DNA of 61,531 bases from Alphaproteobacteria bacterium UBA3760 (GTDB lineage: Bacteria; Pseudomonadota; Alphaproteobacteria; Rs-D84). The stretch is from the NCBI GenBank assembly GCA_002371155.1, contig DFGC01000012.1, positions 1-61,531 of the forward strand, in the 5' to 3' direction. How positions within the stretch are numbered: the first letter of the stretch is position 1; the number at the start of each line of letters is the position of its first letter. Both the position numbers and the translations under genes were made by a program. Positions 1 to 61,531 of this stretch are shown in pieces. The notes below the pieces were generated by a model that saw only the letters and a program-made list of their open reading frames with translations, ran no database searches and had not been told where the DNA came from.

Positions 1-99
1 AACTGGGGAAAATCATGAAAAAATTGCGTATGTTCGATTCGTTAAAATTTGTGTTGGCGACCGTCGCGTGCACATTTATATTAAATGTCGCGCACGCGG
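1..99 (+). repeat. Inverted repeat copy 1 (RBS plus signal-peptide coding leader), partner at 61425..61523
   Basis: Manual alignment to reverse complement of the window end: about 14 mismatches in 99 nt, no gaps. Confidence 0.85.
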
Positions 100-1760
100 A
101 TGAAACGTGTGACACGCATTGGGAAAATTATGTTTCGGCCACGGGAACCGTTAGTCAAAATGGCACCCCGACACCAACAAATCCAATTGAACCAAAATTT
201 TATACCCAGGGAGAAATGGTTCTGCGTGCGGTTGGTAATGTTGCCGATTCATACGATGCCACAACTGGCAAAATCACCCGGCGTATTGGTGTCAAAGTGT
301 TTAATGGAACTGAAAGTTGGGGTATTAGTGAGATGTATTCTGGGACGTATAGGACATTTTGGCTGTATCCAGATGAAATAGGGGCCGTTAGGGTAACCAG
401 TAATATAAAAGCCCCAGTGCTTAGCAATTATTTTTCTGCGGCACCGATTGCGGGCGCCAACAATGCAACACAACGAGATAATACAATAAGCACAAATTCA
501 GTTGCACATTCACCTAATTCGACTTGGATTCGCACAAATGATTTTTCAACCGTGTCAGAGTTTAAATCATGGTTAAGTGCGCGTCATGCCGCAGGAAAAC
601 CGGTTGTTATGTATTATCAGTTGGCAACACCAGTGGAAGAAGATTGGACATCGACGCAGTATTGTGTTGAACCAATAAAAATCGCGACGACAAAATATAA
701 CGAACAACAATTTGCACCGGTGGAAACGGATTTAGATGCGGCGGTTGCGGCGGTGGATACTGTCGTGACCCAGACGATGACCCAGGCACAGCAAATAGAC
801 CAAATCGCGAATGAAAAACAAACCCGCCCAGATGAGTCTTGTCCGCCGTTCAAAAAATGTTTGCTGGTCGAGGACGAGGACGGCACGCCGCATTGGTATG
901 AAATATACGACCCGATAAACGATTTTTTAAGACCGATTTTGGCGGCGGCGGCATTGTCGGGCAACCAAGGCGCACCAGTGCAAACATCGCACAGCGATGG
1001 TTCAAATACAATTATAGATACATCGAATATTTTTTATAACGGCAGTGGCGCATTCAGGAAAAAATATATAGATAACAGCACATCGGCGGCCGATCGTCCG
1101 TTTGGTCCGACAACATTGGACCGGTGTGCGGATAATGCGACACGAACAACATCAACGGTAGATGCGGGGTTGTGTTATAATACGGGCGGAATGTTCCGCA
1201 CACTTACCGAGGGTTCGGATGACGATGCGGGTGAATGGGCATTGGTGTGGAACGGAAATGAGGGTGGCGAGAACTTAGGCATAACGCCGGGTGTGGTGTA
1301 TGGCGTTGCGAAATGCACATCGGTTGGACAACACACAACAGAAATAACCGGTGATGTGCAATCGGGGTCGGAATATTGGTGGCCGAAAAAATTAAATAAT
1401 TATGCGACATCGAATCCGACAACATTGGCGAGTTTGATAACCGAATACCCAAATTCAAATATCGAAACGGTATTTAATCAGCTGCCAAACCCGTATGGGA
1501 CCGAGGATAATCCGGAATACCCACGTGCGAACTATCGTAATTGTTGGTGCAAAATGACGGCGATAGGTGTGCCCGGTTCGGGTGATGATTTTGCCGAGCA
1601 AGCCGCCAATGGTTCAATAATGTCGGTTGCCGGGGGCGGTTGGGTCTTTGACGGCCCGAACACGTCGGCGACGGATTGTGCGCGCATCTGCGCGTACAAC
1701 TGCGCGTACCGCGTTCGGGCTGCCGCCGCGTTCCGCAAAAATGTTTTAACCGTGAGATAA
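15..1760 (+). CDS. Secreted modular protein: signal peptide, phage minor-tail-like N domain, conserved KIATTKY/coiled-coil core, Cys-rich C domain
   Basis: 581 aa ORF, RBS GGGGA, signal ending VAHA; motifs NGTPTP, ITRRIGVKVFNGTESW, FKSWL...YYQLATP resemble siphophage tail proteins; core shared with 60037..61509. Confidence 0.8.
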   Translation: MKKLRMFDSLKFVLATVACTFILNVAHADETCDTHWENYVSATGTVSQNGTPTPTNPIEPKFYTQGEMVLRAVGNVADSYDATTGKITRRIGVKVFNGTESWGISEMYSGTYRTFWLYPDEIGAVRVTSNIKAPVLSNYFSAAPIAGANNATQRDNTISTNSVAHSPNSTWIRTNDFSTVSEFKSWLSARHAAGKPVVMYYQLATPVEEDWTSTQYCVEPIKIATTKYNEQQFAPVETDLDAAVAAVDTVVTQTMTQAQQIDQIANEKQTRPDESCPPFKKCLLVEDEDGTPHWYEIYDPINDFLRPILAAAALSGNQGAPVQTSHSDGSNTIIDTSNIFYNGSGAFRKKYIDNSTSAADRPFGPTTLDRCADNATRTTSTVDAGLCYNTGGMFRTLTEGSDDDAGEWALVWNGNEGGENLGITPGVVYGVAKCTSVGQHTTEITGDVQSGSEYWWPKKLNNYATSNPTTLASLITEYPNSNIETVFNQLPNPYGTEDNPEYPRANYRNCWCKMTAIGVPGSGDDFAEQAANGSIMSVAGGGWVFDGPNTSATDCARICAYNCAYRVRAAAAFRKNVLTVR

Positions 1761-1850
1761 AAAATAATCTGGGGGGGGCATCGCTATGGATGCGCCGCGG
1801 TGGGGCCCGATACGCCGAGATGACGATATTTTCAACCATAAAAAATTAAA

Positions 1851-3116
1851 TTATGCGGCTTTTTTGGGTTCGGCAAATATTTCCATTGGTTGCTTTTTAC
1901 CCAAAACGACATCTTTATCGACAACGATTTCGGTTAAACCGTCCTTTTCTGGCGCATCGAACATCGGTTGCAACAGCAATTTTTCCAAAATACTGCGCAA
2001 ACCACGCGCACCCGTTTTGCGTTTCACCGCCAATTTTGCAATCTCGGTCAAACCATCCGCCGTCACCGTCAATTTCACACCATCTAAATCCAGCATGGCG
2101 GCGTATTGTTTCACAATCGCATTTTTCGGTTCGGTCAAAATTTTCACCAATGCGTCTTCATCCAAATCTTGCAGTGTGGCGATTATCGGCAAACGCCCAA
2201 TCAATTCAGGTATAATTCCGAACTTTACCAAATCTTGGGGTTCGACATCCGCCAAATGATTTTTTTCATCACGTTCCTGTTTTGATGCAACATCGGCACC
2301 AAATCCAATTCCGGCACGCATACTTTTACGATTACCAATAATTTTATTCAGTCCGTCAAATGCCCCACCACATATAAACAAAATTTTTGATGTATCCAAT
2401 TGAATTGTTGCCTCGCCCGGGTGTTTGCGTCCACCCCCGCCCGCCGGCACATTTGCGACGGTGCCTTCGACCAATTTCAATAATGCCTGTTGCACACCCT
2501 CGCCTGAAACATCGCGCGTAAGTGATGGATTTTCTGATTTACGTGAAATTTTATCGATTTCGTCGATGTATATAATTCCGCGACTGGCACGTTCGACATC
2601 AAAATTCGCATTTTGCAACAACCGCGATAAAACACTTTCCACATCATCACCAACATATCCGGCCTCGGTCAATGTGGTTGCGTCCGCAATCGCAAACGGC
2701 ACATCCAAAATTCGCGCCAATGTTTGTGCAAACAATGTTTTACCCGTTCCCGTCGGTCCAATCAATAACACATTAGATTTTTGGATTTCGACATCTGTAT
2801 TTTTTGTTGCCATATGACGTTTGTAATGATTATACACCGCCACCGACAACGCGCGTTTTGCGTCAACCTGGCCAATAATATATTCGTCCAAGAAATCATA
2901 AATTTGATGTGGGGTCGGTAATTTTGTTGCATCATTTTTAATTGCATTGCGTTGCAAATCATCCGCCATAATATCATTACACAGTGCGATACATTCATCG
3001 CAAATGCAAACATTACGACCACTGACCAACTTTTTAACCTCGTACACAGCCTTGCCACAAAACGAACAAAACTGATTATTTTTATCCGGTGAAGACACTT
3101 TTTTATCGTCGCTCAT
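1851..3116 (-). CDS. clpX: ATP-dependent Clp protease ATP-binding subunit ClpX
   Basis: CSFC..CDEC zinc finger, GPTGTGKT Walker A, IDEIDK, IGF loop. Confidence 0.98.
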
Positions 3117-3139
3117 ATCTCTTTAATCCCCATTAAAAA

Positions 3140-3721
3140 TTATTTACGAACCAAAATCCCATCAATTAAACCGAAATCTTTGGCGACATCCGCCGTCATC
3201 CAATTATTGCGTTCCATTGCATCGAACAATTCTTTTTCTTTGCGTCCGGTAAATTCAGCCATTTGTTTAATCAACGCCTTTTTCACGCGCACAGATTCTT
3301 TTAATTCAATTTCCATATCAGTCACCTGACCCCGCGTTCCAGACAATGGTTGATGAATCATAATCGATGTGTTTGGCAAAACGAAACGTTTTCCTTTCTC
3401 GCCCGCCGCCAATAACACAGATGCCATCGACGCAACCAAGCCCATACCAATTGTAGAAACCGGCGATTTAATATACTGCATCGTATCCATAATCGCCCAA
3501 CCGGCGGTCACATCACCACCGGGTGAATTTATATACATTGAAATATCTGCATTTGGATTTTCAGATTCCAACAATAACAACTGGGCAACAATGACATTTG
3601 CCATATTTGTTTCAATTTCGCCAGTCACCATAATAATTCTGTCGCGCAGCAATCGTGAATAAATGTCAAAAGACCGTTCGCCACGTGGCGATTCTTCTAT
3701 AACCATAGGTATCAAAGCCAT
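3140..3721 (-). CDS. clpP: ATP-dependent Clp protease proteolytic subunit
   Basis: [28 protein letters not shown] motifs; upstream of clpX. Confidence 0.98.
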
Positions 3722-3814
3722 ATCACACCCTTTTAATAAAATTCGTTATTTTTACATAATTATAGCACAAAAAAAAGCAGTTCGCAAATTTTCCGCCACT
3801 TTATTAAATATAAT

Positions 3815-4981
3815 CTATAAAGTTAAAATTTCAATAGCTGGCAAAGTGCCATTTTCGATAAATTCTAAAAATGCCCCACCACCGGTCGAAACAAATGTTA
3901 TATCATCGCGCACGCCCGCCGCATCCACGGCCGCAACCGTTTCGCCACCACCAACAACACTGACCAATCGCCCAGATTTAGTCTGTACCGCAATCGCACG
4001 CGCAACGCGAAAACTGGATTCGCCCCAAACCGCGCCCCACTCTGCCATGCCAAATGTCCCATTCCATATAACCGTCGCAGATTTTTCAATTTCCGCAATA
4101 TTACGGGTGGCGGTCATTGGTCCATCATCAATAATCACGTCCCCTTCCGCAATTTCATCCAATGTTTTATTTATCCGCACCGCAGATTTTTCAAATTTTT
4201 CCCCAACACCTTTATCAATGGGCATTAAAAATTTGCACCCATGCGCATCTGCAATTTTCATAATTTCACGTGCCACATCCGCCATATCCGGCTCATACAG
4301 TGAATTTCCAACCCGCGCCCCGCACGCATAATTAAATGTGGTTCCAATCGCGCCACCAACAATTACCGTATCCGCCAATTTGCATAATGTTTTCAACACA
4401 CCAATTTTTCCCGATACCTTGGCACCGCCAACAATCGCCGTCAATGGCCGCCTTGGGTTTTCCAGCAATCGCGAAATATTTTCCACCTCTGATTTCAGTA
4501 ATTCACCGGCGAACGCGGGCAAAATTTTCGTAACACCAACGGTTGATGCCGCCGCCCGATGCGATACCGCAAACGCATCATTTACAAACAAATCAAACCC
4601 ACGCGCCAGCGCACCCGCAAAACCGACGTCGTTTTCTTCTTCGCCCGCATAGAACCGAACATTTTCCAACAGCACAACATCAGAGTCCCGCATACCCGCC
4701 AAAATTTTTTTATCCAAACAATCATCAACAAATGGGATTTTCATGTAATCCGCAACCGGGCGCAACGATAATTCCGGGTTTGCCACACCCCCCGGCCGCC
4801 CCAGGTGCGCACACAACGCAACCCGCGCCCCAGCATCGCGCAATTTATTTATGGTCGGCATCGATTGTTCAATACGGAAAGTGTCCAAAATTTTTCCATT
4901 TTCGATTTGGACATTAAAATCCACCCGCAACAAAACATACTTGCCGCGGACAGAATTATAATCAACACTACGCAGTTGCAT
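3815..4981 (-). CDS. pgk: Phosphoglycerate kinase
   Basis: RVDFNV, HLGRP, LLENVRF, NDAFAVSHR, GGAKVSGK, STGGGAFLE. Confidence 0.97.
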   Translation of the reverse strand: MQLRSVDYNSVRGKYVLLRVDFNVQIENGKILDTFRIEQSMPTINKLRDAGARVALCAHLGRPGGVANPELSLRPVADYMKIPFVDDCLDKKILAGMRDSDVVLLENVRFYAGEEENDVGFAGALARGFDLFVNDAFAVSHRAAASTVGVTKILPAFAGELLKSEVENISRLLENPRRPLTAIVGGAKVSGKIGVLKTLCKLADTVIVGGAIGTTFNYACGARVGNSLYEPDMADVAREIMKIADAHGCKFLMPIDKGVGEKFEKSAVRINKTLDEIAEGDVIIDDGPMTATRNIAEIEKSATVIWNGTFGMAEWGAVWGESSFRVARAIAVQTKSGRLVSVVGGGETVAAVDAAGVRDDITFVSTGGGAFLEFIENGTLPAIEILTL

Positions 4982-4983
4982 TT

Positions 4984-5592
4984 TTATTTTCCTTCCAAAA
5001 TTCGCTTTACCGGACCAAATGTCCGCCGATAATGCTCATTTATACCATATTTTTTGATTGCTTGCAAGTGTTCCGGTGTTGGGTATCCGGCGTTCTTTTC
5101 CCAATGATACCCCGGATATTTTTGCGCCAATTTATGCATCAAACGGTCCCGCGATACTTTCGCCACAATGGACGCCGCCGCAATGGATAACGATTTCGCG
5201 TCCCCTTTGACAACCGCGCACCCATTCAAATTTTTCGGCACACGATTCCCGTCAATCAGGCAAAAATCCGGCACGCACCTCAGATTTGCAACCGCCCGTT
5301 CCATCGCACGCATCGACGCCCACAATATATTTAATTCATCTATTTCCGCGGGACTGCATTCACCCACCGCCCAAATCGTATTATGCGTTATCCAATCATA
5401 TGCCGCATCGCGCTGGGTCGCACTCATTTGCTTTGAATCGCGTATAACCACCGGAATTTCTATATCGCGCCGTGGAAAAATTACCGCAGATGCTACCACC
5501 GGCCCACACAATGGGCCGCGGCCTGCCTCGTCCACACCGGCGACAATACCGTCATGCATCAATTCAAAATTAAAATCTGGATTTGTATTCAT
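4984..5592 (-). CDS. rnhB: Ribonuclease HII
   Basis: GVDEAGRGPL, DSKQ, KGDAKS.SIAAASIVAKVSRD; start trimmed to MNTNPD. Confidence 0.95.
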   Translation of the reverse strand: MNTNPDFNFELMHDGIVAGVDEAGRGPLCGPVVASAVIFPRRDIEIPVVIRDSKQMSATQRDAAYDWITHNTIWAVGECSPAEIDELNILWASMRAMERAVANLRCVPDFCLIDGNRVPKNLNGCAVVKGDAKSLSIAAASIVAKVSRDRLMHKLAQKYPGYHWEKNAGYPTPEHLQAIKKYGINEHYRRTFGPVKRILEGK

Positions 5593-5708
5593 GATTATTA
5601 TCATAGCAAAATTTTCCAAAAAAAACATAATATTTTTAATTGACAAACGATTATACCGTGTAATAATACATGCCAGACAAAAAAACAGAAAAACCAAAGG
5701 ATTATAAA

Positions 5709-5852
5709 ATGCCAAATACCGCAGCAGTCAACGAGGCAACGGCCCCCCAAAAAACACAACAAACACCAAAAGACCCAAATTTTTATGCAAAAATGTTCGC
5801 AAAAATGGCAGAAACGATTTGTAGAACCACACGAAGCAATCTGGGGATGTAA
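5709..5852 (+). CDS. Small hypothetical protein
   Basis: Short ORF after a TTGACA at 5640, abutting the next ORF. Confidence 0.35.
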   Translation: MPNTAAVNEATAPQKTQQTPKDPNFYAKMFAKMAETICRTTRSNLGM

Positions 5853-5857
5853 TTTTT

Positions 5858-6343
5858 ATGCAAAAAATCCAGGTAAATTTACAACTCGACATTTCTGAAC
5901 CAGATACAGAAAAAATTACGGATTTGGTCGTATTATCAACTGCATTGGTTATAGAACAACAAACAATTAAACGTGCCGAAACATTTGGTGAAATTTTTAA
6001 TCACGGTTTGGCAATAACAAATTCCCTTGCTTTGATGCATGTTTTGCACAACACAACAAATAACAAGATTTTTTTCGTTGTGCTCTATATGCCATTGATA
6101 TTATTATTTGCAAAAATGGGTTTTACGCATACTAAACAAAAACAAATTGCCAAAAATGAATTAAACCGCACATCGGCACAAAACAACGCGTTAATTACCG
6201 TTTTGAAATCATCCAACAAACAAACCATCCATCAAATCGCCGAAACATATACCCAAGAAATCGGTGATACGCCAATCAATACCATAACAAAACACCAGGC
6301 AAACAATATAATTGGCCACATATTAATGCGGTATCAACGATAA
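5858..6343 (+). CDS. Hypothetical membrane protein
   Basis: 161 aa, two hydrophobic stretches, fills gap before convergent slt. Confidence 0.6.
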   Translation: MQKIQVNLQLDISEPDTEKITDLVVLSTALVIEQQTIKRAETFGEIFNHGLAITNSLALMHVLHNTTNNKIFFVVLYMPLILLFAKMGFTHTKQKQIAKNELNRTSAQNNALITVLKSSNKQTIHQIAETYTQEIGDTPINTITKHQANNIIGHILMRYQR

Positions 6344-6346
6344 AAA

Positions 6347-8071
6347 CTAAATCGACATACGATTTTCAATTTGATGTTGCACATATTCATCTTCACTGTT
6401 ATACAGTGGCCATTGCCCATTTGCCAATTCCTGCATAGATGTCAACGGTTGATTCAAACGCGCACGATACAACCATAAATTCGACAGAACGCGTTTTATA
6501 TATCCACGTGTTTCATACGCCGGAAAACTTTCAATATATAACAACGGGTCATATGTATTAAAATTCTTTTCAAATTTTTGGACATTACCAATCCCGGCAT
6601 TATACGCCGCCAACATTTTTATAATACTGTTATCTATTACCGGCTGTTGCAATAAATCAACGATATATTGCTGTCCCAAAAACATATTGTGTTCAGGTTT
6701 CGACATATCCATATCCGAAAACTTTATTTTATTTTTATGCGCAACCAAACGCGCCGTTCCCGGCATCAGTTGCATAACACCATTTGCCCCCACCACAGAT
6801 TTAGCCGTCGTTTTGAAACCACTTTCTTGTTTTGTAATTGCGAACAACAACGCGCGGTCAATTGACCAACCACCCATTGGTTCCCAATCTGGCAACGGAT
6901 ATTGCGCGGAATAAATAATATCATCATCTATTTCCAAAATTCCCCTTTCGCGAACGACACTGGCAATATGCAACGCCAACCGTGGCAACGCATACGCCGT
7001 TGCAACCGAATTTATCGCATGCAATGTTTTATCCGACGCATCCGCCGTTATCAAAGATTTCAAATACATTTCTGCACGAACATTTTGTCCAACCTGTAAT
7101 AATGCCAGCGCAATCCGCCCCAATTTCAATTCACGCAATGTCGCAATATCTTCATCGGTACAATCTTGCTCGAAAAATTCATACTCAGGCGTCCGTCCCA
7201 ACATCGTCGCAGACAATGCCCCATAAAACGCCATTGGATGTGCCGCACCAATTTCCCAGTATTTCTTGGCCGCCGACATATCATCATTTGCGTCCGCCGC
7301 GCGTCCCGCCCAAAATGCCGCCTCGACCTTGCGCGCGTCATTTATTTGTTCCAAATCCAAAATACGACCAAAATATTTTTCAGATTCCGCATATTTTGCC
7401 TCTTTATAATAAATCAGTCCCATTGTCCACAAACCATATTCACTGTTTGCGTCCGCCGCAACGAATCCCCATTTGCGTGCCAATTCCAATTCACCATTTG
7501 TATAATAAACATATGCCAAACGCCCCGCCAACCGACCATAATCAACCGACGACAACGCTTTTTTGAATTTTTTATCTTCTAAAATATTTCTGGCACGACG
7601 GGTTGCACCACTGCGAATCGCGCGTCTGAATGTGGTAATTTTTTTCTCGGTCTGTTTAGAATATTTTTTTGTCGTCCATGTTTCACTCTGTGCCGATTCG
7701 CCATGCATTTTCCCCGTCAGTATCGCATACACAATCGGATTTTTCACCTTGACCTTTTTTACCTTGGCGAATTTAGAAACACGCTCCGCACCCGGCATAT
7801 CGTAATATTTATTCATCCAATTTGATAATTCTTTGCCACTGGTGCGATATGATTTAGAAAAAAATCGTTGATATAAAACCTCGTTCATCAAAATTTTATC
7901 GGAAATTTTTGCCTCTAACTTTTTGGCGGCATCGATTTTTTCTTTATCTTGCAGCATAAAAATTTGTTGATACACATCCGCATCCGCGTCCGACAAAATA
8001 TCAATAGTCGGTCGTGCGAACGCATTGCCCGCAAAAAACAAACCGATTAAGATTACAAATATTTTTCTCAT
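6347..8071 (-). CDS. Soluble lytic murein transglycosylase (SLT domain)
   Basis: Signal peptide MRKIFVIL..AFA; helical repeats; KQESGF catalytic Glu, GVMQLMPGTA, AAYNAG, ETRGYIKRV. Confidence 0.92.
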   Translation of the reverse strand: MRKIFVILIGLFFAGNAFARPTIDILSDADADVYQQIFMLQDKEKIDAAKKLEAKISDKILMNEVLYQRFFSKSYRTSGKELSNWMNKYYDMPGAERVSKFAKVKKVKVKNPIVYAILTGKMHGESAQSETWTTKKYSKQTEKKITTFRRAIRSGATRRARNILEDKKFKKALSSVDYGRLAGRLAYVYYTNGELELARKWGFVAADANSEYGLWTMGLIYYKEAKYAESEKYFGRILDLEQINDARKVEAAFWAGRAADANDDMSAAKKYWEIGAAHPMAFYGALSATMLGRTPEYEFFEQDCTDEDIATLRELKLGRIALALLQVGQNVRAEMYLKSLITADASDKTLHAINSVATAYALPRLALHIASVVRERGILEIDDDIIYSAQYPLPDWEPMGGWSIDRALLFAITKQESGFKTTAKSVVGANGVMQLMPGTARLVAHKNKIKFSDMDMSKPEHNMFLGQQYIVDLLQQPVIDNSIIKMLAAYNAGIGNVQKFEKNFNTYDPLLYIESFPAYETRGYIKRVLSNLWLYRARLNQPLTSMQELANGQWPLYNSEDEYVQHQIENRMSI

Positions 8072-8072
8072 A

Positions 8073-8579
8073 TTAAAACAATGTTGTTTTTGGTAATTTA
8101 CACACGATGGCATTATCGTCATCCGCGGGTATTTGGTCAATGATTTTTTTGAAATCCGATATTTTGGAAAATTTACGATACACCGACACAAAACGCACAA
8201 ATGCAATCGGATCCAAATTCAGCAACGAATCCGACACCATTTGTCCCACTGCCGCAGACGAAACTGTTTCATCCGCATTTTCTGTTTCCAAACGCCGATG
8301 AATGGATGTCACCAATTTTTCGATTTGTTCATCCCCCACATCACGATTACGACACGCCAATTTAATACTGCGCGCCAATTTTTCCCGGTCAAACGGTTCC
8401 AATTTACCACTGTTTTTACGCACCATCAAATCACGCATTTGCACGCGTTCGACGGTTGTGAACCGCGCGCCGCACTGATTACAAACCCGCCGGCGCCGAA
8501 TAATTGCGTCTTCGATATCGGGGCGTGAATCCAACACGCGGCTATCAGTAGAATTACAGTATGGACATCTCATATCCAT
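8073..8579 (-). CDS. nrdR: Transcriptional repressor NrdR
   Basis: MRCPYC..DSRV.DSR, RRRRVC..CGARFTT.ER, ATP cone, AFVRFVSVYR. Confidence 0.97.
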   Translation of the reverse strand: MDMRCPYCNSTDSRVLDSRPDIEDAIIRRRRVCNQCGARFTTVERVQMRDLMVRKNSGKLEPFDREKLARSIKLACRNRDVGDEQIEKLVTSIHRRLETENADETVSSAAVGQMVSDSLLNLDPIAFVRFVSVYRKFSKISDFKKIIDQIPADDDNAIVCKLPKTTLF

Positions 8580-8748
8580 ATAAATTTAGCAATGAAAACG
8601 ACAAGTGTAAAGCATATTTTTTTACATAAAAATGCAAAAAAATTGTTTTTTCAAAAAAATCAAGCCTTTTTATTCATTTTTTTTGCCAAACACGAAAAAA
8701 AATCACCAAAAAATATGATAAAATATTACGCATAGGGATTGGGGAGAG

Positions 8749-9849
8749 ATGGAAAAATATCTGAATCAAATATTATCTGGCGATTGCATTGAAATAATGC
8801 GCAAAATGCCCGACGCGTCTGTGGACGCAATTTTCGCAGATTCCCCATACAATTTACAACTGGGCGAAAAAACATTATATCGCCCCGAAGACCAAACCGC
8901 CGCCCGCGCAGTGCGCGACGCATGGGATTCTTTTGCCAGTCCCGCCGCATACAACCAATTTTGTCGTGATTGGCTGCGCGAATGTAAACGCATATTAAAA
9001 CCCGACGGCGCAATGTGGGCAATCGGTTCATATCACAATATTTTCCAAATCGGCGCAATTATGCAAGACCTGGGGTTTTGGATTTTGAATGACATTGTTT
9101 GGGTAAAAACAAATCCTATGCCAAACTTTCGTGGAACGCGTTTTACGAACGCCCATGAAACATTGATTTGGGCGACACCAACAAAAACTGGCAAATACAC
9201 ATTTAATTATGAAACAATGAAGAAATTAAATGGCGGCAAACAAATGCGTTCAGATTGGAATTTGGACATATGCCTGGGGCACGAACGGATTAAGGGTGCC
9301 GATGGCAAAAGCCTGCATAACACACAAAAACCATTGACATTATTGCATCGCGTTATATTGTCATCGACAAAACCCGGCGACATAATATTGGACCCATTTA
9401 TGGGTTCTGGGACAACCGCCGCCGCCGCCAAAGAACTGGGGCGCCAATTCATCGGAATTGACCGCGACGAAACATATGTTGCCGCGGCACGCAAACGCGT
9501 CGCAAACACAACCCCCATAGATTTAACAAATATCGAGGTCACCAAACCCAAACGGGACGAGGTTCGTGTCGCATTCCGCGAACTTATCGATGCGGGATTA
9601 TTATATGTCGGCCAAACATTGGTCAGTCCCCGCGGCGAACGTGTTATGATTACACACGACGCACAATTGGCTCACACAATTTATGGCAAGGCATCTATCC
9701 ATGTTATGGCGGCGCGCATCCAACACAGTGTCAGTTTCAACGGTTGGGATTATTGGTCGGCACAAAAACGCGACGGCACATTGGTTCCAATCGACGATTT
9801 ACGTAAATATATCCGCGACATAAAATCAGGCATCAAAAAAGCCGCATAA
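8749..9849 (+). CDS. ccrM: CcrM-family beta-class N6-adenine DNA methyltransferase (motif IV reads DSPY)
   Basis: IGSYHNIF, WILNDIVWVKTNPMPNFRGTRFTNAHET, GKQMRSDW, DPFMGSGTT, CcrM-type C domain SIH...NGW. Confidence 0.92.
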   Translation: MEKYLNQILSGDCIEIMRKMPDASVDAIFADSPYNLQLGEKTLYRPEDQTAARAVRDAWDSFASPAAYNQFCRDWLRECKRILKPDGAMWAIGSYHNIFQIGAIMQDLGFWILNDIVWVKTNPMPNFRGTRFTNAHETLIWATPTKTGKYTFNYETMKKLNGGKQMRSDWNLDICLGHERIKGADGKSLHNTQKPLTLLHRVILSSTKPGDIILDPFMGSGTTAAAAKELGRQFIGIDRDETYVAAARKRVANTTPIDLTNIEVTKPKRDEVRVAFRELIDAGLLYVGQTLVSPRGERVMITHDAQLAHTIYGKASIHVMAARIQHSVSFNGWDYWSAQKRDGTLVPIDDLRKYIRDIKSGIKKAA

Positions 9850-10146
9850 CCCATACGATTTTTCAACATCAAAAATCAAAAAACTCTGCCTGCTCCGCCT
9901 GTGTGACCTGCCACCCATAGCATCGCAGATGCGAAGGGTGGGCGGCCGCAGCTGGGAGCCTCGATACACAATAATAAAAATCAAACAAAAGAAAGGGCAG
10001 CTGGATTCCCTCACGCGGCACACATCGTGTGCCGGTTGCGGGGAAACCGTGACGATTGTGGTGCGTTAACACTTCCACAATCTACTTGTTTTCGAACCGG
10101 CCGCTTGCGCGACGTGGCACCGCCCCATCGCCACAGAACCAAAAAT

Positions 10147-10170
10147 TAAACCCGTCTTGTGACGGGTTGA
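10147..10170 (-). terminator. Hairpin terminator downstream of tRNA-Gln
   Basis: aacccgtc-ttgt-gacgggtt with A/T flanks. Confidence 0.65.
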
Positions 10171-10175
10171 ATTTT

Positions 10176-10249
10176 TGGTTGGGGCAGCTGGATTCGAACC
10201 AACACTAGCGGAGTCAGAGTCCGATGTTCTACCATTAAACTATGCCCCA
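10176..10249 (-). tRNA. tRNA-Gln(CTG)
   Basis: Reverse complement TGGGGCATAG...CTCTGAC...GGTTCGAATCC...CCCCAACCA folds as a cloverleaf, encoded CCA. Confidence 0.95.
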
Positions 10250-10381
10250 AGACGTGCGATTATTATAATTTATTCTGTGGCATTTGCAAATATTTTTTTT
10301 ATATGCATTTACACATAAAAATACTTTGTTTTTATCTGCATTTAATGATATTATATCTATATACAAACAAAGGACAAAAAC

Positions 10382-10660
10382 ATGGGAATTATTTCTACAC
10401 TTTTGGGTTCGGCTGTATTAATGTATGTAATCGCATTTATTTGCGCTGTTGTATGCATACGCTGTTTAATTTATGGTGTCATGGGCGGCACATCGGCATT
10501 ATTGCGAATTTTATTCACATTGCTGTTTGCGGCACTGGCATATTATTGCTGGCGCAATGCGGGGCTGGCACATGGGGCAAATGCGATTGACAGTTTTGTT
10601 TTCGACACATGGGGCGAATTAAAACAGTTCATCGTATTCATCAAATCTAAATTTATATAA
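10382..10660 (+). CDS. Small membrane protein
   Basis: 92 aa, two TM-like segments, RBS AAGGA, followed by terminator. Confidence 0.7.
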   Translation: MGIISTLLGSAVLMYVIAFICAVVCIRCLIYGVMGGTSALLRILFTLLFAALAYYCWRNAGLAHGANAIDSFVFDTWGELKQFIVFIKSKFI

Positions 10661-10670
10661 AGAAAACCAT

Positions 10671-10702
10671 AAAAAAACACCGCCAAATTGGCGGTGTTTT
10701 TT
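10671..10702. terminator. Bidirectional intrinsic terminator
   Basis: A-run caccgcc-aaatt-ggcggtg T-run. Confidence 0.8.
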
Positions 10703-10767
10703 TGCATTCATACCTATCAAAAAACACTGCAACAATTTGGCATAATTATGTCCAAAGGGGGGCTTAC

Positions 10768-11844
10768 ATGAAAAAAATTATTTATATCTTATGCACAATA
10801 ACATTGGCAACACCGGCATTTGCATGCACCGGAATCACCCTGCACGCGCGCGATGGCGGGGTTGTTTCCGCCCGCACAATTGATTGGGCAAAAACCGACA
10901 CCGACAACATTTACACCATCGTTCCACGCGGTCATGTGTCGCGGTCTTTTTTACCCGACGGCACCCAGAACGGTTTAGAATTTACCGCAAAATATGGATT
11001 TGTGGGACTGGGCCCTGAACGTCCCGAATTTGTTGTTGACGGCACGAACGAGGCGGGCCTGAACGCGGGATTATTTTATTTCCCAGATTATGGCGAATAC
11101 AAAAAATATGACGAGGCCGCACGCGATATTTCCATCGCCGATTTGCAAGTCGTATCATGGATACTATCTAATTTTGCAACAATTGACGAAGTCCGCGAAA
11201 ACATAAACAATATTCGCGTGATAAATATTTATCCTGATTCTTCGACTGTTCATTGGCGCATCACTGAACCCGGCGGTCGCGTTGTTGTTATGGAAATTAT
11301 CAACGGTGAACCGGTATTTCACGAAGACGAAATCGGCGCAATTGCAAACGCGCCTGGCTTTGATTGGCAATTGACGAACCTGAACAATTATGTAAATTTA
11401 CGCGCCGGCACCGCCGAACCATTAAAATTGGGGCCAGACACCCTGACATCTTTCAGTGGCGGAACGGGGCTGCTGGGGCTGCCGGGTGATTTTTCATCCC
11501 CGTCGCGTTTTGTTCGTGCCGCATTTTTTGGCAATATGGTGGATAAACAACAAAACACAGAATCCACCGTTCCAATTGCATTTCACATATTGAATAACCT
11601 GGATGTTCCATTTGGCACAACATACAACAACGGGCGCGCACCAACAAATATGCCCTCCTCCACCCAATGGACAATTGCCAGCGACCTGGACAACAAAGTT
11701 TTATATTATCACACAATGTTCAACCGCACGATTCGCAAAATTGATATGAACGAAATCAATTTCGAAACCGTTCCATTTCAATTCAGTCCACTGGACGATG
11801 TAAAACGCGAAACGATGATATCTGTTCAAATAAATAAAGAATAA
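10768..11844 (+). CDS. Choloylglycine hydrolase / penicillin V acylase family Ntn hydrolase, secreted
   Basis: Signal peptide then CTGI (N-terminal nucleophile Cys), RTIDW, GLFYFP, LPGDFSSPSRFVRAAF. Confidence 0.92.
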   Translation: MKKIIYILCTITLATPAFACTGITLHARDGGVVSARTIDWAKTDTDNIYTIVPRGHVSRSFLPDGTQNGLEFTAKYGFVGLGPERPEFVVDGTNEAGLNAGLFYFPDYGEYKKYDEAARDISIADLQVVSWILSNFATIDEVRENINNIRVINIYPDSSTVHWRITEPGGRVVVMEIINGEPVFHEDEIGAIANAPGFDWQLTNLNNYVNLRAGTAEPLKLGPDTLTSFSGGTGLLGLPGDFSSPSRFVRAAFFGNMVDKQQNTESTVPIAFHILNNLDVPFGTTYNNGRAPTNMPSSTQWTIASDLDNKVLYYHTMFNRTIRKIDMNEINFETVPFQFSPLDDVKRETMISVQINKE

Positions 11845-11847
11845 AAT

Positions 11848-11876
11848 TTGCCTTTTATAAAATCGGTGATTATAAT
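11848..11876 (+). promoter_or_regulatory. Sigma70-type promoter of the DUF1015 gene
   Basis: TTGCCT-17 nt-TATAAT. Confidence 0.6.
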
Positions 11877-11909
11877 CAAATCATCGATTTTTATCAAAAG
11901 GAGTAAATC

Positions 11910-13151
11910 ATGAAAATTAAACCATTTGCCGGTGTTCGTCCACCACGTGAATTAGCATCCGATGTTGCATCGCGTCCGTATGACGTTCTGAACTCTGCCG
12001 AAGCCAAGGCCGAGGCCGGGGAAAAATCATTACTGCACATCATCAAACCAGAAATCGATTTTGACCCAATCGCCGGCGAACACGAACAACGCACCTATGA
12101 CAAGGCCGTTGAAAATTTCAAAAAATGGCAATCAAATGGCTGGTTGGTCCAAGACGACAAAGAAATGTATTACATCTATGCCCAAACAATGGATGGCCGC
12201 ACACAATATGGCCTGGTTGCGGCGGCAAATGTTGATGACTATATGTCTGGCAAAATTAAAAAGCACGAATTGACCCGCAAAGAAAAAGAAGATGACCGTA
12301 TGATTCATGTTCGTATCCAAGACGCAAATTTGGAACCGGTGTTCTTTGCGTATCCTGATGTTGATGAAATGAATAAATTGGTTGCCGATTGGGTAAAAAA
12401 TCATGAACCTGAATATGACTTTGTTGCGCCCGATGGTTTCGGTCATACATTTTGGAAAATTGATGACGATGCGACAAACGCGCGCATAACCGAAATATTC
12501 AAAAATATTCCGGCGATGTATGTTGCCGACGGTCACCATCGCACCGCCGCGGCGGCACGTGTTGGCGCAGAAAAACGCGAACAAAATCCAAATCACACCG
12601 GCACAGAAGAATACAATTATTTCTTGGCGGTGATTTTCCCGGCATCACAATTACACGTGATTGATTACAACCGTGTTGTCAAAGATTTGAACGGACTTAG
12701 CCCCGAACAATTTATTGCCGAATTGGAAAAATCTTTCGTTGTCCAAGACATGGGGACATCAATTTACAAACCAAACGCATTACACAATTTTGGTATGTAT
12801 TTGAACGGACATTGGTATTCATTGACCGCGCGCCCGGGCACATACAACGACAACGACCCAATTGGAGTATTGGACGTGACGGTTTTGTCGAATTTGGTAT
12901 TCGATAAAATTCTGAATTTGGGCGATTTGCGCACATCAAACAGAATCGATTTTGTTGGCGGAATTCGGGGGCTGGGCGAATTGCAAAAACGTGTTGATTC
13001 CGGCGAAATGGTTGCGGCATTTGCACTGTATCCGGTGACGATGAAACAAATTATCGACATCGCCGACACAGGCAACATTATGCCACCAAAAACAACTTGG
13101 TTTGAACCAAAATTACGCAGTGGTTTGGTCATTCACAAATTGTCAAAATAA
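11910..13151 (+). CDS. DUF1015 family protein
   Basis: IKPFAG.RP, SRPYDV, IKKHELTR, YVADGHHRTAAA, MPPKTTWFEPKLRSGL. Confidence 0.93.
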   Translation: MKIKPFAGVRPPRELASDVASRPYDVLNSAEAKAEAGEKSLLHIIKPEIDFDPIAGEHEQRTYDKAVENFKKWQSNGWLVQDDKEMYYIYAQTMDGRTQYGLVAAANVDDYMSGKIKKHELTRKEKEDDRMIHVRIQDANLEPVFFAYPDVDEMNKLVADWVKNHEPEYDFVAPDGFGHTFWKIDDDATNARITEIFKNIPAMYVADGHHRTAAAARVGAEKREQNPNHTGTEEYNYFLAVIFPASQLHVIDYNRVVKDLNGLSPEQFIAELEKSFVVQDMGTSIYKPNALHNFGMYLNGHWYSLTARPGTYNDNDPIGVLDVTVLSNLVFDKILNLGDLRTSNRIDFVGGIRGLGELQKRVDSGEMVAAFALYPVTMKQIIDIADTGNIMPPKTTWFEPKLRSGLVIHKLSK

Positions 13152-13167
13152 ACAAAAATATCGAACA

Positions 13168-13197
13168 AAAAAATCCGTCAATCGACGGATTTTTTTA
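13168..13197. terminator. Bidirectional terminator between convergent genes
   Basis: A-run atccgtc-aatc-gacggat T-run. Confidence 0.8.
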
Positions 13198-13204
13198 TTA
13201 TAAA

Positions 13205-15505
13205 TTATTCTGATTCCGATTTATTAAAATCCACATAGTTGCCTAAAATATTTCCCATTGTGCCACCCGCCGCACCAATACCAACCGCACCCAATCCGGT
13301 ATCTATACGATTTTGTGTATTGGTTGCATCATCGGCAATACGCGATATATCGTTTGGATTTCCAACCGACGCACGATAAAGCGATGCATATGTTCCATTT
13401 TGCACACCCGACCCAACATCATCATATAAACCGGTATATTCGCGTTTGAATACAACCGCCGATTCAATTCCCGGCGCATATCCCAATGCATCTTTGCGTT
13501 CATGCAAATCATCCGCCAACGCAACATATTCGCTGTATAAACCCGTCAAAGCATTTTCGCCACCAACATTTACCGATTTTTCATTAAAACGATACCGCCG
13601 CCCACCAACACGACATTGCATTTTTTGTGTATATGCCGCCATATCCGCCGCCGCCGCGGCGTCCGCCGATTGTGCCGCCAAACCAGACGCCAATTGCATC
13701 CCACCAATTCCCGTCGCCCCAATCGTCGCACCCGACATCAGACGGTTTTTCAACGACATTTCGTTTTCCCGCGCAGACGCATATTCTTCTTCGGCGGCAC
13801 GAATACCATCATCAACACACGCGCCGTTTTCCAAACGATACCCGCGCGCACAGTGCACCGGACGACACACACCATTTACAAATTCGAACCTGTCCGCATT
13901 TGGAAATTGTGCTTTTTCTGATTCATTACATTCGGTCCTGGGTTTTTCCGCGCTTTTCCATTTTGCAACCAAAGTTTTTTTACCACCATTGTTTTCATCA
14001 AACATAAAAGTCCTTTGCGGATTAACACACGCCGCGTCAACACACCAACCATCAAAAACATAACCCGATCGCTGGGGTTCGCAATCAACCGTAAATTGTT
14101 GCCCCACGATATAATTTTTGGGTGCATTATCACAACCGGTTCCACCGCCCAAGTTATAATTTATTGCATAGACCTCTTCTTCGGGTGCCTCTTGCTCTGA
14201 ACTCGCCTGATTTGTTATTACACTGGTATCACCCGCCTTGCACGTTGGATTAAACGAATTTTCATTTGCATCGGGAACAAAGCCTGGCTCACACCATGTC
14301 CTGTAATTACACTGGGATTGGCCATCACTGCCGACCAATTCGCATTTTGCTTTTGCCCCAGGCGCACATTCCGCACATGCAACACACTCACCATTTTGCA
14401 ATATATAACCATTCTGACAAGATTTCGGACGACACACACCACCTACAAATTCGAATTCTTTTACATTTGAAAATTTTGCTTTTTCTTCATCGCTACACTC
14501 TCTTCTCTCTTTTGCTACCGCCGTCCATTTTGCATAAAATGTTTTATCACCCATATCCGTGTCGCCAATCACACGATTCTTTTGTGGGTCATTCAAATCA
14601 TTTGTCGTACACCATCCATCAAAAACAAATTCTGATTTGGTTGGTTGACATTCAATCTTTGTCTGTGCCCCATATGTATGGGTCAAACTGTCGCACCCAT
14701 TCCCACCATTTAAATTTAATGTTATTTGATACATATTTGGTGAACACGACGGATTGTATTTACCGGCATTCTGTTCGTTTCCATATCCGGTCTCGCACGA
14801 TGTTTTATATCGACAATTTTTCAACCCATCACTGCCGGTCATTTCACAATTTGCATGCGTCGGCGAACATGATTGACATGGAACACATACCGCATCATCC
14901 GTATTATCATGTTCCAACACATACCCAGAAACACACTTTGTCGGCATACAAATCACATCTGTATTCTTATCTAAATCTTGGGTATGCGCTCTATTCAATT
15001 CGTGATTTATGCCTGATTGCGCATTTAACCGACCCAATTCTGACTCTGTACATTTATTGTCAGATTTCACACAATCATCTGTTGTAATCGTAATCCCATT
15101 CAAAGTATGCTTTTTCAATTCATATCCAGATTTACAAAAACTTTCATGCCGACAAATTCCTTTGGAACGCGTTGGTCTGCCCATTGAATCCTTGTAATAA
15201 GACAAATAATATCCGTTTTCGTTTCTGCACGATTTTCTGACACAGGTTAAAACATTCTTGCCATTATTTTTTTGTATCTGACATGTTCCTGTTTTTGTGT
15301 TATCACTGCATGAATCGCCATTTTTTTTACCAACACACAATTTATCATTCATACCACCACCAGATTGCGCCCCCGAATACCCGGTTTCTATTCCGCTGGC
15401 ATTCACTGTTCTGGTTGGCCCGCTGTTTGTATTTGCGGCATACACGCCACCAACGCAAAATGCGCAAAACACAAACGCGACAAAAACGCGACAAATGCGA
15501 AACAT
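13205..15505 (-). CDS. Secreted Cys-rich surface protein with two InlB B-repeat-like (Listeria-Bacteroides) domains and conserved Gly-rich C-terminal module
   Basis: Signal MFRICRVF..VYA; ITLNLNGG..GYVFDGW..FYAKW motifs; CxPxxCxxGYxL repeats; C terminus shared with next gene. Confidence 0.8.
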   Translation of the reverse strand: MFRICRVFVAFVFCAFCVGGVYAANTNSGPTRTVNASGIETGYSGAQSGGGMNDKLCVGKKNGDSCSDNTKTGTCQIQKNNGKNVLTCVRKSCRNENGYYLSYYKDSMGRPTRSKGICRHESFCKSGYELKKHTLNGITITTDDCVKSDNKCTESELGRLNAQSGINHELNRAHTQDLDKNTDVICMPTKCVSGYVLEHDNTDDAVCVPCQSCSPTHANCEMTGSDGLKNCRYKTSCETGYGNEQNAGKYNPSCSPNMYQITLNLNGGNGCDSLTHTYGAQTKIECQPTKSEFVFDGWCTTNDLNDPQKNRVIGDTDMGDKTFYAKWTAVAKERRECSDEEKAKFSNVKEFEFVGGVCRPKSCQNGYILQNGECVACAECAPGAKAKCELVGSDGQSQCNYRTWCEPGFVPDANENSFNPTCKAGDTSVITNQASSEQEAPEEEVYAINYNLGGGTGCDNAPKNYIVGQQFTVDCEPQRSGYVFDGWCVDAACVNPQRTFMFDENNGGKKTLVAKWKSAEKPRTECNESEKAQFPNADRFEFVNGVCRPVHCARGYRLENGACVDDGIRAAEEEYASARENEMSLKNRLMSGATIGATGIGGMQLASGLAAQSADAAAAADMAAYTQKMQCRVGGRRYRFNEKSVNVGGENALTGLYSEYVALADDLHERKDALGYAPGIESAVVFKREYTGLYDDVGSGVQNGTYASLYRASVGNPNDISRIADDATNTQNRIDTGLGAVGIGAAGGTMGNILGNYVDFNKSESE
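13326..13795. repeat. 470-bp direct repeat copy 1 (partner 15674..16143)
   Basis: Ungapped, visually >90% identical, encodes EEEYASARENEMSLKN...ISRIADDA. Confidence 0.9.
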
Positions 15506-15567
15506 TTCCCCCTGCAATTCTATCAGAATTATTATATCACAAAACACACAATTTCCAAACGACGAAT

Positions 15568-18210
15568 TTATTGTTTATTTGGCCTATTTATTATCAAATT
15601 TCCACCAACACCGCTCGCCGCGCCGACGCCAGCCACCACCGCACCGGTCTTGATACGCGTTTCTGATTTTGCCGCATCATCGGCAATACGCGATATATCG
15701 TTTTCATTTCCAATCGACGCGCGATAAAGTGATGCATATGTTCCATTTTGCACACCCGACCCAACATCATCATATAAACCGGTATATTCGCGTTTGAATA
15801 CAACCGCCGATTCAATACCGGGCGCATATCCCAACGCGTCTTTGCGTTCATGCAAATCATCCGCCAACGCAACATATTCGCTGTATAAACCCGTCAAAGC
15901 ATTTTCACCACCAACATTTACCGATTTTTCATTAAAACGATACCGCCGCCCACCAACCCTGCATTGCATTTTTTGCGTGTACGCCGCCATATCCGCCGCC
16001 GCATCCACGTCCGCCGATTGTTCGGCAATCCCAGACGCCAATTGCATTCCACCAATTCCCGTCGCCCCAATCGCCGCACCCGACATCAGACGGTTTTTCA
16101 ACGACATTTCGTTTTCCCGCGCAGACGCATATTCTTCTTCGGCCCCCTTTACTTGTTCTTGTAATTTTTTATCGACGCAAACACCGCGACGCAGTATAAA
16201 TTCATCACTTTCACATTCCGATGGCACACATTTTCCATCACGCACAACTAATGTTTTTGCGTGTAATGCAGATTTATTGACATCATCACACATCCAAACG
16301 CACTTGGTCGGATTTTTCGCATTATCAAATTTATATTCATCAATGCACTTTGTCGGAACACAGATTTCACCCCGCACCGCAACCGTTTCCGCATTCAACA
16401 AACCCGGTGCATTCGCATCACAAATTTCAACACACACGCCACTATCCAAATTATACCCATTGACACAATCCGTCGGAACACATTGATTTTCAATCCAATT
16501 TCCACTCGTCGCGTGTAAATTATTTAATTCCGTTGCGGAACATTCACGCGCAAATTTTGCGTGATATGTTTTTGCACCACTTGTCCCCGCCGCAATTTCA
16601 ATTTTAGATTGTGGCGAATCACAATTCGCATCATTTTCACACCAACCCAAAAAACGGAATCCATCGGCAACATCCGTTGGAACATGCTCTATCGTTATGC
16701 CCCTATCATACGCATATTCATAAGTTTTTGATTGTGTTCCACCCGCACCATTATTCCATGACAAAGTAATTTGATATGTTTTGGCATTTGTGCAATATGC
16801 ATTATACGCCCCACTATTCACAATTGTTTCATATCCGGTTTTGCATGCCGTTTCATAATGACATTGCTCATTCACCATACTTAAAACACATGTTGCATTT
16901 GTATTATCTTTGCACGGCAAACAACACAATTTGCCTCCCGTCAGTTCATATTCACCAACACACCCCGTCGGGACACATTGATTATTTTCTGGGCGACCAT
17001 TTAACGCATGCAATCCCGCCAAAACATCCGCGCTGCAAATTTCAACACACACCGCATCATCCGTTCCACCCTTTTCCAAACGATATCCGTCTTTGCACTC
17101 CGTCGGGACACATGGCAACCCTGGTTTTTGCGCTGTTTTCTTTCTTCCTTTCTTTGCATGCAACCGTTTCAAAAAATCATCATTACAAGCATTCTCAACA
17201 ACCAGCGCTTCAACCACATTCTTTTTGATAACCGGTTCTGGTTCCAAATTTATTGTTAAATTTTCACCACAATTTACAATCTGACTTTTATACGTTGAAA
17301 ACCCTACTTGTAATTTGCAATTACTTGGGACATTACTATCCTTAAAATCAAATTTTCCGTCAATATCCGTAGGATGCACCCTGCCAGACGTTCCGGATAA
17401 CTTATCACCGTTTTCATCAACAAAAAATACCGTTGCCCCAGGCAACCCTACCCCATCTTCATCCAACACAACACCACTGACCCGTATTGTTCCGGTCCCC
17501 GTCCGCGCACTGGACGCACCACGCGCCACAACATTTCTGGTATTCTCAACACTTTCTGATTTTTTTGTTTCAACCTTCTTATCGTCCGATTTTAATTGTT
17601 CGGTTGAATTTGACTTTTGTTCCGTATTCGTATTTTCCGATTCCGTGGGCGCAACCGTCGCCACACTTGCGGATTTCTGTGCTGTGGGCGCACTTTCTGT
17701 CTTTGCCGGTTTTTTCGCCGATTCAGGATGCAATTCCGCATATGTTTTTACGCCTTTTTCAATCAACAATTTTTCTATATTTTTACACGGTTTATCATAT
17801 CCATCGCTTTGTCCTTGTTCATTCTTACTTGTACACACCGAATCATTATTTATATGCTCGCGAACAAAGTCCAACAATGTGCCTTTTTTTGTTCCAAACC
17901 CCTGCACAACGGGATAATTTATCTCCGCATTTATATTCGCACCACGATTTACAAACTCTTCAACAATTTTATCACGTCTATTATTACCACAACATTCCGC
18001 AACAGCCAATTCTATTCCAGACATATTTTTATATGTCGGATTTGATATTTTTGCATTGAGCATCTCTGGGTTCTTGTTTAATAAATCCCGAACCCCAGAC
18101 ACATCATCACGCATAATCGCTTTTTCCAAACTAACCGATGCGCCCAACACCGGCGCATGAAACGCGCACACGGCAATCATTATAAAAAAAGCACGATAAA
18201 AACGACCCAT
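15568..18210 (-). CDS. Secreted protein: ankyrin-like N domain, carboxypeptidase-regulatory-like domain, Cys-rich repeats, InlB B-repeat-like domain, conserved C-terminal module
   Basis: Signal peptide; NRGANINA; VSGVVLDEDGVGLPGATV..TDIDGKF; repeated CVPTxCxxxY; paralogue of 13205..15505. Confidence 0.8.
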   Translation of the reverse strand: MGRFYRAFFIMIAVCAFHAPVLGASVSLEKAIMRDDVSGVRDLLNKNPEMLNAKISNPTYKNMSGIELAVAECCGNNRRDKIVEEFVNRGANINAEINYPVVQGFGTKKGTLLDFVREHINNDSVCTSKNEQGQSDGYDKPCKNIEKLLIEKGVKTYAELHPESAKKPAKTESAPTAQKSASVATVAPTESENTNTEQKSNSTEQLKSDDKKVETKKSESVENTRNVVARGASSARTGTGTIRVSGVVLDEDGVGLPGATVFFVDENGDKLSGTSGRVHPTDIDGKFDFKDSNVPSNCKLQVGFSTYKSQIVNCGENLTINLEPEPVIKKNVVEALVVENACNDDFLKRLHAKKGRKKTAQKPGLPCVPTECKDGYRLEKGGTDDAVCVEICSADVLAGLHALNGRPENNQCVPTGCVGEYELTGGKLCCLPCKDNTNATCVLSMVNEQCHYETACKTGYETIVNSGAYNAYCTNAKTYQITLSWNNGAGGTQSKTYEYAYDRGITIEHVPTDVADGFRFLGWCENDANCDSPQSKIEIAAGTSGAKTYHAKFARECSATELNNLHATSGNWIENQCVPTDCVNGYNLDSGVCVEICDANAPGLLNAETVAVRGEICVPTKCIDEYKFDNAKNPTKCVWMCDDVNKSALHAKTLVVRDGKCVPSECESDEFILRRGVCVDKKLQEQVKGAEEEYASARENEMSLKNRLMSGAAIGATGIGGMQLASGIAEQSADVDAAADMAAYTQKMQCRVGGRRYRFNEKSVNVGGENALTGLYSEYVALADDLHERKDALGYAPGIESAVVFKREYTGLYDDVGSGVQNGTYASLYRASIGNENDISRIADDAAKSETRIKTGAVVAGVGAASGVGGNLIINRPNKQ
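15674..16143. repeat. 470-bp direct repeat copy 2
   Basis: See copy 1. Confidence 0.9.
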
Positions 18211-18266
18211 GAAAATTATCTCTCCATGGGTGTTATTATATCACAAAAAAATATTTTTCTTTACAA

Positions 18267-18659
18267 CTATTTTACATTTTCGTGCAAATCTGCAATAACA
18301 CGATTTTTCAATCCGCGCGGCAACAATGGAAACACACACGGCACTTTTTTACCAACGGCTTTTTTGTCCGCACTGCGTTTCGATTTTACATTTTTCAACA
18401 AATCATTTTCACTATTCCACAACGATGCACGCACAATCAGTGTTTTAAAACCAAAATCCGTTTTATAATAACGCGTAAAATGCAGATTCGATTTCACACC
18501 GTTCGATTTCAGGATATATTTCACAACCGGTAATTCAGACAATTTTCTTAGACGAAAATAAACATATTTTTTTCCATCTGACGCCCTTAATGTTTCAACA
18601 TCACGACACAATGCCCACAATAATTCAGAACTCTGATTTGTATCCAAACTGTAATTCAT
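18267..18659 (-). CDS. Hypothetical protein
   Basis: Basic 130 aa ORF, RBS-like GAAAGGGG upstream, between rpsU and the surface gene. Confidence 0.6.
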   Translation of the reverse strand: MNYSLDTNQSSELLWALCRDVETLRASDGKKYVYFRLRKLSELPVVKYILKSNGVKSNLHFTRYYKTDFGFKTLIVRASLWNSENDLLKNVKSKRSADKKAVGKKVPCVFPLLPRGLKNRVIADLHENVK

Positions 18660-18739
18660 ACCAATACCCCTTTCCTCAGAAAAAATCGCCAGGATTTTTT
18701 TCCTGGCGATAAAAATTGAAAAACCAAACACAACCGATA

Positions 18740-18946
18740 TTAAAAACCAAATACCATGCGTTGCTTTGATTGACGTTTCTTTTCGTTACGCACCGCCTCT
18801 TCTGCCTTGCGTTTGCGTTTTGTTGTCGGTTTTTCGTAACGTTGACGTTCTTTCATTTCGCGATACAGACCCTCTTTCTGTGATTTGCGTTTTGCAACAC
18901 GCAGTGCCTGTTCAACATTATTATCACGAACCAAAACTTTGACCAT
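18740..18946 (-). CDS. rpsU: 30S ribosomal protein S21
   Basis: [13 protein letters not shown]...YEKPT. Confidence 0.97.
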
Positions 18947-19098
18947 TATATATTCACCCCCTTTTGGCGAATTTTGTATTATTCTTAACTTTTTAATTCT
19001 ATGCCCGTCTCAATCGCTGTCGCGATTCTGCCGCGGCACTGAATTTTGGCAAACCACTATTGGTGGCCTGCCACCCATAGCGTCGCAGACGCGAAAGG

Positions 19099-19174
19099 TG
19101 GTGGAGCTGATCAGACTCGAACTGACGACCCTCTGCTTGCAAAGCAGATGCTCTACCAACTGAGCTACAACCCC
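19099..19174 (-). tRNA. tRNA-Ala(TGC)
   Basis: GGGGTTGTAGCTCAGTTGGTAGAGC..TTGCAA..GTTCGAGTC..CTCCACCA; G3.U70 Ala determinant. Confidence 0.96.
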
Positions 19175-19180
19175 AAAACT

Positions 19181-19332
19181 TTTACGGAATCGCGCCATTT
19201 TGACAGACCCGTCACTCTCACAAAGCAACTTACCTCTACCAACCCGGCTACAACCCCAAAACTTTCCATGGGCTCTACCAACTTTATCGCGGCGGTGCCA
19301 TGCACCGACGGATGAGATACAACCCCAAAACT
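19181..19332 (-). pseudogene. Two degenerate tandem copies of tRNA-Ala upstream of the intact gene
   Basis: caaccccaaaact at 19168, 19251, 19320; ctctaccaac (D loop) in all three; middle copy keeps TGCTTTG and GGGTC.GTCA. Confidence 0.55.
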
Positions 19333-19466
19333 CTATCTTCCTATTCCAGAAAGCTCACATATTTTATACATTTATTTCAAATAAGTCAAATAAAAAATCA
19401 TTTTACATATTGACAAAAAAAATTTCTAATATAAACTAAAACCGATAATAATGGAGTGTGATTAGC

Positions 19467-20228
19467 ATGGAACAAAAACCGATAACTTTGACTTGTGATT
19501 ATTTATACAAGAAAGACGCAACCACAACATTTTATAATTGTGGCAATGGCAACGACACCATCGCATTGTTTTCTGGGTTTGGTCAAACCGTTGTCCAACA
19601 CAATGTCCTGAAAGCCGTTTTTGATTGGGCAATGGCGGAACAATATCAAATTGTCGTCGTTGAAACATTTATAAATGACATTAAAACATGCGCACAAAAA
19701 ACAAAATACGAATACAACGATTTCCAAAAATTGATTGATATAATATTGGGGATTATTCCAACAATAACGCATAATTACCCACATATCATCGCACACAGCA
19801 CACCAACAATTCCAATCGCAAAAAATTTCAGCAACAGTATCCAAACAAAACAGGCCGTATTGGCAAAATCCGCAACATTTTTTGCACCATTTCCAACAAA
19901 TTCCAATATATTGGACAGCCTGCAACGCGGAACCCGGGACGAAGATATAAAAAACCAAATAACCAATATAAAAACATTTGCAGAAAAATTGTTCGCAGAG
20001 GAAATACAACCGACACAGATGGGGAAATATAAATTTCCATTTGGACTGGTTGCCGGAAAAAAAGACACCACCGCACCAGCAGAACATACATCAAAGTTAG
20101 TCACAGATGCTGCGAATTCAAATATTGTATGGACGGCCGTAAACGAAAATCACAATTTTTCTAAAATTCCACAGCCAGAAATTATAAAAATTGTAAAAGC
20201 ACAAATCGAACGTACAAAAGGTGAATAA
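19467..20228 (+). CDS. Putative alpha/beta hydrolase fold protein
   Basis: LFSGFG oxyanion-like, AHST nucleophile elbow, VAGKKD, NENHNF; RBS GGAG. Confidence 0.65.
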   Translation: MEQKPITLTCDYLYKKDATTTFYNCGNGNDTIALFSGFGQTVVQHNVLKAVFDWAMAEQYQIVVVETFINDIKTCAQKTKYEYNDFQKLIDIILGIIPTITHNYPHIIAHSTPTIPIAKNFSNSIQTKQAVLAKSATFFAPFPTNSNILDSLQRGTRDEDIKNQITNIKTFAEKLFAEEIQPTQMGKYKFPFGLVAGKKDTTAPAEHTSKLVTDAANSNIVWTAVNENHNFSKIPQPEIIKIVKAQIERTKGE

Positions 20229-20724
20229 AATGCCACTAAACATAAATACTTTAACCAAATACATGCAAACCGAACCAGAATCCGATTTTTCAATTGAATA
20301 TCCCGAATGGAATACCCGATATGAAAAAATAAATGCCACATTAAAACATTTTGGTATAACCCCATCGTATGGCGATAACAATCCATATCTGGCAAAAAAT
20401 CCACGTGAATTACGAAAAATCATAAATACATATTTCACAAAATATTACAAAACATCTCGTATCGTATACGGCACATTCAAACAAGAATGTTTAATTCCGC
20501 ATATTACGCCCGATCAAAATATATATGATGCAAAACTGCACCGCGAACACACAACAATCGATTGGTGCCCGGAACTTGCATTATGTTCTTTTTTTTACAA
20601 AATCGAAAAACGATTCCGAATTATAATCCCAGAAGAAAAAGCATCCGAATTGGATACTTTGCACAAATGGTGCAATTATATTGCAACGACCAAAGAAATC
20701 ACAATACCACAAAACACAAAATAA
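20221..20724 (+). CDS. Hypothetical protein with acyl-carrier-protein-like C terminus
   Basis: IEKRFRIIIPEEKASELDTLHKWCNYI resembles ACP helices II-IV; overlaps upstream gene. Confidence 0.55.
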   Translation: MNKMPLNINTLTKYMQTEPESDFSIEYPEWNTRYEKINATLKHFGITPSYGDNNPYLAKNPRELRKIINTYFTKYYKTSRIVYGTFKQECLIPHITPDQNIYDAKLHREHTTIDWCPELALCSFFYKIEKRFRIIIPEEKASELDTLHKWCNYIATTKEITIPQNTK

Positions 20725-20752
20725 AAAAAATCGGGGTTAAACCCCGATTTTT
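20725..20752. terminator. Bidirectional terminator
   Basis: A-run atcgggg-ttaaa-ccccgat T-run. Confidence 0.8.
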
Positions 20753-22808
20753 ATTTTACCGTTAATTCATCACCATGCACATCAACATACACCGTTGCGC
20801 CATCGGTAATCACGCCTGATAAAATCAAATCTGCGATTTTATCTTCGACGGCACTCATTATCAACCGTTTCAACGGTCGCGCACCAAACACCGCATCATA
20901 CCCGTGCGTTGCCAACCATTTGATTGCCGGCGCCGTCACATCCAATGTGATATTGCGTTCGGCTAAGCGACGCGACAAATTACGCAACTGGATTTTAACA
21001 ATGCCATCCATCACATCAGGTGCCAATTCATTAAAGAATAAAATATCATCTATTCTGTTTATGAATTCCGGCCGGAAATGTTTTTTCACCGCATCCATCG
21101 ATGGCAAATTACTGGTCATGATAATAATTGTGTTTGTGAAATTAACAACATGACCCTGACCATCGGTTAAACGACCATCATCCAGAATTTGTAAAAATAC
21201 ATTAAACACATCTGGATGCGCCTTTTCAATTTCATCAAACAACAACACCTGATACGGACGACGACGCACAGATTCCGTCAACACACCACCCGCATCATAC
21301 CCGACATATCCCGGGGGCGCACCAATTAAACGCGCAACCGAATGTGGTTCCATATATTCACTCATATCGATTCGGGTCATGGCCGTATCATCATTAAACA
21401 GATATTCCGCCAATGCTTTGGCAACCTCGGTCTTACCAACACCGGTTGGCCCCAAAAACATAAAACTGGCAATCGGACGACGCGGGTCAGACAATCCCGC
21501 GCGCGAACGCCGAATCGCACGCGCAATAACATTTAATGCGGCATCTTGCCCCACAACGCGTTTGCGCAATTCGTCCTCGATATTTAATAATTTCGATTGT
21601 TCTTCGGTGCTCAGTTTATCCGCCGGCACCCCGGTCCATTTACTGACCACCATGGCGATATGTTCCGGCAGCACCGTTTTATATTCGCGTGCATCCGCAT
21701 TCATCTTTTTTATTTTTTCAGTCAATTCTGGTATTTTTCCATATTGCAACGCAGATGCCTTTTCATAATCCCCGGTGCGCACCGCCGTTGCAACCTCGGC
21801 TTTTGCCGCATCCAATGCCGCCATTGCATCTGACAGGCCGCGCATTTTTTCTTGTTCTGCATGCCATGCATCGGTCAATTTTTTCGATTCTTCTTCGGTT
21901 TTTTTAATAAGGCTTTCCAATTCAACCAATCGCCGTTTTGATTCATCATCTTTTTCTTTTTTCAATGCCTGTTGTTCGATTTTTAATTGTTGCAAGCGTC
22001 TATCAACCTCGTCCAATGCATCTGGCTTAGACGATATTTCAATACGAACACGCGCAGCGGCCTCGTCAATCAAATCGATTGCTTTATCCGGCAAAAAACG
22101 GTCTGTGATATAACGATTAGACAATTTTACCGCCGACACCAATGCCGCATCAGAAATACGCACACCATGATGACCCTCATATTTTTCCTTTAATCCACGC
22201 AATATAGAAATCGTATCATCAACCGTTGGTTCTTCGACATATACGGGTTGAAAACGACGCGCCAACGCCGGGTCTTTTTCGATATACTGACGATATTCAT
22301 CCAATGTGGTCGCACCCAAACAGTGCAATTCACCACGCGCCAACATTGGTTTTAATAAATTTCCAGCGTCCATAGACCCCTCACCCTTGCCGGCACCGAC
22401 CATAGTATGCAATTCATCTATGAACAAAATAATTTGACCATTTGAATCTTTGACCGCCTTTAATATCGCCTTTAACCGGGCCTCGAATTGACCGCGATAC
22501 ATTGCGCCCGCCATCAACGCCCCCATATCCAGCGACAATAATTTTTTATTCTGCAAATTTTCCGGAATATCACGCGACACGATACGTTCCGCCAAACCTT
22601 CGACAATGGCGGTTTTTCCAACGCCCGGATTTCCAATCAAAACCGGATTATTTTTTGTTCGGCGCGATAAAACCTGGATAGTCCGACGAATTTCTTCATC
22701 GCGTCCAATAACCGGGTCCAATTTACCGTCCGCCGCCAGTTTTGTAAAATCAGTCGTATATTTTGCAATCGCCTGATCTGGCGTTTCATTCATTTCTTCT
22801 GGATTCAT
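20751..22808 (-). CDS. clpB: Chaperone ClpB lacking the N-terminal domain
   Basis: [28 protein letters not shown], middle coiled coil, [15 protein letters not shown]; start at MNPEE. Confidence 0.95.
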
Positions 22809-22989
22809 AAAATCACCTCTTTTTTTACTGTTATGATATATAATGCGGAACAAAAATATTTCAATAACCCCCAGGAAAACAAACCACAAAAAAAATATAA
22901 AAAAAATAAACTTGAAACCGTGCCCCACTTGTGCGATAAATACAAAACACAAAAAATAGAAAATTATAAAAACAACAACGGAGAAAAAA

Positions 22990-24252
22990 ATGTTCAAAAT
23001 TACAGATATTCATGCCCGTCAAATTATGGATTCCCGTGGCAATCCAACGGTCGAATGTGATGTTAGATTGTCCGGTGGGGCATGCGGTCGCGCGGCGGTG
23101 CCATCGGGCGCATCAACCGGCAGTTTCGAGGCACTGGAACTGCGCGATGGTGGCACCGCATACATGGGCAAAGGTGTTTTGACGGCGGTTAAAAACGTGA
23201 ACGAAATTATTCGCCCAGCACTGATTGGTATGACGGCAACATCACAAAACGAAATCGACGAAAAAATGTTGGAATTGGATGGCACACCAAACAAAGACAA
23301 ATTGGGGGCAAATGCAATTTTGGCGGTATCTTTATCGGTTGCAAATGCCGCGGCAAAACAAAAACAAATCCCATTATATAAATATATTGCTGAAATTTAT
23401 GGAAATCAAAATCCATGCGTTTTACCACGTCCAATGATGAATATTATAAACGGTGGTGCGCATGCCGACAACGGTCTGGACGCCCAAGAATTCATGATTA
23501 TTCCAAACGGTGCACACAGTGAATTCGAAGCGATTCGCATGGGATCTGAAATTTTCCACAACTTAAAAAAAATATTAAAATCATCAAACAATTCGACAAA
23601 TGTCGGCGACGAAGGCGGTTTTGCCCCAAACTTTAATTCCTGTGACGAGGCATTATCGACAATCGTTGACGCGATAAAACAGGCGGGTTATATCCCCGGC
23701 GACCAAGTATCCATCGGATTGGATGTCGCGGCATCTGAATTTTATCATGACGGCGTATATAATTTTGAGGGTAAAAAATTATCCGCCGACGAAATGATTG
23801 AATTCTTTGATAAATTATGCGCAAAATACCCAATCATTTCTATCGAAGATGCCCTGGCCGAGGAAGATTGGGCGGGCTGGAAAAAACTGACCGCGAAATT
23901 GGGCGACCGTATTCAATTGGTTGGCGATGATTTATTTGTGACCAATCCGATTCGTTTGAAAAAAGGTATCGAAAACAATGTTGCAAACGCGATTTTGATT
24001 AAATTTAATCAAATTGGAACACTGTCCGAAACATTGCGCACAATTCGCATGGCCCAAGACGCAAATTATGGTGTCGTGGTATCTCATCGCAGTGGTGAAA
24101 CCGAAGACACATTTATCGCAGATTTATCGGTTGCAACAAATGCCGGACAAATCAAAACTGGTTCAATGTCACGCACCGACCGCATGGCAAAATACAACCA
24201 ATTGGTTCGTATCGAAGAAGAACTGGACAAATCGGCAAAATACGGTTTATAA
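22990..24252 (+). CDS. eno: Enolase
   Basis: [41 protein letters not shown]. Confidence 0.98.
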
Positions 24253-24305
24253 TATGCATAAATAGAGTATAGGGGGGCGAAAACAAACGCCCCCTGATTT
24301 ATAAA

Positions 24306-24512
24306 ATGGATTGGGTAAATTTAATTTTTTTATATTTTAAATATATATTGGCCATAATCATAATAATAACAATTATTCTGGCACCGGCGTGGTTGGCGCG
24401 CCAAAACAAGAAAAATAAAACTGCAACCGCATGGATTCGCATATACAGTTGGCTGTTCGGGTGGACTGGGATTGGATGGTTGGTTGCATTATATATGGCG
24501 GTCCGGAAATAA
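24306..24512 (+). CDS. Superinfection immunity protein family, small membrane protein
   Basis: 68 aa; P..LA..K...I...WLFGWTGIGWLVAL pattern of the Imm_superinfect family. Confidence 0.75.
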   Translation: MDWVNLIFLYFKYILAIIIIITIILAPAWLARQNKKNKTATAWIRIYSWLFGWTGIGWLVALYMAVRK

Positions 24513-24540
24513 AGAACAAAAACAACACGTATGGAACACC

Positions 24541-24860
24541 GACCACGACAAGAATCCACCACATCCCAAGAAATTAAATTTTATGAGATTATTGGATGTG
24601 GTCGATGTTCCGCAGTGTACAAATGCTACATAAGGGACATCGACCATGACAAGAATCCACCACATCCCAAGAAATTAAATTTTATGAGATTATTGGAAGC
24701 GATTGTTGGTTCGCAGTGTAGTTGACCTACATAAGAACCGACAATCACGACAAGAATCCACCGCATCCCAAGAAATTAAATTTTATGAGATTATTGGATG
24801 TGGTCGATGTTCCGCGGTGTACAAATGCTACATAAGGGACATCGACCACGACAAGAATCC
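24541..24860. repeat. Tandem array of 101-bp units with RPE-like hairpins
   Basis: gacaagaatcc at 24547, 24648, 24749, 24850; 50-bp constant part plus 51-bp palindromic part. Confidence 0.9.
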
Positions 24861-24879
24861 ATAAAATTTAATTTATTTC

Positions 24880-24908
24880 TTGACTTTGGTGGATTTTTGT
24901 TCTAAATT
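24880..24908 (+). promoter_or_regulatory. Sigma70-type promoter of rpmB-tRNA-Leu
   Basis: TTGACT-17 nt-TAAATT. Confidence 0.55.
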
Positions 24909-24936
24909 ATGCCCTGCAATTAAAGGATATTGAATT

Positions 24937-25305
24937 ATGCCACGTGTATGTGATGTTACTGGTAAAAAAACAACTGTTGGTCACAATGTGTCCCATTCGG
25001 AACGCAAGACTAAACGCACATTTTTACCGAATTTACAAAAATTAAAATTTCACAGTGATATATTGGGTCGCGACTTTTTGTTGCGTATTTCGACGGCGGG
25101 TTTGCGCACATTAACCAAACACGGCGGTCTGGACGGATACGTAATGGCGAAACCAATTTCACGTTTAACCGACGAAATGGCGGCAATTAAACGCGCCATT
25201 GAAAAAAAGAATGGCACGGCTGCGACACCGGCGAAAAAACCTGTGCGCAAGGTGAATCGTTCGGCCCGTTTGGTTAAAAAGGTTTCCGCGAAAACCGCAA
25301 AATAA
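24937..25305 (+). CDS. rpmB: 50S ribosomal protein L28 with basic C-terminal extension
   Basis: MPRVCDVTGK...VSHS..KTKRTFLPNLQ. Confidence 0.97.
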   Translation: MPRVCDVTGKKTTVGHNVSHSERKTKRTFLPNLQKLKFHSDILGRDFLLRISTAGLRTLTKHGGLDGYVMAKPISRLTDEMAAIKRAIEKKNGTAATPAKKPVRKVNRSARLVKKVSAKTAK

Positions 25306-25321
25306 TTGCGGCGGCGGTAAT

Positions 25322-25406
25322 GGCTCTGTGGCGGAACTGGTAGACGCGCTTGACTCAAAATCAAGTTCAGCAATGAGTATCGGTTCGATTCCGATCAGAG
25401 CCACCA
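25322..25406 (+). tRNA. tRNA-Leu(CAA)
   Basis: GGCTCTGTGGCGGAACTGGTAGACGC..CTCAAAA..long variable arm..GGTTCGATTCC..GAGCCACCA. Confidence 0.95.
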
Positions 25407-25450
25407 AAAATTAAAACCCATCTTGCATGGGTTTTTATTTTTGCATGTAA

Positions 25451-25892
25451 ATGACGGACATCGAACCGATAGGTTCGGAACGGAGCGTCAGCGTAGTGAA
25501 AGGGGCCCGCCAAAATCACCAAGAACAAAGTGATTGGATTGATTTTGGCAGGGAATTATACATTCCGAGAAGCCGCCACCACGAATTTTCGTTAGTAAAA
25601 AAAACGCCAAATGGCGTTTTTTTTATTTAAGAAAATTCAGTGCCTCGGCGTAGCAATCGCAGTCAACGATAATCATCCATATCACAACAAAATTTTTTAT
25701 TCGAAATTACTCACTAGCGAAGACGGGCAAAAATTTTCTATGACGGATATCGAACCGATAGGTTCGGAACGGTTAGTTGATGAAAACGAGTGAAACGAAG
25801 TTTGAATCTTACGACGCGAAAGGGCCCCGCGAATACAATTCGTGGGAATCTACATTCCGAGAAGCCGCCACCACGAATTTTCGTTAGTAAAA
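25451..25892. repeat. Two related ~150-bp units downstream of tRNA-Leu (25451..25601, 25740..25892), each followed by a terminator hairpin
   Basis: Shared atgacgga.atcgaaccgataggttcggaacgg start and tacattccgagaagccgccaccacgaattttcgttagtaaaa end. Confidence 0.85.
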
Positions 25893-25913
25893 ATCACCCA
25901 AACGGGTGATTTT

Positions 25914-28900
25914 TTATATTCCCAACCGATGTGATAATTTCATCATAAATATCGATTCGTTTCCAAACGCATCTGTATTGTTTGGGTTTACGCGATATAT
26001 GAACCCCAACGCACCGTCGGTCCAATCACCAAATTTATGACGATACGACGCATTAAAACGATATTCTCTTTTTTCTGGTGTTAAATCAATATCGCGTTCA
26101 CCTAAATAATTTACAATCAATGCGCCATTTTCATCTACATCAAAATCTGCAAACGAATAACGCATAACACCACCCGTCAATGCCAATGGGACAGACACCC
26201 CAAAATCAAAATTGCCAAACCGCGCACCCGCCGCAAAGGCATTTGATTTCAATTCATCCAATCCCAACACAATCCCATTTGCAATATCCCCAACATGTGT
26301 CCATGCAAATGTTGCGCGCAAAGATAAATCAATATTTTCATCAAACGCATATCGTGCAACCGAATCGATATAATTTGTATCGGCGCCATTCAAATCAAAA
26401 AATCCATAGCCCGCCGCACCCAAAACAGTATTCGATTCGTGCATTGTTCCAACATTCGATACAATCGACAATTTTTCATCACTAAATTTTATTCCTGATT
26501 CTGCGCCCGACGCATCGCCCAATTTTGCTGCCGCGAAATTATTCGACACCACGGGGTCATTTTCCAGCAATCCATCCGTTGTAATATTTCCAACAAACCC
26601 GCGCATGGCAATCGCAAATTTCCCAGACTTTAATTCCGCGCCCGTTGACACTGCATTTGACACCAAACCCAACACCGGATTCGCATGTCCCCAGAAACGC
26701 GATTCGCCATCGGTCAAATAATGCTGATATTCTGATTTTAATCCATACCGGTCATTTGCCCATGCAATCGACAAATTATCCACACCCGACATATTATCAT
26801 CATATAATTTTTCATGACGCGCAAAACCAAATTGCAAATTGCCGAATGATACAGTATTCGCAACATCATGCGTTTTCAATTCACCCAATGTATCACCCAA
26901 ATATAATCCATGCGCCACGCCATCACTCAACATAAATTCATTGTTCCACACGCGCGCCACAGATAATTCTGAATCTTGCGATGATAACACATCATACGCC
27001 GCGACCGGCACAACGACACCACGCGCACCAAATACATTTGTCATACGAACCCCAGATGCCCGGAAACTGTCCCAGAACAAACTATTCCCCGACACGATGT
27101 CACCATTTGCATAATAATAAATTTTTTCATTTGGCGTGACCGCACGTTCCAAATTTATTAAACCATAACCAAACACCTGTTTGAACGCATCCAAATAAGC
27201 CGTCCCCGTCAATGCATCTTTCTGCACAGACATCGTATATTTTGATTTCAGAAACGCAACCAAATCATCGACACTATACCAATCACCCGACGGATTTTTT
27301 GCCAGATATGGCCCATCCGCCGTCAAAGCCAACAAATTGAAAATCGTTTGATTCGACATATATCCAAAAGCTTTTTTCAACGATGCCACCGCCCCAGACA
27401 TCGCCGCAACCGCATATTCTGAATTATCGCCCGGCGCCGCAAAGCACCATGGGTCAACGCCACCAACCCCACTGCCCGCGACACCACACATACGCGAACG
27501 ATATACATTTGTGCCACCATCGTTCCATGTTGACAACTGAACTTTTCCAAACAATGAACCAACGCCATTACCATATTGCGCAACCGTCGTCGCAGCAGCA
27601 GTCCCCAGCACATGTTGAACCGCGACCACAGAAATAAAATTCTTGTCAATTTTATCCGAATACACAACCGGGGCATAATTTTCAAATGTCGCATCCACAC
27701 CCGACGGATAATTTGCAACATTATATCCACCAACCGAATTTACAACAATCGGTGAACCGACATTATAACGACTGAACAAATCGTCTGCATATGCGCCCTG
27801 GCCTGTGCCATACCAATATGCAATCCGTGTTTGAAAATTCGACGATGTTGCACCACCCGCCGAATTAGAAAAACCATCAATCGTGTCATATCCCGACGAT
27901 GTCAACGAATTTGTATTCTGAACAACATTTGCGATAACATCAGGCGTTGGACTTAAACGCAACGCATCATACATTGCGCGATAATTATATATACCACTCG
28001 CACCATCGCCAATTCGATATACCGCCAAAGAACCATACGGCACAAATCCATATAAATCACCCGAACGACCACCCGCCGCCCAACCGGCAACAATTTTCGC
28101 GATATTATTATCCTTCGCCGTTGCCGCCGAATTTTCAACCGCCGTCCCATTTCCAGACAAATCAAAATCTGTATTTTCCGTCCCAACGCAATTCGTGCCA
28201 TTACATCCCGAATTATTATAGTTTTTATATTTATCGACATAACTGACGCCGCCCATAACACTGTCGGCGACCGGTATTCCACCCGCACGCACCAAAGATC
28301 CACTTGAATTGTCTATGCCATTGGCGGTAATCAACGCAACCAGCGCAGGTGTTCCGCCATGAACCTCGGCTGCGACACCAGACATTAACAGAGGAACCTT
28401 GGTCGTTTCATTTCTGAAAATATATTGTCCATAATAACTGTTGGCAAACAAATCATATCCATGCGACATCAGTAAATAATTTTGCATATAATTCGAATCT
28501 GTGGCGGGCAATCCACGCAACCAATCAAAATCAGTTTTTCCAATGGTATTTGCCCAATTATCACCACTGACATTTGCATTTGGATTTATCGTTCCATCAG
28601 TTGCCAAATATGCCGGACTATACGGCACAACCAACGACGGATTGACCGCGTCGTCATCGCCCGTTCCCCCACCCGGGGTATTTCCAGAATGACTGCCTGA
28701 ACCCGTCCCAGAATCATTGTCATTGCCACCGTCGAACGCATCCGTCAACCACAACAAACCGCCAATCACCGCGCCCGCACCGACAACACCCAACAACAAT
28801 TTATGACTGGACGACAGACCGGAAAACATACCTGTATCATCGGCATTTTGATTTCGCGCGCGATAGTTTTTAATCTGTCGATCACATTGCGACGCATCTG

Positions 28901-29153
28901 CGCCATACATTTGTAATATTTGCACCGCACGCATATCGTTATTCATAACCGCAGTGCACACAACCGACACGCCTGTTGAATCGACATAATTTACATCGGC
29001 ACCACTGTTAATTAAATTTTGCACCAAACGCGTATTTCCATTGCGCGCTGCCGACAGCAACTGGGCCGCCATATTAAAATCAGCCCCCGCCGCCATCGCG
29101 CCAACGGGACAAAACACCACACCACCCAAGATAAATTTATTGAATTTCAACAA
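25914..29153 (-). CDS. Ankyrin repeats plus degenerate subtilase-like domain plus putative C-terminal beta-barrel (autotransporter-like)
   Basis: LLSAARNGN..LINSGADVN; WCFAAPG..SGAVA.L..AF..LL..TA..FGYGLINL; alternating beta-strand C terminus; TTG start. Confidence 0.7.
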   Translation of the reverse strand: MLKFNKFILGGVVFCPVGAMAAGADFNMAAQLLSAARNGNTRLVQNLINSGADVNYVDSTGVSVVCTAVMNNDMRAVQILQMYGADASQCDRQIKNYRARNQNADDTGMFSGLSSSHKLLLGVVGAGAVIGGLLWLTDAFDGGNDNDSGTGSGSHSGNTPGGGTGDDDAVNPSLVVPYSPAYLATDGTINPNANVSGDNWANTIGKTDFDWLRGLPATDSNYMQNYLLMSHGYDLFANSYYGQYIFRNETTKVPLLMSGVAAEVHGGTPALVALITANGIDNSSGSLVRAGGIPVADSVMGGVSYVDKYKNYNNSGCNGTNCVGTENTDFDLSGNGTAVENSAATAKDNNIAKIVAGWAAGGRSGDLYGFVPYGSLAVYRIGDGASGIYNYRAMYDALRLSPTPDVIANVVQNTNSLTSSGYDTIDGFSNSAGGATSSNFQTRIAYWYGTGQGAYADDLFSRYNVGSPIVVNSVGGYNVANYPSGVDATFENYAPVVYSDKIDKNFISVVAVQHVLGTAAATTVAQYGNGVGSLFGKVQLSTWNDGGTNVYRSRMCGVAGSGVGGVDPWCFAAPGDNSEYAVAAMSGAVASLKKAFGYMSNQTIFNLLALTADGPYLAKNPSGDWYSVDDLVAFLKSKYTMSVQKDALTGTAYLDAFKQVFGYGLINLERAVTPNEKIYYYANGDIVSGNSLFWDSFRASGVRMTNVFGARGVVVPVAAYDVLSSQDSELSVARVWNNEFMLSDGVAHGLYLGDTLGELKTHDVANTVSFGNLQFGFARHEKLYDDNMSGVDNLSIAWANDRYGLKSEYQHYLTDGESRFWGHANPVLGLVSNAVSTGAELKSGKFAIAMRGFVGNITTDGLLENDPVVSNNFAAAKLGDASGAESGIKFSDEKLSIVSNVGTMHESNTVLGAAGYGFFDLNGADTNYIDSVARYAFDENIDLSLRATFAWTHVGDIANGIVLGLDELKSNAFAAGARFGNFDFGVSVPLALTGGVMRYSFADFDVDENGALIVNYLGERDIDLTPEKREYRFNASYRHKFGDWTDGALGFIYRVNPNNTDAFGNESIFMMKLSHRLGI

Positions 29154-29261
29154 TCTCTCTCATGCTTTACGAACATGCTATCACATAACCCGAAACCAAG
29201 TCCAGAAAAAAACATAAAAAATACCGTCCAAACGGACGGTATAAAAACACAAAACAAAAGT

Positions 29262-29723
29262 TTAATGATAAACATACCCCTTAAATTTACACGTAACCAT
29301 AATCTGAGTCTGTTTCGTTGTATCTTGCGGTATCGTATCTTGTTTCGGTTCTGGTTTAACCGGATTTTTTTTCGGTTCTACCACTGGCTTTCTTTTCCTT
29401 GGCACAGGTTTTTGTTCCCGTTGTTTATCGCAATCACAACAACTGTCAACAATACTCAAAATAGAATCCGCCGTTTCCTGTAAATCATCAACCTTGGCTT
29501 CGGTTCTTTGAACGACTGTATACGTTGCTTTATCAAACGCCTTTGTCGTATCAGCATCACGTTTTAACAAATCAGTATCTCCAAGAACCTTTTTCACACC
29601 TTCGTTGGTTTCACGCGCCACATCGCCATCAGAACAATTTTTAATTCCCAACAACAACAACGCCCCCAATGTCACATATAACACAGGTCTTTCTGCACGT
29701 GCCAAAACATTTTTCAATTTCAT
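29262..29723 (-). CDS. Hypothetical membrane-anchored protein
   Basis: 153 aa, RBS GGAG, N-terminal TM, coiled coil, CCDC motif, Pro/Lys linker. Confidence 0.7.
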   Translation of the reverse strand: MKLKNVLARAERPVLYVTLGALLLLGIKNCSDGDVARETNEGVKKVLGDTDLLKRDADTTKAFDKATYTVVQRTEAKVDDLQETADSILSIVDSCCDCDKQREQKPVPRKRKPVVEPKKNPVKPEPKQDTIPQDTTKQTQIMVTCKFKGYVYH

Positions 29724-29848
29724 TTTTTACTCCTAAATTTCATATTACGACGATAATATAATACAAAAACGATATTTTGTCAATAGAAAATATTATTTTT
29801 TTCTTTTTTATGCTACAATTTTTTGATATAATACACACTCGAGAGAGT

Positions 29849-30700
29849 ATGATGAAAAAAATCGCGATTTTTGCGCTATCTTTACTTGTCGTCCCCGAAA
29901 TAGTTCTGGGCGCGCCATGTTCGCGCATAAATTTGACGCGTTGTTTGGATTCTGCATGCGCAATAAATTTATCATCAAATCCGGCGGCGCGTTGCCAATA
30001 TTGCGGCACCGCCCAGGCGGGCACCCCCGCATCAAACATGCGAAACATATCCGCCGGCACATCATCAAAAAACACGATAACCGCGCGGGAATTGCACTCT
30101 GCACCGTCTGACCCGGGTGAACGATACATTTGGGCAACAAAATTATGCCTGGGGCGCGTTGAAAATTGCACAACCACAGATGTCGACGAAACATACGACC
30201 CATTGATTGAAAAATCTTGCACGGCGGCGGGTGTCCAACGAACATTTGCACAAATTCAGCAATCAAATGCAAAAACGACACGCAACGCAAATGTATGCAG
30301 TAACGAAATTTCTGTGTGCATAACAAAATCAGACAAATGCAACACAGATTATTCCACATGCACCGACGACGCAAAATTCGACCAATTTTTCGCCGCCTGT
30401 GCCAGTCAATCAACTGGTTGCACCGCATATGTTGATAACATCCGTCGTGATATAAATTCAACACGCAAAACATTTTTATCAACCGTAAATGAATCCGTTG
30501 AATCGATTGCCGCCGCACACAAATCTGCGCGCGAACAAGAAATAACAATAACCCGCTCTAATTGCAGCCGAAATACAGAATTCGACAAATGTGTCGCGAC
30601 GATATGCCAAAACAATACATCGGACAATTGCGCATCCGATAAAAGTATCGCCACCGCACTATGTCAATTCTATAAAACCGCATGCACCAAGGTAAAATAA
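29849..30700 (+). CDS. Secreted Cys-rich protein
   Basis: Signal MMKKIAIF..VLG; many Cys; N domain similar to 36543..39329. Confidence 0.75.
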   Translation: MMKKIAIFALSLLVVPEIVLGAPCSRINLTRCLDSACAINLSSNPAARCQYCGTAQAGTPASNMRNISAGTSSKNTITARELHSAPSDPGERYIWATKLCLGRVENCTTTDVDETYDPLIEKSCTAAGVQRTFAQIQQSNAKTTRNANVCSNEISVCITKSDKCNTDYSTCTDDAKFDQFFAACASQSTGCTAYVDNIRRDINSTRKTFLSTVNESVESIAAAHKSAREQEITITRSNCSRNTEFDKCVATICQNNTSDNCASDKSIATALCQFYKTACTKVK

Positions 30701-30703
30701 AAA

Positions 30704-31876
30704 ATGACAAACAAAAAAAATATTAAATCATGGATTATATTTGGCGCAACATGCGGGATGATTTTCATGAATACATGCTCGGGCGCAGTGGTGTATGAAC
30801 GTGAATCAAAAACACCCGCACAAACAATTGAAAACAAAAGTTCTGTATTTGGCACACAAATATCCAGTGAATCTGACGACACTGCATTGGCGGACCAAAT
30901 TCGCGCACAACGCAACGCACGCGATGCCGCCGATATGCGCAACAACACATCGACCCAGATAAATTCTGGGACATCACAAATAAATTGCGACAACGCATTA
31001 CGCAAATGTATAGAATCACAATGCGGGGCAAAATATACCAAATGCGCAACCGATTCCGACACAACATTTTCAGATAAATTAAATGCATGTCGAAAAAACA
31101 CAACATGCACAGCACACGAATTCAATGTATTCACAAATGAAATCAAGGCAGACAAATCGCAACAGGTTTTACTTGCCCAATATACTGCAACCATAGATTG
31201 CGGCAATCGTTATAATAATTGTATCATTTCCAAATGTGGCACACATTTCAATAAATGCCTGGGTAAAACATCTGGCGACCGCGCGATTGCAGATTGCAAA
31301 CAAATTGCAACCGAATGTAACACATATGATTCGGGTTTAACATCACGCATTGGTTCGGTATTCGCAACACTGCGCACCAATGCCCAGGAACAAATTCGTC
31401 GCGACGAACAACGGTTATACGCATTACGCGATCAAATGCGCCAGGTATGTGAATCATTGGGCGCAATGTTTGACGACCGAACATTGGATTGCGTATTCAC
31501 CGCCAACCTGTATTCTGGCGACAATTATAACACGCCCGTCGCATCGAAAAAATTATACGCGGGCTCTGTATTTGATTGCACACCCGATTGGTTTGGTATA
31601 GACATCACAACATTCAAAGAAAACGCATACAGATTGACCCGCGCACAAAGTTCCGCATCCGCGGCGATGTTGGGATCGGGACTGGGGATTGCCACCGGTG
31701 CAATAACATCGGGCGCAATTGACCGCGCCGTCACATCCCAAGAGGCATTGGATAAATTAAAAACATTATGCGACCGCGCCGGTGGCGATGTCCAAGACGG
31801 CAAATGTGTTTATCCCGACGACACAGAAACCGACACCCAAAATACAAACAATCAAAATAGAAACGGCATCAAATAA
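30704..31876 (+). CDS. Secreted Cys-rich protein with C-terminal glycine zipper
   Basis: 3 nt after previous stop; signal-like N terminus; LGSGLGIATGAITSG. Confidence 0.75.
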   Translation: MTNKKNIKSWIIFGATCGMIFMNTCSGAVVYERESKTPAQTIENKSSVFGTQISSESDDTALADQIRAQRNARDAADMRNNTSTQINSGTSQINCDNALRKCIESQCGAKYTKCATDSDTTFSDKLNACRKNTTCTAHEFNVFTNEIKADKSQQVLLAQYTATIDCGNRYNNCIISKCGTHFNKCLGKTSGDRAIADCKQIATECNTYDSGLTSRIGSVFATLRTNAQEQIRRDEQRLYALRDQMRQVCESLGAMFDDRTLDCVFTANLYSGDNYNTPVASKKLYAGSVFDCTPDWFGIDITTFKENAYRLTRAQSSASAAMLGSGLGIATGAITSGAIDRAVTSQEALDKLKTLCDRAGGDVQDGKCVYPDDTETDTQNTNNQNRNGIK

Positions 31877-31881
31877 CCACC

Positions 31882-32745
31882 CTATCGCGCCTTGGGCTGT
31901 GCATGCATATACACGGTATCGCAACAAAAATCGTATTTGAACCGTTTATCGCTTTTCAATAAATCAGATATAATTTTATTTTTAGATGCCAATGTATCAA
32001 CAATCATAATTCCATCATCATTCAAATTAGAACTCAATTTATTTATAATATTATAAATCTGCCCGACGCCATTTGCATAGCCCAACACATTTGACAGATA
32101 AATAACATCATATTTTTTGCCATTTATGCGCCCCGGTAATTCATATAAATCCGACCATATAAAATTGAAATATTTTGGCATACATGATTTTGCCGCATTA
32201 TATTCAGAATCCGACATAAAAAACATTTTATTCATACGATACGCACCAAAAATATTACACCCACGCATATTTTCCAAATAATTTAATATATCACTATCGT
32301 TATTATCGGAAAATGTATCACGCACAACATCCCAACGACTATATGACGAAAACAAACACGGACAGCCCGACAAAGATTCCAAAACATCATAATATTTTTG
32401 TTTGGGAAAATCTTTTTTCATCATATGCATTTTAACCCGCATAACAAAATACGCATGAATTGAAATATCAAACACATCAACATTTTTTGCACCCGCACCC
32501 GCCAACATCAACGGCATATCACCACCACCACACACCGCCAATGCCGTTTTATTTTCTGGACACGCCCACCATTTTACAATTTCCGATAACATTTCATTTG
32601 AAATTAAATAAGACGGCGAATATTTGGAAAATTGATAACCTTGCCAATCATCTAATCCCACAAATCCCCAATAAATAAAATGCGTTCCCAACGGACGATA
32701 TCCGCGCCGCGCCACATTTGCATCAATATTATATTTTGCCCACAT
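31882..32745 (-). CDS. Putative SAM-dependent methyltransferase (DUF3419/BtaA-like)
   Basis: ALAVCGGGD motif I-like, VDVFDIS, YDVIYLSNVLGY. Confidence 0.65.
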   Translation of the reverse strand: MWAKYNIDANVARRGYRPLGTHFIYWGFVGLDDWQGYQFSKYSPSYLISNEMLSEIVKWWACPENKTALAVCGGGDMPLMLAGAGAKNVDVFDISIHAYFVMRVKMHMMKKDFPKQKYYDVLESLSGCPCLFSSYSRWDVVRDTFSDNNDSDILNYLENMRGCNIFGAYRMNKMFFMSDSEYNAAKSCMPKYFNFIWSDLYELPGRINGKKYDVIYLSNVLGYANGVGQIYNIINKLSSNLNDDGIMIVDTLASKNKIISDLLKSDKRFKYDFCCDTVYMHAQPKAR

Positions 32746-32814
32746 ATTCTAAGCCTCTATAAAAAAATTATAGACAATAATTATTTTATGTCAAACAAAT
32801 TATTCCCGCCCAAT

Positions 32815-32962
32815 CGTCATCCCGCGGACGCGCGGGATCCAGTTGACGACATTTGTCGTCAACCTGTGTCATTTGGCATAATTACGCAAGTTTTGCGTCC
32901 CGCAAAACTGGATACCGCCCTGGCATGACGACACTTTCAACCCCGCCCTTGCGGCGGGACTC
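32815..32962. repeat. Palindromic REP/RPE-like element
   Basis: cgtcatcccgcg..gcgggatcc, nested hairpins, ..ggcatgacg; ccccgcccttgcggcggg also near 59283 and 59670. Confidence 0.7.
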
Positions 32963-32986
32963 GAATGGGGCGGAATTTTTAACAAT

Positions 32987-33016
32987 AAAAAAACGGATGC
33001 CGAAACCGGCATCCGT
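32987..33016. terminator. Terminator of the minus-strand 33047..35320 gene
   Basis: A-run acggatgccg-aaac-cggcatccgt. Confidence 0.75.
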
Positions 33017-33046
33017 ACTCAAAATCCCCAAAGATTTCGAATAGCC

Positions 33047-35320
33047 TTAGTGTTGCATCACTTCAACATCTGTCGTTGACGCCCACGGCACATCTGGACC
33101 ATACGGCGTAATCGGTGTTGGATCACGTCCATCACGCGTACATGCACCATACGACACCGCAACCGAACGATTTTCTATACATACACTGCCCGACATTTTG
33201 CATGCGCCCCGCACTAATGTTGTCGTGTTGCGACCGGGCTTTTGATAATTAATCTGCACGGCTTTGCAATCTTCGGCTGTGGTATACATGCCACAAGTTG
33301 CAATCCAATCCGCACATGATGTCACCCGGGCGGTTGGCGATATCGAATCTGCCACACGCAAATTCCATTTCACATAGAAATCTTTCAAAGAATCTATAGT
33401 GAACGCCTTGCCGAAACCAACCGTATTCAAACCGTCCCCAACATGGCACGAAATATTATTGCGTTCCACGAATGCGGTAATTGCGGTTGCAACACCACCG
33501 GCACCCAAACCAACCCCGGCACCGACCAACGCCGATTTACCACGATTGGATTTTTGCCCCATCAGTATATCGCCAATGTTGTTATATACCTTGTCTAATT
33601 GCGCAACCTGGGTTTCTGCAGTTGCCTTATCAACGCAATTGGCCGTAACCTCACCATTACACAATACACTATCTACGCGTTCCACATTTTGCAAAGTCGA
33701 AAAACGACAATTTCCTCGAACTGGCACTTCTGTAACTCCGCATTTGGCTTTACACTCATCTATCAGATCTCTAACTGTTGTGTTAGAGATAGATCCGCCA
33801 TCTTTATCAACCAATCCTCGTGTCTCGTTCAACGCAACTTTCTTAGTACCATCACCATTTTCTTGCATCAAAGTTATTTCACCATCAGTTGCATTAAACT
33901 CACCACAGTCTGCACTTGCACTATAGAAAACACCATTATCTTTTAAACGAATCTTACACTCATAAACAGAGCTTGCGGTCCGGGTTCCAGTCGCCGAACA
34001 ATTTGGCAAAGCACTCTTAACATTACGATACTTATCATACAGTTTTAGCAAATCCTCGCACCAGTCTGTATCCACATCAGCCGGATTCAATGGCACAGAT
34101 TTCTTCAAATACGTCGATAAAGTATTATCCAATTTTTTATCTTTGATTCTTTGCCACAATTCTTTGCGCATATCGTCATTATTGCAATCAAATGCACGCG
34201 CATCATGCCCCGCCAACGCACCGATACCGGCGCCAACCAACGCACCACCCGGCAACGCAGTCGCCGCAACGGTGCTGGTATCATTTAACAATGAAAAATC
34301 AAACAAATCTTTGTTGCATGTAAATGTCGAACCGGCATCTTGCCAAACCTCGGCGGCACGGTCATCACCCAATGCACCAAACAACCAATTATTTGTAATC
34401 AGTTTATCTTTGTTATATGCCGCAACACGAACCTTGCACACTGCGTTCGTTGCATCCCAACGCGCATAGTGTCCGCGTTCACCATCAACACCCGACACAT
34501 TTCCATTGGCAGTATTATTCACCATTGGACCTTGGGGTTGATTTTTCGACAACGAACCATTCATTTGTTCATTGTATGCGCCAACCTTGTCATTATATTC
34601 ACTTGTCACGCCACCATTTGTCGCAACCGCCGCAAACGAACGACCATATGTGTTTTTATCTAACAATTCACATACATTTTCCGCCTGGTTCGGGGTCAGA
34701 CCCGTTCTGCGCAAAACAAAGTTATAATATTCCGGTTGAACAATTCTGGAATTGAAATCCAACCAAACATCCACAGACGAATCGTAAATACTGCGACAAT
34801 CGACACGAACCTCACGAATACATTTGTCAACCTCGGACGCACAAATGCCCATGCCGTTTATTATCGAATTACGCAAATCTTCATTAAACAAATCATTTAA
34901 TCCATGCGGCAAAACACCACTTTGTACACAATTCAATACCGATTGCATACAATCATCAACGGTAAAGGATGAATTACGCACACCGCCATCCGGGCAATCG
35001 CCATTACCCGGATTATCTGGATTATCCGGGTTGTTCGGATTGTTCGGATTATTCGGGTTGTTCGGATTATTCGGATTGTTCGGATTATTTGGCGTTGGAA
35101 CATCCGGTATTGCCGAACCATTACCACCCGTTGTCGTAACACCTGACACCGCATGTGTCCCAATTGTATTGATTGACATCGTTGGCATTGTCGGCATACG
35201 CGTCCGCCCAGAATTAGAAGTTGCCACAACCGAACGCGACGCGGCATACGCGCCACTGACACAGACAATCGCCGTCATCCCAGCGATACAAGACCATAAC
35301 AATTTAGACGTTTTTTGCAT
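33047..35320 (-). CDS. Secreted Cys-rich protein with NNP low-complexity linker and two glycine-zipper segments
   Basis: Signal peptide; (NNP)n; GGALVGAGIGALAG and ALVGAGVGLGAGG. Confidence 0.78.
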   Translation of the reverse strand: MQKTSKLLWSCIAGMTAIVCVSGAYAASRSVVATSNSGRTRMPTMPTMSINTIGTHAVSGVTTTGGNGSAIPDVPTPNNPNNPNNPNNPNNPNNPNNPDNPDNPGNGDCPDGGVRNSSFTVDDCMQSVLNCVQSGVLPHGLNDLFNEDLRNSIINGMGICASEVDKCIREVRVDCRSIYDSSVDVWLDFNSRIVQPEYYNFVLRRTGLTPNQAENVCELLDKNTYGRSFAAVATNGGVTSEYNDKVGAYNEQMNGSLSKNQPQGPMVNNTANGNVSGVDGERGHYARWDATNAVCKVRVAAYNKDKLITNNWLFGALGDDRAAEVWQDAGSTFTCNKDLFDFSLLNDTSTVAATALPGGALVGAGIGALAGHDARAFDCNNDDMRKELWQRIKDKKLDNTLSTYLKKSVPLNPADVDTDWCEDLLKLYDKYRNVKSALPNCSATGTRTASSVYECKIRLKDNGVFYSASADCGEFNATDGEITLMQENGDGTKKVALNETRGLVDKDGGSISNTTVRDLIDECKAKCGVTEVPVRGNCRFSTLQNVERVDSVLCNGEVTANCVDKATAETQVAQLDKVYNNIGDILMGQKSNRGKSALVGAGVGLGAGGVATAITAFVERNNISCHVGDGLNTVGFGKAFTIDSLKDFYVKWNLRVADSISPTARVTSCADWIATCGMYTTAEDCKAVQINYQKPGRNTTTLVRGACKMSGSVCIENRSVAVSYGACTRDGRDPTPITPYGPDVPWASTTDVEVMQH
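35010..35093 (-). repeat. 9-bp-period tandem repeat encoding (N/D)NP
   Basis: ggattatct/ggattatcc/gggttgttc/ggattgttc/ggattattc units with synonymous variation. Confidence 0.9.
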
Positions 35321-35421
35321 AAAACATTCTCCCTTTTTTTGCTATTATATCATAAAAAAGCCCATAAAAAAACCTTTTTTACAATTTTTTCTATAATTTT
35401 ATGCAATTTGATTATTTTTAA

Positions 35422-35449
35422 TTGACAAAAACACAATATTGTCTATAAT
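35422..35449 (+). promoter_or_regulatory. Consensus sigma70 promoter, probably leaderless transcript
   Basis: TTGACA-16 nt-TATAAT; ATG starts 7 nt downstream of the -10 element. Confidence 0.65.
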
Positions 35450-35455
35450 ACAAGC

Positions 35456-36472
35456 ATGTTAAAAGCAACCGATTTTATAAAAAAGTGCAAAATTCCAGCC
35501 ATTTGGACGATTTGTTATATTTTCGTCACCTGGGCAATTTTACGCATTTTATTTAATTTTGAAATGTTCAGTCAAATGGACTGGATACGCATTTCGCACG
35601 CACATTTACGCGGAATCGGCGGTTTAACATTTTGTTTGATAATAATTTCAACAATTCCATTATATATCGCAACAACATCTATTGTTATCAAAACGCAAAA
35701 GCCCCTATTGGCCATACCTGTTCCGCATTTTATATCCAAAATCATGAAAAAATTTTTCCCATCAGAAATGACAACGGACGAAAAAACATCTGACAAAGAT
35801 TCTGAATCCGAATCGCCAACCATAACCCACGATGTTGCAACCGAACAATTCCCGGCGGAAATGCGTGGCGCATTTATTCGTGCCCGCACCCACCCCGACC
35901 GCATAAACGCACCAATCTGCACGGTATGCACAACCACACCAAATGTATATCCCGACACGCCATCCGCCCCACAATCATTTAATGATGATGTTCCAATTCC
36001 ATCTGACTTTGATTTTGATGACGCACAACCTGCGCCCGCCGCACCCGTATTCCAAGATATAAATTTTTATAACGACGATGACAACACCGATACAGAAAAC
36101 AACGATAACACACAAACGAACACAACAAACTTTATTCAATCGGACACCGATTACGACCCGACCGAAATAATTGAGCATTTTGCAAAAACGAATCGGCAAT
36201 TTGATATTTTACCAAACGGAATTATATTAACAAATGATGCCGCAATCGCTGTTCACACCGATTCGGATTTTTGGATTATGGACGACCCGATATGGTTTGC
36301 ATCCGGCAAAACCCGCGAATCACCATTGAACGATTTACGCAATATTGCAACCGAACGCGGATTGCGTGCTGTTTTTTACCTGGGCGCAGACAACATTATG
36401 AACGCACCCGCCAAAATCCAAGAATGGGAACAAAACGGAATCCATGTTGTAAAAAAATTATCCGATTTATAA
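35456..36472 (+). CDS. Hypothetical membrane protein (two N-terminal TMs, acidic linker, C-terminal globular domain)
   Basis: 338 aa ORF with hydrophobic N terminus. Confidence 0.75.
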   Translation: MLKATDFIKKCKIPAIWTICYIFVTWAILRILFNFEMFSQMDWIRISHAHLRGIGGLTFCLIIISTIPLYIATTSIVIKTQKPLLAIPVPHFISKIMKKFFPSEMTTDEKTSDKDSESESPTITHDVATEQFPAEMRGAFIRARTHPDRINAPICTVCTTTPNVYPDTPSAPQSFNDDVPIPSDFDFDDAQPAPAAPVFQDINFYNDDDNTDTENNDNTQTNTTNFIQSDTDYDPTEIIEHFAKTNRQFDILPNGIILTNDAAIAVHTDSDFWIMDDPIWFASGKTRESPLNDLRNIATERGLRAVFYLGADNIMNAPAKIQEWEQNGIHVVKKLSDL

Positions 36473-36542
36473 TAAAAAAACACCGCCAAAAAAACCCACG
36501 AAAATCTTTTAAATTTTCGTGGGGATAACCTGGGCGGTGCGT

Positions 36543-39329
36543 TTACATTGGTATATCTTGACTGGTAATCACCGGTTGCGCCATACGCGTGCATACATTT
36601 CCAGTATAATTTTTCACGACACCACCGCCACTGTGTCCACCAATACCAATAAACCAATTAGACCCGCCAAATCCGATACCACCACTGCTGCCATTTTCAT
36701 CGACCGTGTTATAAACATCTTTCATATTTTCACACATAGTTGTATAACTGGTCAATTTACAGGTATCCGTATCCGATGAATAGACCGCATTCATAACAAT
36801 TTTACCAATCATATTGCCAAATGTATCCACCTGAACAAATTCACCGCGTCCAGATTTTTGTTGATTTAACAATTCGTTCATCGTCATTCCGTCAATAACC
36901 AACCGTACATCATATACACCGGGGCGCGCCTTGGATTCACGCAAACCCGCAAAATTATTGCTAACAATTTCTTTGGGCGTCACAGTCAGCCCAGACATTT
37001 TTTTCAGGTTTTGCAACACTGACCCAATTGTCGGTGCCTCGACGAACACATCTGATTTTCCATTATCTACATCGGGCACATCGGTTGCCATCGCCGCACA
37101 CAATGCCGCCTTGATTTCATCGCTTTGTTGTTCCAACGCCCCAGCAACCAATTCATTGTATTTTTTAGAATAATTTTCTGTTGCCTTGTCTAAACCGGCA
37201 TTTACAATTGACATTATCGCAGAATCCAACAAATGCGGATATCGCGCTGTGTCGCGGGTTTCGGAACGTTTGCTGTTTGAACCACGAATTTGCGTCATAT
37301 CGCGCCCGTTCACGCACATACTGATTTTCGGGTCAGATGTCAACAACGCAATCTTTTGATTTATTTTATTTTGTGTCGATTGCAATGTCGATAACACGCG
37401 TCCCTTTATTACAGAAGTCCCATCAACATTTTGTATGTTGTCCGAATAATTTTCGATATCCAATTCATATTTACCAAATTTAACATCATCAGATGTACTG
37501 GTCGTTTCTTTGATTTTAACATTCCCAAAGGTCACCAAACCTTCGATAACAAAACTGCCATCACGCGCCTTGTAACTGGTTAAACTGTCCGCACCCATGG
37601 TTGTGTCATTATCAAATGCCGCACATGCAATATCATCACCACATATTTCGATATACTTTGCATTTACCGCATTTTGACAATTCGTCAGCAAAGAATTATC
37701 TATATCCAAATAAACACCTTGGACAATATTATCGATAACATCCCATGTGGCATCTTGTCCATTTTCTTGGCACGCAATCAGTTTTGCCAACGGACACATA
37801 TCACGAATTGATTGCAAATCCAACCCGACACATTTCGAATAATCAGACCCGCATCGGTCTTCATCGGTCAAACAATTTTTAACCTCGGTCGTGCACGCGT
37901 CAACCCGCATAGATGCCAATCGCGCATAAACATAATCCAAAATTTTTGGTTCGGCGGCAATACACGGTTCAATTTGCACACTGCATAACGCCCGCATAGT
38001 TTCCGGACGCGACAAACACATATCATACGAACCGTCCGGATTACTCGGGTCAATATTATCTTTACACGCGGTCTGGAAACACGATGAAATATCACTGATA
38101 CAATTCATACGCAAATTCGATTCTGCAATCAGTTCCGCAGATTTAATTTCCGGCGCGGCTTCAACCAAGAATGTATCCCACACTTTATCTTTGACGGCAA
38201 CACATTGCTTGGTCACACTTTCGCACATTGTTTTCTTGGCCATCAACACATCGTATGTCCCCGCCGCAATAGAAATATTTGTCGCACCGGTTTTAACTGT
38301 TTTATTTTTCTTGTTTGATTGTAAATTTTGCATTGCAACCGATGACGCACATTTGGAAAAATCATCACCACACCCCGCGGTTGTCTGCATACATTGCTTG
38401 AACCGAATCGTGCATTGCCCCAAATCGTATTTATTAGCATTTTGATATTGCTCCAACGCAGCATCACGCATGGCGGTCTGCGCCGTTTGCAATTTTTTCA
38501 TCGAAGAATTTCTTTGTTGTTTCAAACTGTTTTCATATGCCGTGCAATCAGATTTTATTTGTTGCGCATACATCAATTTCAACATAGACATACTGGCACG
38601 ACATCCCGGAATTTGCGCCGCACACATTGATGACGCCGATGAATACAACGCATCACCCGTTTTGTTTGATATACTATCTTCGGCCGCAAAATCATCTATA
38701 TCTTCATAAACATCATTCCACGCATCCAAATCCAGATTCAGGCTGCGCGTGCGTTTGGCATTACTGGTTGCCGATTGCGCCGCCGCATTTGCCGCACTGT
38801 CCACCATTTTTTGCACTGCATCCGCGTCCGCACCCATATTTATGCGGTCAACCCCCATCGTCGCCATAGCATAACTTTGTTCGTCCAATTTTTGGATTTC
38901 TTCCAACACAGTATCCAATTCCATATGCCGATTACTGCATAAACAACGCCCACCATTGACATTATCCAACATACAAAAAGAATCCATACATCCAAAATAT
39001 TTTGTTCTGCACTCTTCACTGACGATTGTGTTTGTTGTGGCACCGGCAATTTGTGTTCCACTTGATATAACTTTCTTGGTCGTTGCCGCACGCGCCGAAA
39101 CCGCCCCAGATTTTTGTGAACCCAACCCCGTGTTTGTTGCCACCGTCCCAGACCGCCGAACCGCCAAACGCGCAGGCATCGCCAACCCGCCCGACGAAGT
39201 GTTCGCCACATCTGTTGAATTCGTTGTGGCCGGCACACGACGCAATGTCGTCGAACTGCGAACCGCCGCATCCGCCCCAAAACCCACAAAACAACAAAAT
39301 AAAAGATTCAGCGCAATCAGTTTTTTCAT
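36543..39329 (-). CDS. Large secreted Cys-rich protein
   Basis: 928 aa; signal peptide, Arg/Ala/Thr-rich linker, repeated Cx6C..CxxD[YF]SKC modules. Confidence 0.8.
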   Translation of the reverse strand: MKKLIALNLLFCCFVGFGADAAVRSSTTLRRVPATTNSTDVANTSSGGLAMPARLAVRRSGTVATNTGLGSQKSGAVSARAATTKKVISSGTQIAGATTNTIVSEECRTKYFGCMDSFCMLDNVNGGRCLCSNRHMELDTVLEEIQKLDEQSYAMATMGVDRINMGADADAVQKMVDSAANAAAQSATSNAKRTRSLNLDLDAWNDVYEDIDDFAAEDSISNKTGDALYSSASSMCAAQIPGCRASMSMLKLMYAQQIKSDCTAYENSLKQQRNSSMKKLQTAQTAMRDAALEQYQNANKYDLGQCTIRFKQCMQTTAGCGDDFSKCASSVAMQNLQSNKKNKTVKTGATNISIAAGTYDVLMAKKTMCESVTKQCVAVKDKVWDTFLVEAAPEIKSAELIAESNLRMNCISDISSCFQTACKDNIDPSNPDGSYDMCLSRPETMRALCSVQIEPCIAAEPKILDYVYARLASMRVDACTTEVKNCLTDEDRCGSDYSKCVGLDLQSIRDMCPLAKLIACQENGQDATWDVIDNIVQGVYLDIDNSLLTNCQNAVNAKYIEICGDDIACAAFDNDTTMGADSLTSYKARDGSFVIEGLVTFGNVKIKETTSTSDDVKFGKYELDIENYSDNIQNVDGTSVIKGRVLSTLQSTQNKINQKIALLTSDPKISMCVNGRDMTQIRGSNSKRSETRDTARYPHLLDSAIMSIVNAGLDKATENYSKKYNELVAGALEQQSDEIKAALCAAMATDVPDVDNGKSDVFVEAPTIGSVLQNLKKMSGLTVTPKEIVSNNFAGLRESKARPGVYDVRLVIDGMTMNELLNQQKSGRGEFVQVDTFGNMIGKIVMNAVYSSDTDTCKLTSYTTMCENMKDVYNTVDENGSSGGIGFGGSNWFIGIGGHSGGGVVKNYTGNVCTRMAQPVITSQDIPM

Positions 39330-39399
39330 AAAAAAATCTCCTACAACTATCCCCTATATTTTATCATAAAAACCCACATTCACCAAACATTTTATAAAC

Positions 39400-39429
39400 A
39401 AAAAACCTGCAAAAAATTGCAGGTTTTTA
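39400..39429 (-). terminator. Terminator after rplQ
   Basis: A-run acctgcaa-aaaa-ttgcaggt T-run. Confidence 0.75.
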
Positions 39430-39453
39430 TCTTAAGTATCAAAACCAAATTCA

Positions 39454-40026
39454 TTATTTGCCTGTCGCGCGACGTTTAACCGCAACAGTTTTTTTCGCCG
39501 CCGTCGCTTTGGCCTTTGGCGCATCTTTTTCGGCTTTTACTGTTGTTTTTTTCGCCGCGGATTTTGGTGCTTTGGCTTCGGCATCCGCCGGTGTTGCTTC
39601 TTTTTCAACCGCCGCATTGCTTTCAGTCGCCGCCGGTTTCACAACAGATTTTTTCGCGTTAACATCACGGTCAACCAATTCAATAATTGCCATAGGTGCC
39701 GCATCACCATAACGGAACCCGGCCTTTAATACACGGGTATAACCGCCCGGACGTTTTGCATAACGCACGCCCAACACAGCAAACAATTTTTTAACTGTTT
39801 TATCCGCACCATTGCCCAATTCAGAGGCAATTAAACGACGATTCGCCACAGAATCAACCTTGGCACGTGTAATCAATTTTTCAACAACACGACGCAAATC
39901 TTTTGCCTTGGGTAATGTTGTTTTAATTTGTTCACGTTCAATTAAATTTTTCGCCAAGCCAATCATCAAAGCCTTGCGTGCATTTGTATCGCGATTAAAA
40001 GTGCGACCTGATTTCATGTGTCTCAT
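39454..40026 (-). CDS. rplQ: 50S ribosomal protein L17
   Basis: [24 protein letters not shown]. Confidence 0.98.
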
Positions 40027-40154
40027 TGATTACTCCTTTTTGTTTCTGCCCCAGATTCCTGGGGATTTATCGACACACCATAACCTGGTATTTCTATCAG
40101 TATTATGGGACTTTTACCAAACTTTCCCTATTATTCCAGAAAATTCACCATTTT

Positions 40155-40309
40155 CAAGAAAATAATTTATGTGGGGGAATCGCAACAAGTCCCCACACAA
40201 ATTTTCAAGAAAATAAATTATGTGCGGGAATTGGAAGCGATTGGCGGTTCGCAGTGTAGTTGACCTACATAAGAACCGGCAATCGCGACAAGTCCCCACA
40301 GAATTTATT
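40155..40309. repeat. RPE-like palindromic element between rpoA and rplQ
   Basis: Nearly identical to unit 2 of the 24.6 kb array (gcagtgtagttgacctacataagaaccg). Confidence 0.85.
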
Positions 40310-41344
40310 TTATTTGTAGGGGTCTTCGTATTTCTTGGCCAACTCCGCAATATTTTCTGGTGGCCAACCCGGGACTTCCATACCCAATCCCAATCCCATG
40401 GCCTCTAATTGGATTTTGATTTCATTCAAAGATTTACGGCCAAAGTTTGGTGTTTTCAACATATCGGCCTCGGTCTTTTGAACCAATTCACCCAACCAAT
40501 TGATTTTATCGTTTTTCAAGCAATTATTTGCACGAACCGACAATTCCAATTCATCAACATGCTTCAACAATTTCGGATCAAATGGCAAAGCATCTTTGAC
40601 CTTGTCATCTTCCGCCGGCGCACTGATTTGTGCCGGGTCATCAAAATTGATAAATACAGATAATTGGTCCGTCAAAATGCGCGCTGCAAACGCGATTGCA
40701 TCTTCTGGGGACACAGAACCATTTGTTTTCACCGTCAATTCCAATTTATCATAATCGGTTGATTGACCGACACGCGTTTGTGAAACCGCCGAAGAAACAT
40801 TCAAAATCGGCGAAAAAATAGAATCAACCGGAATAACACCCAATGGCAAATCAACATCATGGGCATTTGCCGCGACATAACCACGTCCCGAATCCAATGT
40901 GATTTCCATATCAAATGTTGCATCTTTATCCAAAGTGCAAATTTCGGCATCTTTATTCATAACATCAACACCCGCAGATGTTTCAATCATACCCGCCGTC
41001 ACAACAACCGGACCACGCGCCTTGATTGTTGCCTTGTGCTGACCCTCGGCATTTGCCTTGAAATAAACACCCTTTAAATTCAATATAATATCAGAAATAT
41101 CTTCACGAACACCGGGCAAAGTGCTGAATTCATGTTGCACACCATCAATTTTTACATATACCGGCGCACACCCCTGTAATGAAGACAACAGAACACGACG
41201 CAACGCCGTTCCCAATGTCAAACCAAAACCCTTTTCCAGCGGTTCAACAATTAATGTTCCAATATTAGGATTTTTTTCATCAACTTTGATGTCCATTCTT
41301 TTTGGCTTAATCAAAGTCATCCAATTTTTTTCAATCATATTCAC
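40310..41344 (-). CDS. rpoA: RNA polymerase alpha subunit
   Basis: [42 protein letters not shown]. Confidence 0.99.
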
Positions 41345-41500
41345 TCCATTCGGCTTAGTTTATTATTTTCGCCAATCGGCACGCATTAAAAAAATCTTTA
41401 ACGCATGCGCCAATTCTATACCGCGATTTTACAAAAGTCAACAAAAACAAGCATTCACAAACAATAAAAAACGGCAAAATTTGCCGTTAAATAAAAAAAA

Positions 41501-41968
41501 CTAACTACCCGATGCAACGCCACCAACAATTTTCACCCATTGCTTAGTACCATTTGCACCAGTTCCCTTTATATAACCACACGCCGAAACATTATACCCA
41601 TTAACGTTCGTGGTATCACAAGCACTCCCTGGTTTTGCCAAACGATCTCCCAAACCAGTAACCGCCGTTCCATTGGCGGTAACAACATTCTGTTGCGTAT
41701 CTGCCCTAGTTTTCAACGCATTAACATCAGAATAAACCGCATTAACCTTGGTACCAACATATTTTGTTGTTGCAACCTTGACAACATCATCTTTGACACT
41801 TTTCTGTGCCGCGGTTGTCGGCTTTCCCGAAACAAATTCAGGATACGCAGGACTAGGACTATCACTTGGGAAACTAAAACCACTATCCGTCACAACCGGT
41901 TGTGCCGCATTTGCCACACCAATCATAAACAGCCCAAAAATCGCCGAAAAAAACAGTATTTTTTTCAT
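41501..41968 (-). CDS. Small secreted protein, core-only member of the KIATTKY family
   Basis: RBS AGGAG, signal ending ANA; VKVATTKY..coiled coil..KPGSAC..CGYI..WVKI. Confidence 0.8.
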   Translation of the reverse strand: MKKILFFSAIFGLFMIGVANAAQPVVTDSGFSFPSDSPSPAYPEFVSGKPTTAAQKSVKDDVVKVATTKYVGTKVNAVYSDVNALKTRADTQQNVVTANGTAVTGLGDRLAKPGSACDTTNVNGYNVSACGYIKGTGANGTKQWVKIVGGVASGS

Positions 41969-42111
41969 AATTTCTCCTAAAAAATCTTCCCTTTAGATAA
42001 AGTCTAGCAAAAATACAAATTTCAACGCAAGCAAAAAACGCAATACATATATTTTTTTATTTTTCCCCAGATTTTTGCACCATACACCGACACAACCGAT
42101 TCGTTTTGTTA

Positions 42112-42143
42112 TAAAAAAATCTGCCGTTTTGGCAGATTTTTTA
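42112..42143 (-). terminator. Terminator after rpsK
   Basis: A-run atctgcc-gtttt-ggcagat T-run. Confidence 0.75.
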
Positions 42144-42161
42144 TAAATACATAATATACAA

Positions 42162-42545
42162 TTACACACGACGCACTTTCTTTGGACGGCACCCATTGTG
42201 CGGAATACGCGTTGTGTCGGTAATCGATTGCACAATTAAACCCGCGTTTGCCAAACCACGCACCGCCGATTCACGACCCTGACCAATACCACGCATCAAA
42301 ACATCAACCGTTTTCATGCCCATTTCTGCAACCTTTTTACCAACCGCATCCGCGACAACCGTTGCAGCATATGGTGTAGATTTTTTTGCACCCTTGAAAT
42401 TATTTGCGCCCGCGGTTGCCCATGTCAAAACCGCACCCGTCGGGTCAGTAATTGTGATACGTGTATTGTTATTCGTCGCAACAACATGCGCAATGCCATG
42501 CGATACTTTTTTTACAACTTTCTTTTTTGCTTTTGTTACAGCCAT
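42162..42545 (-). CDS. rpsK: 30S ribosomal protein S11
   Basis: KKSTPYAA, IPHNGCRP. Confidence 0.98.
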   Translation of the reverse strand: MAVTKAKKKVVKKVSHGIAHVVATNNNTRITITDPTGAVLTWATAGANNFKGAKKSTPYAATVVADAVGKKVAEMGMKTVDVLMRGIGQGRESAVRGLANAGLIVQSITDTTRIPHNGCRPKKVRRV

Positions 42546-42606
42546 TTTTTTACCTTTATTTTAGATGTCTTCAATTAACTATTGTGTTAATCTCTACCTG
42601 AAAAAA

Positions 42607-42984
42607 TTATTTACCCTTGGTTGCCGAACCCGCGACCACAACGCGTTTACCCTTACGAGTTCTGGCGTTTGTTTGTGTGCGTTGACCACGAACGGGCAAA
42701 CGATTACGATGACGAATGCCACGATATGTTTTCAAATCTTGCAACCGTTTAATATTCATTGCAACTTCGCGACGGACATCACCTTCGACCTTAAAGTTTT
42801 GTTCAATATAATTAGAAATTTTGATAACATCCTCGTCGGTCAAATCTTTCGCGCGCAATCCATCTTTCAATTTCAACGCAGCACAAACCTGGGCGGCTTT
42901 TGCTGGGCCGATACCATGAATATAACGCAACGCAATTTCAATGCGTTTTTCTGATGGGATGTTAACACCTGCTATACGTGCCAT
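42607..42984 (-). CDS. rpsM: 30S ribosomal protein S13
   Basis: [26 protein letters not shown]. Confidence 0.98.
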
Positions 42985-43143
42985 CTTTTATTTTCCTTTT
43001 TTATTTTACCTGTGGGACGAAATATCGTCCGATTAAAATCCAAAATTTTGGGGTGCCCAAAACTTTGAAACTATTTTGATTTTGTCCGACATATATTATA
43101 ACAAATCAGACAAAAGTCAAATTTTGTTTGCCGTCCGCAAAAA

Positions 43144-44457
43144 TCATCCGCGAAAACGACCGTGTTTCTTGTTCACAATGCCACTGTATTGTTTCGCGAC
43201 CAAATAAGATTGCACCTGGTTCATAGTATCCAGCACAACCCCCGCCACAATCAACACACTGGTTCCACCAATCATCAACGGCATACCCGCATGGGTATTC
43301 AAAATGATTGGGATAACGCAAACAACAATCAAATAGCAAACGCCAATCGCCGTCGTTCTGGACACAACCGCATCCAGGTATTGCATGGTCTGTTCACCGG
43401 GCCGCACCCCCGGGATATACCCACCGGCATTTCTCAAATTATTACTGGTTTCTTCGGAATTAAACACAACCGCAGTCTGGAAATACGCAAAGAACACAAT
43501 CAAAACTGTATACAACGCGATATACGACCATGCACCATATGTAAAGAACCCAATAATCGATTGCACAACCAAACTATCACTTTGCGCGAACCGTTGAATA
43601 AATGCAGGCAACATCATAATTGACGACGCAAACACCGGCCCCATAACGCCCGACATATTCACCTTGATTGGCAAATACGACGCATTAGTATTCATAACGC
43701 CATTTGCCATGGCTTGACGCGGATACAGAATCTGGATACGACGTTGTGCCTGTTCAAAGAACGCAATCAACGCGACAATACCGACAACAAACGCAATAAT
43801 CAACATAATCATCGTCGGCGAAATTTGTCCAACACTGCCCAACGAGAACATTTTACCAATGCCGGCTGGAACCTCGGCGATAATACCCGCAAAAATCAGC
43901 AACGATGCACCCTGGCCAACACCACGCGCAGTTATTTGCTCGGCCAACCACATAACGAACACTGTTCCGCCAACCAATGCAATCAAAGCCGACAACTCAA
44001 ACGACCAACCCGGATTTACAACCGCGGCAACACCATTTACCGGTGCCATCATTTCCAAACCACGAACAACCGCCCAACCTTGGACAACCGCCAAAACGAC
44101 CGCCAAATAACGGGTATATTGGTTGATTTTAATGCGGCCTGATTCACCCTCTTTGCGCAAATCAGTCAATGACTTACTGGTCGCAGTCAACAATTGCAAA
44201 ACGATAGACGCAGAAATATATGGGAAAATATTCAATGCCAAAACCGACATACGGGACAATGAACCACCCGCAAACATATCGAACATCCCCAACATTCCAC
44301 TGCCCTCGCCAGTGAACAAATGCAACACAGCCGACGCATTAACACCCGGCAATGGGATAAACGAACCAATACGATAAACAACCAACGCAGCAGCCGTAAA
44401 TAAAATACGTTTTTGCAAATCACTAAGATTTTTGAAAAAGTTTTTTATTGCTCTCAT
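43144..44457 (-). CDS. secY: Preprotein translocase SecY
   Basis: Ten TM pattern, GRIKINQYTRY, GGYIPGVRPG, GGTSVLI. Confidence 0.98.
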   Translation of the reverse strand: MRAIKNFFKNLSDLQKRILFTAAALVVYRIGSFIPLPGVNASAVLHLFTGEGSGMLGMFDMFAGGSLSRMSVLALNIFPYISASIVLQLLTATSKSLTDLRKEGESGRIKINQYTRYLAVVLAVVQGWAVVRGLEMMAPVNGVAAVVNPGWSFELSALIALVGGTVFVMWLAEQITARGVGQGASLLIFAGIIAEVPAGIGKMFSLGSVGQISPTMIMLIIAFVVGIVALIAFFEQAQRRIQILYPRQAMANGVMNTNASYLPIKVNMSGVMGPVFASSIMMLPAFIQRFAQSDSLVVQSIIGFFTYGAWSYIALYTVLIVFFAYFQTAVVFNSEETSNNLRNAGGYIPGVRPGEQTMQYLDAVVSRTTAIGVCYLIVVCVIPIILNTHAGMPLMIGGTSVLIVAGVVLDTMNQVQSYLVAKQYSGIVNKKHGRFRG

Positions 44458-44522
44458 CGCTTTACTTTCCAGATATGACCATAACCCGGGGAATAATTCC
44501 CCCCAGGCAATAAGTCTAATTA

Positions 44523-44981
44523 TTATTTATTGGAAATTTTTCCACCGGCTTTCACGATTGCTTCTTCGGCGGCCTTGGACCATTTATCCGCAACAATCGT
44601 CACCGCTGTTTTAATTTCACCTTTGGCCAAAACTTTCAATCCGTTCAATTTACGGTTGATAATTTTTGCATCCAACAAAGAATCCATCGTGATAGATTTT
44701 TTAGCATCAATTTTGCCCGATTTGATAAATTTTTCAATATCGCCCAAATTGATTGTCACATAATGTTTCGCAAATGGATTTGTAAAACCAAATTTTGGGA
44801 AACGACGCAAGATTGGCATTTGACCACCTTGGAAAGTTGCCTGTTTGCGCGAACCCGCACGTGCCTTTTGACCCTTGGTTCCACGACCCGCGGTTTTACC
44901 ATAGCCCGATGCCATACCGCGACCAACGCGTTTAACACCCTGGCGTGCACCTAAATTATCCATCAAAGCATTTAATTTCAT
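44523..44981 (-). CDS. rplO: 50S ribosomal protein L15
   Basis: KRVGRG..SG.GKTAGRG.KGQKAR. Confidence 0.98.
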   Translation of the reverse strand: MKLNALMDNLGARQGVKRVGRGMASGYGKTAGRGTKGQKARAGSRKQATFQGGQMPILRRFPKFGFTNPFAKHYVTINLGDIEKFIKSGKIDAKKSITMDSLLDAKIINRKLNGLKVLAKGEIKTAVTIVADKWSKAAEEAIVKAGGKISNK

Positions 44982-45059
44982 TTCTATGTCCTTTTTCCTA
45001 CGACTATATTATAGTCTTTATCGCGCATAATACAAGATTACGCACTCGGTTTTATTTAT

Positions 45060-45239
45060 TTATTTTTCAACGATTTCGACCAGATGTGAAACGCGCGCAA
45101 CCATGCCACGAACACTTTCCGTATCGTTAATTTCGCGTGTGCGACCAACGCGTCCCAACCCCAAAGCCAACACAATTTTGCGTTGATTTTCTGGACGACC
45201 GATAATGCTTTTTACTTGTTTTACAGTTATCTTAGCCAT
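45060..45239 (-). CDS. rpmD: 50S ribosomal protein L30
   Basis: ITVKQVKS.IGR, LGLGR, GM..V.HLV. Confidence 0.95.
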   Translation of the reverse strand: MAKITVKQVKSIIGRPENQRKIVLALGLGRVGRTREINDTESVRGMVARVSHLVEIVEK

Positions 45240-45262
45240 GTCTAATCTCCACATTTACGCAT

Positions 45263-45826
45263 TTATTTGTTTGCTTCGGCGTCCTGGGCAACTTCTAATT
45301 TTTTGCCATCACGACCCGCGATGATTTCAGCCACCGTTTTACCACGACGCGCCGCAACCGTTTTTGGCGAATTCATTTTCTTGAAAGCCAAAAACGCCGC
45401 ACGAATCATATTGTTTGGATTGTTCGAACCTTGGGATTTTACAACAACATCTTGAACCCCCAAACATTCAAACACCGCACGCAACGCACCACCCGCAATA
45501 ATACCAGTACCAGGAACCGCACTGCGCACAACCAATTTAGACGCACCATATTTTGCCTCGACATCGTGATGCAATGTGCGACCTTCTTTTAACGGAACAC
45601 GAACCATTTTTGCCTTGGCGGCCTTGGTTGCTTTTTGGACAGCAGATTGTACTTCCAACGCTTTACCCTTGCCAAATCCGACGCGACCTGCCTTGTCACC
45701 AACAACGACCAACGCCGAAAAAGACATATTACGTCCGCCCTTCACCGTTTTAGAAACGCGGTTGATAGAAACCAATTTATCTACCAAATTATCCGTTTGC
45801 AATTTTTTATCATCAAAACGTGCCAT
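45263..45826 (-). CDS. rpsE: 30S ribosomal protein S5
   Basis: [20 protein letters not shown]. Confidence 0.98.
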
Positions 45827-45842
45827 TGTAATCTCCGTTTAA

Positions 45843-46199
45843 TTAAATATTTACACCACCCGCGCGAATCGCTTCACACAGTGCCTTTACGCGACCATGA
45901 TAACGAAAACCGCCACGATCAAAATAACAATTGTCAACAATACCGGCCTTTACCGCACGTTCAGCAAACATTTTGCCAACCATTTCTGCCCCGGCGATAT
46001 TCCAACCTTTGCCGTTAAAACCTTTTTCCTTGCTGGATGCCGCGCACAATGTGTGCCCACGCGTATCGTCAATCGCCTGGATTTCAATATGACGGCCCGA
46101 ACGAAAAACCGACAAACGAACCTTGCCTGGATTCTTCATTTTCAACGCACGACGATTTGCCAATGTGCGTCTTTCTTCTGAACTCAAATGTTTCAACAT
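45843..46199 (-). CDS. rplR: 50S ribosomal protein L18
   Basis: RLSVFRS, FDRGGFRYHGRV. Confidence 0.97.
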   Translation of the reverse strand: MLKHLSSEERRTLANRRALKMKNPGKVRLSVFRSGRHIEIQAIDDTRGHTLCAASSKEKGFNGKGWNIAGAEMVGKMFAERAVKAGIVDNCYFDRGGFRYHGRVKALCEAIRAGGVNI

Positions 46200-46249
46200 T
46201 TCATTTCCTTTTTTTTCTAATTCCCGTAACAGCGGAAATCACTTATTTA

Positions 46250-46801
46250 TTATTTCTTTTTGCCTTCTTTGCGACGGATTTCTTCGCCCTTATAGAAGAT
46301 TCCTTTGCCTTTATACGGGTCGGCTTTACGGATTTTGTGGATTTTATCCGCAAACAATCCCAACGCACATTTATCAATACCACTGATTGTGAATTCAGTT
46401 GGTTTTTCACCCATTTTAACTGTCAAACCCGCCGGTATCTCCATAACGACATCATGCGAAAAACCGACAACCAACGTCAATTTGTTCCCCGCCACAGACG
46501 CCTTGTATCCAACACCGTTCATGTACATATCTTTGGAAAAACCATCTTTGACACCAATAACCGCAGATTTAATATTGCGGGTCATGGTTCCCCACATTGC
46601 GCGCGATGTTTTATCTTCGGCATCTTTTGGTGTCACAACGACACAGCCATCTTTGATTTCAACATCAACCAAATGAGAATTTTTTGTGCCCAATTTAACA
46701 CTCAATTCACCCTTTGGACCCTTTATAACCACAGCGTTGTCTTTGATTTCTGCCGACACACCGTCAAGTAATTTAACTGGATATTTTCCTGCACGAGACA
46801 T
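46250..46801 (-). CDS. rplF: 50S ribosomal protein L6
   Basis: MSR.GK.PV, GPKGEL, PYKGKG. Confidence 0.97.
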   Translation of the reverse strand: MSRAGKYPVKLLDGVSAEIKDNAVVIKGPKGELSVKLGTKNSHLVDVEIKDGCVVVTPKDAEDKTSRAMWGTMTRNIKSAVIGVKDGFSKDMYMNGVGYKASVAGNKLTLVVGFSHDVVMEIPAGLTVKMGEKPTEFTISGIDKCALGLFADKIHKIRKADPYKGKGIFYKGEEIRRKEGKKK

Positions 46802-46820
46802 TTCTTCATCCTTATTGCTA

Positions 46821-47219
46821 TTATATAACCTTGCACAATACTTCGCCACCAACATTCATCAAGCGCGCCTTGTGATCGGTCATAACGCCACATGGTGTGG
46901 AAACGATTGCGATACCCAAACCGTTCAAAACTTTTGGCATTTTGGCACAGCCTGAATAAACACGACGTCCCGGTCTGGACACAACCGAAATTTCCTGGAT
47001 TGCACCAACACCGCCGTTGTATTTCAATTCAACGACCAAATTCGAACGATGTTCGTCAATTTGTTCTTTGCGAAAATCCGTGATGAAACCTTCGTCCTTT
47101 AACACAGTCAAAACCGCTGCACGCAATTTGCTGTTCGGGACAGTTATAAATTCTTTACCGGCCGCTTGACCATTACGAATACGGGTCAGCATATCTCCGA
47201 TTGGGTGTGATAATGACAT
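46821..47219 (-). CDS. rpsH: 30S ribosomal protein S8
   Basis: PIGDMLTRIRN, SRPGRRVY, GGEVLC. Confidence 0.98.
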   Translation of the reverse strand: MSLSHPIGDMLTRIRNGQAAGKEFITVPNSKLRAAVLTVLKDEGFITDFRKEQIDEHRSNLVVELKYNGGVGAIQEISVVSRPGRRVYSGCAKMPKVLNGLGIAIVSTPCGVMTDHKARLMNVGGEVLCKVI

Positions 47220-47288
47220 CTTTATACTCCTTGTTTGTGGATAATTCCACATTCCCCAGTTGCATTGTCCACAACTGGTATTAAAATT

Positions 47289-47591
47289 TTACCAACTAGA
47301 TTTACGAACACCTGGCAATTTACCTTCGGATGCCAATGTCCGCAACTGTTGACGACACAAACCAAACATACGTGAATAACCACGTGCACGACCGGTAACA
47401 GAACAACGATTGTGCAAACGTGTCGGATTCGCATTACGTGGCAATTTTGCCAATTTTTTCATCGCATCCATACGTTCATCTGGTGTTGCATTTACAGACA
47501 TTTTTTCTTTGATTGCCGCACGCTTTTTTGCATATTTTGCAACCAATTTTTCACGTCTGTGTTGTTTATTTATCAATGCTAATTTAGCCAT
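47289..47591 (-). CDS. rpsN: 30S ribosomal protein S14 (long, zinc-free type)
   Basis: RLHNRC..TGR, LPGVRKSSW. Confidence 0.98.
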   Translation of the reverse strand: MAKLALINKQHRREKLVAKYAKKRAAIKEKMSVNATPDERMDAMKKLAKLPRNANPTRLHNRCSVTGRARGYSRMFGLCRQQLRTLASEGKLPGVRKSSW

Positions 47592-47608
47592 TTTTTTTCC
47601 TTACTGCT

Positions 47609-48154
47609 TTATTTCAAAACCAACGGCAGGCCGATTTTTGTCAGCAATGCACGCGCTTCATCATCTGTTTTTGCTGTTGTTGCAATTACAATATCCATAC
47701 CACGGATAGAATCAATTTTATCAACAGAAATTTCTGGGAATATCAAGTGTTCTTTGATACCAAACGCATAATTGCCACGACCATCAAATTTAGATTTTGA
47801 CAATCCGCGGAAATCTTTAACACGTGGCAACGCAACCGTAATCAATTTATCCAAGAAATCATACATTCTTTTACCACGCAATGTGACCTTGGTTCCAATC
47901 GCCTGCCCTTCACGCAAACGATATGTCGCAATAGATTTCTTTGCAACCGTCACAACCGGTTTTTGCGCCGCAATCGCTGTCAAATCGACAACCGCCGCAT
48001 CCAATTTTTTCTTGTCAGATACCGCTTCGCCAACACCCATGTTCAAAACAATTTTGGTCAGTTTCGGCACAGCCAACGCATTTTTGTACCCGAATTCTTT
48101 AACCAATTCTGGCACAACATTTTTTTCATAAATTTCACGCAATCTGCTTTGCAT
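47609..48154 (-). CDS. rplE: 50S ribosomal protein L5
   Basis: [25 protein letters not shown]. Confidence 0.98.
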
Positions 48155-48201
48155 TTTTTTACCCTTATTATTAGTTTCCGTAACAGCGGAAACGATTATT
48201 T

Positions 48202-48504
48202 TTATAATTCTGTTCCAGATTTTTTAGAAACACGAACCTTTTTATCGCCACGCATCACATATCCAACGCGGGATGCTTTTTTGGTTTTTGGATCCACCAA
48301 TGCAACATTGGATACATGGATTGGCGCTTCGCGATCAATAATATGACCGGCTTGTTCCTGTGTTGGTTTGATGTGCCATTTATGACGATTGACCCCAGAC
48401 ACAACAACACGCGATTCAGATGGACGTGATTCCAGCACTTTGCCTTTAACGCCCTTGTATTTCCCTGAAATAACTACGACTTCGTCGCCTTTTTTAATTT
48501 TCAT
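48202..48504 (-). CDS. rplX: 50S ribosomal protein L24
   Basis: [21 protein letters not shown]. Confidence 0.98.
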
Positions 48505-48531
48505 TTTTCCAGCCTCTTTGTGTCTAATCTA

Positions 48532-48906
48532 TTAAATAACCTCTGGTGCCAAAGACACGATTTTTTGCACATCATATTTGCGACGAACCTCACGCGCAAT
48601 TGGTCCAAAAATACGTGTTCCAATTGGTTCAAAGTTGTTTTTATTGATTAAAACAACCGCGTTATCATCAAAACGGATAATCGAACCGTCTGGACGTTTA
48701 ACAGGAAACTTTGTTCTAACGATAATTGCACGTTGAACCGTTCCCTTTTGAACTTTGCCACGTGGAATGGCTTCTTTGATTGCAACAACGATTTTATCAC
48801 CAACTGTTGCATAGCGACGATGTGAACCGCCCAAAACCTTGATGCACAATGCTTTACGCGCACCACTGTTATCAGCGACCGTCAAAACTGTTTCATTTTG
48901 AATCAT
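48532..48906 (-). CDS. rplN: 50S ribosomal protein L14
   Basis: MIQ.ET.L.VADNSGA, GTRIFGP, SLAPEV. Confidence 0.98.
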
Positions 48907-49016
48907 TTTACTATCCTTGTTCCTGCACACGGGGCAATCCCCCATGGCTTTGTTAATGGGTCCCGACTGTCGCGCACGACCTCAAAGAACCCGACCCAAT
49001 GATTGACCAACAAAAT

Positions 49017-49286
49017 TTAGTCAACCACTTCCACAGAACCGTCTTTGGCAACACCAACGCGACCCTTTACAATCCAAGTTTTTGTCTTGGAAATTGGACG
49101 ATGTTCTTCAATTGCAACAACATCACCAACCTTGTATTCATTGGCCTCGTCATGTGCTTTATACTTTTTGTTCTGCTTCACAAATTTACCATACAACGGA
49201 TGACGAAAACGGCGTTCAACTTCAACGACAACCGTTTTATCATTTGCTGTACTTTTAACTGTTCCTTGCAGTATACGTTTTGGCAT
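49017..49286 (-). CDS. rpsQ: 30S ribosomal protein S17
   Basis: DKTVVV.VER..HPLYGK, RPISKTK. Confidence 0.97.
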
Positions 49287-49374
49287 AACTGTTATTCCTC
49301 TATTGTTTTTTACTGTCAATCCTGGTTATAATATACTAAAATTTAGAAAAAACAACCAAAATCAACACACCTTT

Positions 49375-49569
49375 TTATTTTTTTGTCGCATTCAGTTTTG
49401 TTTTCACACGCGCAATCTCACGACGTGTTTTACGCAAAACATGCGTTTTTGGCATTTGCCCCGCCGCCAATTGAAAACGTTGATTCATTTGTTCCTTTTT
49501 CAAATCAACCAATTTGCTTTCCAAGGCCTCGACCGTCAAAGATTCTGTTTTTTTGCTTTTTTCTGCCAT
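49375..49569 (-). CDS. rpmC: 50S ribosomal protein L29
   Basis: LKKEQMNQRFQ..GQ, RREIARVKT. Confidence 0.96.
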   Translation of the reverse strand: MAEKSKKTESLTVEALESKLVDLKKEQMNQRFQLAAGQMPKTHVLRKTRREIARVKTKLNATKK

Positions 49570-49585
49570 ATCTATCACCTTTTAA

Positions 49586-49999
49586 TTAGTTGATTTTACG
49601 TTCAACGATTTTCGTTTTTACTGGCAATTTTGCCGCCGCCAACGCAAACGCTTCATACGCGATTTCAGATTTCACACCATCTAATTCGAACATGATGCGT
49701 CCCGGTTTAACGCGACATACCCAGTATTCAACGGCACCCTTACCTTTACCCATACGAACCTGTGCAGGCTTTGTTGTAACCGGCACATCTGGGAAAATAC
49801 GAATCCACAATTTACCCTGACGTTTCATATGACGGGTAATTGCGCGACGCGCTGCTTCTATCTGACGTGCAGTCACACGTTCAGGACTCATTGCTTTCAG
49901 ACCAAACGACCCAAACGCCAATTCACTACCGCCCTTGGCGACACCGTGAATACGACCTTTTTGCAGTTTGCGAAATTTTGTTTTATTTGGCATTAACAT
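49586..49999 (-). CDS. rplP: 50S ribosomal protein L16
   Basis: [18 protein letters not shown]. Confidence 0.98.
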
Positions 50000-50022
50000 G
50001 ATTAAAATCCTTTGATTTTATG

Positions 50023-50724
50023 TTATTTACTTTTTCTTTCGCTTGTGCCGGCATATTCTGTTGGACGCGCCATTTCAGAAGCCAACTTTTCTTTGTTCAC
50101 AACGTCCCCAGTGTAAATCCAAACTTTGACACCGATAACGCCGTATGTTGTTTTTGCTTGAATTGACGCATAGTCAACATCCGCGCGCAAAGTATGCAAT
50201 GGAATACGACCTTCGCGGATTTGTTCACTGCGTGCAATTTCCGCACCATTCAAACGCCCAGAACACATGACTTTGATACCCATAACGCCCGCTTTCTGTG
50301 CATTTTGAACAGCTTTTTTCATTGCGCGTTTGAATGAAACACGCCCTTCGATTTGTTGCGCGATGCTTTGTGCAACCAATTGCGCATTTGAATCAGGACG
50401 ACGCACTTCATAGATATTTACAACAACTTGGTCATTTTTAACCAATTTTTTAATATCATTACGCAATGCTTCGATATCGGCACCATTTTTACCGATAATC
50501 ATCCCAGGACGAGATGTGTGAATTGTCACAACAACCTTTTTAGCAAAACGTTCGATAACAACCTTTGCCAATCCTGCTTTTTTCAATTTTTTTTCAATAA
50601 ATTTGCGAATTTTAATATCTTCGGCTAAAAGATTTGCGTAATCTTTTTTACCGGCAATCCAACGAGAGTCAGTGACTTTGTTGATAAATTCGCGTAATGA
50701 AATAGGTGATACTTTCTGTCCCAT
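50023..50724 (-). CDS. rpsC: 30S ribosomal protein S3
   Basis: [33 protein letters not shown]. Confidence 0.98.
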
Positions 50725-50810
50725 TTTTTATTTTCCTTACGTTTATATCCGGTGTTCTTGAAACCTTGCGGTTTTATTCAAGGGTCGCCCCCATACCACC
50801 GGTCTTTCCA

Positions 50811-51218
50811 TTATTTAGCCTTTTTATCAGCCTTTGGTTCTTGTTTTTTCTTTGCCGGCGCATTACCAGATTCCAAAACGATTGTCAAATTTGAAAAAGG
50901 TTTCAAAATCGGACGCGCACTGCCACGTGGACCCGGCATAATACGTTTCATGGTCAATGCTTTGCCACACCAAATTTCTTTGACGAACAAAGTTTCAACC
51001 GGCAAATTTTTGTTGTGTTCGGCATTTGCAACCGCAGACAACAAAGTTTTCAAAACTTCATCAGAAACACGTTTCTTTGAAAATTTCAAAACATCCACAG
51101 CACGATCCACAGGCAACCCACGAACCATGTCGCAAACCAAATTCAGTTTCTGATGACTGATGCGAATCATTTTATTAAATGCGCGCACCTGATTATCTTT
51201 AATTCCATATCTTGTCAT
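50811..51218 (-). CDS. rplV: 50S ribosomal protein L22
   Basis: RIS.QKL.LV.D.VRG, SAVANAEHN. Confidence 0.96.
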   Translation of the reverse strand: MTRYGIKDNQVRAFNKMIRISHQKLNLVCDMVRGLPVDRAVDVLKFSKKRVSDEVLKTLLSAVANAEHNKNLPVETLFVKEIWCGKALTMKRIMPGPRGSARPILKPFSNLTIVLESGNAPAKKKQEPKADKKAK

Positions 51219-51239
51219 AACTTTATCCTTTAATCAGAA

Positions 51240-51521
51240 TTATTTGGCCGCTGCTTTTTTGTTTGCCGCATGTCCTTTGAATGTGCGGGTTGGTGCAAAT
51301 TCACCCAATTTGTGTCCAATCATATCTTCAACAATCAACACTGGGATAAATTTATTACCATTGTGCACTTCAAATGTTAAACCAACCATTGGCGGCACAA
51401 TCGTGCTACCACGGGACCATGTTTTAATAGGTTTGTGGTCATTTTTTTCATTTGCCACCGCGATTTTTTTCAACAACGATGGATGAATATAAGGACCTTT
51501 CCATACTGAACGAGACATCAT
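51240..51521 (-). CDS. rpsS: 30S ribosomal protein S19
   Basis: [19 protein letters not shown]. Confidence 0.98.
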
Positions 51522-51537
51522 TTACTCCGTTTTTTTA

Positions 51538-52371
51538 TTATTTTTTCTTCGCCAAATGTCTGCTACGGATAATCATCCGGCTTGTACGTTTATTGCTACG
51601 GGTACGATATCCCTTGGCTGGAATACCTGTACGTGAAACAGGTTCGTGACCTTTACTGTGCCCGTTACCACCACCCATCGGGTGATCATTCGGGTTCATC
51701 GCCATACCACGAACAGATGGACGAACACCCAACCAACGGGCACGACCGGCCTTGCCCAAGTTCACATTGCGTTGATCCGGATTAGAAACCGCACCAACGG
51801 TTGCCAAACAATCGGAATGAACTTTACGCAACTCGCCACTGTTCATTTTAATCTGGGCATAAACACCGTCTTTACCCATCAACTGAGCATAACAACCTGC
51901 ACTGCGGGCCAATTGACCACCCGCACCCGGTTTCAATTCAACATTATGCACAATTGTTCCGATTGGCATATTTTTCAATGGCATTGCATTACCCGGTTTA
52001 ATATCTTCGCGTTCACCGGAAATAACCACATCGCCCGCCTTTAAATCGCGTGGTGCCAAAATATAGGAACGAATACCATCTTTGTATTCAATCAACGCGA
52101 TAAATGCAGTCCGATTCGGATCGTATTCCAAACGAACAACCGTTGCCGGCATGCCAAATTTTTTGCGTTTGAAATCAATTAAACGATAACTGCGTTTATG
52201 ACCACCACCTTGGTGCATCACAGTCACCTGACCAAAATTATTACGACCGCCGTGTGATTTCAAACCAACGGTCAAAGCCTTTTCTGGTTTACCACGATGC
52301 AATTCCGCGCGACTGACCAATGTCAATCCACGTGTTCCCGCGGTAACCGGCTTAAAATGCTTTAATGCCAT
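51538..52371 (-). CDS. rplB: 50S ribosomal protein L2
   Basis: GGRNN.G, EYDPNR, GKAGR.RW.G.RP.VRG.AMNP.DHP. Confidence 0.99.
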
Positions 52372-52435
52372 TTTTTTCTATCCTTTGTTTTCTTGGACAA
52401 TAACACCCCGATATATTGGGTTCTCTGACCAAGAG

Positions 52436-52777
52436 TTATTTACTTTGTGCCTCGACCGACAAATCCAATGTGGCATCCGCCGGTAATGACACATACGCTT
52501 TTTTTACATCACGTTGTGTACCACGACTGCGCCCACGGAAAGTTTTCACTTTACCTTTGGTGATAACGATGTTGACCTTGGTTGGTTTCACACCGTAAAT
52601 CGCCTGCATTGCGCGCACAACATCCGCCTTGGTGGCACATGGTGCAACCTCGAACACAACGCCATTGTTTTCAGACAATCTTGCAGATTTTTCCGACACA
52701 ACCGGACGAACCAGTATATCATAAACACCCGCAGTTGCCACAATTTTCTTTTCTGAACTAACTTTCTTTTCTGCCAT
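52436..52777 (-). CDS. rplW: 50S ribosomal protein L23
   Basis: RPVVSEKS, VFEVA..ATK, KKAYV.L. Confidence 0.96.
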   Translation of the reverse strand: MAEKKVSSEKKIVATAGVYDILVRPVVSEKSARLSENNGVVFEVAPCATKADVVRAMQAIYGVKPTKVNIVITKGKVKTFRGRSRGTQRDVKKAYVSLPADATLDLSVEAQSK

Positions 52778-52792
52778 CTTACATCCTTATGA

Positions 52793-53422
52793 TTATGCCA
52801 ATCTGGCTTCGACGGATTTGACGGCATCGGCTGTCAAAACCAATTTTTCGTGTTTCAAGATGTCCAAAACATTCAAACCAATCGTCGGCAACGCATCAAC
52901 ATTTGCGATATTTGCCACAGATTTTTTGAAGTTTTCATCCAATTCCGCTGCACCCACAAACAACACAGAATCCAAATCCAATTTTTTCAATTGCTTTGCC
53001 ATTGTGTTTGTTTTGACCGCTAAAACCTTTTCAGAATCAATAACGATTAAATTGCCATCTTGTAATTTCGAAGACAACGCCATTTTCAATCCCAACGAAC
53101 GGATTTTCTTTGGCAAATCAATGCTGTGATCACGAACAACCGGTCCATGAACCACACCACCGCCACGCATGTGAACATTATATTTTTCACCCTGACGCGC
53201 ATTACCAGTTTTTTTCTGTTTAAATGCCTTGCGACCACTGCCCGCAACATCCGACACAGTTTTCACCGCATGCGTTCCGGCGCGGGAATTTGCACGTTGC
53301 CATGTAACAACACGATGCAAAATATCCGCACGTGGAGCAACACCGAATACACTATCAGCCAAATCAACTTTGCCGACTGATTTACCATCAAAATTTATAA
53401 CATCTAATTGCATTTTTTCCAC
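52793..53422 (-). CDS. rplD: 50S ribosomal protein L4
   Basis: WQRAN.RAGTH, RGGGVVHGP, LPKKIR. Confidence 0.97.
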   Translation of the reverse strand: MEKMQLDVINFDGKSVGKVDLADSVFGVAPRADILHRVVTWQRANSRAGTHAVKTVSDVAGSGRKAFKQKKTGNARQGEKYNVHMRGGGVVHGPVVRDHSIDLPKKIRSLGLKMALSSKLQDGNLIVIDSEKVLAVKTNTMAKQLKKLDLDSVLFVGAAELDENFKKSVANIANVDALPTIGLNVLDILKHEKLVLTADAVKSVEARLA

Positions 53423-53446
53423 CTTAGTATTATTTTGCCCATGTTA

Positions 53447-54169
53447 TTATTCCGCAACATCACTTGTTTCGGTTGTGGCACTTGGCGCCGCATCAACTGT
53501 TTTTACAAATGTTGGAACCGGCAATTCTTTTTGTTCTTTTTTGATTGCATCCGTCACCAATACAAATGTTCCATTTGCACCCGGAACCGCACCTTCGACG
53601 AATACCAAATTTTCAGCATCATCAATGCCAAAAATTTTCAAATTTTGAACAGTCACAGTTTCATTGCCCATTTGTCCAGACATCTTTTTACCCTTCAAAA
53701 CACGACCTGGCCATTCGCGCATACCTGTACCACCCAAAGAACGATGCGCCTTTAACACACCATGCGATGCCTCTTTACCGCCAAAATTATGACGTTTCAT
53801 CGCACCTTGAAAACCTTTACCTTTGCTTGTTGCTTGGACATCAACAAATTGCCCGACAACAAAATGAGACGCAGACAACTGTGTTCCCGCCGGGATAACA
53901 CAATCGTCAGACACGCGGAATTCTACGACTTTGCGATATGGTTTAATACCCGCCTTTTCCGCCGCCACCGCTTGTGGTTTTGCAACATGTTTTGCCTTGG
54001 CCTCGCATACACCTAAAATGTTTGCGATATAACCATTTTTTTCCATTGTTCGATTTCCAATAACCGCACAATCGCCCACAGACAACACTGTGACAGCATG
54101 TGCCACGCCCGCATCATCATACAGACGCGTCATTCCTATTTTTGTTGTAATCAATCCGCTACGTTTCAT
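53447..54169 (-). CDS. rplC: 50S ribosomal protein L3
   Basis: KIGMT, SKGKGFQG.MKRHNF, GAVPG. Confidence 0.98.
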   Translation of the reverse strand: MKRSGLITTKIGMTRLYDDAGVAHAVTVLSVGDCAVIGNRTMEKNGYIANILGVCEAKAKHVAKPQAVAAEKAGIKPYRKVVEFRVSDDCVIPAGTQLSASHFVVGQFVDVQATSKGKGFQGAMKRHNFGGKEASHGVLKAHRSLGGTGMREWPGRVLKGKKMSGQMGNETVTVQNLKIFGIDDAENLVFVEGAVPGANGTFVLVTDAIKKEQKELPVPTFVKTVDAAPSATTETSDVAE

Positions 54170-54228
54170 TTTTTTATGCCTTTTTTATTTGCCAGAGGTT
54201 AATAAACACACCTTTACTAACCTAACAA

Positions 54229-54540
54229 TTACAATTTAATTTTTACATCCACACCAGACGCCAAATCCAACTTCATCAAGGCATCAACTGTCTGAGGGGT
54301 TGGATTAACAATATCGACAACCGCTTTATGATTGCGAATTTCGAATTGTTCACGCGATTTTTTATCAACGTGTGGTGAACGGTTGACTGTAAACTTTTGA
54401 ATCAATGTCGGCAAGCGAACAGGCCCCACCACATCTGCGCCTGTGCGCTTTGCAGTCTTGACTAATTCGTCAACCGATTCGATCAACACACGGTGATCAA
54501 ATGCTGTCAATTTAATGCGAATTTTTGATGTTGGTACCAT
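54229..54540 (-). CDS. rpsJ: 30S ribosomal protein S10
   Basis: [23 protein letters not shown]. Confidence 0.98.
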
Positions 54541-54578
54541 TTTGTTCGTTTCCTTATTTTTTTATTACCATTCCGTAA

Positions 54579-54620
54579 TAACGGGGGTCGGTTGTTCTTG
54601 CAACCTGCCCCCCGTTATAG
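54579..54620 (-). terminator. Long hairpin between tuf and rpsJ
   Basis: ataacggggg..ggttg-loop-caacc..cccccgttat. Confidence 0.6.
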
Positions 54621-54626
54621 TTGTTA

Positions 54627-55814
54627 TTATTTGTTGATTTTTGATACAACACCCGCACCGACTGTACGGCCACCTTCGCGGATAGCGAAACGACGACCTT
54701 CACTCATTGCAATAGGTGCAATCAATTGCACACTGATGCGAACGTTATCGCCCGGCAAAACCATTTCTTTGCCTTCTGGCAATGTGATTGTCCCGGTCAC
54801 ATCGGTTGTGCTGAAATAGAACTGTGGACGATAGTTCGAGAAGAACGGTGTATGACGGCCACCTTCCTCTTTCTGCAAGATATAGACTTCGGCTTCAAAG
54901 TCTGTATGTGGGGTAATAGAACCCGGTTTGCAGATAATTTGACCACGTTCGACATCTTCTTTTTTGGTTCCACGCAACAACAAACCAACGTTATCACCGG
55001 CTTCGCCTTGATCCAACAATTTGCGGAACATTTCAACACCGGTAACTGTTGTTTTTTGTGTTGGACGCAAACCAACGATTTCACATTCGTCGCCAATTTT
55101 AACAACACCCGATTCGATACGACCAGTGACCACTGTTCCACGACCGGTGATGCTGAACACGTCTTCGATTGGCATCAAGAAAGGTTTATCAACCGGACGT
55201 TCTGGCATTGGGATGTATTCATCGCATGCTTTCAACAAAGCATCAATTGATTCTTTGCCCAAACCGTCTTTCTTTTCTTCCAATGCGGAAATAGCCGAAC
55301 CACGGATGATTGGTGCATTGTCGCCATCAAAATCGTTCGCAGACAACAATTCACGAATTTCCATTTCAACCAATTCCAACAATTCTGGATCGTTCGCCAA
55401 ATCACATTTGTTCAAATAAACAACGATTTTTGGAATACCGACCTGACGCGCCAACAAAATGTGTTCACGTGTTTGTGGCATTGGACCGTCTGTTGCGGCA
55501 ACGACCAAAATCGCACCGTCCATTTGCGCCGCACCGGTAATCATGTTTTTAACATAGTCCGCGTGTCCTGGGCAGTCAACGTGCGCATAGTGACGATTCG
55601 CTGTTTCGTATTCAACGTGGGCCGTGTTAATTGTTATACCACGTGCTTTTTCTTCTGGGGCGTTATCGATTTGGTCAACACCTTTTTGTGCATCGATACC
55701 GACACCATAATAGTGAACGATAGCAGCAGTCAAAGTTGTTTTACCATGGTCAACGTGACCAATCGTACCAATATTGACGTGTGGCTTTGTTCTTACATAT
55801 TTTTCTTTTGCCAT
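54627..55814 (-). CDS. tuf: Elongation factor Tu
   Basis: [31 protein letters not shown]. Confidence 0.99.
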
Positions 55815-55907
55815 AGTTTTCTCCTTATAGGCTTCTTGTTAAACTGACTTTCAAATTCCAGTTTCGAACACAATCATAAACCAGATTTTAAAAATCGCAA
55901 TCTTTTT

Positions 55908-57989
55908 TTACTTTGTCATCTTTTTTATTACTTCGTCAGCAACATTTTGCGGAACTTCGGCATAGTGCGACAATTCCATATACGGATTTGCACGCCCCTG
56001 GGACAAAGAACGCAAGGTTTTGACATAACCGAACAGATTTGCCAACGGCACAAACGCAGAAATCAATTGGTTGCCGAATTGTGTTTCGATACCATTGATT
56101 TGACCACGACGACTGTTCAAGTCACCGATAATGTCACCGACGTATTCTTCCGGTGTATTGACCGAAAGTTTCATAATCGGTTCCAATAATTTTGGCGCAG
56201 ACTTTTTCATCGCTTCGCGGAAGCAAGCACGCGCCGCAATTTCAAAGCATAACACATTAGAGTCAACCTCGTGATATTTACCATCAACCAATGTTGCCTT
56301 GAAATCCACAGTTGGATAGCCAATCAAAACACCTGTTTGTTGTGCTATCTTTAACCCTTTTTCAACGCCGGGTATGTATTCTTTTGGAATCGCACCACCG
56401 ACAATCTTGTTTTCAAATTCGTATCCAGACCCCGGTTCCAATGGTTCAAATTCAATTTTAACCTGGGCATATTGACCCGAACCACCCGACTGTTTCTTAT
56501 GAGTATATTCTTCGGTGACCGGTTTGCTGAATGTTTCACGATATGCAATGCGCGGTTCACCGACATTAACATCAACCTTAAACTCACGCAATAATCTGTC
56601 AACCAAAATTTCCAAGTGCAATTCACCAACGCCAGACAAAATCGTTTGACCAGATTCTTCGTCAACCGATACGCGGAAAGACGGGTCTTCTTTGGCCAAT
56701 GCCTGAAGTCCCAATGACATCTTTTCAATATCGGCCTTGGTTTTTGGTTCAACCGCAATTGAAATAACCGGTTCTGGAACATGGATAGATTCCAAAATAA
56801 TCGGATTTGCTTCGTCACATAATGTGTCGCCAGTAATCGTTTCCTTCATACCAACCAAAGTGATAATATCACCCGCCGATGCTTCTTTAATTTCTTCACG
56901 GGTATTTGCGTGCATCAACAGCATACGACCAACGCGTTCGCGTTTATCACGATTGGAATTATATATGTACGAACCAGATTGCAATTTACCCGAATAAATA
57001 CGGATAAACATCAAATTCCCAACGAATGGATCATTGGCAACCTTGAACGCCAATGCACTGAACGGTTCTTTGGGATCTGCATGACGCACAGCTTCTGTTT
57101 TACCATCCATTTTTGTTCCCTTAATCGCAGGAATATCCAACGGCGATGGCAAATAATCAACAATCGCATCCAACAACGGTTGCACGCCCTTGTTCTTGAA
57201 CGCCGTCCCGCACAATACTGGCACAAAGTTTTGTGCAATCACACCCTTGCGCAATAATTTTTTGATTGTTGCGACATCTGGGATTTTGCCGTCCATGTAT
57301 TCTTCCATAATGGTATCGTCCAAAGTCACCGCTTCTTCAATCAGATGGTCGTGCAATTCTTGCGCTTTGGCCTTTAATTCTTCGGGAATTTCGATTGTCA
57401 CCGGATGAGAACCCGTTTCATCTTCCCAAATCAAGCCCTTCATTTCCAAAACATCAACAACACCACGGAAATCCGCTTCGGCACCAATTGGGAAATTCAA
57501 CACCAATGGATTTGCACCCAAACGTTCGCGAATCATATCAACACAGCGGAAGAAATTTCCACCGATACGATCCATTTTATTAATAAAGCAAATACGCGGA
57601 ACATTATAACGGTCGGCCTGACGCCACACAGTTTCGGTTTGTGGTTGCACACCCGACACAGATTCAAACACCGCAACCGCGCCGTCCAACACACGCAACG
57701 AACGTTCCACTTCCATTGTAAAATCCACGTGTCCCGGTGTATCAATCAAATTGATACGATGATCACGCCAAAAACATGTTGTTGCCGCCGAAGTAATCGT
57801 AATACCGCGTTCTTGTTCTTGAACCATCCAGTCCATTGTCGCGGCACCATCGTGCACTTCGCCGATTTTATATGTTTTACCTGTATAGAACAAAATACGT
57901 TCCGATGTGGTTGTTTTACCTGCATCAATATGCGCCATAATTCCTATGTTACGATACATATGCAAAGGTGCGGTTTTTCCAACAGACAT
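55908..57989 (-). CDS. fusA: Elongation factor G
   Basis: [27 protein letters not shown]. Confidence 0.99.
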
Positions 57990-58013
57990 TTATCTTTCCT
58001 TTTCTTAGTTTTA

Positions 58014-58490
58014 TTACCAACGGAAATGAGCAAACGCTTTATTCGCTTCTGCCATTTTATGAGTATCAATTTTCTTTTTGAACGCGCCACCTGTGCCATT
58101 CAACGCATCGCGCAATTCTGCGAACAAACGTTCCTGCATTGAACGTTCACCGCGCTTACGCGCAAACATAACCAACCAACGCAAGGCCAATGTTTGTTGA
58201 CGTTCCGGACGAACTTCGACTGGGACTTGGTATGTTGCACCGCCGACACGACGACTTTTGGCTTCGACCGATGGTTTCAACGCATCAATGGCCTCTAAAA
58301 ACAACGCCAATTCATCTTTGCCATCTTGGGCCAAAGTTTTCAATTTATCCAATGCACCATAAACAATGTTTTCGGCAACTTCTTTTTTACCATCCCACAT
58401 AACAACATTGATACATTTCGCAACAACCAGATTATTATATTTGGAATCTGGCAAAATTTCACGTTTTGTTGCAGCCTTACGTCTTGACAT
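58014..58490 (-). CDS. rpsG: 30S ribosomal protein S7
   Basis: [26 protein letters not shown]. Confidence 0.99.
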
Positions 58491-58561
58491 ATTTTATTCC
58501 TTTTATTTTTCTTCACCCGAACCACGCGTCGGATTACTCACCCACGGGTTTCCCCACGGTG

Positions 58562-58933
58562 TTATTTTTTAACCTTTGCCCCATATAAAGAGCGACCTTG
58601 TTTTCTCGATTCGACACCCTTGGTATCCAAAACACCACGAATGATATGATATTTTACACCCGGCAAGTCCTTGACACGACCACCACGAATCATAACCACA
58701 CTGTGCTCTTGTAAATTGTGCCCTTCGCCAGGGATATACGCGGTCACTTCGCGTCCATTGGCCAATTTCACACGGGCAACCTTACGTTGTGCCGAGTTAG
58801 GTTTCTTTGGTGTTGTGGTGTATACACGTGTGCAAACGCCACGTTTTTGCGGACATTCCATCATATCAGGTGCGGTACTTTTGACCACTTTTCTTTTACG
58901 AGGTTTCCGAATCAGTTGATTTACTGTTGGCAT
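58562..58933 (-). CDS. rpsL: 30S ribosomal protein S12
   Basis: [24 protein letters not shown]. Confidence 0.99.
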
Positions 58934-59214
58934 TCAAAATCTCTTTGTTTTTACTTGACTTTTTGTTTACATAAAACAACACCCCAGACCTATTTCGAAC
59001 GCACGCATCCGATTATAAATCTGTCAAAAAGTGCGGTTTTCTGTGTTTTTCCACTTTCCTTGTTTACACGGAAAGCAAAATTAGTATAAACATGAACTTT
59101 GAAATTGTCAAGCAAAATTCATTAAAAAACCGCCAATTTTTGGGTTGTTTTTTGATTCAGCCCCAAAAATCCGCGACATTTAATAAAAAGTGGCAGAAAT
59201 CCGCCACCCGCAAC

Positions 59215-60005
59215 ATCGTCATCCCGCGTGCCGGGGTGGGTATTCCGCCCCATCGGGGAGGGGAATATGGCTGCTTTTCCAACCCCACCCTTGCGGCGGG
59301 GTCGCAGAGCGCAAACATTTGTTTAGCGCGATGCGGGGGCGGGTATTCCTCCCCCGGGCGTCCCCTTCTTTCCCAAAGAAGGGGTGGCAGCCGCAGGCTG
59401 ACGGGGTAATTTGACACAATCCCATACACACCGGATGCCCGAACCTTTCACAACTACCTCCCCCCGCTAGCGCGGGGTACTCCTTCTTTCATAAAGAAGG
59501 AGAATATCCAAGTTCGACCATTTCATATTCCCCGTCTTTTACCGCCCCCGCGGAAAAGAAGGGGTGGATTGTGAGCAAAGCGAACAAGACGGGGCAGTTC
59601 AGTATAATCACACCCTCCCCGTCGCTGCGCGCCACCCCTCCACAGGAGGGGAATATGACTGCTTTTCCAACCCCGCCCTTGCCCGGGCCCCACGCAAATT
59701 CTTTGCGTGGGTGGATTCGGCGGGGTCGGCAAGACAATGTGAAACACTTGTCGAGCCGGGGGCGGGTATTCCTCCCCCGGGCGTCCCCTTCTTTCCCAAA
59801 GAAGGGGTGGCAGCCGCAGGCTGACGGGGTAATTTGACACAATCCCATACACACCGGATGCCCGAGCCTTTCACCCTCCCCGTCGCTGCGCGCCACCCCT
59901 CCTGTGGAGGGGAATATTCCGCCCCAATCGGGCCCCGCCGCGGCGCAATTTGCGACGGGTGGGTGGTGCCTGGGGAGGGGGACCAACGAAGTTGGTGGAG
60001 GGGGT
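59215..60005. repeat. GC-rich mosaic of REP-like palindromes including a 108-bp direct repeat (59335..59442 and 59758..59865)
   Basis: Recurrent ccttctttcccaaagaagg, caccctccccgtcgctgcgcgccacccctc, ggaggggaatat. Confidence 0.85.
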
Positions 60006-60036
60006 AAACAAAACACGAAACAATAACAAAAACAAA

Positions 60037-61509
60037 TTACATATCCGGGCCGGCGGTAAAAGTTCCCGTTCCCGCATTGGTAAAGAATTGCCCCGACACC
60101 ATATCATACATACCAACGACACCCGATGAATTTTTTGCCGGGATACCATTAAATACTAATTTATTATTATCGTTATATATTTTTACATATCTCCAAGAAG
60201 AACTACTTTTATTATAACTTGATGTTGTTTTGTCGTTATTTGTTTTACCTATCCACAAAGATAAATCTGAATTTGAAAAAGATTCTCCTGCCAAATTATT
60301 AGATTTTAATACATCATTTATATACAGCCCATCTTTTGTTATTTTATAATTATAAAACGTATTTGTTGTAACATCCAAATTTGATATAACTGCATTCATT
60401 CCGGTTCCACCTTTACCCCAAAACGAATGCCCAGAACTGTTTGCTAATCCAAATTGAGCTCCCCAAACAGTAGAACTCCAAATACCAGACCCCGCGCCAA
60501 AAAAATAATCCCCAGCCTTTGGAACAGACATTTCAAATTGAGCAGACCAATTCCAATTCGTGGCTACGATTCCGGTATCAATCCATGAATTTCCATCCGT
60601 TTGTAAATACTGCAATTCCGTGTATCCGGCGGGGAGTGCATGCGCGACACCATTTGCACCCGCAATCGGATACCAATGCGGGGTGCCGTCTTCATCCTCG
60701 ACCAATAAACAGTATTTCGCCGTGCATCCCTCGTCCGGGCGGGTTTGCTTTTCATTCGCAATTTGGTCTATTTGCTGCGCCTGACTCATCGTCTGGGTCA
60801 CGACAGTATCCACCGCCGCAACCGCCGCGTCTAAACGCGTTTCCACCGGCGCAAATTGTCGTTCGTTATACCGCGTCGTTGCAATTTTGATTGATACCGG
60901 CAGCCCCGCGATGAATTCACCCGTGCCCGCATTGGTATGAAACGCAGTTTCTGGATTTGCATCCGCCAAATCATACATACCCAACACACCATCGCTATCA
61001 CGCCGTGCCGGTATACCGTCAAATACTAAACTATCATTTTTTGAAGCCTTGTAATAGTAAATTTTAACATTTTTATTTTTATAATTAGTACCACTACTGT
61101 TGTTAAGATTAAATAAATACAACATAGAGGACCCCACCCTACCGTTTGTATATGTTGTGCCATTGGTTTCGTTCGTAAAATACCATCTGGTGTCCAAAAC
61201 ATTTTGCTTTATAATGTAAACCCCAGGTTCACTTGTACCATAACGCCTATCTTTTACACCTACCTGAGATGCACCGTTCACAAACATAAAACCTGATGAA
61301 TCATTCACAGTTTCAAATTTTAATTCCATATAATCAATCGTTGCTTCGTTCACATTAGTATTAATCCATTGTGTTCCGGTGGATTCGATGTATTCCAATT
61401 CGGTATATCCGGCGGGGAGTGTTGCCGCATGGGCGACATTTAATATAAACATGCATGTGACGGCCGCCAACACTAATTTTAACGAATCGAATATACGCAA
61501 AAATTCCAT
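60037..61509 (-). CDS. Secreted modular protein: signal peptide, two phage-tail/ConA-like 'LPAGYTELEY' domains flanking the KIATT core
   Basis: 490 aa; LPAGYTEL.Y...G..WI.T..., GIPA...G..GMYD...F.TNAGTG.F.AG twice; core shared with 15..1760. Confidence 0.82.
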   Translation of the reverse strand: MEFLRIFDSLKLVLAAVTCMFILNVAHAATLPAGYTELEYIESTGTQWINTNVNEATIDYMELKFETVNDSSGFMFVNGASQVGVKDRRYGTSEPGVYIIKQNVLDTRWYFTNETNGTTYTNGRVGSSMLYLFNLNNSSGTNYKNKNVKIYYYKASKNDSLVFDGIPARRDSDGVLGMYDLADANPETAFHTNAGTGEFIAGLPVSIKIATTRYNERQFAPVETRLDAAVAAVDTVVTQTMSQAQQIDQIANEKQTRPDEGCTAKYCLLVEDEDGTPHWYPIAGANGVAHALPAGYTELQYLQTDGNSWIDTGIVATNWNWSAQFEMSVPKAGDYFFGAGSGIWSSTVWGAQFGLANSSGHSFWGKGGTGMNAVISNLDVTTNTFYNYKITKDGLYINDVLKSNNLAGESFSNSDLSLWIGKTNNDKTTSSYNKSSSSWRYVKIYNDNNKLVFNGIPAKNSSGVVGMYDMVSGQFFTNAGTGTFTAGPDM

Positions 61510-61523
61510 GGTTTTCCCCAGTT
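61425..61523 (-). repeat. Inverted repeat copy 2 (leader shared with 1..99)
   Basis: See copy 1. Confidence 0.85.
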
Positions 61524-61531
61524 CTCTCTCA

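Follow-up and report, generated by a model that had tools for sequence, protein, structure and literature searches.

The locus considered here raises the question of why an uncultured rumen alphaproteobacterium should carry a 155-aa ORF between rpsK and rpoA, and what the product of that ORF may do. The window (the whole stretch of 61,531 nucleotides that was analysed) encodes rpsM, secY and rplQ around rpsK and rpoA, all recognised by NCBIfam equivalog matches, and an earlier note, made from the sequence alone, was thus right that the ORF interrupts the rpsM-rpsK and rpoA-rplQ blocks (Table 1). Thirteen homologs of the small protein were found, with 39-92% identity and lengths of 142-158 aa apart from one upstream-extended ORF, and the ORF was intact at every locus examined. 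The position in relatives, which the same note had proposed as a check, is kept in nine related loci with the arrangement rpsK-X-rpoA (L001, L004, L007-L010, L015-L017), and a second lineage carries the small gene after efp, with efp and fbaA as immediate neighbours. The four GTDB species genomes that matched contained one small-type gene each. Other insertions into the rpsK-rpoA gap occur in relatives: L007 and L010 have a hexapeptide-transferase-like ORF there, L004 and L008 an ORF of 214-233 aa on the opposite strand.

Table 1. Position, strand and basis of the features of the window discussed in the text
Feature	Coordinates	Strand	Basis
Complete CDS, small-type ("CGYI-type") core-only protein	41501..41968	-	ORF list, homologs, alignment A1
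Sec signal peptide, residues 1-21, predicted SPase I cleavage after V-A-N-A	41906..41968	-	Sequence, alignment A1, AF2
Pro/Ser/Thr-rich linker, residues 22-59, predicted disordered	41792..41905	-	pLDDT, motif, allele comparison
KVATTKYV motif and unbroken heptad helix	41633..41791	-	AF2, heptad register, column statistics
P113, C117...C130 loop and CGYI...NGT-x-x-W-x-x-I beta-hairpin	41525..41632	-	Cross-subfamily invariance, AF2
Shine-Dalgarno AGGAG, 5 nt upstream of the ATG at 41968	41974..41978	-	Sequence
Putative own promoter of the small gene, -35 TTGCGT (42030-42025), -10 TAGACT (42006-42001)	42001..42030	-	Sequence, conservation
Terminator-like hairpin ATCTGCC-AAAAC-GGCAGAT and U-run, directly 3' of rpsK	42113..42143	-	RNA fold
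Terminator-like hairpin and T-run, directly 3' of the ORF	41462..41488	-	Scan, RNA fold
Promoter-like TTGACT-17-TAGAAT upstream of rpoA	41413..41441	-	Scan, 10/12 match
rpsK (uS11), upstream neighbour	42162..42545	-	NCBIfam equivalog, E 5.5e-48
rpoA, downstream neighbour	40310..41344	-	NCBIfam equivalog, E 4.6e-143
Long-type paralog, 581 aa, core at about 660-914	15..1760	+	Sequence, profile comparison
Long-type paralog, 490 aa	60037..61509	-	AF2 model, Foldseek PDB and BFVD

The ORF had been described as a core-only member of a KIATT family, and this assignment stands; the family is uncharacterised and takes its definition from the long paralogs in the window. The core shared with the long proteins consists of ATTKY, a heptad helix of ~40 aa, a Cys-Cys loop and a G-T-x-x-W-x-x-I hairpin. 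VKVATTKY-41 aa-KPGSAC of the small protein corresponds to IKIATTKY-42 aa-RPDESC of the 581-aa paralog, and these spacings are exact. VKVATTKY spans residues 63-70 and fits the family pattern [IV]-[KQ]-[IV]-A-T-T-x-[YFM], with A66 present in 100% and T67 and T68 in more than 90% of the sequences of both subfamilies (column statistics). The helix is followed in the small protein by [KR]-x-x-x-P and Cys-loop-Cys, and R/K109, P113, C117 and C130 are kept in both subfamilies. Pairwise BLASTP between small and long proteins was not significant (E 0.04-0.08). The comparison by hhalign that the note had suggested, carried out with 14 small homologs and seven long cores, gave significant profile similarity (probability 95%, E 3e-8) over 76 columns from ATTKY to W..I. 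An HMM built without signal peptides from 28 small-type proteins matched all 131 of 131 long-type proteins with 15.6-38.2 bits, the best reversed or shuffled decoy reaching 4.5 bits.

The core family comprises at least 357 clusters at E<=1e-3, with lengths of 118-1173 aa; the core is C-terminal, mid-protein or near the N-terminus, and signal-peptide-like N-terminal leaders are common. There are 28 CGY-type clusters against 139 CLLV-type ones. The small protein is core-only, lacking the flanking LamG/ConA-like variable domain, and all 28 small-type clusters measure 118-173 aa; they therefore form a distinct subfamily of the superfamily. Heptad d position 99 is Asn in 100% of the small type, versus Gln in 100% of the long type. 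The long members carry LamG/ConA-like domains according to Pfam, AF2 and Foldseek against PDB and BFVD, the Pfam search of 93 of them yielding only three Laminin_G_3 matches and one legume-lectin match. The 490-aa paralog runs from a signal peptide through a LamG/ConA-like domain and the core (about 60655-60909) to a second LamG/ConA-like domain. The cores of the two long paralogs are ~90% identical in DNA and appear homogenised, whereas the small-type core shows no such homogenisation. The LamG-like variable domains of a long paralog structurally resemble uncharacterised gut-phage proteins.

No usable match to Pfam, NCBIfam, PHROGs or PADLOC was obtained for the small ORF or the two long paralogs; the small protein had no Pfam match at E<=1 and no phmmer match in PDB. 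Foldseek of its model against PDB yielded no match at E<=1e-3, which is not surprising for a structure of a single helix and hairpin. A look-up of the clusters gave no annotation names. A full-text literature search on the motifs ATTKYV, IATTKY, GTPHWY and YIESTGTQYI found no papers. An origin by insertion of a mobile element was rejected, as neither flanking direct or inverted repeats beyond chance nor a GC content or codon use atypical of the genome was found.

The signal peptide, short linker and core were confirmed by the sequence and the homolog alignment. The N-terminus (MKKILFFSAIFGLFMIGVANA, followed after the cleavage site by AQP) has a basic n-region, a hydrophobic core of 15 residues and an A-x-A site; M1, K3 and A21 are invariant in 14 small homologs (alignment A1), and AF2 places a helix at residues 4-19. 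Reading of the sequence revealed no lipobox Cys at the signal peptide, and no cell anchor in the form of a lipobox, beta-barrel or sorting signal is visible in the protein. In a diderm, Sec export by itself would take the protein no further than the periplasm, and exposure would require an additional export step. The pLDDT is below 50 at residues 14-42, and the linker motif [STNA]-[YFH]-P-x-[FYW] is conserved among the 28 small-type proteins, reading AYPEF in the window protein. The AF2 model, of moderate confidence (pLDDT 65), has a helix at 53-110 and strands at 127-134 and 142-148, the order helix then hairpin being the same in the model of the 490-aa paralog. P113, C117, C130, G140, T141, W144 and I147 are invariant in small and long members, and C117 and C130 probably form a disulfide. 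The extreme C-termini of the small proteins vary (...ASGS, ...VIQ, ...IITQ, ...VIQK; alignment A1).

The heptad register of the small protein is unbroken, with a/d positions running from 71d to 110a. Because beta-branched residues occupy a and d positions and polar layers are confined to d (Q92 and the invariant N99), every a position being hydrophobic, the coiled coil is most likely a parallel trimer. A profile of the core searched against PDB gave sub-significant top matches, all of them trimeric coiled-coil fibres (P22 gp26 needle, fibritin, sigma-1, autotransporter stalks). A concentration of polar residues at d positions has been described for the stalks of trimeric autotransporter adhesins (PMC13580157). 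Like those adhesins, which are extracytoplasmic fibrous Gram-negative proteins and whose stalk fragments are among the weak PDB profile matches (E >= 0.02), the small protein has a coiled coil of heptads in which the a positions are hydrophobic and the d positions include polar Asn/Gln layers, with no membership implied. Its VTANGTAV segment resembles their I/V-x-x-N-T-x-x motif. Unlike them, the small protein is only 155 aa long, ends in a Cys loop and hairpin that together span ~40 aa, and has no YadA-type C-terminal beta-barrel, head or neck domain by Pfam.

T4 fibritin and the P22 tail needle gp26 offer a second likeness, namely a short beta-hairpin, bearing a conserved Trp, that caps a parallel coiled coil at its C-terminal end, and were the best PDB profile matches, through ITANTKAITAL-like heptads and over the helix only (E 0.022-1.3). 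The small protein differs from them in its Sec signal peptide and cysteines, and its core is absent from phage records and IMG/VR. Homology to the foldon, to which the hairpin pattern had pointed, was also considered and rejected: fibritin 1avy was matched on the helix only (E 1.3) and, as no foldon-tagged construct in PDB was matched, sequence homology to the foldon is unsupported. A phage origin was likewise rejected, tblastn against 50,697 phage records revealing no relative of the small or the long protein, and scans of IMG/VR with small- and long-core patterns gave no match. For the long paralogs, the design of collectins provides an analogy, not a homology: a coiled-coil neck adjoins lectin-fold domains and the assembly would be multivalent, but the paralogs are bacterial, have no collagen region, and carry LamG/ConA-like rather than C-type lectin domains, on one or both sides of the neck.

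The small gene might have been a co-transcribed member of the ribosomal alpha operon, and this was rejected in view of the hairpin terminators on both sides and of the promoters before the ORF and before rpoA, which are conserved in relatives. The hairpin after rpsK (-15.8 kcal/mol, z = -4.2) occurs at the same place in L004 and L010, and that after the ORF (-9.3 kcal/mol, z = -2.7) has equivalents in L010 and in the efp-linked locus L012. The putative promoter of the small gene, which was missed by a generic scan and therefore identified by eye and by conservation, has an 18-nt spacer ending in TGC (extended -10) and is the best-conserved upstream part in six loci encoding proteins of only 36-61% identity; an analogous promoter, TGATATAAT, is found in the efp-linked lineage. 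The strong ribosome-binding site reported earlier was confirmed, and a purine-rich Shine-Dalgarno sequence is conserved upstream of the small gene in six loci. At the equivalent site upstream of rpoA, L010 and L004 have TTGACT-17-TAAAAT. On these computational signals, the small gene is a predicted insulated monocistronic unit, separate from the ribosomal transcript, and rpoA-rplQ is a predicted separate transcription unit downstream of it. Since the gene lies outside the ribosomal transcript, its location is uninformative on its expression level.

Comparison of strains showed that the small gene is much more variable than its surroundings. Its DNA identity between strains is 66-87%, against 92-99% for the flanks and 94-99% for the upstream promoter spacer, and the rpsK and rpoA proteins are 98-100% identical. 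The variation is unevenly distributed: compared with the same-species locus L001, DNA identity is only 44% in the linker segment (41877-41792) and 41% in the Cys-loop/hairpin segment (41604-41508), as against 91% in the coiled-coil segment (41791-41692). The dS of the small gene, which could be raised in part by misalignment of swapped segments, is 0.22-0.73 versus 0.03-0.13 in the flanks, with a 4-7-fold excess in three of the four strains compared, the exception being L016, where rpoA has a dS of 0.38 versus 0.28 for the small gene. Its dN/dS is 0.38-0.58 versus <=0.05 in the flanks. Allele modules are shuffled among P0002, P0003, P0005 and P0009 (alignment A1), and the gene is thus a mosaic in which the linker and the Cys-loop/hairpin, judging from the aligned alleles, are two swapped segments that exist as old, divergent alleles and have been exchanged by recombination among strains. 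Polymorphic surface-antigen loci also combine long-diverged alleles and mosaic recombination with near-identical flanks (fliC, cps, O-antigen); this is a likeness in population genetics only, the protein being unrelated. Variable ends around a conserved coiled coil and promoter point to an exposed molecule under balancing or diversifying selection, and from such sharp strain-to-strain variation we infer an exposed, probably trimeric fibre.

The reading that we favour, with a probability of roughly 0.55, is that the small protein is a secreted, disulfide-stapled and probably homotrimeric stalk with polymorphic exposed ends, expressed from its own promoter and encoded by alleles that recombine among strains. 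Sec export would yield a mature protein of ~134 aa that amounts to the bare oligomerisation core of a large, lineage-restricted secreted family whose members bear LamG/ConA-like domains. This core would combine the short ATTKYV motif, about six parallel coiled-coil heptads, a disulfide-closed loop and a Trp-containing beta-hairpin cap, and in the oxidising environment outside the cytoplasm the small proteins would most likely assemble into homotrimeric stalks. Transcription would start from the gene's own promoter, within the interval that separates the rpsM-rpsK unit from the rpoA-rplQ unit, and phages, grazers or self/non-self recognition are examples of agents that may select on the exposed ends.

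A bolder version of this reading, tentative and rather unlikely when taken as a whole, would make the small protein the invariant, single-copy keystone of a new surface-display system of uncultured rumen Alphaproteobacteria. Its homotrimeric stalk would dock or organise the many trimeric LamG-lectin paralogs through the conserved N-terminal [ST]-Y-P-x-[FYW] motif or through the polymorphic tip. The extremely conserved genes around it (rpsK/rpoA, or efp) would provide a scaffold for recombination, by which old alleles pass from strain to strain under frequency-dependent selection.

The small protein may instead stay in the periplasm, as a trimeric spacer or tether comparable to Braun's lipoprotein (Lpp) or as a SadB-like trimeric helper for the export or trimerisation of the long paralogs, an explanation that we consider unlikely. 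Lpp is likewise a small, exported protein made essentially of one coiled-coil helix, similar in length to the roughly 58-residue helix of the small protein. The small protein is indeed a Sec substrate for which no route through the outer membrane can be seen, and its gene is single-copy and conserved across the clade. It differs from Lpp in lacking a lipobox Cys and a conserved C-terminal Lys and in having a disordered N-terminal linker, a C-terminal Cys loop and strain hypervariability. For the helper function, a trimeric coiled-coil lipoprotein that assists a trimeric adhesin (PMC3953254) offers a precedent. However, ancient mosaic alleles, with segments of 41-44% identity where the flanking genes are 97-99% DNA-identical, would not be expected in a housekeeping spacer or chaperone.

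A role as abundant major subunit of a heteromeric fibre or pilus, which the long LamG paralogs would join through their core as minor tip adhesins, is in our opinion quite unlikely, although it was the interpretation put forward in the earlier note. The core is indeed common to small and long proteins, a single small-type gene stands against many long paralogs, the strong ribosome-binding site and compact promoter would suit such a function, and a highly expressed translation gene, rpsK or efp, directly precedes the small gene in each of two lineages. Terminators nevertheless insulate it from both, and its codon adaptation is 0.60, not elevated above the 0.49-0.62 (up to 0.67) of most ordinary genes and below the 0.66-0.73 of most ribosomal proteins (rpsL alone having 0.56), codon bias being a weak discriminator of expression in the UBA3760 genome. 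The proposed high expression is therefore unsupported. The same is true of the proposed division into major and minor pilins, since nothing pilin-like was found. A short member and many longer variable ones sharing a conserved module do recall type IV and chaperone-usher pilins, but the signal peptide type, fold and assembly genes of such pilins were all sought without success. Instead of a type IV pilin class III signal peptide (G|F/M-T-L-x-E), the small protein has an SPase I A-x-A site (VANA|AQP), followed by a polar, Pro/Ser-rich mature N-terminus rather than a hydrophobic pilin-like helix. Pfam and NCBIfam gave no pilin match for it, no pilus assembly gene (PilB/C/D/Q, chaperone or usher) lies beside it in either the rpsK/rpoA or the efp/fbaA lineage, and no assembly-related Pfam match was obtained among ten other large ORFs scanned in the window. 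As modelled, the core resembles a closed trimerisation module and not a polymerising one. The difference in the invariant core-layer residue (N versus Q), together with the want of DNA homogenisation between small and long cores, provides a weak argument against co-assembly, and as far as the sequence goes heterotrimers with long paralogs may still form.

It is more doubtful still that the small protein is a polymorphic secreted or surface recognition factor, involved in kin or strain discrimination in a pherotype-like manner, whose swapped Cys-loop and linker alleles would set specificity. A small, secreted, Cys-containing protein with a conserved scaffold and variable ends would be suitable, as would discrete allele classes recombined in all combinations and a dS that clearly exceeds the flanking values in three of the four strains. 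Yet neither lineage has a cognate receptor, kinase or immunity gene next to the small gene, and pressure from phages or grazers fits the polymorphism pattern equally well. Finally, the idea that the ORF is spurious, or what is left of a decaying long paralog, to which the other insertions in the rpsK-rpoA gap of L007, L010, L004 and L008 might lend some colour, is effectively refuted by its intactness at all loci examined, the 28 small-type clusters of uniform length, the invariant subfamily-specific residues, the conserved promoter, ribosome-binding site and terminator, and a dN/dS below 1.

The secreted, probably homotrimeric stalk with polymorphic ends thus remains our preferred reading. 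The locus defines a protein module without an entry in Pfam, NCBIfam, PHROGs, PADLOC or PDB, and on which at least 357 sequence clusters are built; these are secreted proteins, most of them with lectin-like domains, from a little-studied group of Alphaproteobacteria of the gut and rumen. The core-only member, with 134 aa in the mature form, a single helix and a single hairpin, is compact and offers an experimentally tractable way into this family. The alpha operon is predicted to be split into two transcription units in this clade, and the locus is a clean natural case of ancient-allele mosaic polymorphism within one of the best-conserved gene clusters of bacteria. If the small protein is surface-exposed, it would be a candidate strain marker, phage receptor or recognition determinant of organisms that have never been cultured.

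The small gene lies downstream of rpsM, secY and the remainder of the spc/S10/str cluster, its neighbours having been assigned with NCBIfam equivalog models (see table). Its product starts with a classical Sec signal peptide (MKKILFFSAIFGLFMIGVANA followed by AQP, with an A-x-A site) that contains no lipobox, followed in order by a Pro/Ser/Thr-rich stretch, VKVATTKYV, a long helix, KPGSAC...ACGYI and NGTKQWVKI, and an AGGAG is located 5 nt upstream of the ATG. An earlier note, made from the sequence alone, had described this ORF, located between rpsK and rpoA, as an inserted core-only member of a family that includes two long paralogs (581 and 490 aa), which are 38% identical overall and almost identical in the core. 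The motif spacings on which it relied are exact (41 aa in the small protein, 42 aa in the 581-aa protein). However, the match required testing, as pairwise BLASTP of the small protein against the long paralogs gave no significance (E 0.04-0.08). A database search yielded 13 homologs of the small protein (39-92% identity, 142-158 aa, with one exception having an upstream-extended ORF), as well as five fragments carrying the long-type core. When independent small and long profiles were compared by hhalign, 76 columns from ATTKY to W..I were aligned with a probability of 95% and E 3e-8. With a joint profile, a search of 1.84 billion cluster representatives retrieved 357 proteins (118-1173 aa) at E<=1e-3, 289 of them at E<=1e-10. 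As a non-circular control, an HMM was built from 28 small-type proteins only, without their signal peptides; all 131 full-length long-type proteins (131/131) scored 15.6-38.2 bits, whereas the top score among 262 reversed or shuffled decoys was 4.5 bits. The resemblance of the cores is thus real, and the description as an inserted core-only member was correct.

Features of the window, with DNA identity to the window in four same-species loci
Feature	Position	Strand	DNA identity	Remarks
581-aa long paralog	15-1760	+		
its core	660-914	+		
780-aa and 880-aa ORFs	13205-18210	-		adjacent
1079-aa protein	25914-29153	-		
928-aa Cys-rich protein	36543-39329	-		
rplQ	39454-40026	-		downstream of ORF
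rpoA-rplQ spacer	40027-40309			283 nt
direct repeats	40150-40306			36 nt and 29 nt
rpoA	40310-41344		92-99%	downstream of ORF
hairpin + U-run after ORF	41462-41488			recurs in relatives
small gene	41501-41968	-	66-87%	155-codon ORF
upstream spacer (promoter)			94-99%	
hairpin + U-run after rpsK	42113-42143			-15.8 kcal/mol, z = -4.2; recurs in relatives
rpsK	42162-42545		97-99%	upstream of ORF
secY-rpsM interval	42985-43143			
hairpin after secY	43069-43039			terminator-like
interval at the str operon	58562-58933	-		
GC-rich island	59200-60000			
its longest ORF	59489-60016			
490-aa long paralog	60037-61509	-		
its core	60655-60909	-		

According to column statistics, the family splits cleanly in two. 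Twenty-eight clusters carry C-G-Y-[IV] after the second Cys, and all of them are core-only proteins of 118-173 aa, whereas the C-L-L-V clusters (n=139) have extra domains, the few short ones being contig-end fragments. Common to both are A66, T67, T68, I/V103, L106, R/K109, P113, C117, C130, G140, W144 and I147, but they differ at invariant positions, notably position 99, which is Asn in 100% of the small and Gln in 100% of the long proteins. The small type also shows a conserved linker motif of its own, [STNA]-[YFH]-P-x-[FYW] (AYPEF in the small protein), and its pattern occurred a single time in each of the four GTDB species genomes with a match. The ORF is therefore a member of a separately conserved orthologous group and more than a truncated copy of a neighbour.

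The position was also checked in relatives, and the small gene was found between rpsK and rpoA in nine independent loci (L001, L004, L007-L010 and L015-L017) that derive from rumen metagenomes and from MAGs carrying the label uncultured (alpha)proteobacteria. The rpsK-rpoA gap also contains an extra hexapeptide-transferase-like gene in L007 (3062-3766) and L010 (4930-5766), and an unannotated opposite-strand ORF of 214-233 aa in L004 (4502-5203, minus strand) and L008. The upstream spacer of the window aligns with the terminator hairpin after the transferase gene of L010 (GGCGCAGAAATCTGCGC against GGTGCAAAAATCTGGGG), which suggests that genes may have been gained or lost in this gap. In a second, more distant lineage the small-type gene follows dnaN-efp (L011, 6001-6516; L012, L013 and L014, ~4001-4520), and the ribosomal location is thus specific to one lineage. 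In both lineages the gene adjoins a highly expressed translation gene, which may be a coincidence.

The best-conserved part of the spacer upstream of the ORF is a putative promoter, TTGCGT-18 nt-(TGC)TAGACT, together with the SD; this block is kept in six loci whose small proteins are only 36-61% identical. In the efp lineage, the order is a terminator after efp, TGATATAAT (extended -10 promoter), the small-type gene and a strong terminator. The rpoA gene has its own promoter-like sequence, TTGACT-17-TA[GA]AAT, kept in L004 and L010. Given terminators on both sides of the ORF, its own promoter and a separate one for rpoA, the alpha operon of this clade appears, from sequence signals, to form two units with the ORF as a third, monocistronic one in between. 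The codon adaptation index of the small gene, with the ribosomal genes of the window as reference, is 0.60, compared to 0.49-0.62 for most other genes and 0.66-0.73 for most ribosomal proteins. High expression, as claimed in the earlier note, is thus backed neither by location, the unit being insulated, nor by codon use; the compact putative promoter and RBS would be compatible with good expression.

Several other features of the cluster were observed. The rpoA-rplQ spacer is unusually long and contains direct repeats, and its segment 40213-40166 is only 42% identical to the same-species locus L001. RplQ (190 aa) has an Ala/Lys-rich C-terminal extension and partially matches the NCBIfam 'L17 sunset domain variant' (113 bits vs a cut-off of 280 bits). 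The adk, infA and rpmJ genes are absent between secY and rpsM, and the cluster is without rpsD. Directly downstream of rplQ, a Cys-rich protein with a signal peptide, without match in Pfam, NCBIfam, PHROGs or PADLOC, is found at the equivalent place in every related locus that extends so far (59-96% identity). As this protein follows rplQ and the 490-aa paralog directly precedes the str operon (rpsL-rpsG-fusA-tuf), the ribosomal supercluster is punctuated by three secreted lineage-specific proteins. Between the 490-aa paralog and the rpsL promoter region lies a GC-rich island (56% GC at 59001-60000 vs ~43% over the entire window) consisting of nested direct repeats (123 nt x2 with 98% identity, 46 nt x3 and 28 nt x3), which had no Rfam match at gathering thresholds and whose longest ORF (CAI 0.30) is probably not a gene. 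Elsewhere, the 1079-aa protein carries N-terminal ankyrin repeats, with Pfam scores at or just below curated cut-offs; such repeats frequently point to life in association with a host or a eukaryote. The 780-aa ORF contains Listeria-Bacteroides repeat domains and the 880-aa ORF a carboxypeptidase-regulatory-like domain, the latter with a Pfam score below the curated cut-off.

The AlphaFold2 model of the small protein (14 sequences, pLDDT 65) contains a helix (53-110) and hairpin strands (127-134 and 142-148), and that of the 490-aa paralog (112 sequences, pLDDT 73) a beta-sandwich, a helix (213-252), a hairpin (267-281) and a second beta-sandwich. The heptad register of the small-protein helix is unbroken (d71, a75, d78, a82, d85, a89, d92, a96, d99, a103, d106, a110), with Val, Ala, Ile or Leu at every a position and Gln92 and the invariant Asn99 at d positions. 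In trimeric autotransporter adhesin stalks, polar residues are reported to be concentrated at d, with nearly none at a (PMC13580157). The core profile gave only sub-significant matches (E >= 0.022) among all PDB sequences, every one of them to a trimeric fibre: P22 tail needle gp26 (ITANTKAITAL vs VTANGTAVTGL in the small protein), fibritin, reovirus sigma-1 and autotransporter stalks. We infer that the coiled coil is a parallel trimer. Since the Cys pair is conserved and a Sec signal is present, a disulfide would be expected in an oxidising compartment. In design, the hairpin and its invariant Trp recall a foldon-type cap; at the sequence level homology to foldon is unsupported, as the core profile matched no foldon-tagged construct among the many in the PDB. 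Foldseek found nothing in the PDB for the small-protein model.

None of the Pfam families covers the core, and among 93 long members Pfam detected Laminin_G_3 in 3 and a legume-lectin domain in 1. By Foldseek, the 490-aa model matched, in the PDB, LNS/LamG domains of neurexin, agrin and laminin, a Bacteroides putative carbohydrate-binding protein, sialidase lectin wings and the BoNT binding domain (E 5e-3 or weaker, per-domain probability up to 1.0) and, in a viral library, uncharacterised gut sipho-/myovirus proteins (E 6e-11 to 5e-8) as well as many 'ConA-like lectin' phage proteins. The core itself was not found in phage genomes or IMG/VR. In view of these LamG/ConA-like folds, the long members plausibly bind ligands, as had been guessed. 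The two long cores share ~90% DNA identity over ~210 nt with sharp edges, and their flanking domains cannot be aligned with each other. This pattern is consistent with shuffling of domains or with gene conversion at the core, which may act as a recombination joint in the long paralogs.

Compared to L001, the RpsM, RpsK and RpoA proteins are 100% and SecY 99% identical, but for the small protein identity is no more than 61%. A DNA comparison in 100-nt windows gave 93-100% identity for the flanking ribosomal genes, with drops to 44% at 41877-41792 (linker) and 41% at 41604-41508 (Cys loop and hairpin), whereas the coiled-coil segment in between is 91% identical. Nei-Gojobori dS is 0.22-0.73 for the small gene vs 0.03-0.13 for its flanks, except in L016 (rpoA 0.38, small gene 0.28), and dN/dS is 0.38-0.58 vs <=0.05. 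In the alignment, three modules with two or three allele classes each are combined differently among the homologs P0002, P0003, P0005 and P0009. As high dS goes together with module shuffling, old alleles have been kept and recombined, which is not mere relaxed constraint. Exposed antigens, receptors or recognition molecules typically show such a pattern, and hypervariability is the strongest, albeit indirect, argument for exposure of the small protein.

We favour, at a confidence of about 0.55, a stalk that is secreted, disulfide-stapled, probably homotrimeric and polymorphic at its ends; it would represent the minimal form of a new trimeric lectin-like secreted family. A periplasmic spacer or helper is rather unlikely, as the mosaic of old alleles argues against a housekeeping role. 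The fibre proposed in the earlier note, with the ORF as major subunit and the long members as minor tip adhesins on a pilin model, is unlikely: hypervariability argues against a monotonous structural subunit, the searches made turned up neither a pilin-type leader or fold nor an assembly gene, the ORF is transcriptionally insulated with ordinary codon bias, the core looks like a closed trimeriser, and the small subfamily has its own core layer, and its core takes no part in the DNA homogenisation of the long cores. That the small protein serves in strain recognition is quite improbable, and a gene remnant can be dismissed as highly improbable.

Exported coiled-coil fibres that bear lectin heads are a familiar kind of molecule. 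The core module described above is absent from all family libraries searched, matched no solved structure, and its motifs occurred in no paper in a full-text literature search. It is an unusual combination that a mosaic gene of ancient alleles has its own promoter and sits within the ribosomal cluster.

Follow-up and report, generated by a model that had tools for sequence, protein, structure and literature searches.

An internal junction in a two-headed lectin-like protein as a probable ordinary boundary within a mosaic surface-protein family of an alphaproteobacterium

Introduction

Is a short sequence that occurs both at the end of a leader and between two domains of the same protein the place at which these domains are exchanged? 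The question is raised by the gene pA of Alphaproteobacteria bacterium UBA3760 (GCA_002371155.1), in which the residues VAHA precede LPAGYTEL twice, once at the end of the leader and once in front of the C-terminal domain. The window, i.e., the whole stretch of 61,531 nucleotides that was analyzed, is part of contig C7 of a genome of 864 kb in 19 contigs. Named database homologues carry the labels Alphaproteobacteria or Proteobacteria MAGs. The Candidatus Enterousia group (order Rs-D84) consists of gut Alphaproteobacteria with reduced genomes (PMC12306168).

Results

Parts of the gene and of its paralogue

An earlier note on this DNA had observed that an internal GVAHA-LPAGYTEL mirrors the leader junction NVAHA-ATLPAGYTEL, and both strings are indeed present on the minus strand of pA. 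The leader junction at about 61395-61440 reads ILNVAHA-ATLPAGYTELEY, and 60600-60660 encodes ...PIAGANGVAHA-LPAGYTELQYLQ. The motif had also been assigned to the junction of the gene starting at position 15, here called pB, whose leader end does carry TGTCGCGCACGC at 86-97 and encodes NVAHA|DETC. The parts of the two genes are listed below, with the basis of each assignment in brackets.

60037-61509, minus strand: gene pA, 490 aa, composed of leader, LamG-like module 1, helical core, linker, and LamG-like module 2 (ORF and AlphaFold2 model)
61426-61509, minus strand: predicted Sec-type leader MEFLRIFDSLKLVLAAVTCMFILNVAHA, aa 1-28, with the AXA site at its end (read from the sequence)
60904-61419, minus strand: module 1, aa 31-202, LPAGYTELEY ... 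TNAGTGEFIAG, beginning at ATLPAGYTELEY (sequence comparison)
60664-60891, minus strand: constant core IKIATTRYNE...KQTRPDEGC..CLLVEDEDGTPHWYPI, aa 207-282 (15-16 copies in the genome)
60637-60663, minus strand: linker AGANGVAHA, aa 283-291, with the VAHA codons at 60637-60648 (allele comparison)
60568-60636, minus strand: first-strand block of module 2 (LPAGYTELQYLQTDGNSWIDTGI), the putative left crossover zone (identity to N-module starts)
60160-60579, minus strand: interior of module 2 (DNA 100% identical to P0001, locus L014)
60040-60174, minus strand: last-strand block of module 2 (IPAKNSSGVVGMYDMVSGQFFTNAGTGTFTAGPDM), the putative right crossover zone (two tail types)
15-1760, plus strand: paralogue pB, which shares leader and core with pA but has a non-lectin head and, after the linker EIYDPINDFL, a Cys-rich C-domain (sequence)

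By inspection, the leader of pA is composed of a basic n-region (MEFLRIFDSLK), a hydrophobic h-region (LVLAAVTCMFIL), and NVAHA|A with AXA at -3/-1, and would accordingly read as a Sec signal peptide with a predicted type I cleavage site. At least 12 paralogues keep a leader of this type. The core of pA spans IKIATTRYNE to KQTRPDEGCTAKYCLLVEDEDGTPHWYPI, and module 2 runs from LPAGYTELQY to TNAGTGTFTAGPDM. The interior type of module 1 was also found in P0002, P0003, and P0016.

Fold and identity of the module

In the AlphaFold2 model of pA (62 homologues, mean pLDDT 74), two beta-sandwiches are joined by a long helix at residues 211-252. Confidence peaks in the first and last strands of each sandwich, with pLDDT above 90 at the module ends, and is lowest in linker residues 283-286 (pLDDT below 50). 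Foldseek searches of the PDB matched both sandwiches to laminin-G, neurexin LNS, agrin, pentraxin, and CBM66 structures with a probability of 1.0, and target-normalised TM-scores of 0.5-0.58 were obtained for agrin G3, laminin alpha2 LG5, PTX3, CBM66, and neurexin LNS. As modelled, both heads have the two-sheet jelly-roll of about 180-200 residues that marks the concanavalin-A-like lectin fold. Scans of Pfam (at E<=1), PHROG, and NCBIfam assigned neither pA nor pB to a family, a sequence search of the PDB returned no relative for either gene, and the curated sequence models Laminin_G_1/2/3 and Pentaxin did not match pA.

A phmmer search with module 2 alone retrieved 10,217 representative clusters at E<=1e-3, among them many proteins with 4-10 tandem copies. 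In such arrays, LPxGYxxxEYIESTGTQ opens each copy directly after the ...GTGxFxxGP of the preceding one, and the signature of the module as a whole is LPxGYTxLEYIESTGTQYIDTG ... GxYDxVxxxFxTNxGTGxFxxG. LPAGYTELxY, continued by (I/L)(E/Q)STGxQ(Y/W)IDTG, is thus the conserved first beta-strand of a widespread LamG-like module for which no curated model exists. LPAGYTEL occurs twice in pA because the protein has two copies of this module, one behind the signal peptide and one behind the core. The family is undescribed and adhesin-like, and its members may act as adhesins or lectins.

Linkers and junction alleles

The core was found in 15-16 genes of the genome, many of them at contig ends, and the genes of the family are chromosomal and dispersed among housekeeping genes. 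The last residues of the core and the linker correlate with the class of the C-terminal domain.

WYPI-AGANGV-xxx: precedes a LamG-like module, 7 genes
WYEI-YDPINDFL: precedes a Cys-rich domain, 3 genes
WYEI-AGADAV-QSSS (IAGADAVQSS): precedes a repeat-rich tail, 5 genes

IAGAxxV is common to the LamG-class and repeat-tail linkers, with 17 of 21 nucleotides identical. Since the motif also occurs in the repeat-tail class, the V of VAHA goes back to an older linker motif, which leaves three residues as the specific part. At this final three-residue spot after IAGANGV, the alleles VAHA, VAHN, VAHT, and VEYV were found. Within the seven LamG-class genes of the genome, VAHN and VEYV occur three times each and VAHA only in pA. 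Across 45 same-species proteins with the junction, taken from the database and the genome, VAHN, VAHA, VEYV, and a single VAHT (P0035) were observed, and these bearers of ANGV-xxx-LP evidently represent strains of one species.

The earlier note leads one to expect the motif at the domain boundaries of other members as well. Instead, VAHA stands at one of the seven internal junctions here and at none in 60 relatives: the junction ANGV-xxx-LPxGY was detected only in this one of 61 genomes, which include 36 species of the same genus. Linkers of other species read IENIYG, VENAWD, IENICG, VERYSL, or VTGR, their leaders end in NAFSAN, PSWGA, PAVAAT, and similar sequences, and outgroup linkers cannot be aligned with the linker of this species. 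A leader ending in NVAHA and an internal linker with VAH were both observed only in the clade of this species, which counts against reading the junction as an ordinary mosaic boundary.

The 45 same-species proteins contain 22 module types, and 6 of the 16 types with several members stand behind more than one linker allele. At least 8 different module types are preceded by VAHA, and one type was found behind VAHA, VAHN, or VEYV. We consider it probable, as one account judged jointly, that 60600-60660 is the meeting point of the constant core and its linker with the C-terminal module of a secreted, two-headed, lectin-like protein, and that VAHA is one allele on the core side of the species-specific linker WYPI-AGANGV-xxx-LP, assorting independently of the module behind it.

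Likeness of the internal VAHA to the leader end

The motif TGTCGCNCANGC was matched three times in the window, at 86-97 (+), 60638-60649 (-), and 61427-61438 (-), compared to 0.05 matches expected from shuffles. This null overstates the case because two of the three matches are paralogous leaders, because the match in DNA is not independent given the amino acids, and because the internal VAHA is out of register with the leader by two codons. With L-P as the anchor, VAHA-AT-LP stands at the leader and VAHA-LP at the internal junction. The likeness of the two LPAGYTEL strings is true homology, since both belong to copies of one module.

When the residues of the linker were shuffled among themselves, a common substring of at least 4 with a leader end arose in 15% of trials, and a fixed V followed by a random triplet matched a leader 4-mer in 0.5%; statistically, the likeness of the VAHA parts is weak. 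Leader and linker had no common substring longer than 2 in 53 of the 58 unique pairs; the five others all come from this species. The likeness of VAHA to the AXA site of the leader is most likely a coincidence of two Ala-rich peptides, and at most the footprint of a short ectopic conversion patch.

Module movement and crossover positions

Module interiors were compared in a set of 136 modules from 120 homologues and the paralogues of the genome, with 22 residues trimmed at the start and 42 at the end. The interiors of P0108, in N-terminal position, and P0111, in C-terminal position, are 98.4% identical over 126 residues. Their identity starts at LP, and the sequences upstream are unrelated, with a leader ending in ...IVPAYAA in one and a linker ending in ...IVERYSL in the other. 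Within this species, P0007 (N) and P0011 (C) are 81% identical, and the C5 gene of this genome (N) is 80% identical to P0040 (C). In total, 17 pairs of N- and C-modules exceed 70% identity, including the N-modules of the C5 and C9 genes of this genome with C-modules of another species. On a tree of interiors, the N/C label changes 28 times, compared to 42-53 times in the five shuffled values listed. Interiors thus switch between N- and C-terminal sites and leave the junction residues behind.

Breakpoints were mapped on about two dozen genes, out of at least 940 known family members. The DNA of pA is 100% identical to that of P0001, from another strain, at about nt 931-1350 of the gene (about 420 nt, aa 311-450), while the flanks are only 67-90% identical. 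P0001 differs from pA in its VEYV linker, in seven first-strand codons, in an 'N-type' tail (RRDSDGVLGMYDLAD...), and in its N-module. Both tail types, KNSSGVVGMYDMVSGQFF and RRDSDGVLGMYDLADxNPxTAFH, are found in N- as well as C-terminal modules, and one module type was found with different tails.

At the start of module 2, an internal block of pA at 60568-60638 (71 nt, LP-2 to LP+68) is 94% identical to the start of the N-module of the C9 gene, and 66 nt of the first-strand block are 94% identical to the N-module starts of both C5 genes. On the upstream side these similarities end about 2 nt ahead of the L codon, on the downstream side at the I codon, after which divergence is complete. The ends of the near-identical tracts lie at LP+12 to LP+57, tail-59 to tail-80, LP-2, LP+68, HWY-75 (in the core), LP-11, and LP-15. 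The tracts of the C5 and C9 N-modules start at LP-15, and non-lectin N-terminal heads diverge right after AHA. TELEY was found in 21 of 22 junctions behind a leader and TELQY in 27 of 35 behind a linker (Fisher p=3e-9). ELEY and ELQY therefore track the position and not the module, and most crossovers fall past the module's first ten codons and not at VAHA.

Synonymous GC content

Domain ends had been described in the earlier note as GC-rich and conserved, and interiors as AT-rich and divergent. This was confirmed, with a raw GC content of 0.54-0.58 in the core and 0.20-0.40 in interiors, and the difference could be located at synonymous sites. GC content at 4-fold sites was as follows.

Core: 0.80
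Leader: 0.69
First block of module: 0.59
Last block of module: 0.55
Module interior: 0.27
Genome (long ORFs): 0.50

GC2 is alike everywhere, at 0.41-0.45 in core and module blocks, so the split does not stem from amino-acid composition. Windows of 75 codons drawn from other genes (n = 2,510) have a 4-fold GC of at least 0.80 in 0.12% of cases, and 130-codon windows go down to 0.27 in 1.5%. Two other species of the genus, with 13 and 17 copies, have core values of 0.74 and 0.79 and interior values of 0.21 and 0.20, respectively. A species with only two copies has a core 4-fold GC of 0.30. A general effect of GC-biased gene conversion is not supported: a different shared module in the window (13205-18210) has values of 0.48-0.56, i.e., the genome average.

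An ordinary mosaic boundary leaves this contrast unexplained, which was counted against that account. As a tentative and on the whole unlikely proposal, the conserved GC-rich blocks, namely leader, core, and the first and last strands of the module, could be kept as recombination substrates, by GC-biased gene conversion or by selection, with AT-rich interiors as fast-evolving or imported cassettes, and the family would then be a built-in system of cassette shuffling. If so, a gut symbiont with a tiny genome would re-sort lectin heads between two display positions, and the synonymous GC split would be the footprint of this process.

Proposed mechanism of exchange

As in cassette exchange, a variable segment lies between homology blocks, and near-identical tracts lie inside diverged flanks. 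The account that we hold probable as a whole extends to the mechanism: module interiors would be traded as cassettes through homologous recombination of the RecA type or through gene conversion, with paralogues, other strains, and the N and C positions as partners. Homology for this would be supplied by the core and by two conserved blocks, one of about 70 nt at the 5' end and one of about 120 nt at the 3' end. Crossovers would fall at or downstream of LP, so that each position keeps its own upstream context. Constraint at the protein level may keep the conserved blocks alike, and occasional exchange may make use of them. A gene for RecA was identified in the genome (G000:C6:78681-79463, E=1e-139).

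Several other sources of the pattern were considered. Reverse transcriptase (PF00078) was matched in control genomes and not in this 97%-complete genome; a diversity-generating retroelement was ruled out on this ground, and interiors differ wholesale and not at adenines. Constraint by the fold without any recombination, as a reason for the conserved ends, was ruled out by the 100% tract in diverged flanks and the 98% identical N/C pair. Present homogenisation of the core is unsupported, since paralogue cores share 89% of amino acids and only 74% of 4-fold sites. A recent phage origin of the module 2 type is likewise unsupported, as tblastn with module 2 found no match in 50,697 phage records. 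All complete members of the family have leaders; the leaderless ones, on C3, on C4 (the gene ending at 21024), and on C11, are cut by contig ends.

Alternative readings of the internal VAHA

The reading from which the question arose takes GTCGCNCAYGC itself as the seam, with recombination at this short sequence moving N-terminal heads behind the core. It draws on the three occurrences of the motif, two at the junctions of pA and one where the leader of pB ends, and for N-terminal heads similarity really does stop at the leader end. What survives of it is that a real module boundary lies here and that heads move between the leader side and the core side; that they do so at VAHA or together with it does not hold. 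VAHA is missing from six of the seven internal junctions in the genome and from all of those in other species, where N/C swaps are nevertheless seen across unrelated linkers (IENIYG, VENAWD, VERYSL, VTGR). Modules had been thought to be copied with the VAHA junction, but the 98% identical N/C pair has unrelated junctions, one module stands behind several linker alleles, and the ELEY/ELQY signature stays with the position. The mapped tract ends are scattered over core, linker, first-strand block, and tail block, inside the module or core and not at VAHA. A role of the short sequence as the seam is thus very improbable. Even less probable is a use in the protein, in which VAHA|L would be a second AXA-type site and the C-terminal lectin head would be released from the core after export. 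Its AHA is identical to the AXA motif of the leader and lies in a linker that is probably flexible, to judge by the low model confidence, but it lacks a hydrophobic h-region upstream, AHN or EYV takes its place in most paralogues, and the linkers of other species are unrelated.

A historical origin from the leader has the codons in its favour, although we regard it as rather improbable too. Here VAHA would have arisen once, through a short ectopic gene-conversion tract from a leader/N-module junction into the internal junction, comprising at least xCA CTC CCC GCC GGA and possibly GTC GCx CAT GC, with a loss of 6 nt; it would be a footprint of N-to-C exchange and would not serve as a site of recombination. 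In DNA, each of the five VAHA alleles sampled reads GCA CTC CCC, whereas VAHN junctions have AAY CTG/TTA and VEYV junctions GTT TTA. CTC is the commonest leucine codon on the leader side (10 of 15) and is found in none of eight VAHN and VEYV junctions, and the LPAGY of pA carries a leader-type GCC codon. The block from LP-2 to LP+68 with its 94% identity to the C9 and C5 N-module starts, the rarity (0.5%) with which V and a random triplet give a leader 4-mer, and the VAHT-L of P0035, as expected from a leader-type ACA CTC patch, point the same way. Against such a patch, VAHA-LP as opposed to VAHAAT-LP requires an extra in-frame deletion of 6 nt, and VAH precedes N in alleles without leader-like codons and so is older than the patch would be. 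Moreover, VEYV turns into VAHA by only three single-base changes (GAA>GCA, TAT>CAT, GTT>GCT), the V comes with the older IAGAxxV motif, and shuffled linkers equal the match length in 15% of trials.

Discussion

The internal junction of pA is probably an ordinary boundary within a mosaic surface-protein family. The claim that VAHA is a recombination seam fails and should not be carried forward. What is gained is a map of how an undescribed family of secreted lectin-like proteins re-sorts its module interiors among genes, among strains, and across the N- and C-terminal positions, with crossovers in the conserved terminal strands of the module itself, as well as practical limits (LP... to ...GTGxFxxG) for a domain found in more than 10,000 protein clusters and lacking a curated model. 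The one feature deserving further work is the synonymous GC split within the gene, which could matter for the question of whether bacteria undergo biased gene conversion.

Compared to known systems, the heads of pA share the modelled beta-sandwich of laminin-G, neurexin LNS, and pentraxin domains, with the first and last strands being the best modelled and best conserved, but they belong to none of these sequence families and have a module signature of their own. Variation by gene conversion is known from Neisseria pilE/pilS, Borrelia vlsE, and Mycoplasma MgPa and vlhA, where one expression site is combined with silent, promoterless cassettes. Common to these systems and the pA family are variable cassettes between conserved homology blocks, here with identical tracts in diverged flanks and RecA, while members of the pA family recovered in full are complete genes, each with a leader. 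Phage tail fibres and receptor-binding proteins are also mosaic and exchange their distal binding domains at short conserved junctions; the genes of the pA family are chromosomal and matched no phage record or PHROG.

The mosaic adhesive trimer (MAT) fibres of Bdellovibrio bacteriovorus form a large exported family of paralogues with exchanged adhesive tips, some of them with lectin folds (PMC10769870). The likeness to the pA family lies in similar constant parts that bear exchanged adhesive domains (PMC10769870). MAT fibres are trimeric beta-prism/beta-helix proteins of about 1,000 aa with one C-terminal tip, some with an S74 chaperone (PMC10769870), whereas the protein considered here has about 500 aa, a short helical core, and heads at both ends, which are swapped from one end to the other.

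Distribution of the KIATT core

The KIATT core, the constant part of the family proteins, was found in only four of the 37 genomes of the genus by a genus-wide genome search, the initial filter of which may overlook distant copies. The carrying genomes hold 16, 13, 17, and 2 copies, respectively, and the core is patchy across the genus with large expansions. In the three species that carry 13-17 family copies, GC at 4-fold sites of the core was 0.74-0.80, against 0.30 (64 sites) in G025, where the family has just two copies (L020 and L024).

Surroundings of the family genes

In the UBA3760 genome (19 contigs, the window lying on C7), N runs, which are either gaps or withheld sequence, directly adjoin family genes, mostly just 5' of the leader, and the upstream regions of those genes are therefore unreadable.

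N runs beside family genes
C7, 61532-61749
C18, 39967-40169
C16, 34610-34706
C11, 176-310
C4, 5848-6028
C3, 15105-15258

The GC-rich palindromic mosaic downstream of the family gene pA (window positions 59150-60030) is one of a family of dispersed repeats, for which BLAST gives 78 pieces spread over 14 of the 19 contigs. Its copies often adjoin family genes or contig ends.

Examples of repeat copies by a family gene or contig end
C18, 40249-40973
C7, 61979-62442
C9, 86378-86598
C10, 182-361
C3, 14928-15502

Two related contigs from other strains carry phage-like genes (Phage_Bbp19, head-tail connector) at a distance of some 2.6 kb from a member of the family.

Positions of the phage-like genes
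L012, 6935-7536
L013, 4045-4646

The LamG-like module in other proteins

One giant open frame ends in the same LamG-like module as the family proteins (LPAGYTEVEYIQSNGSQY ... FFGNSAGTGTITAGPNK), and the module therefore also tips a very large protein in UBA3760.

Giant open frame
C18, about 26.8-45.5 kb, minus strand, 6219 aa, LamG-like module at its end

In other lineages, the database homologue P0121 (2513 aa) and similar proteins carry the module as long tandem arrays, accompanied by Listeria-Bacteroides repeats (10 stretches matching Pfam Flg_new). This co-occurrence points to proteins on the cell surface of gut bacteria, either Gram-positive or Bacteroidota.
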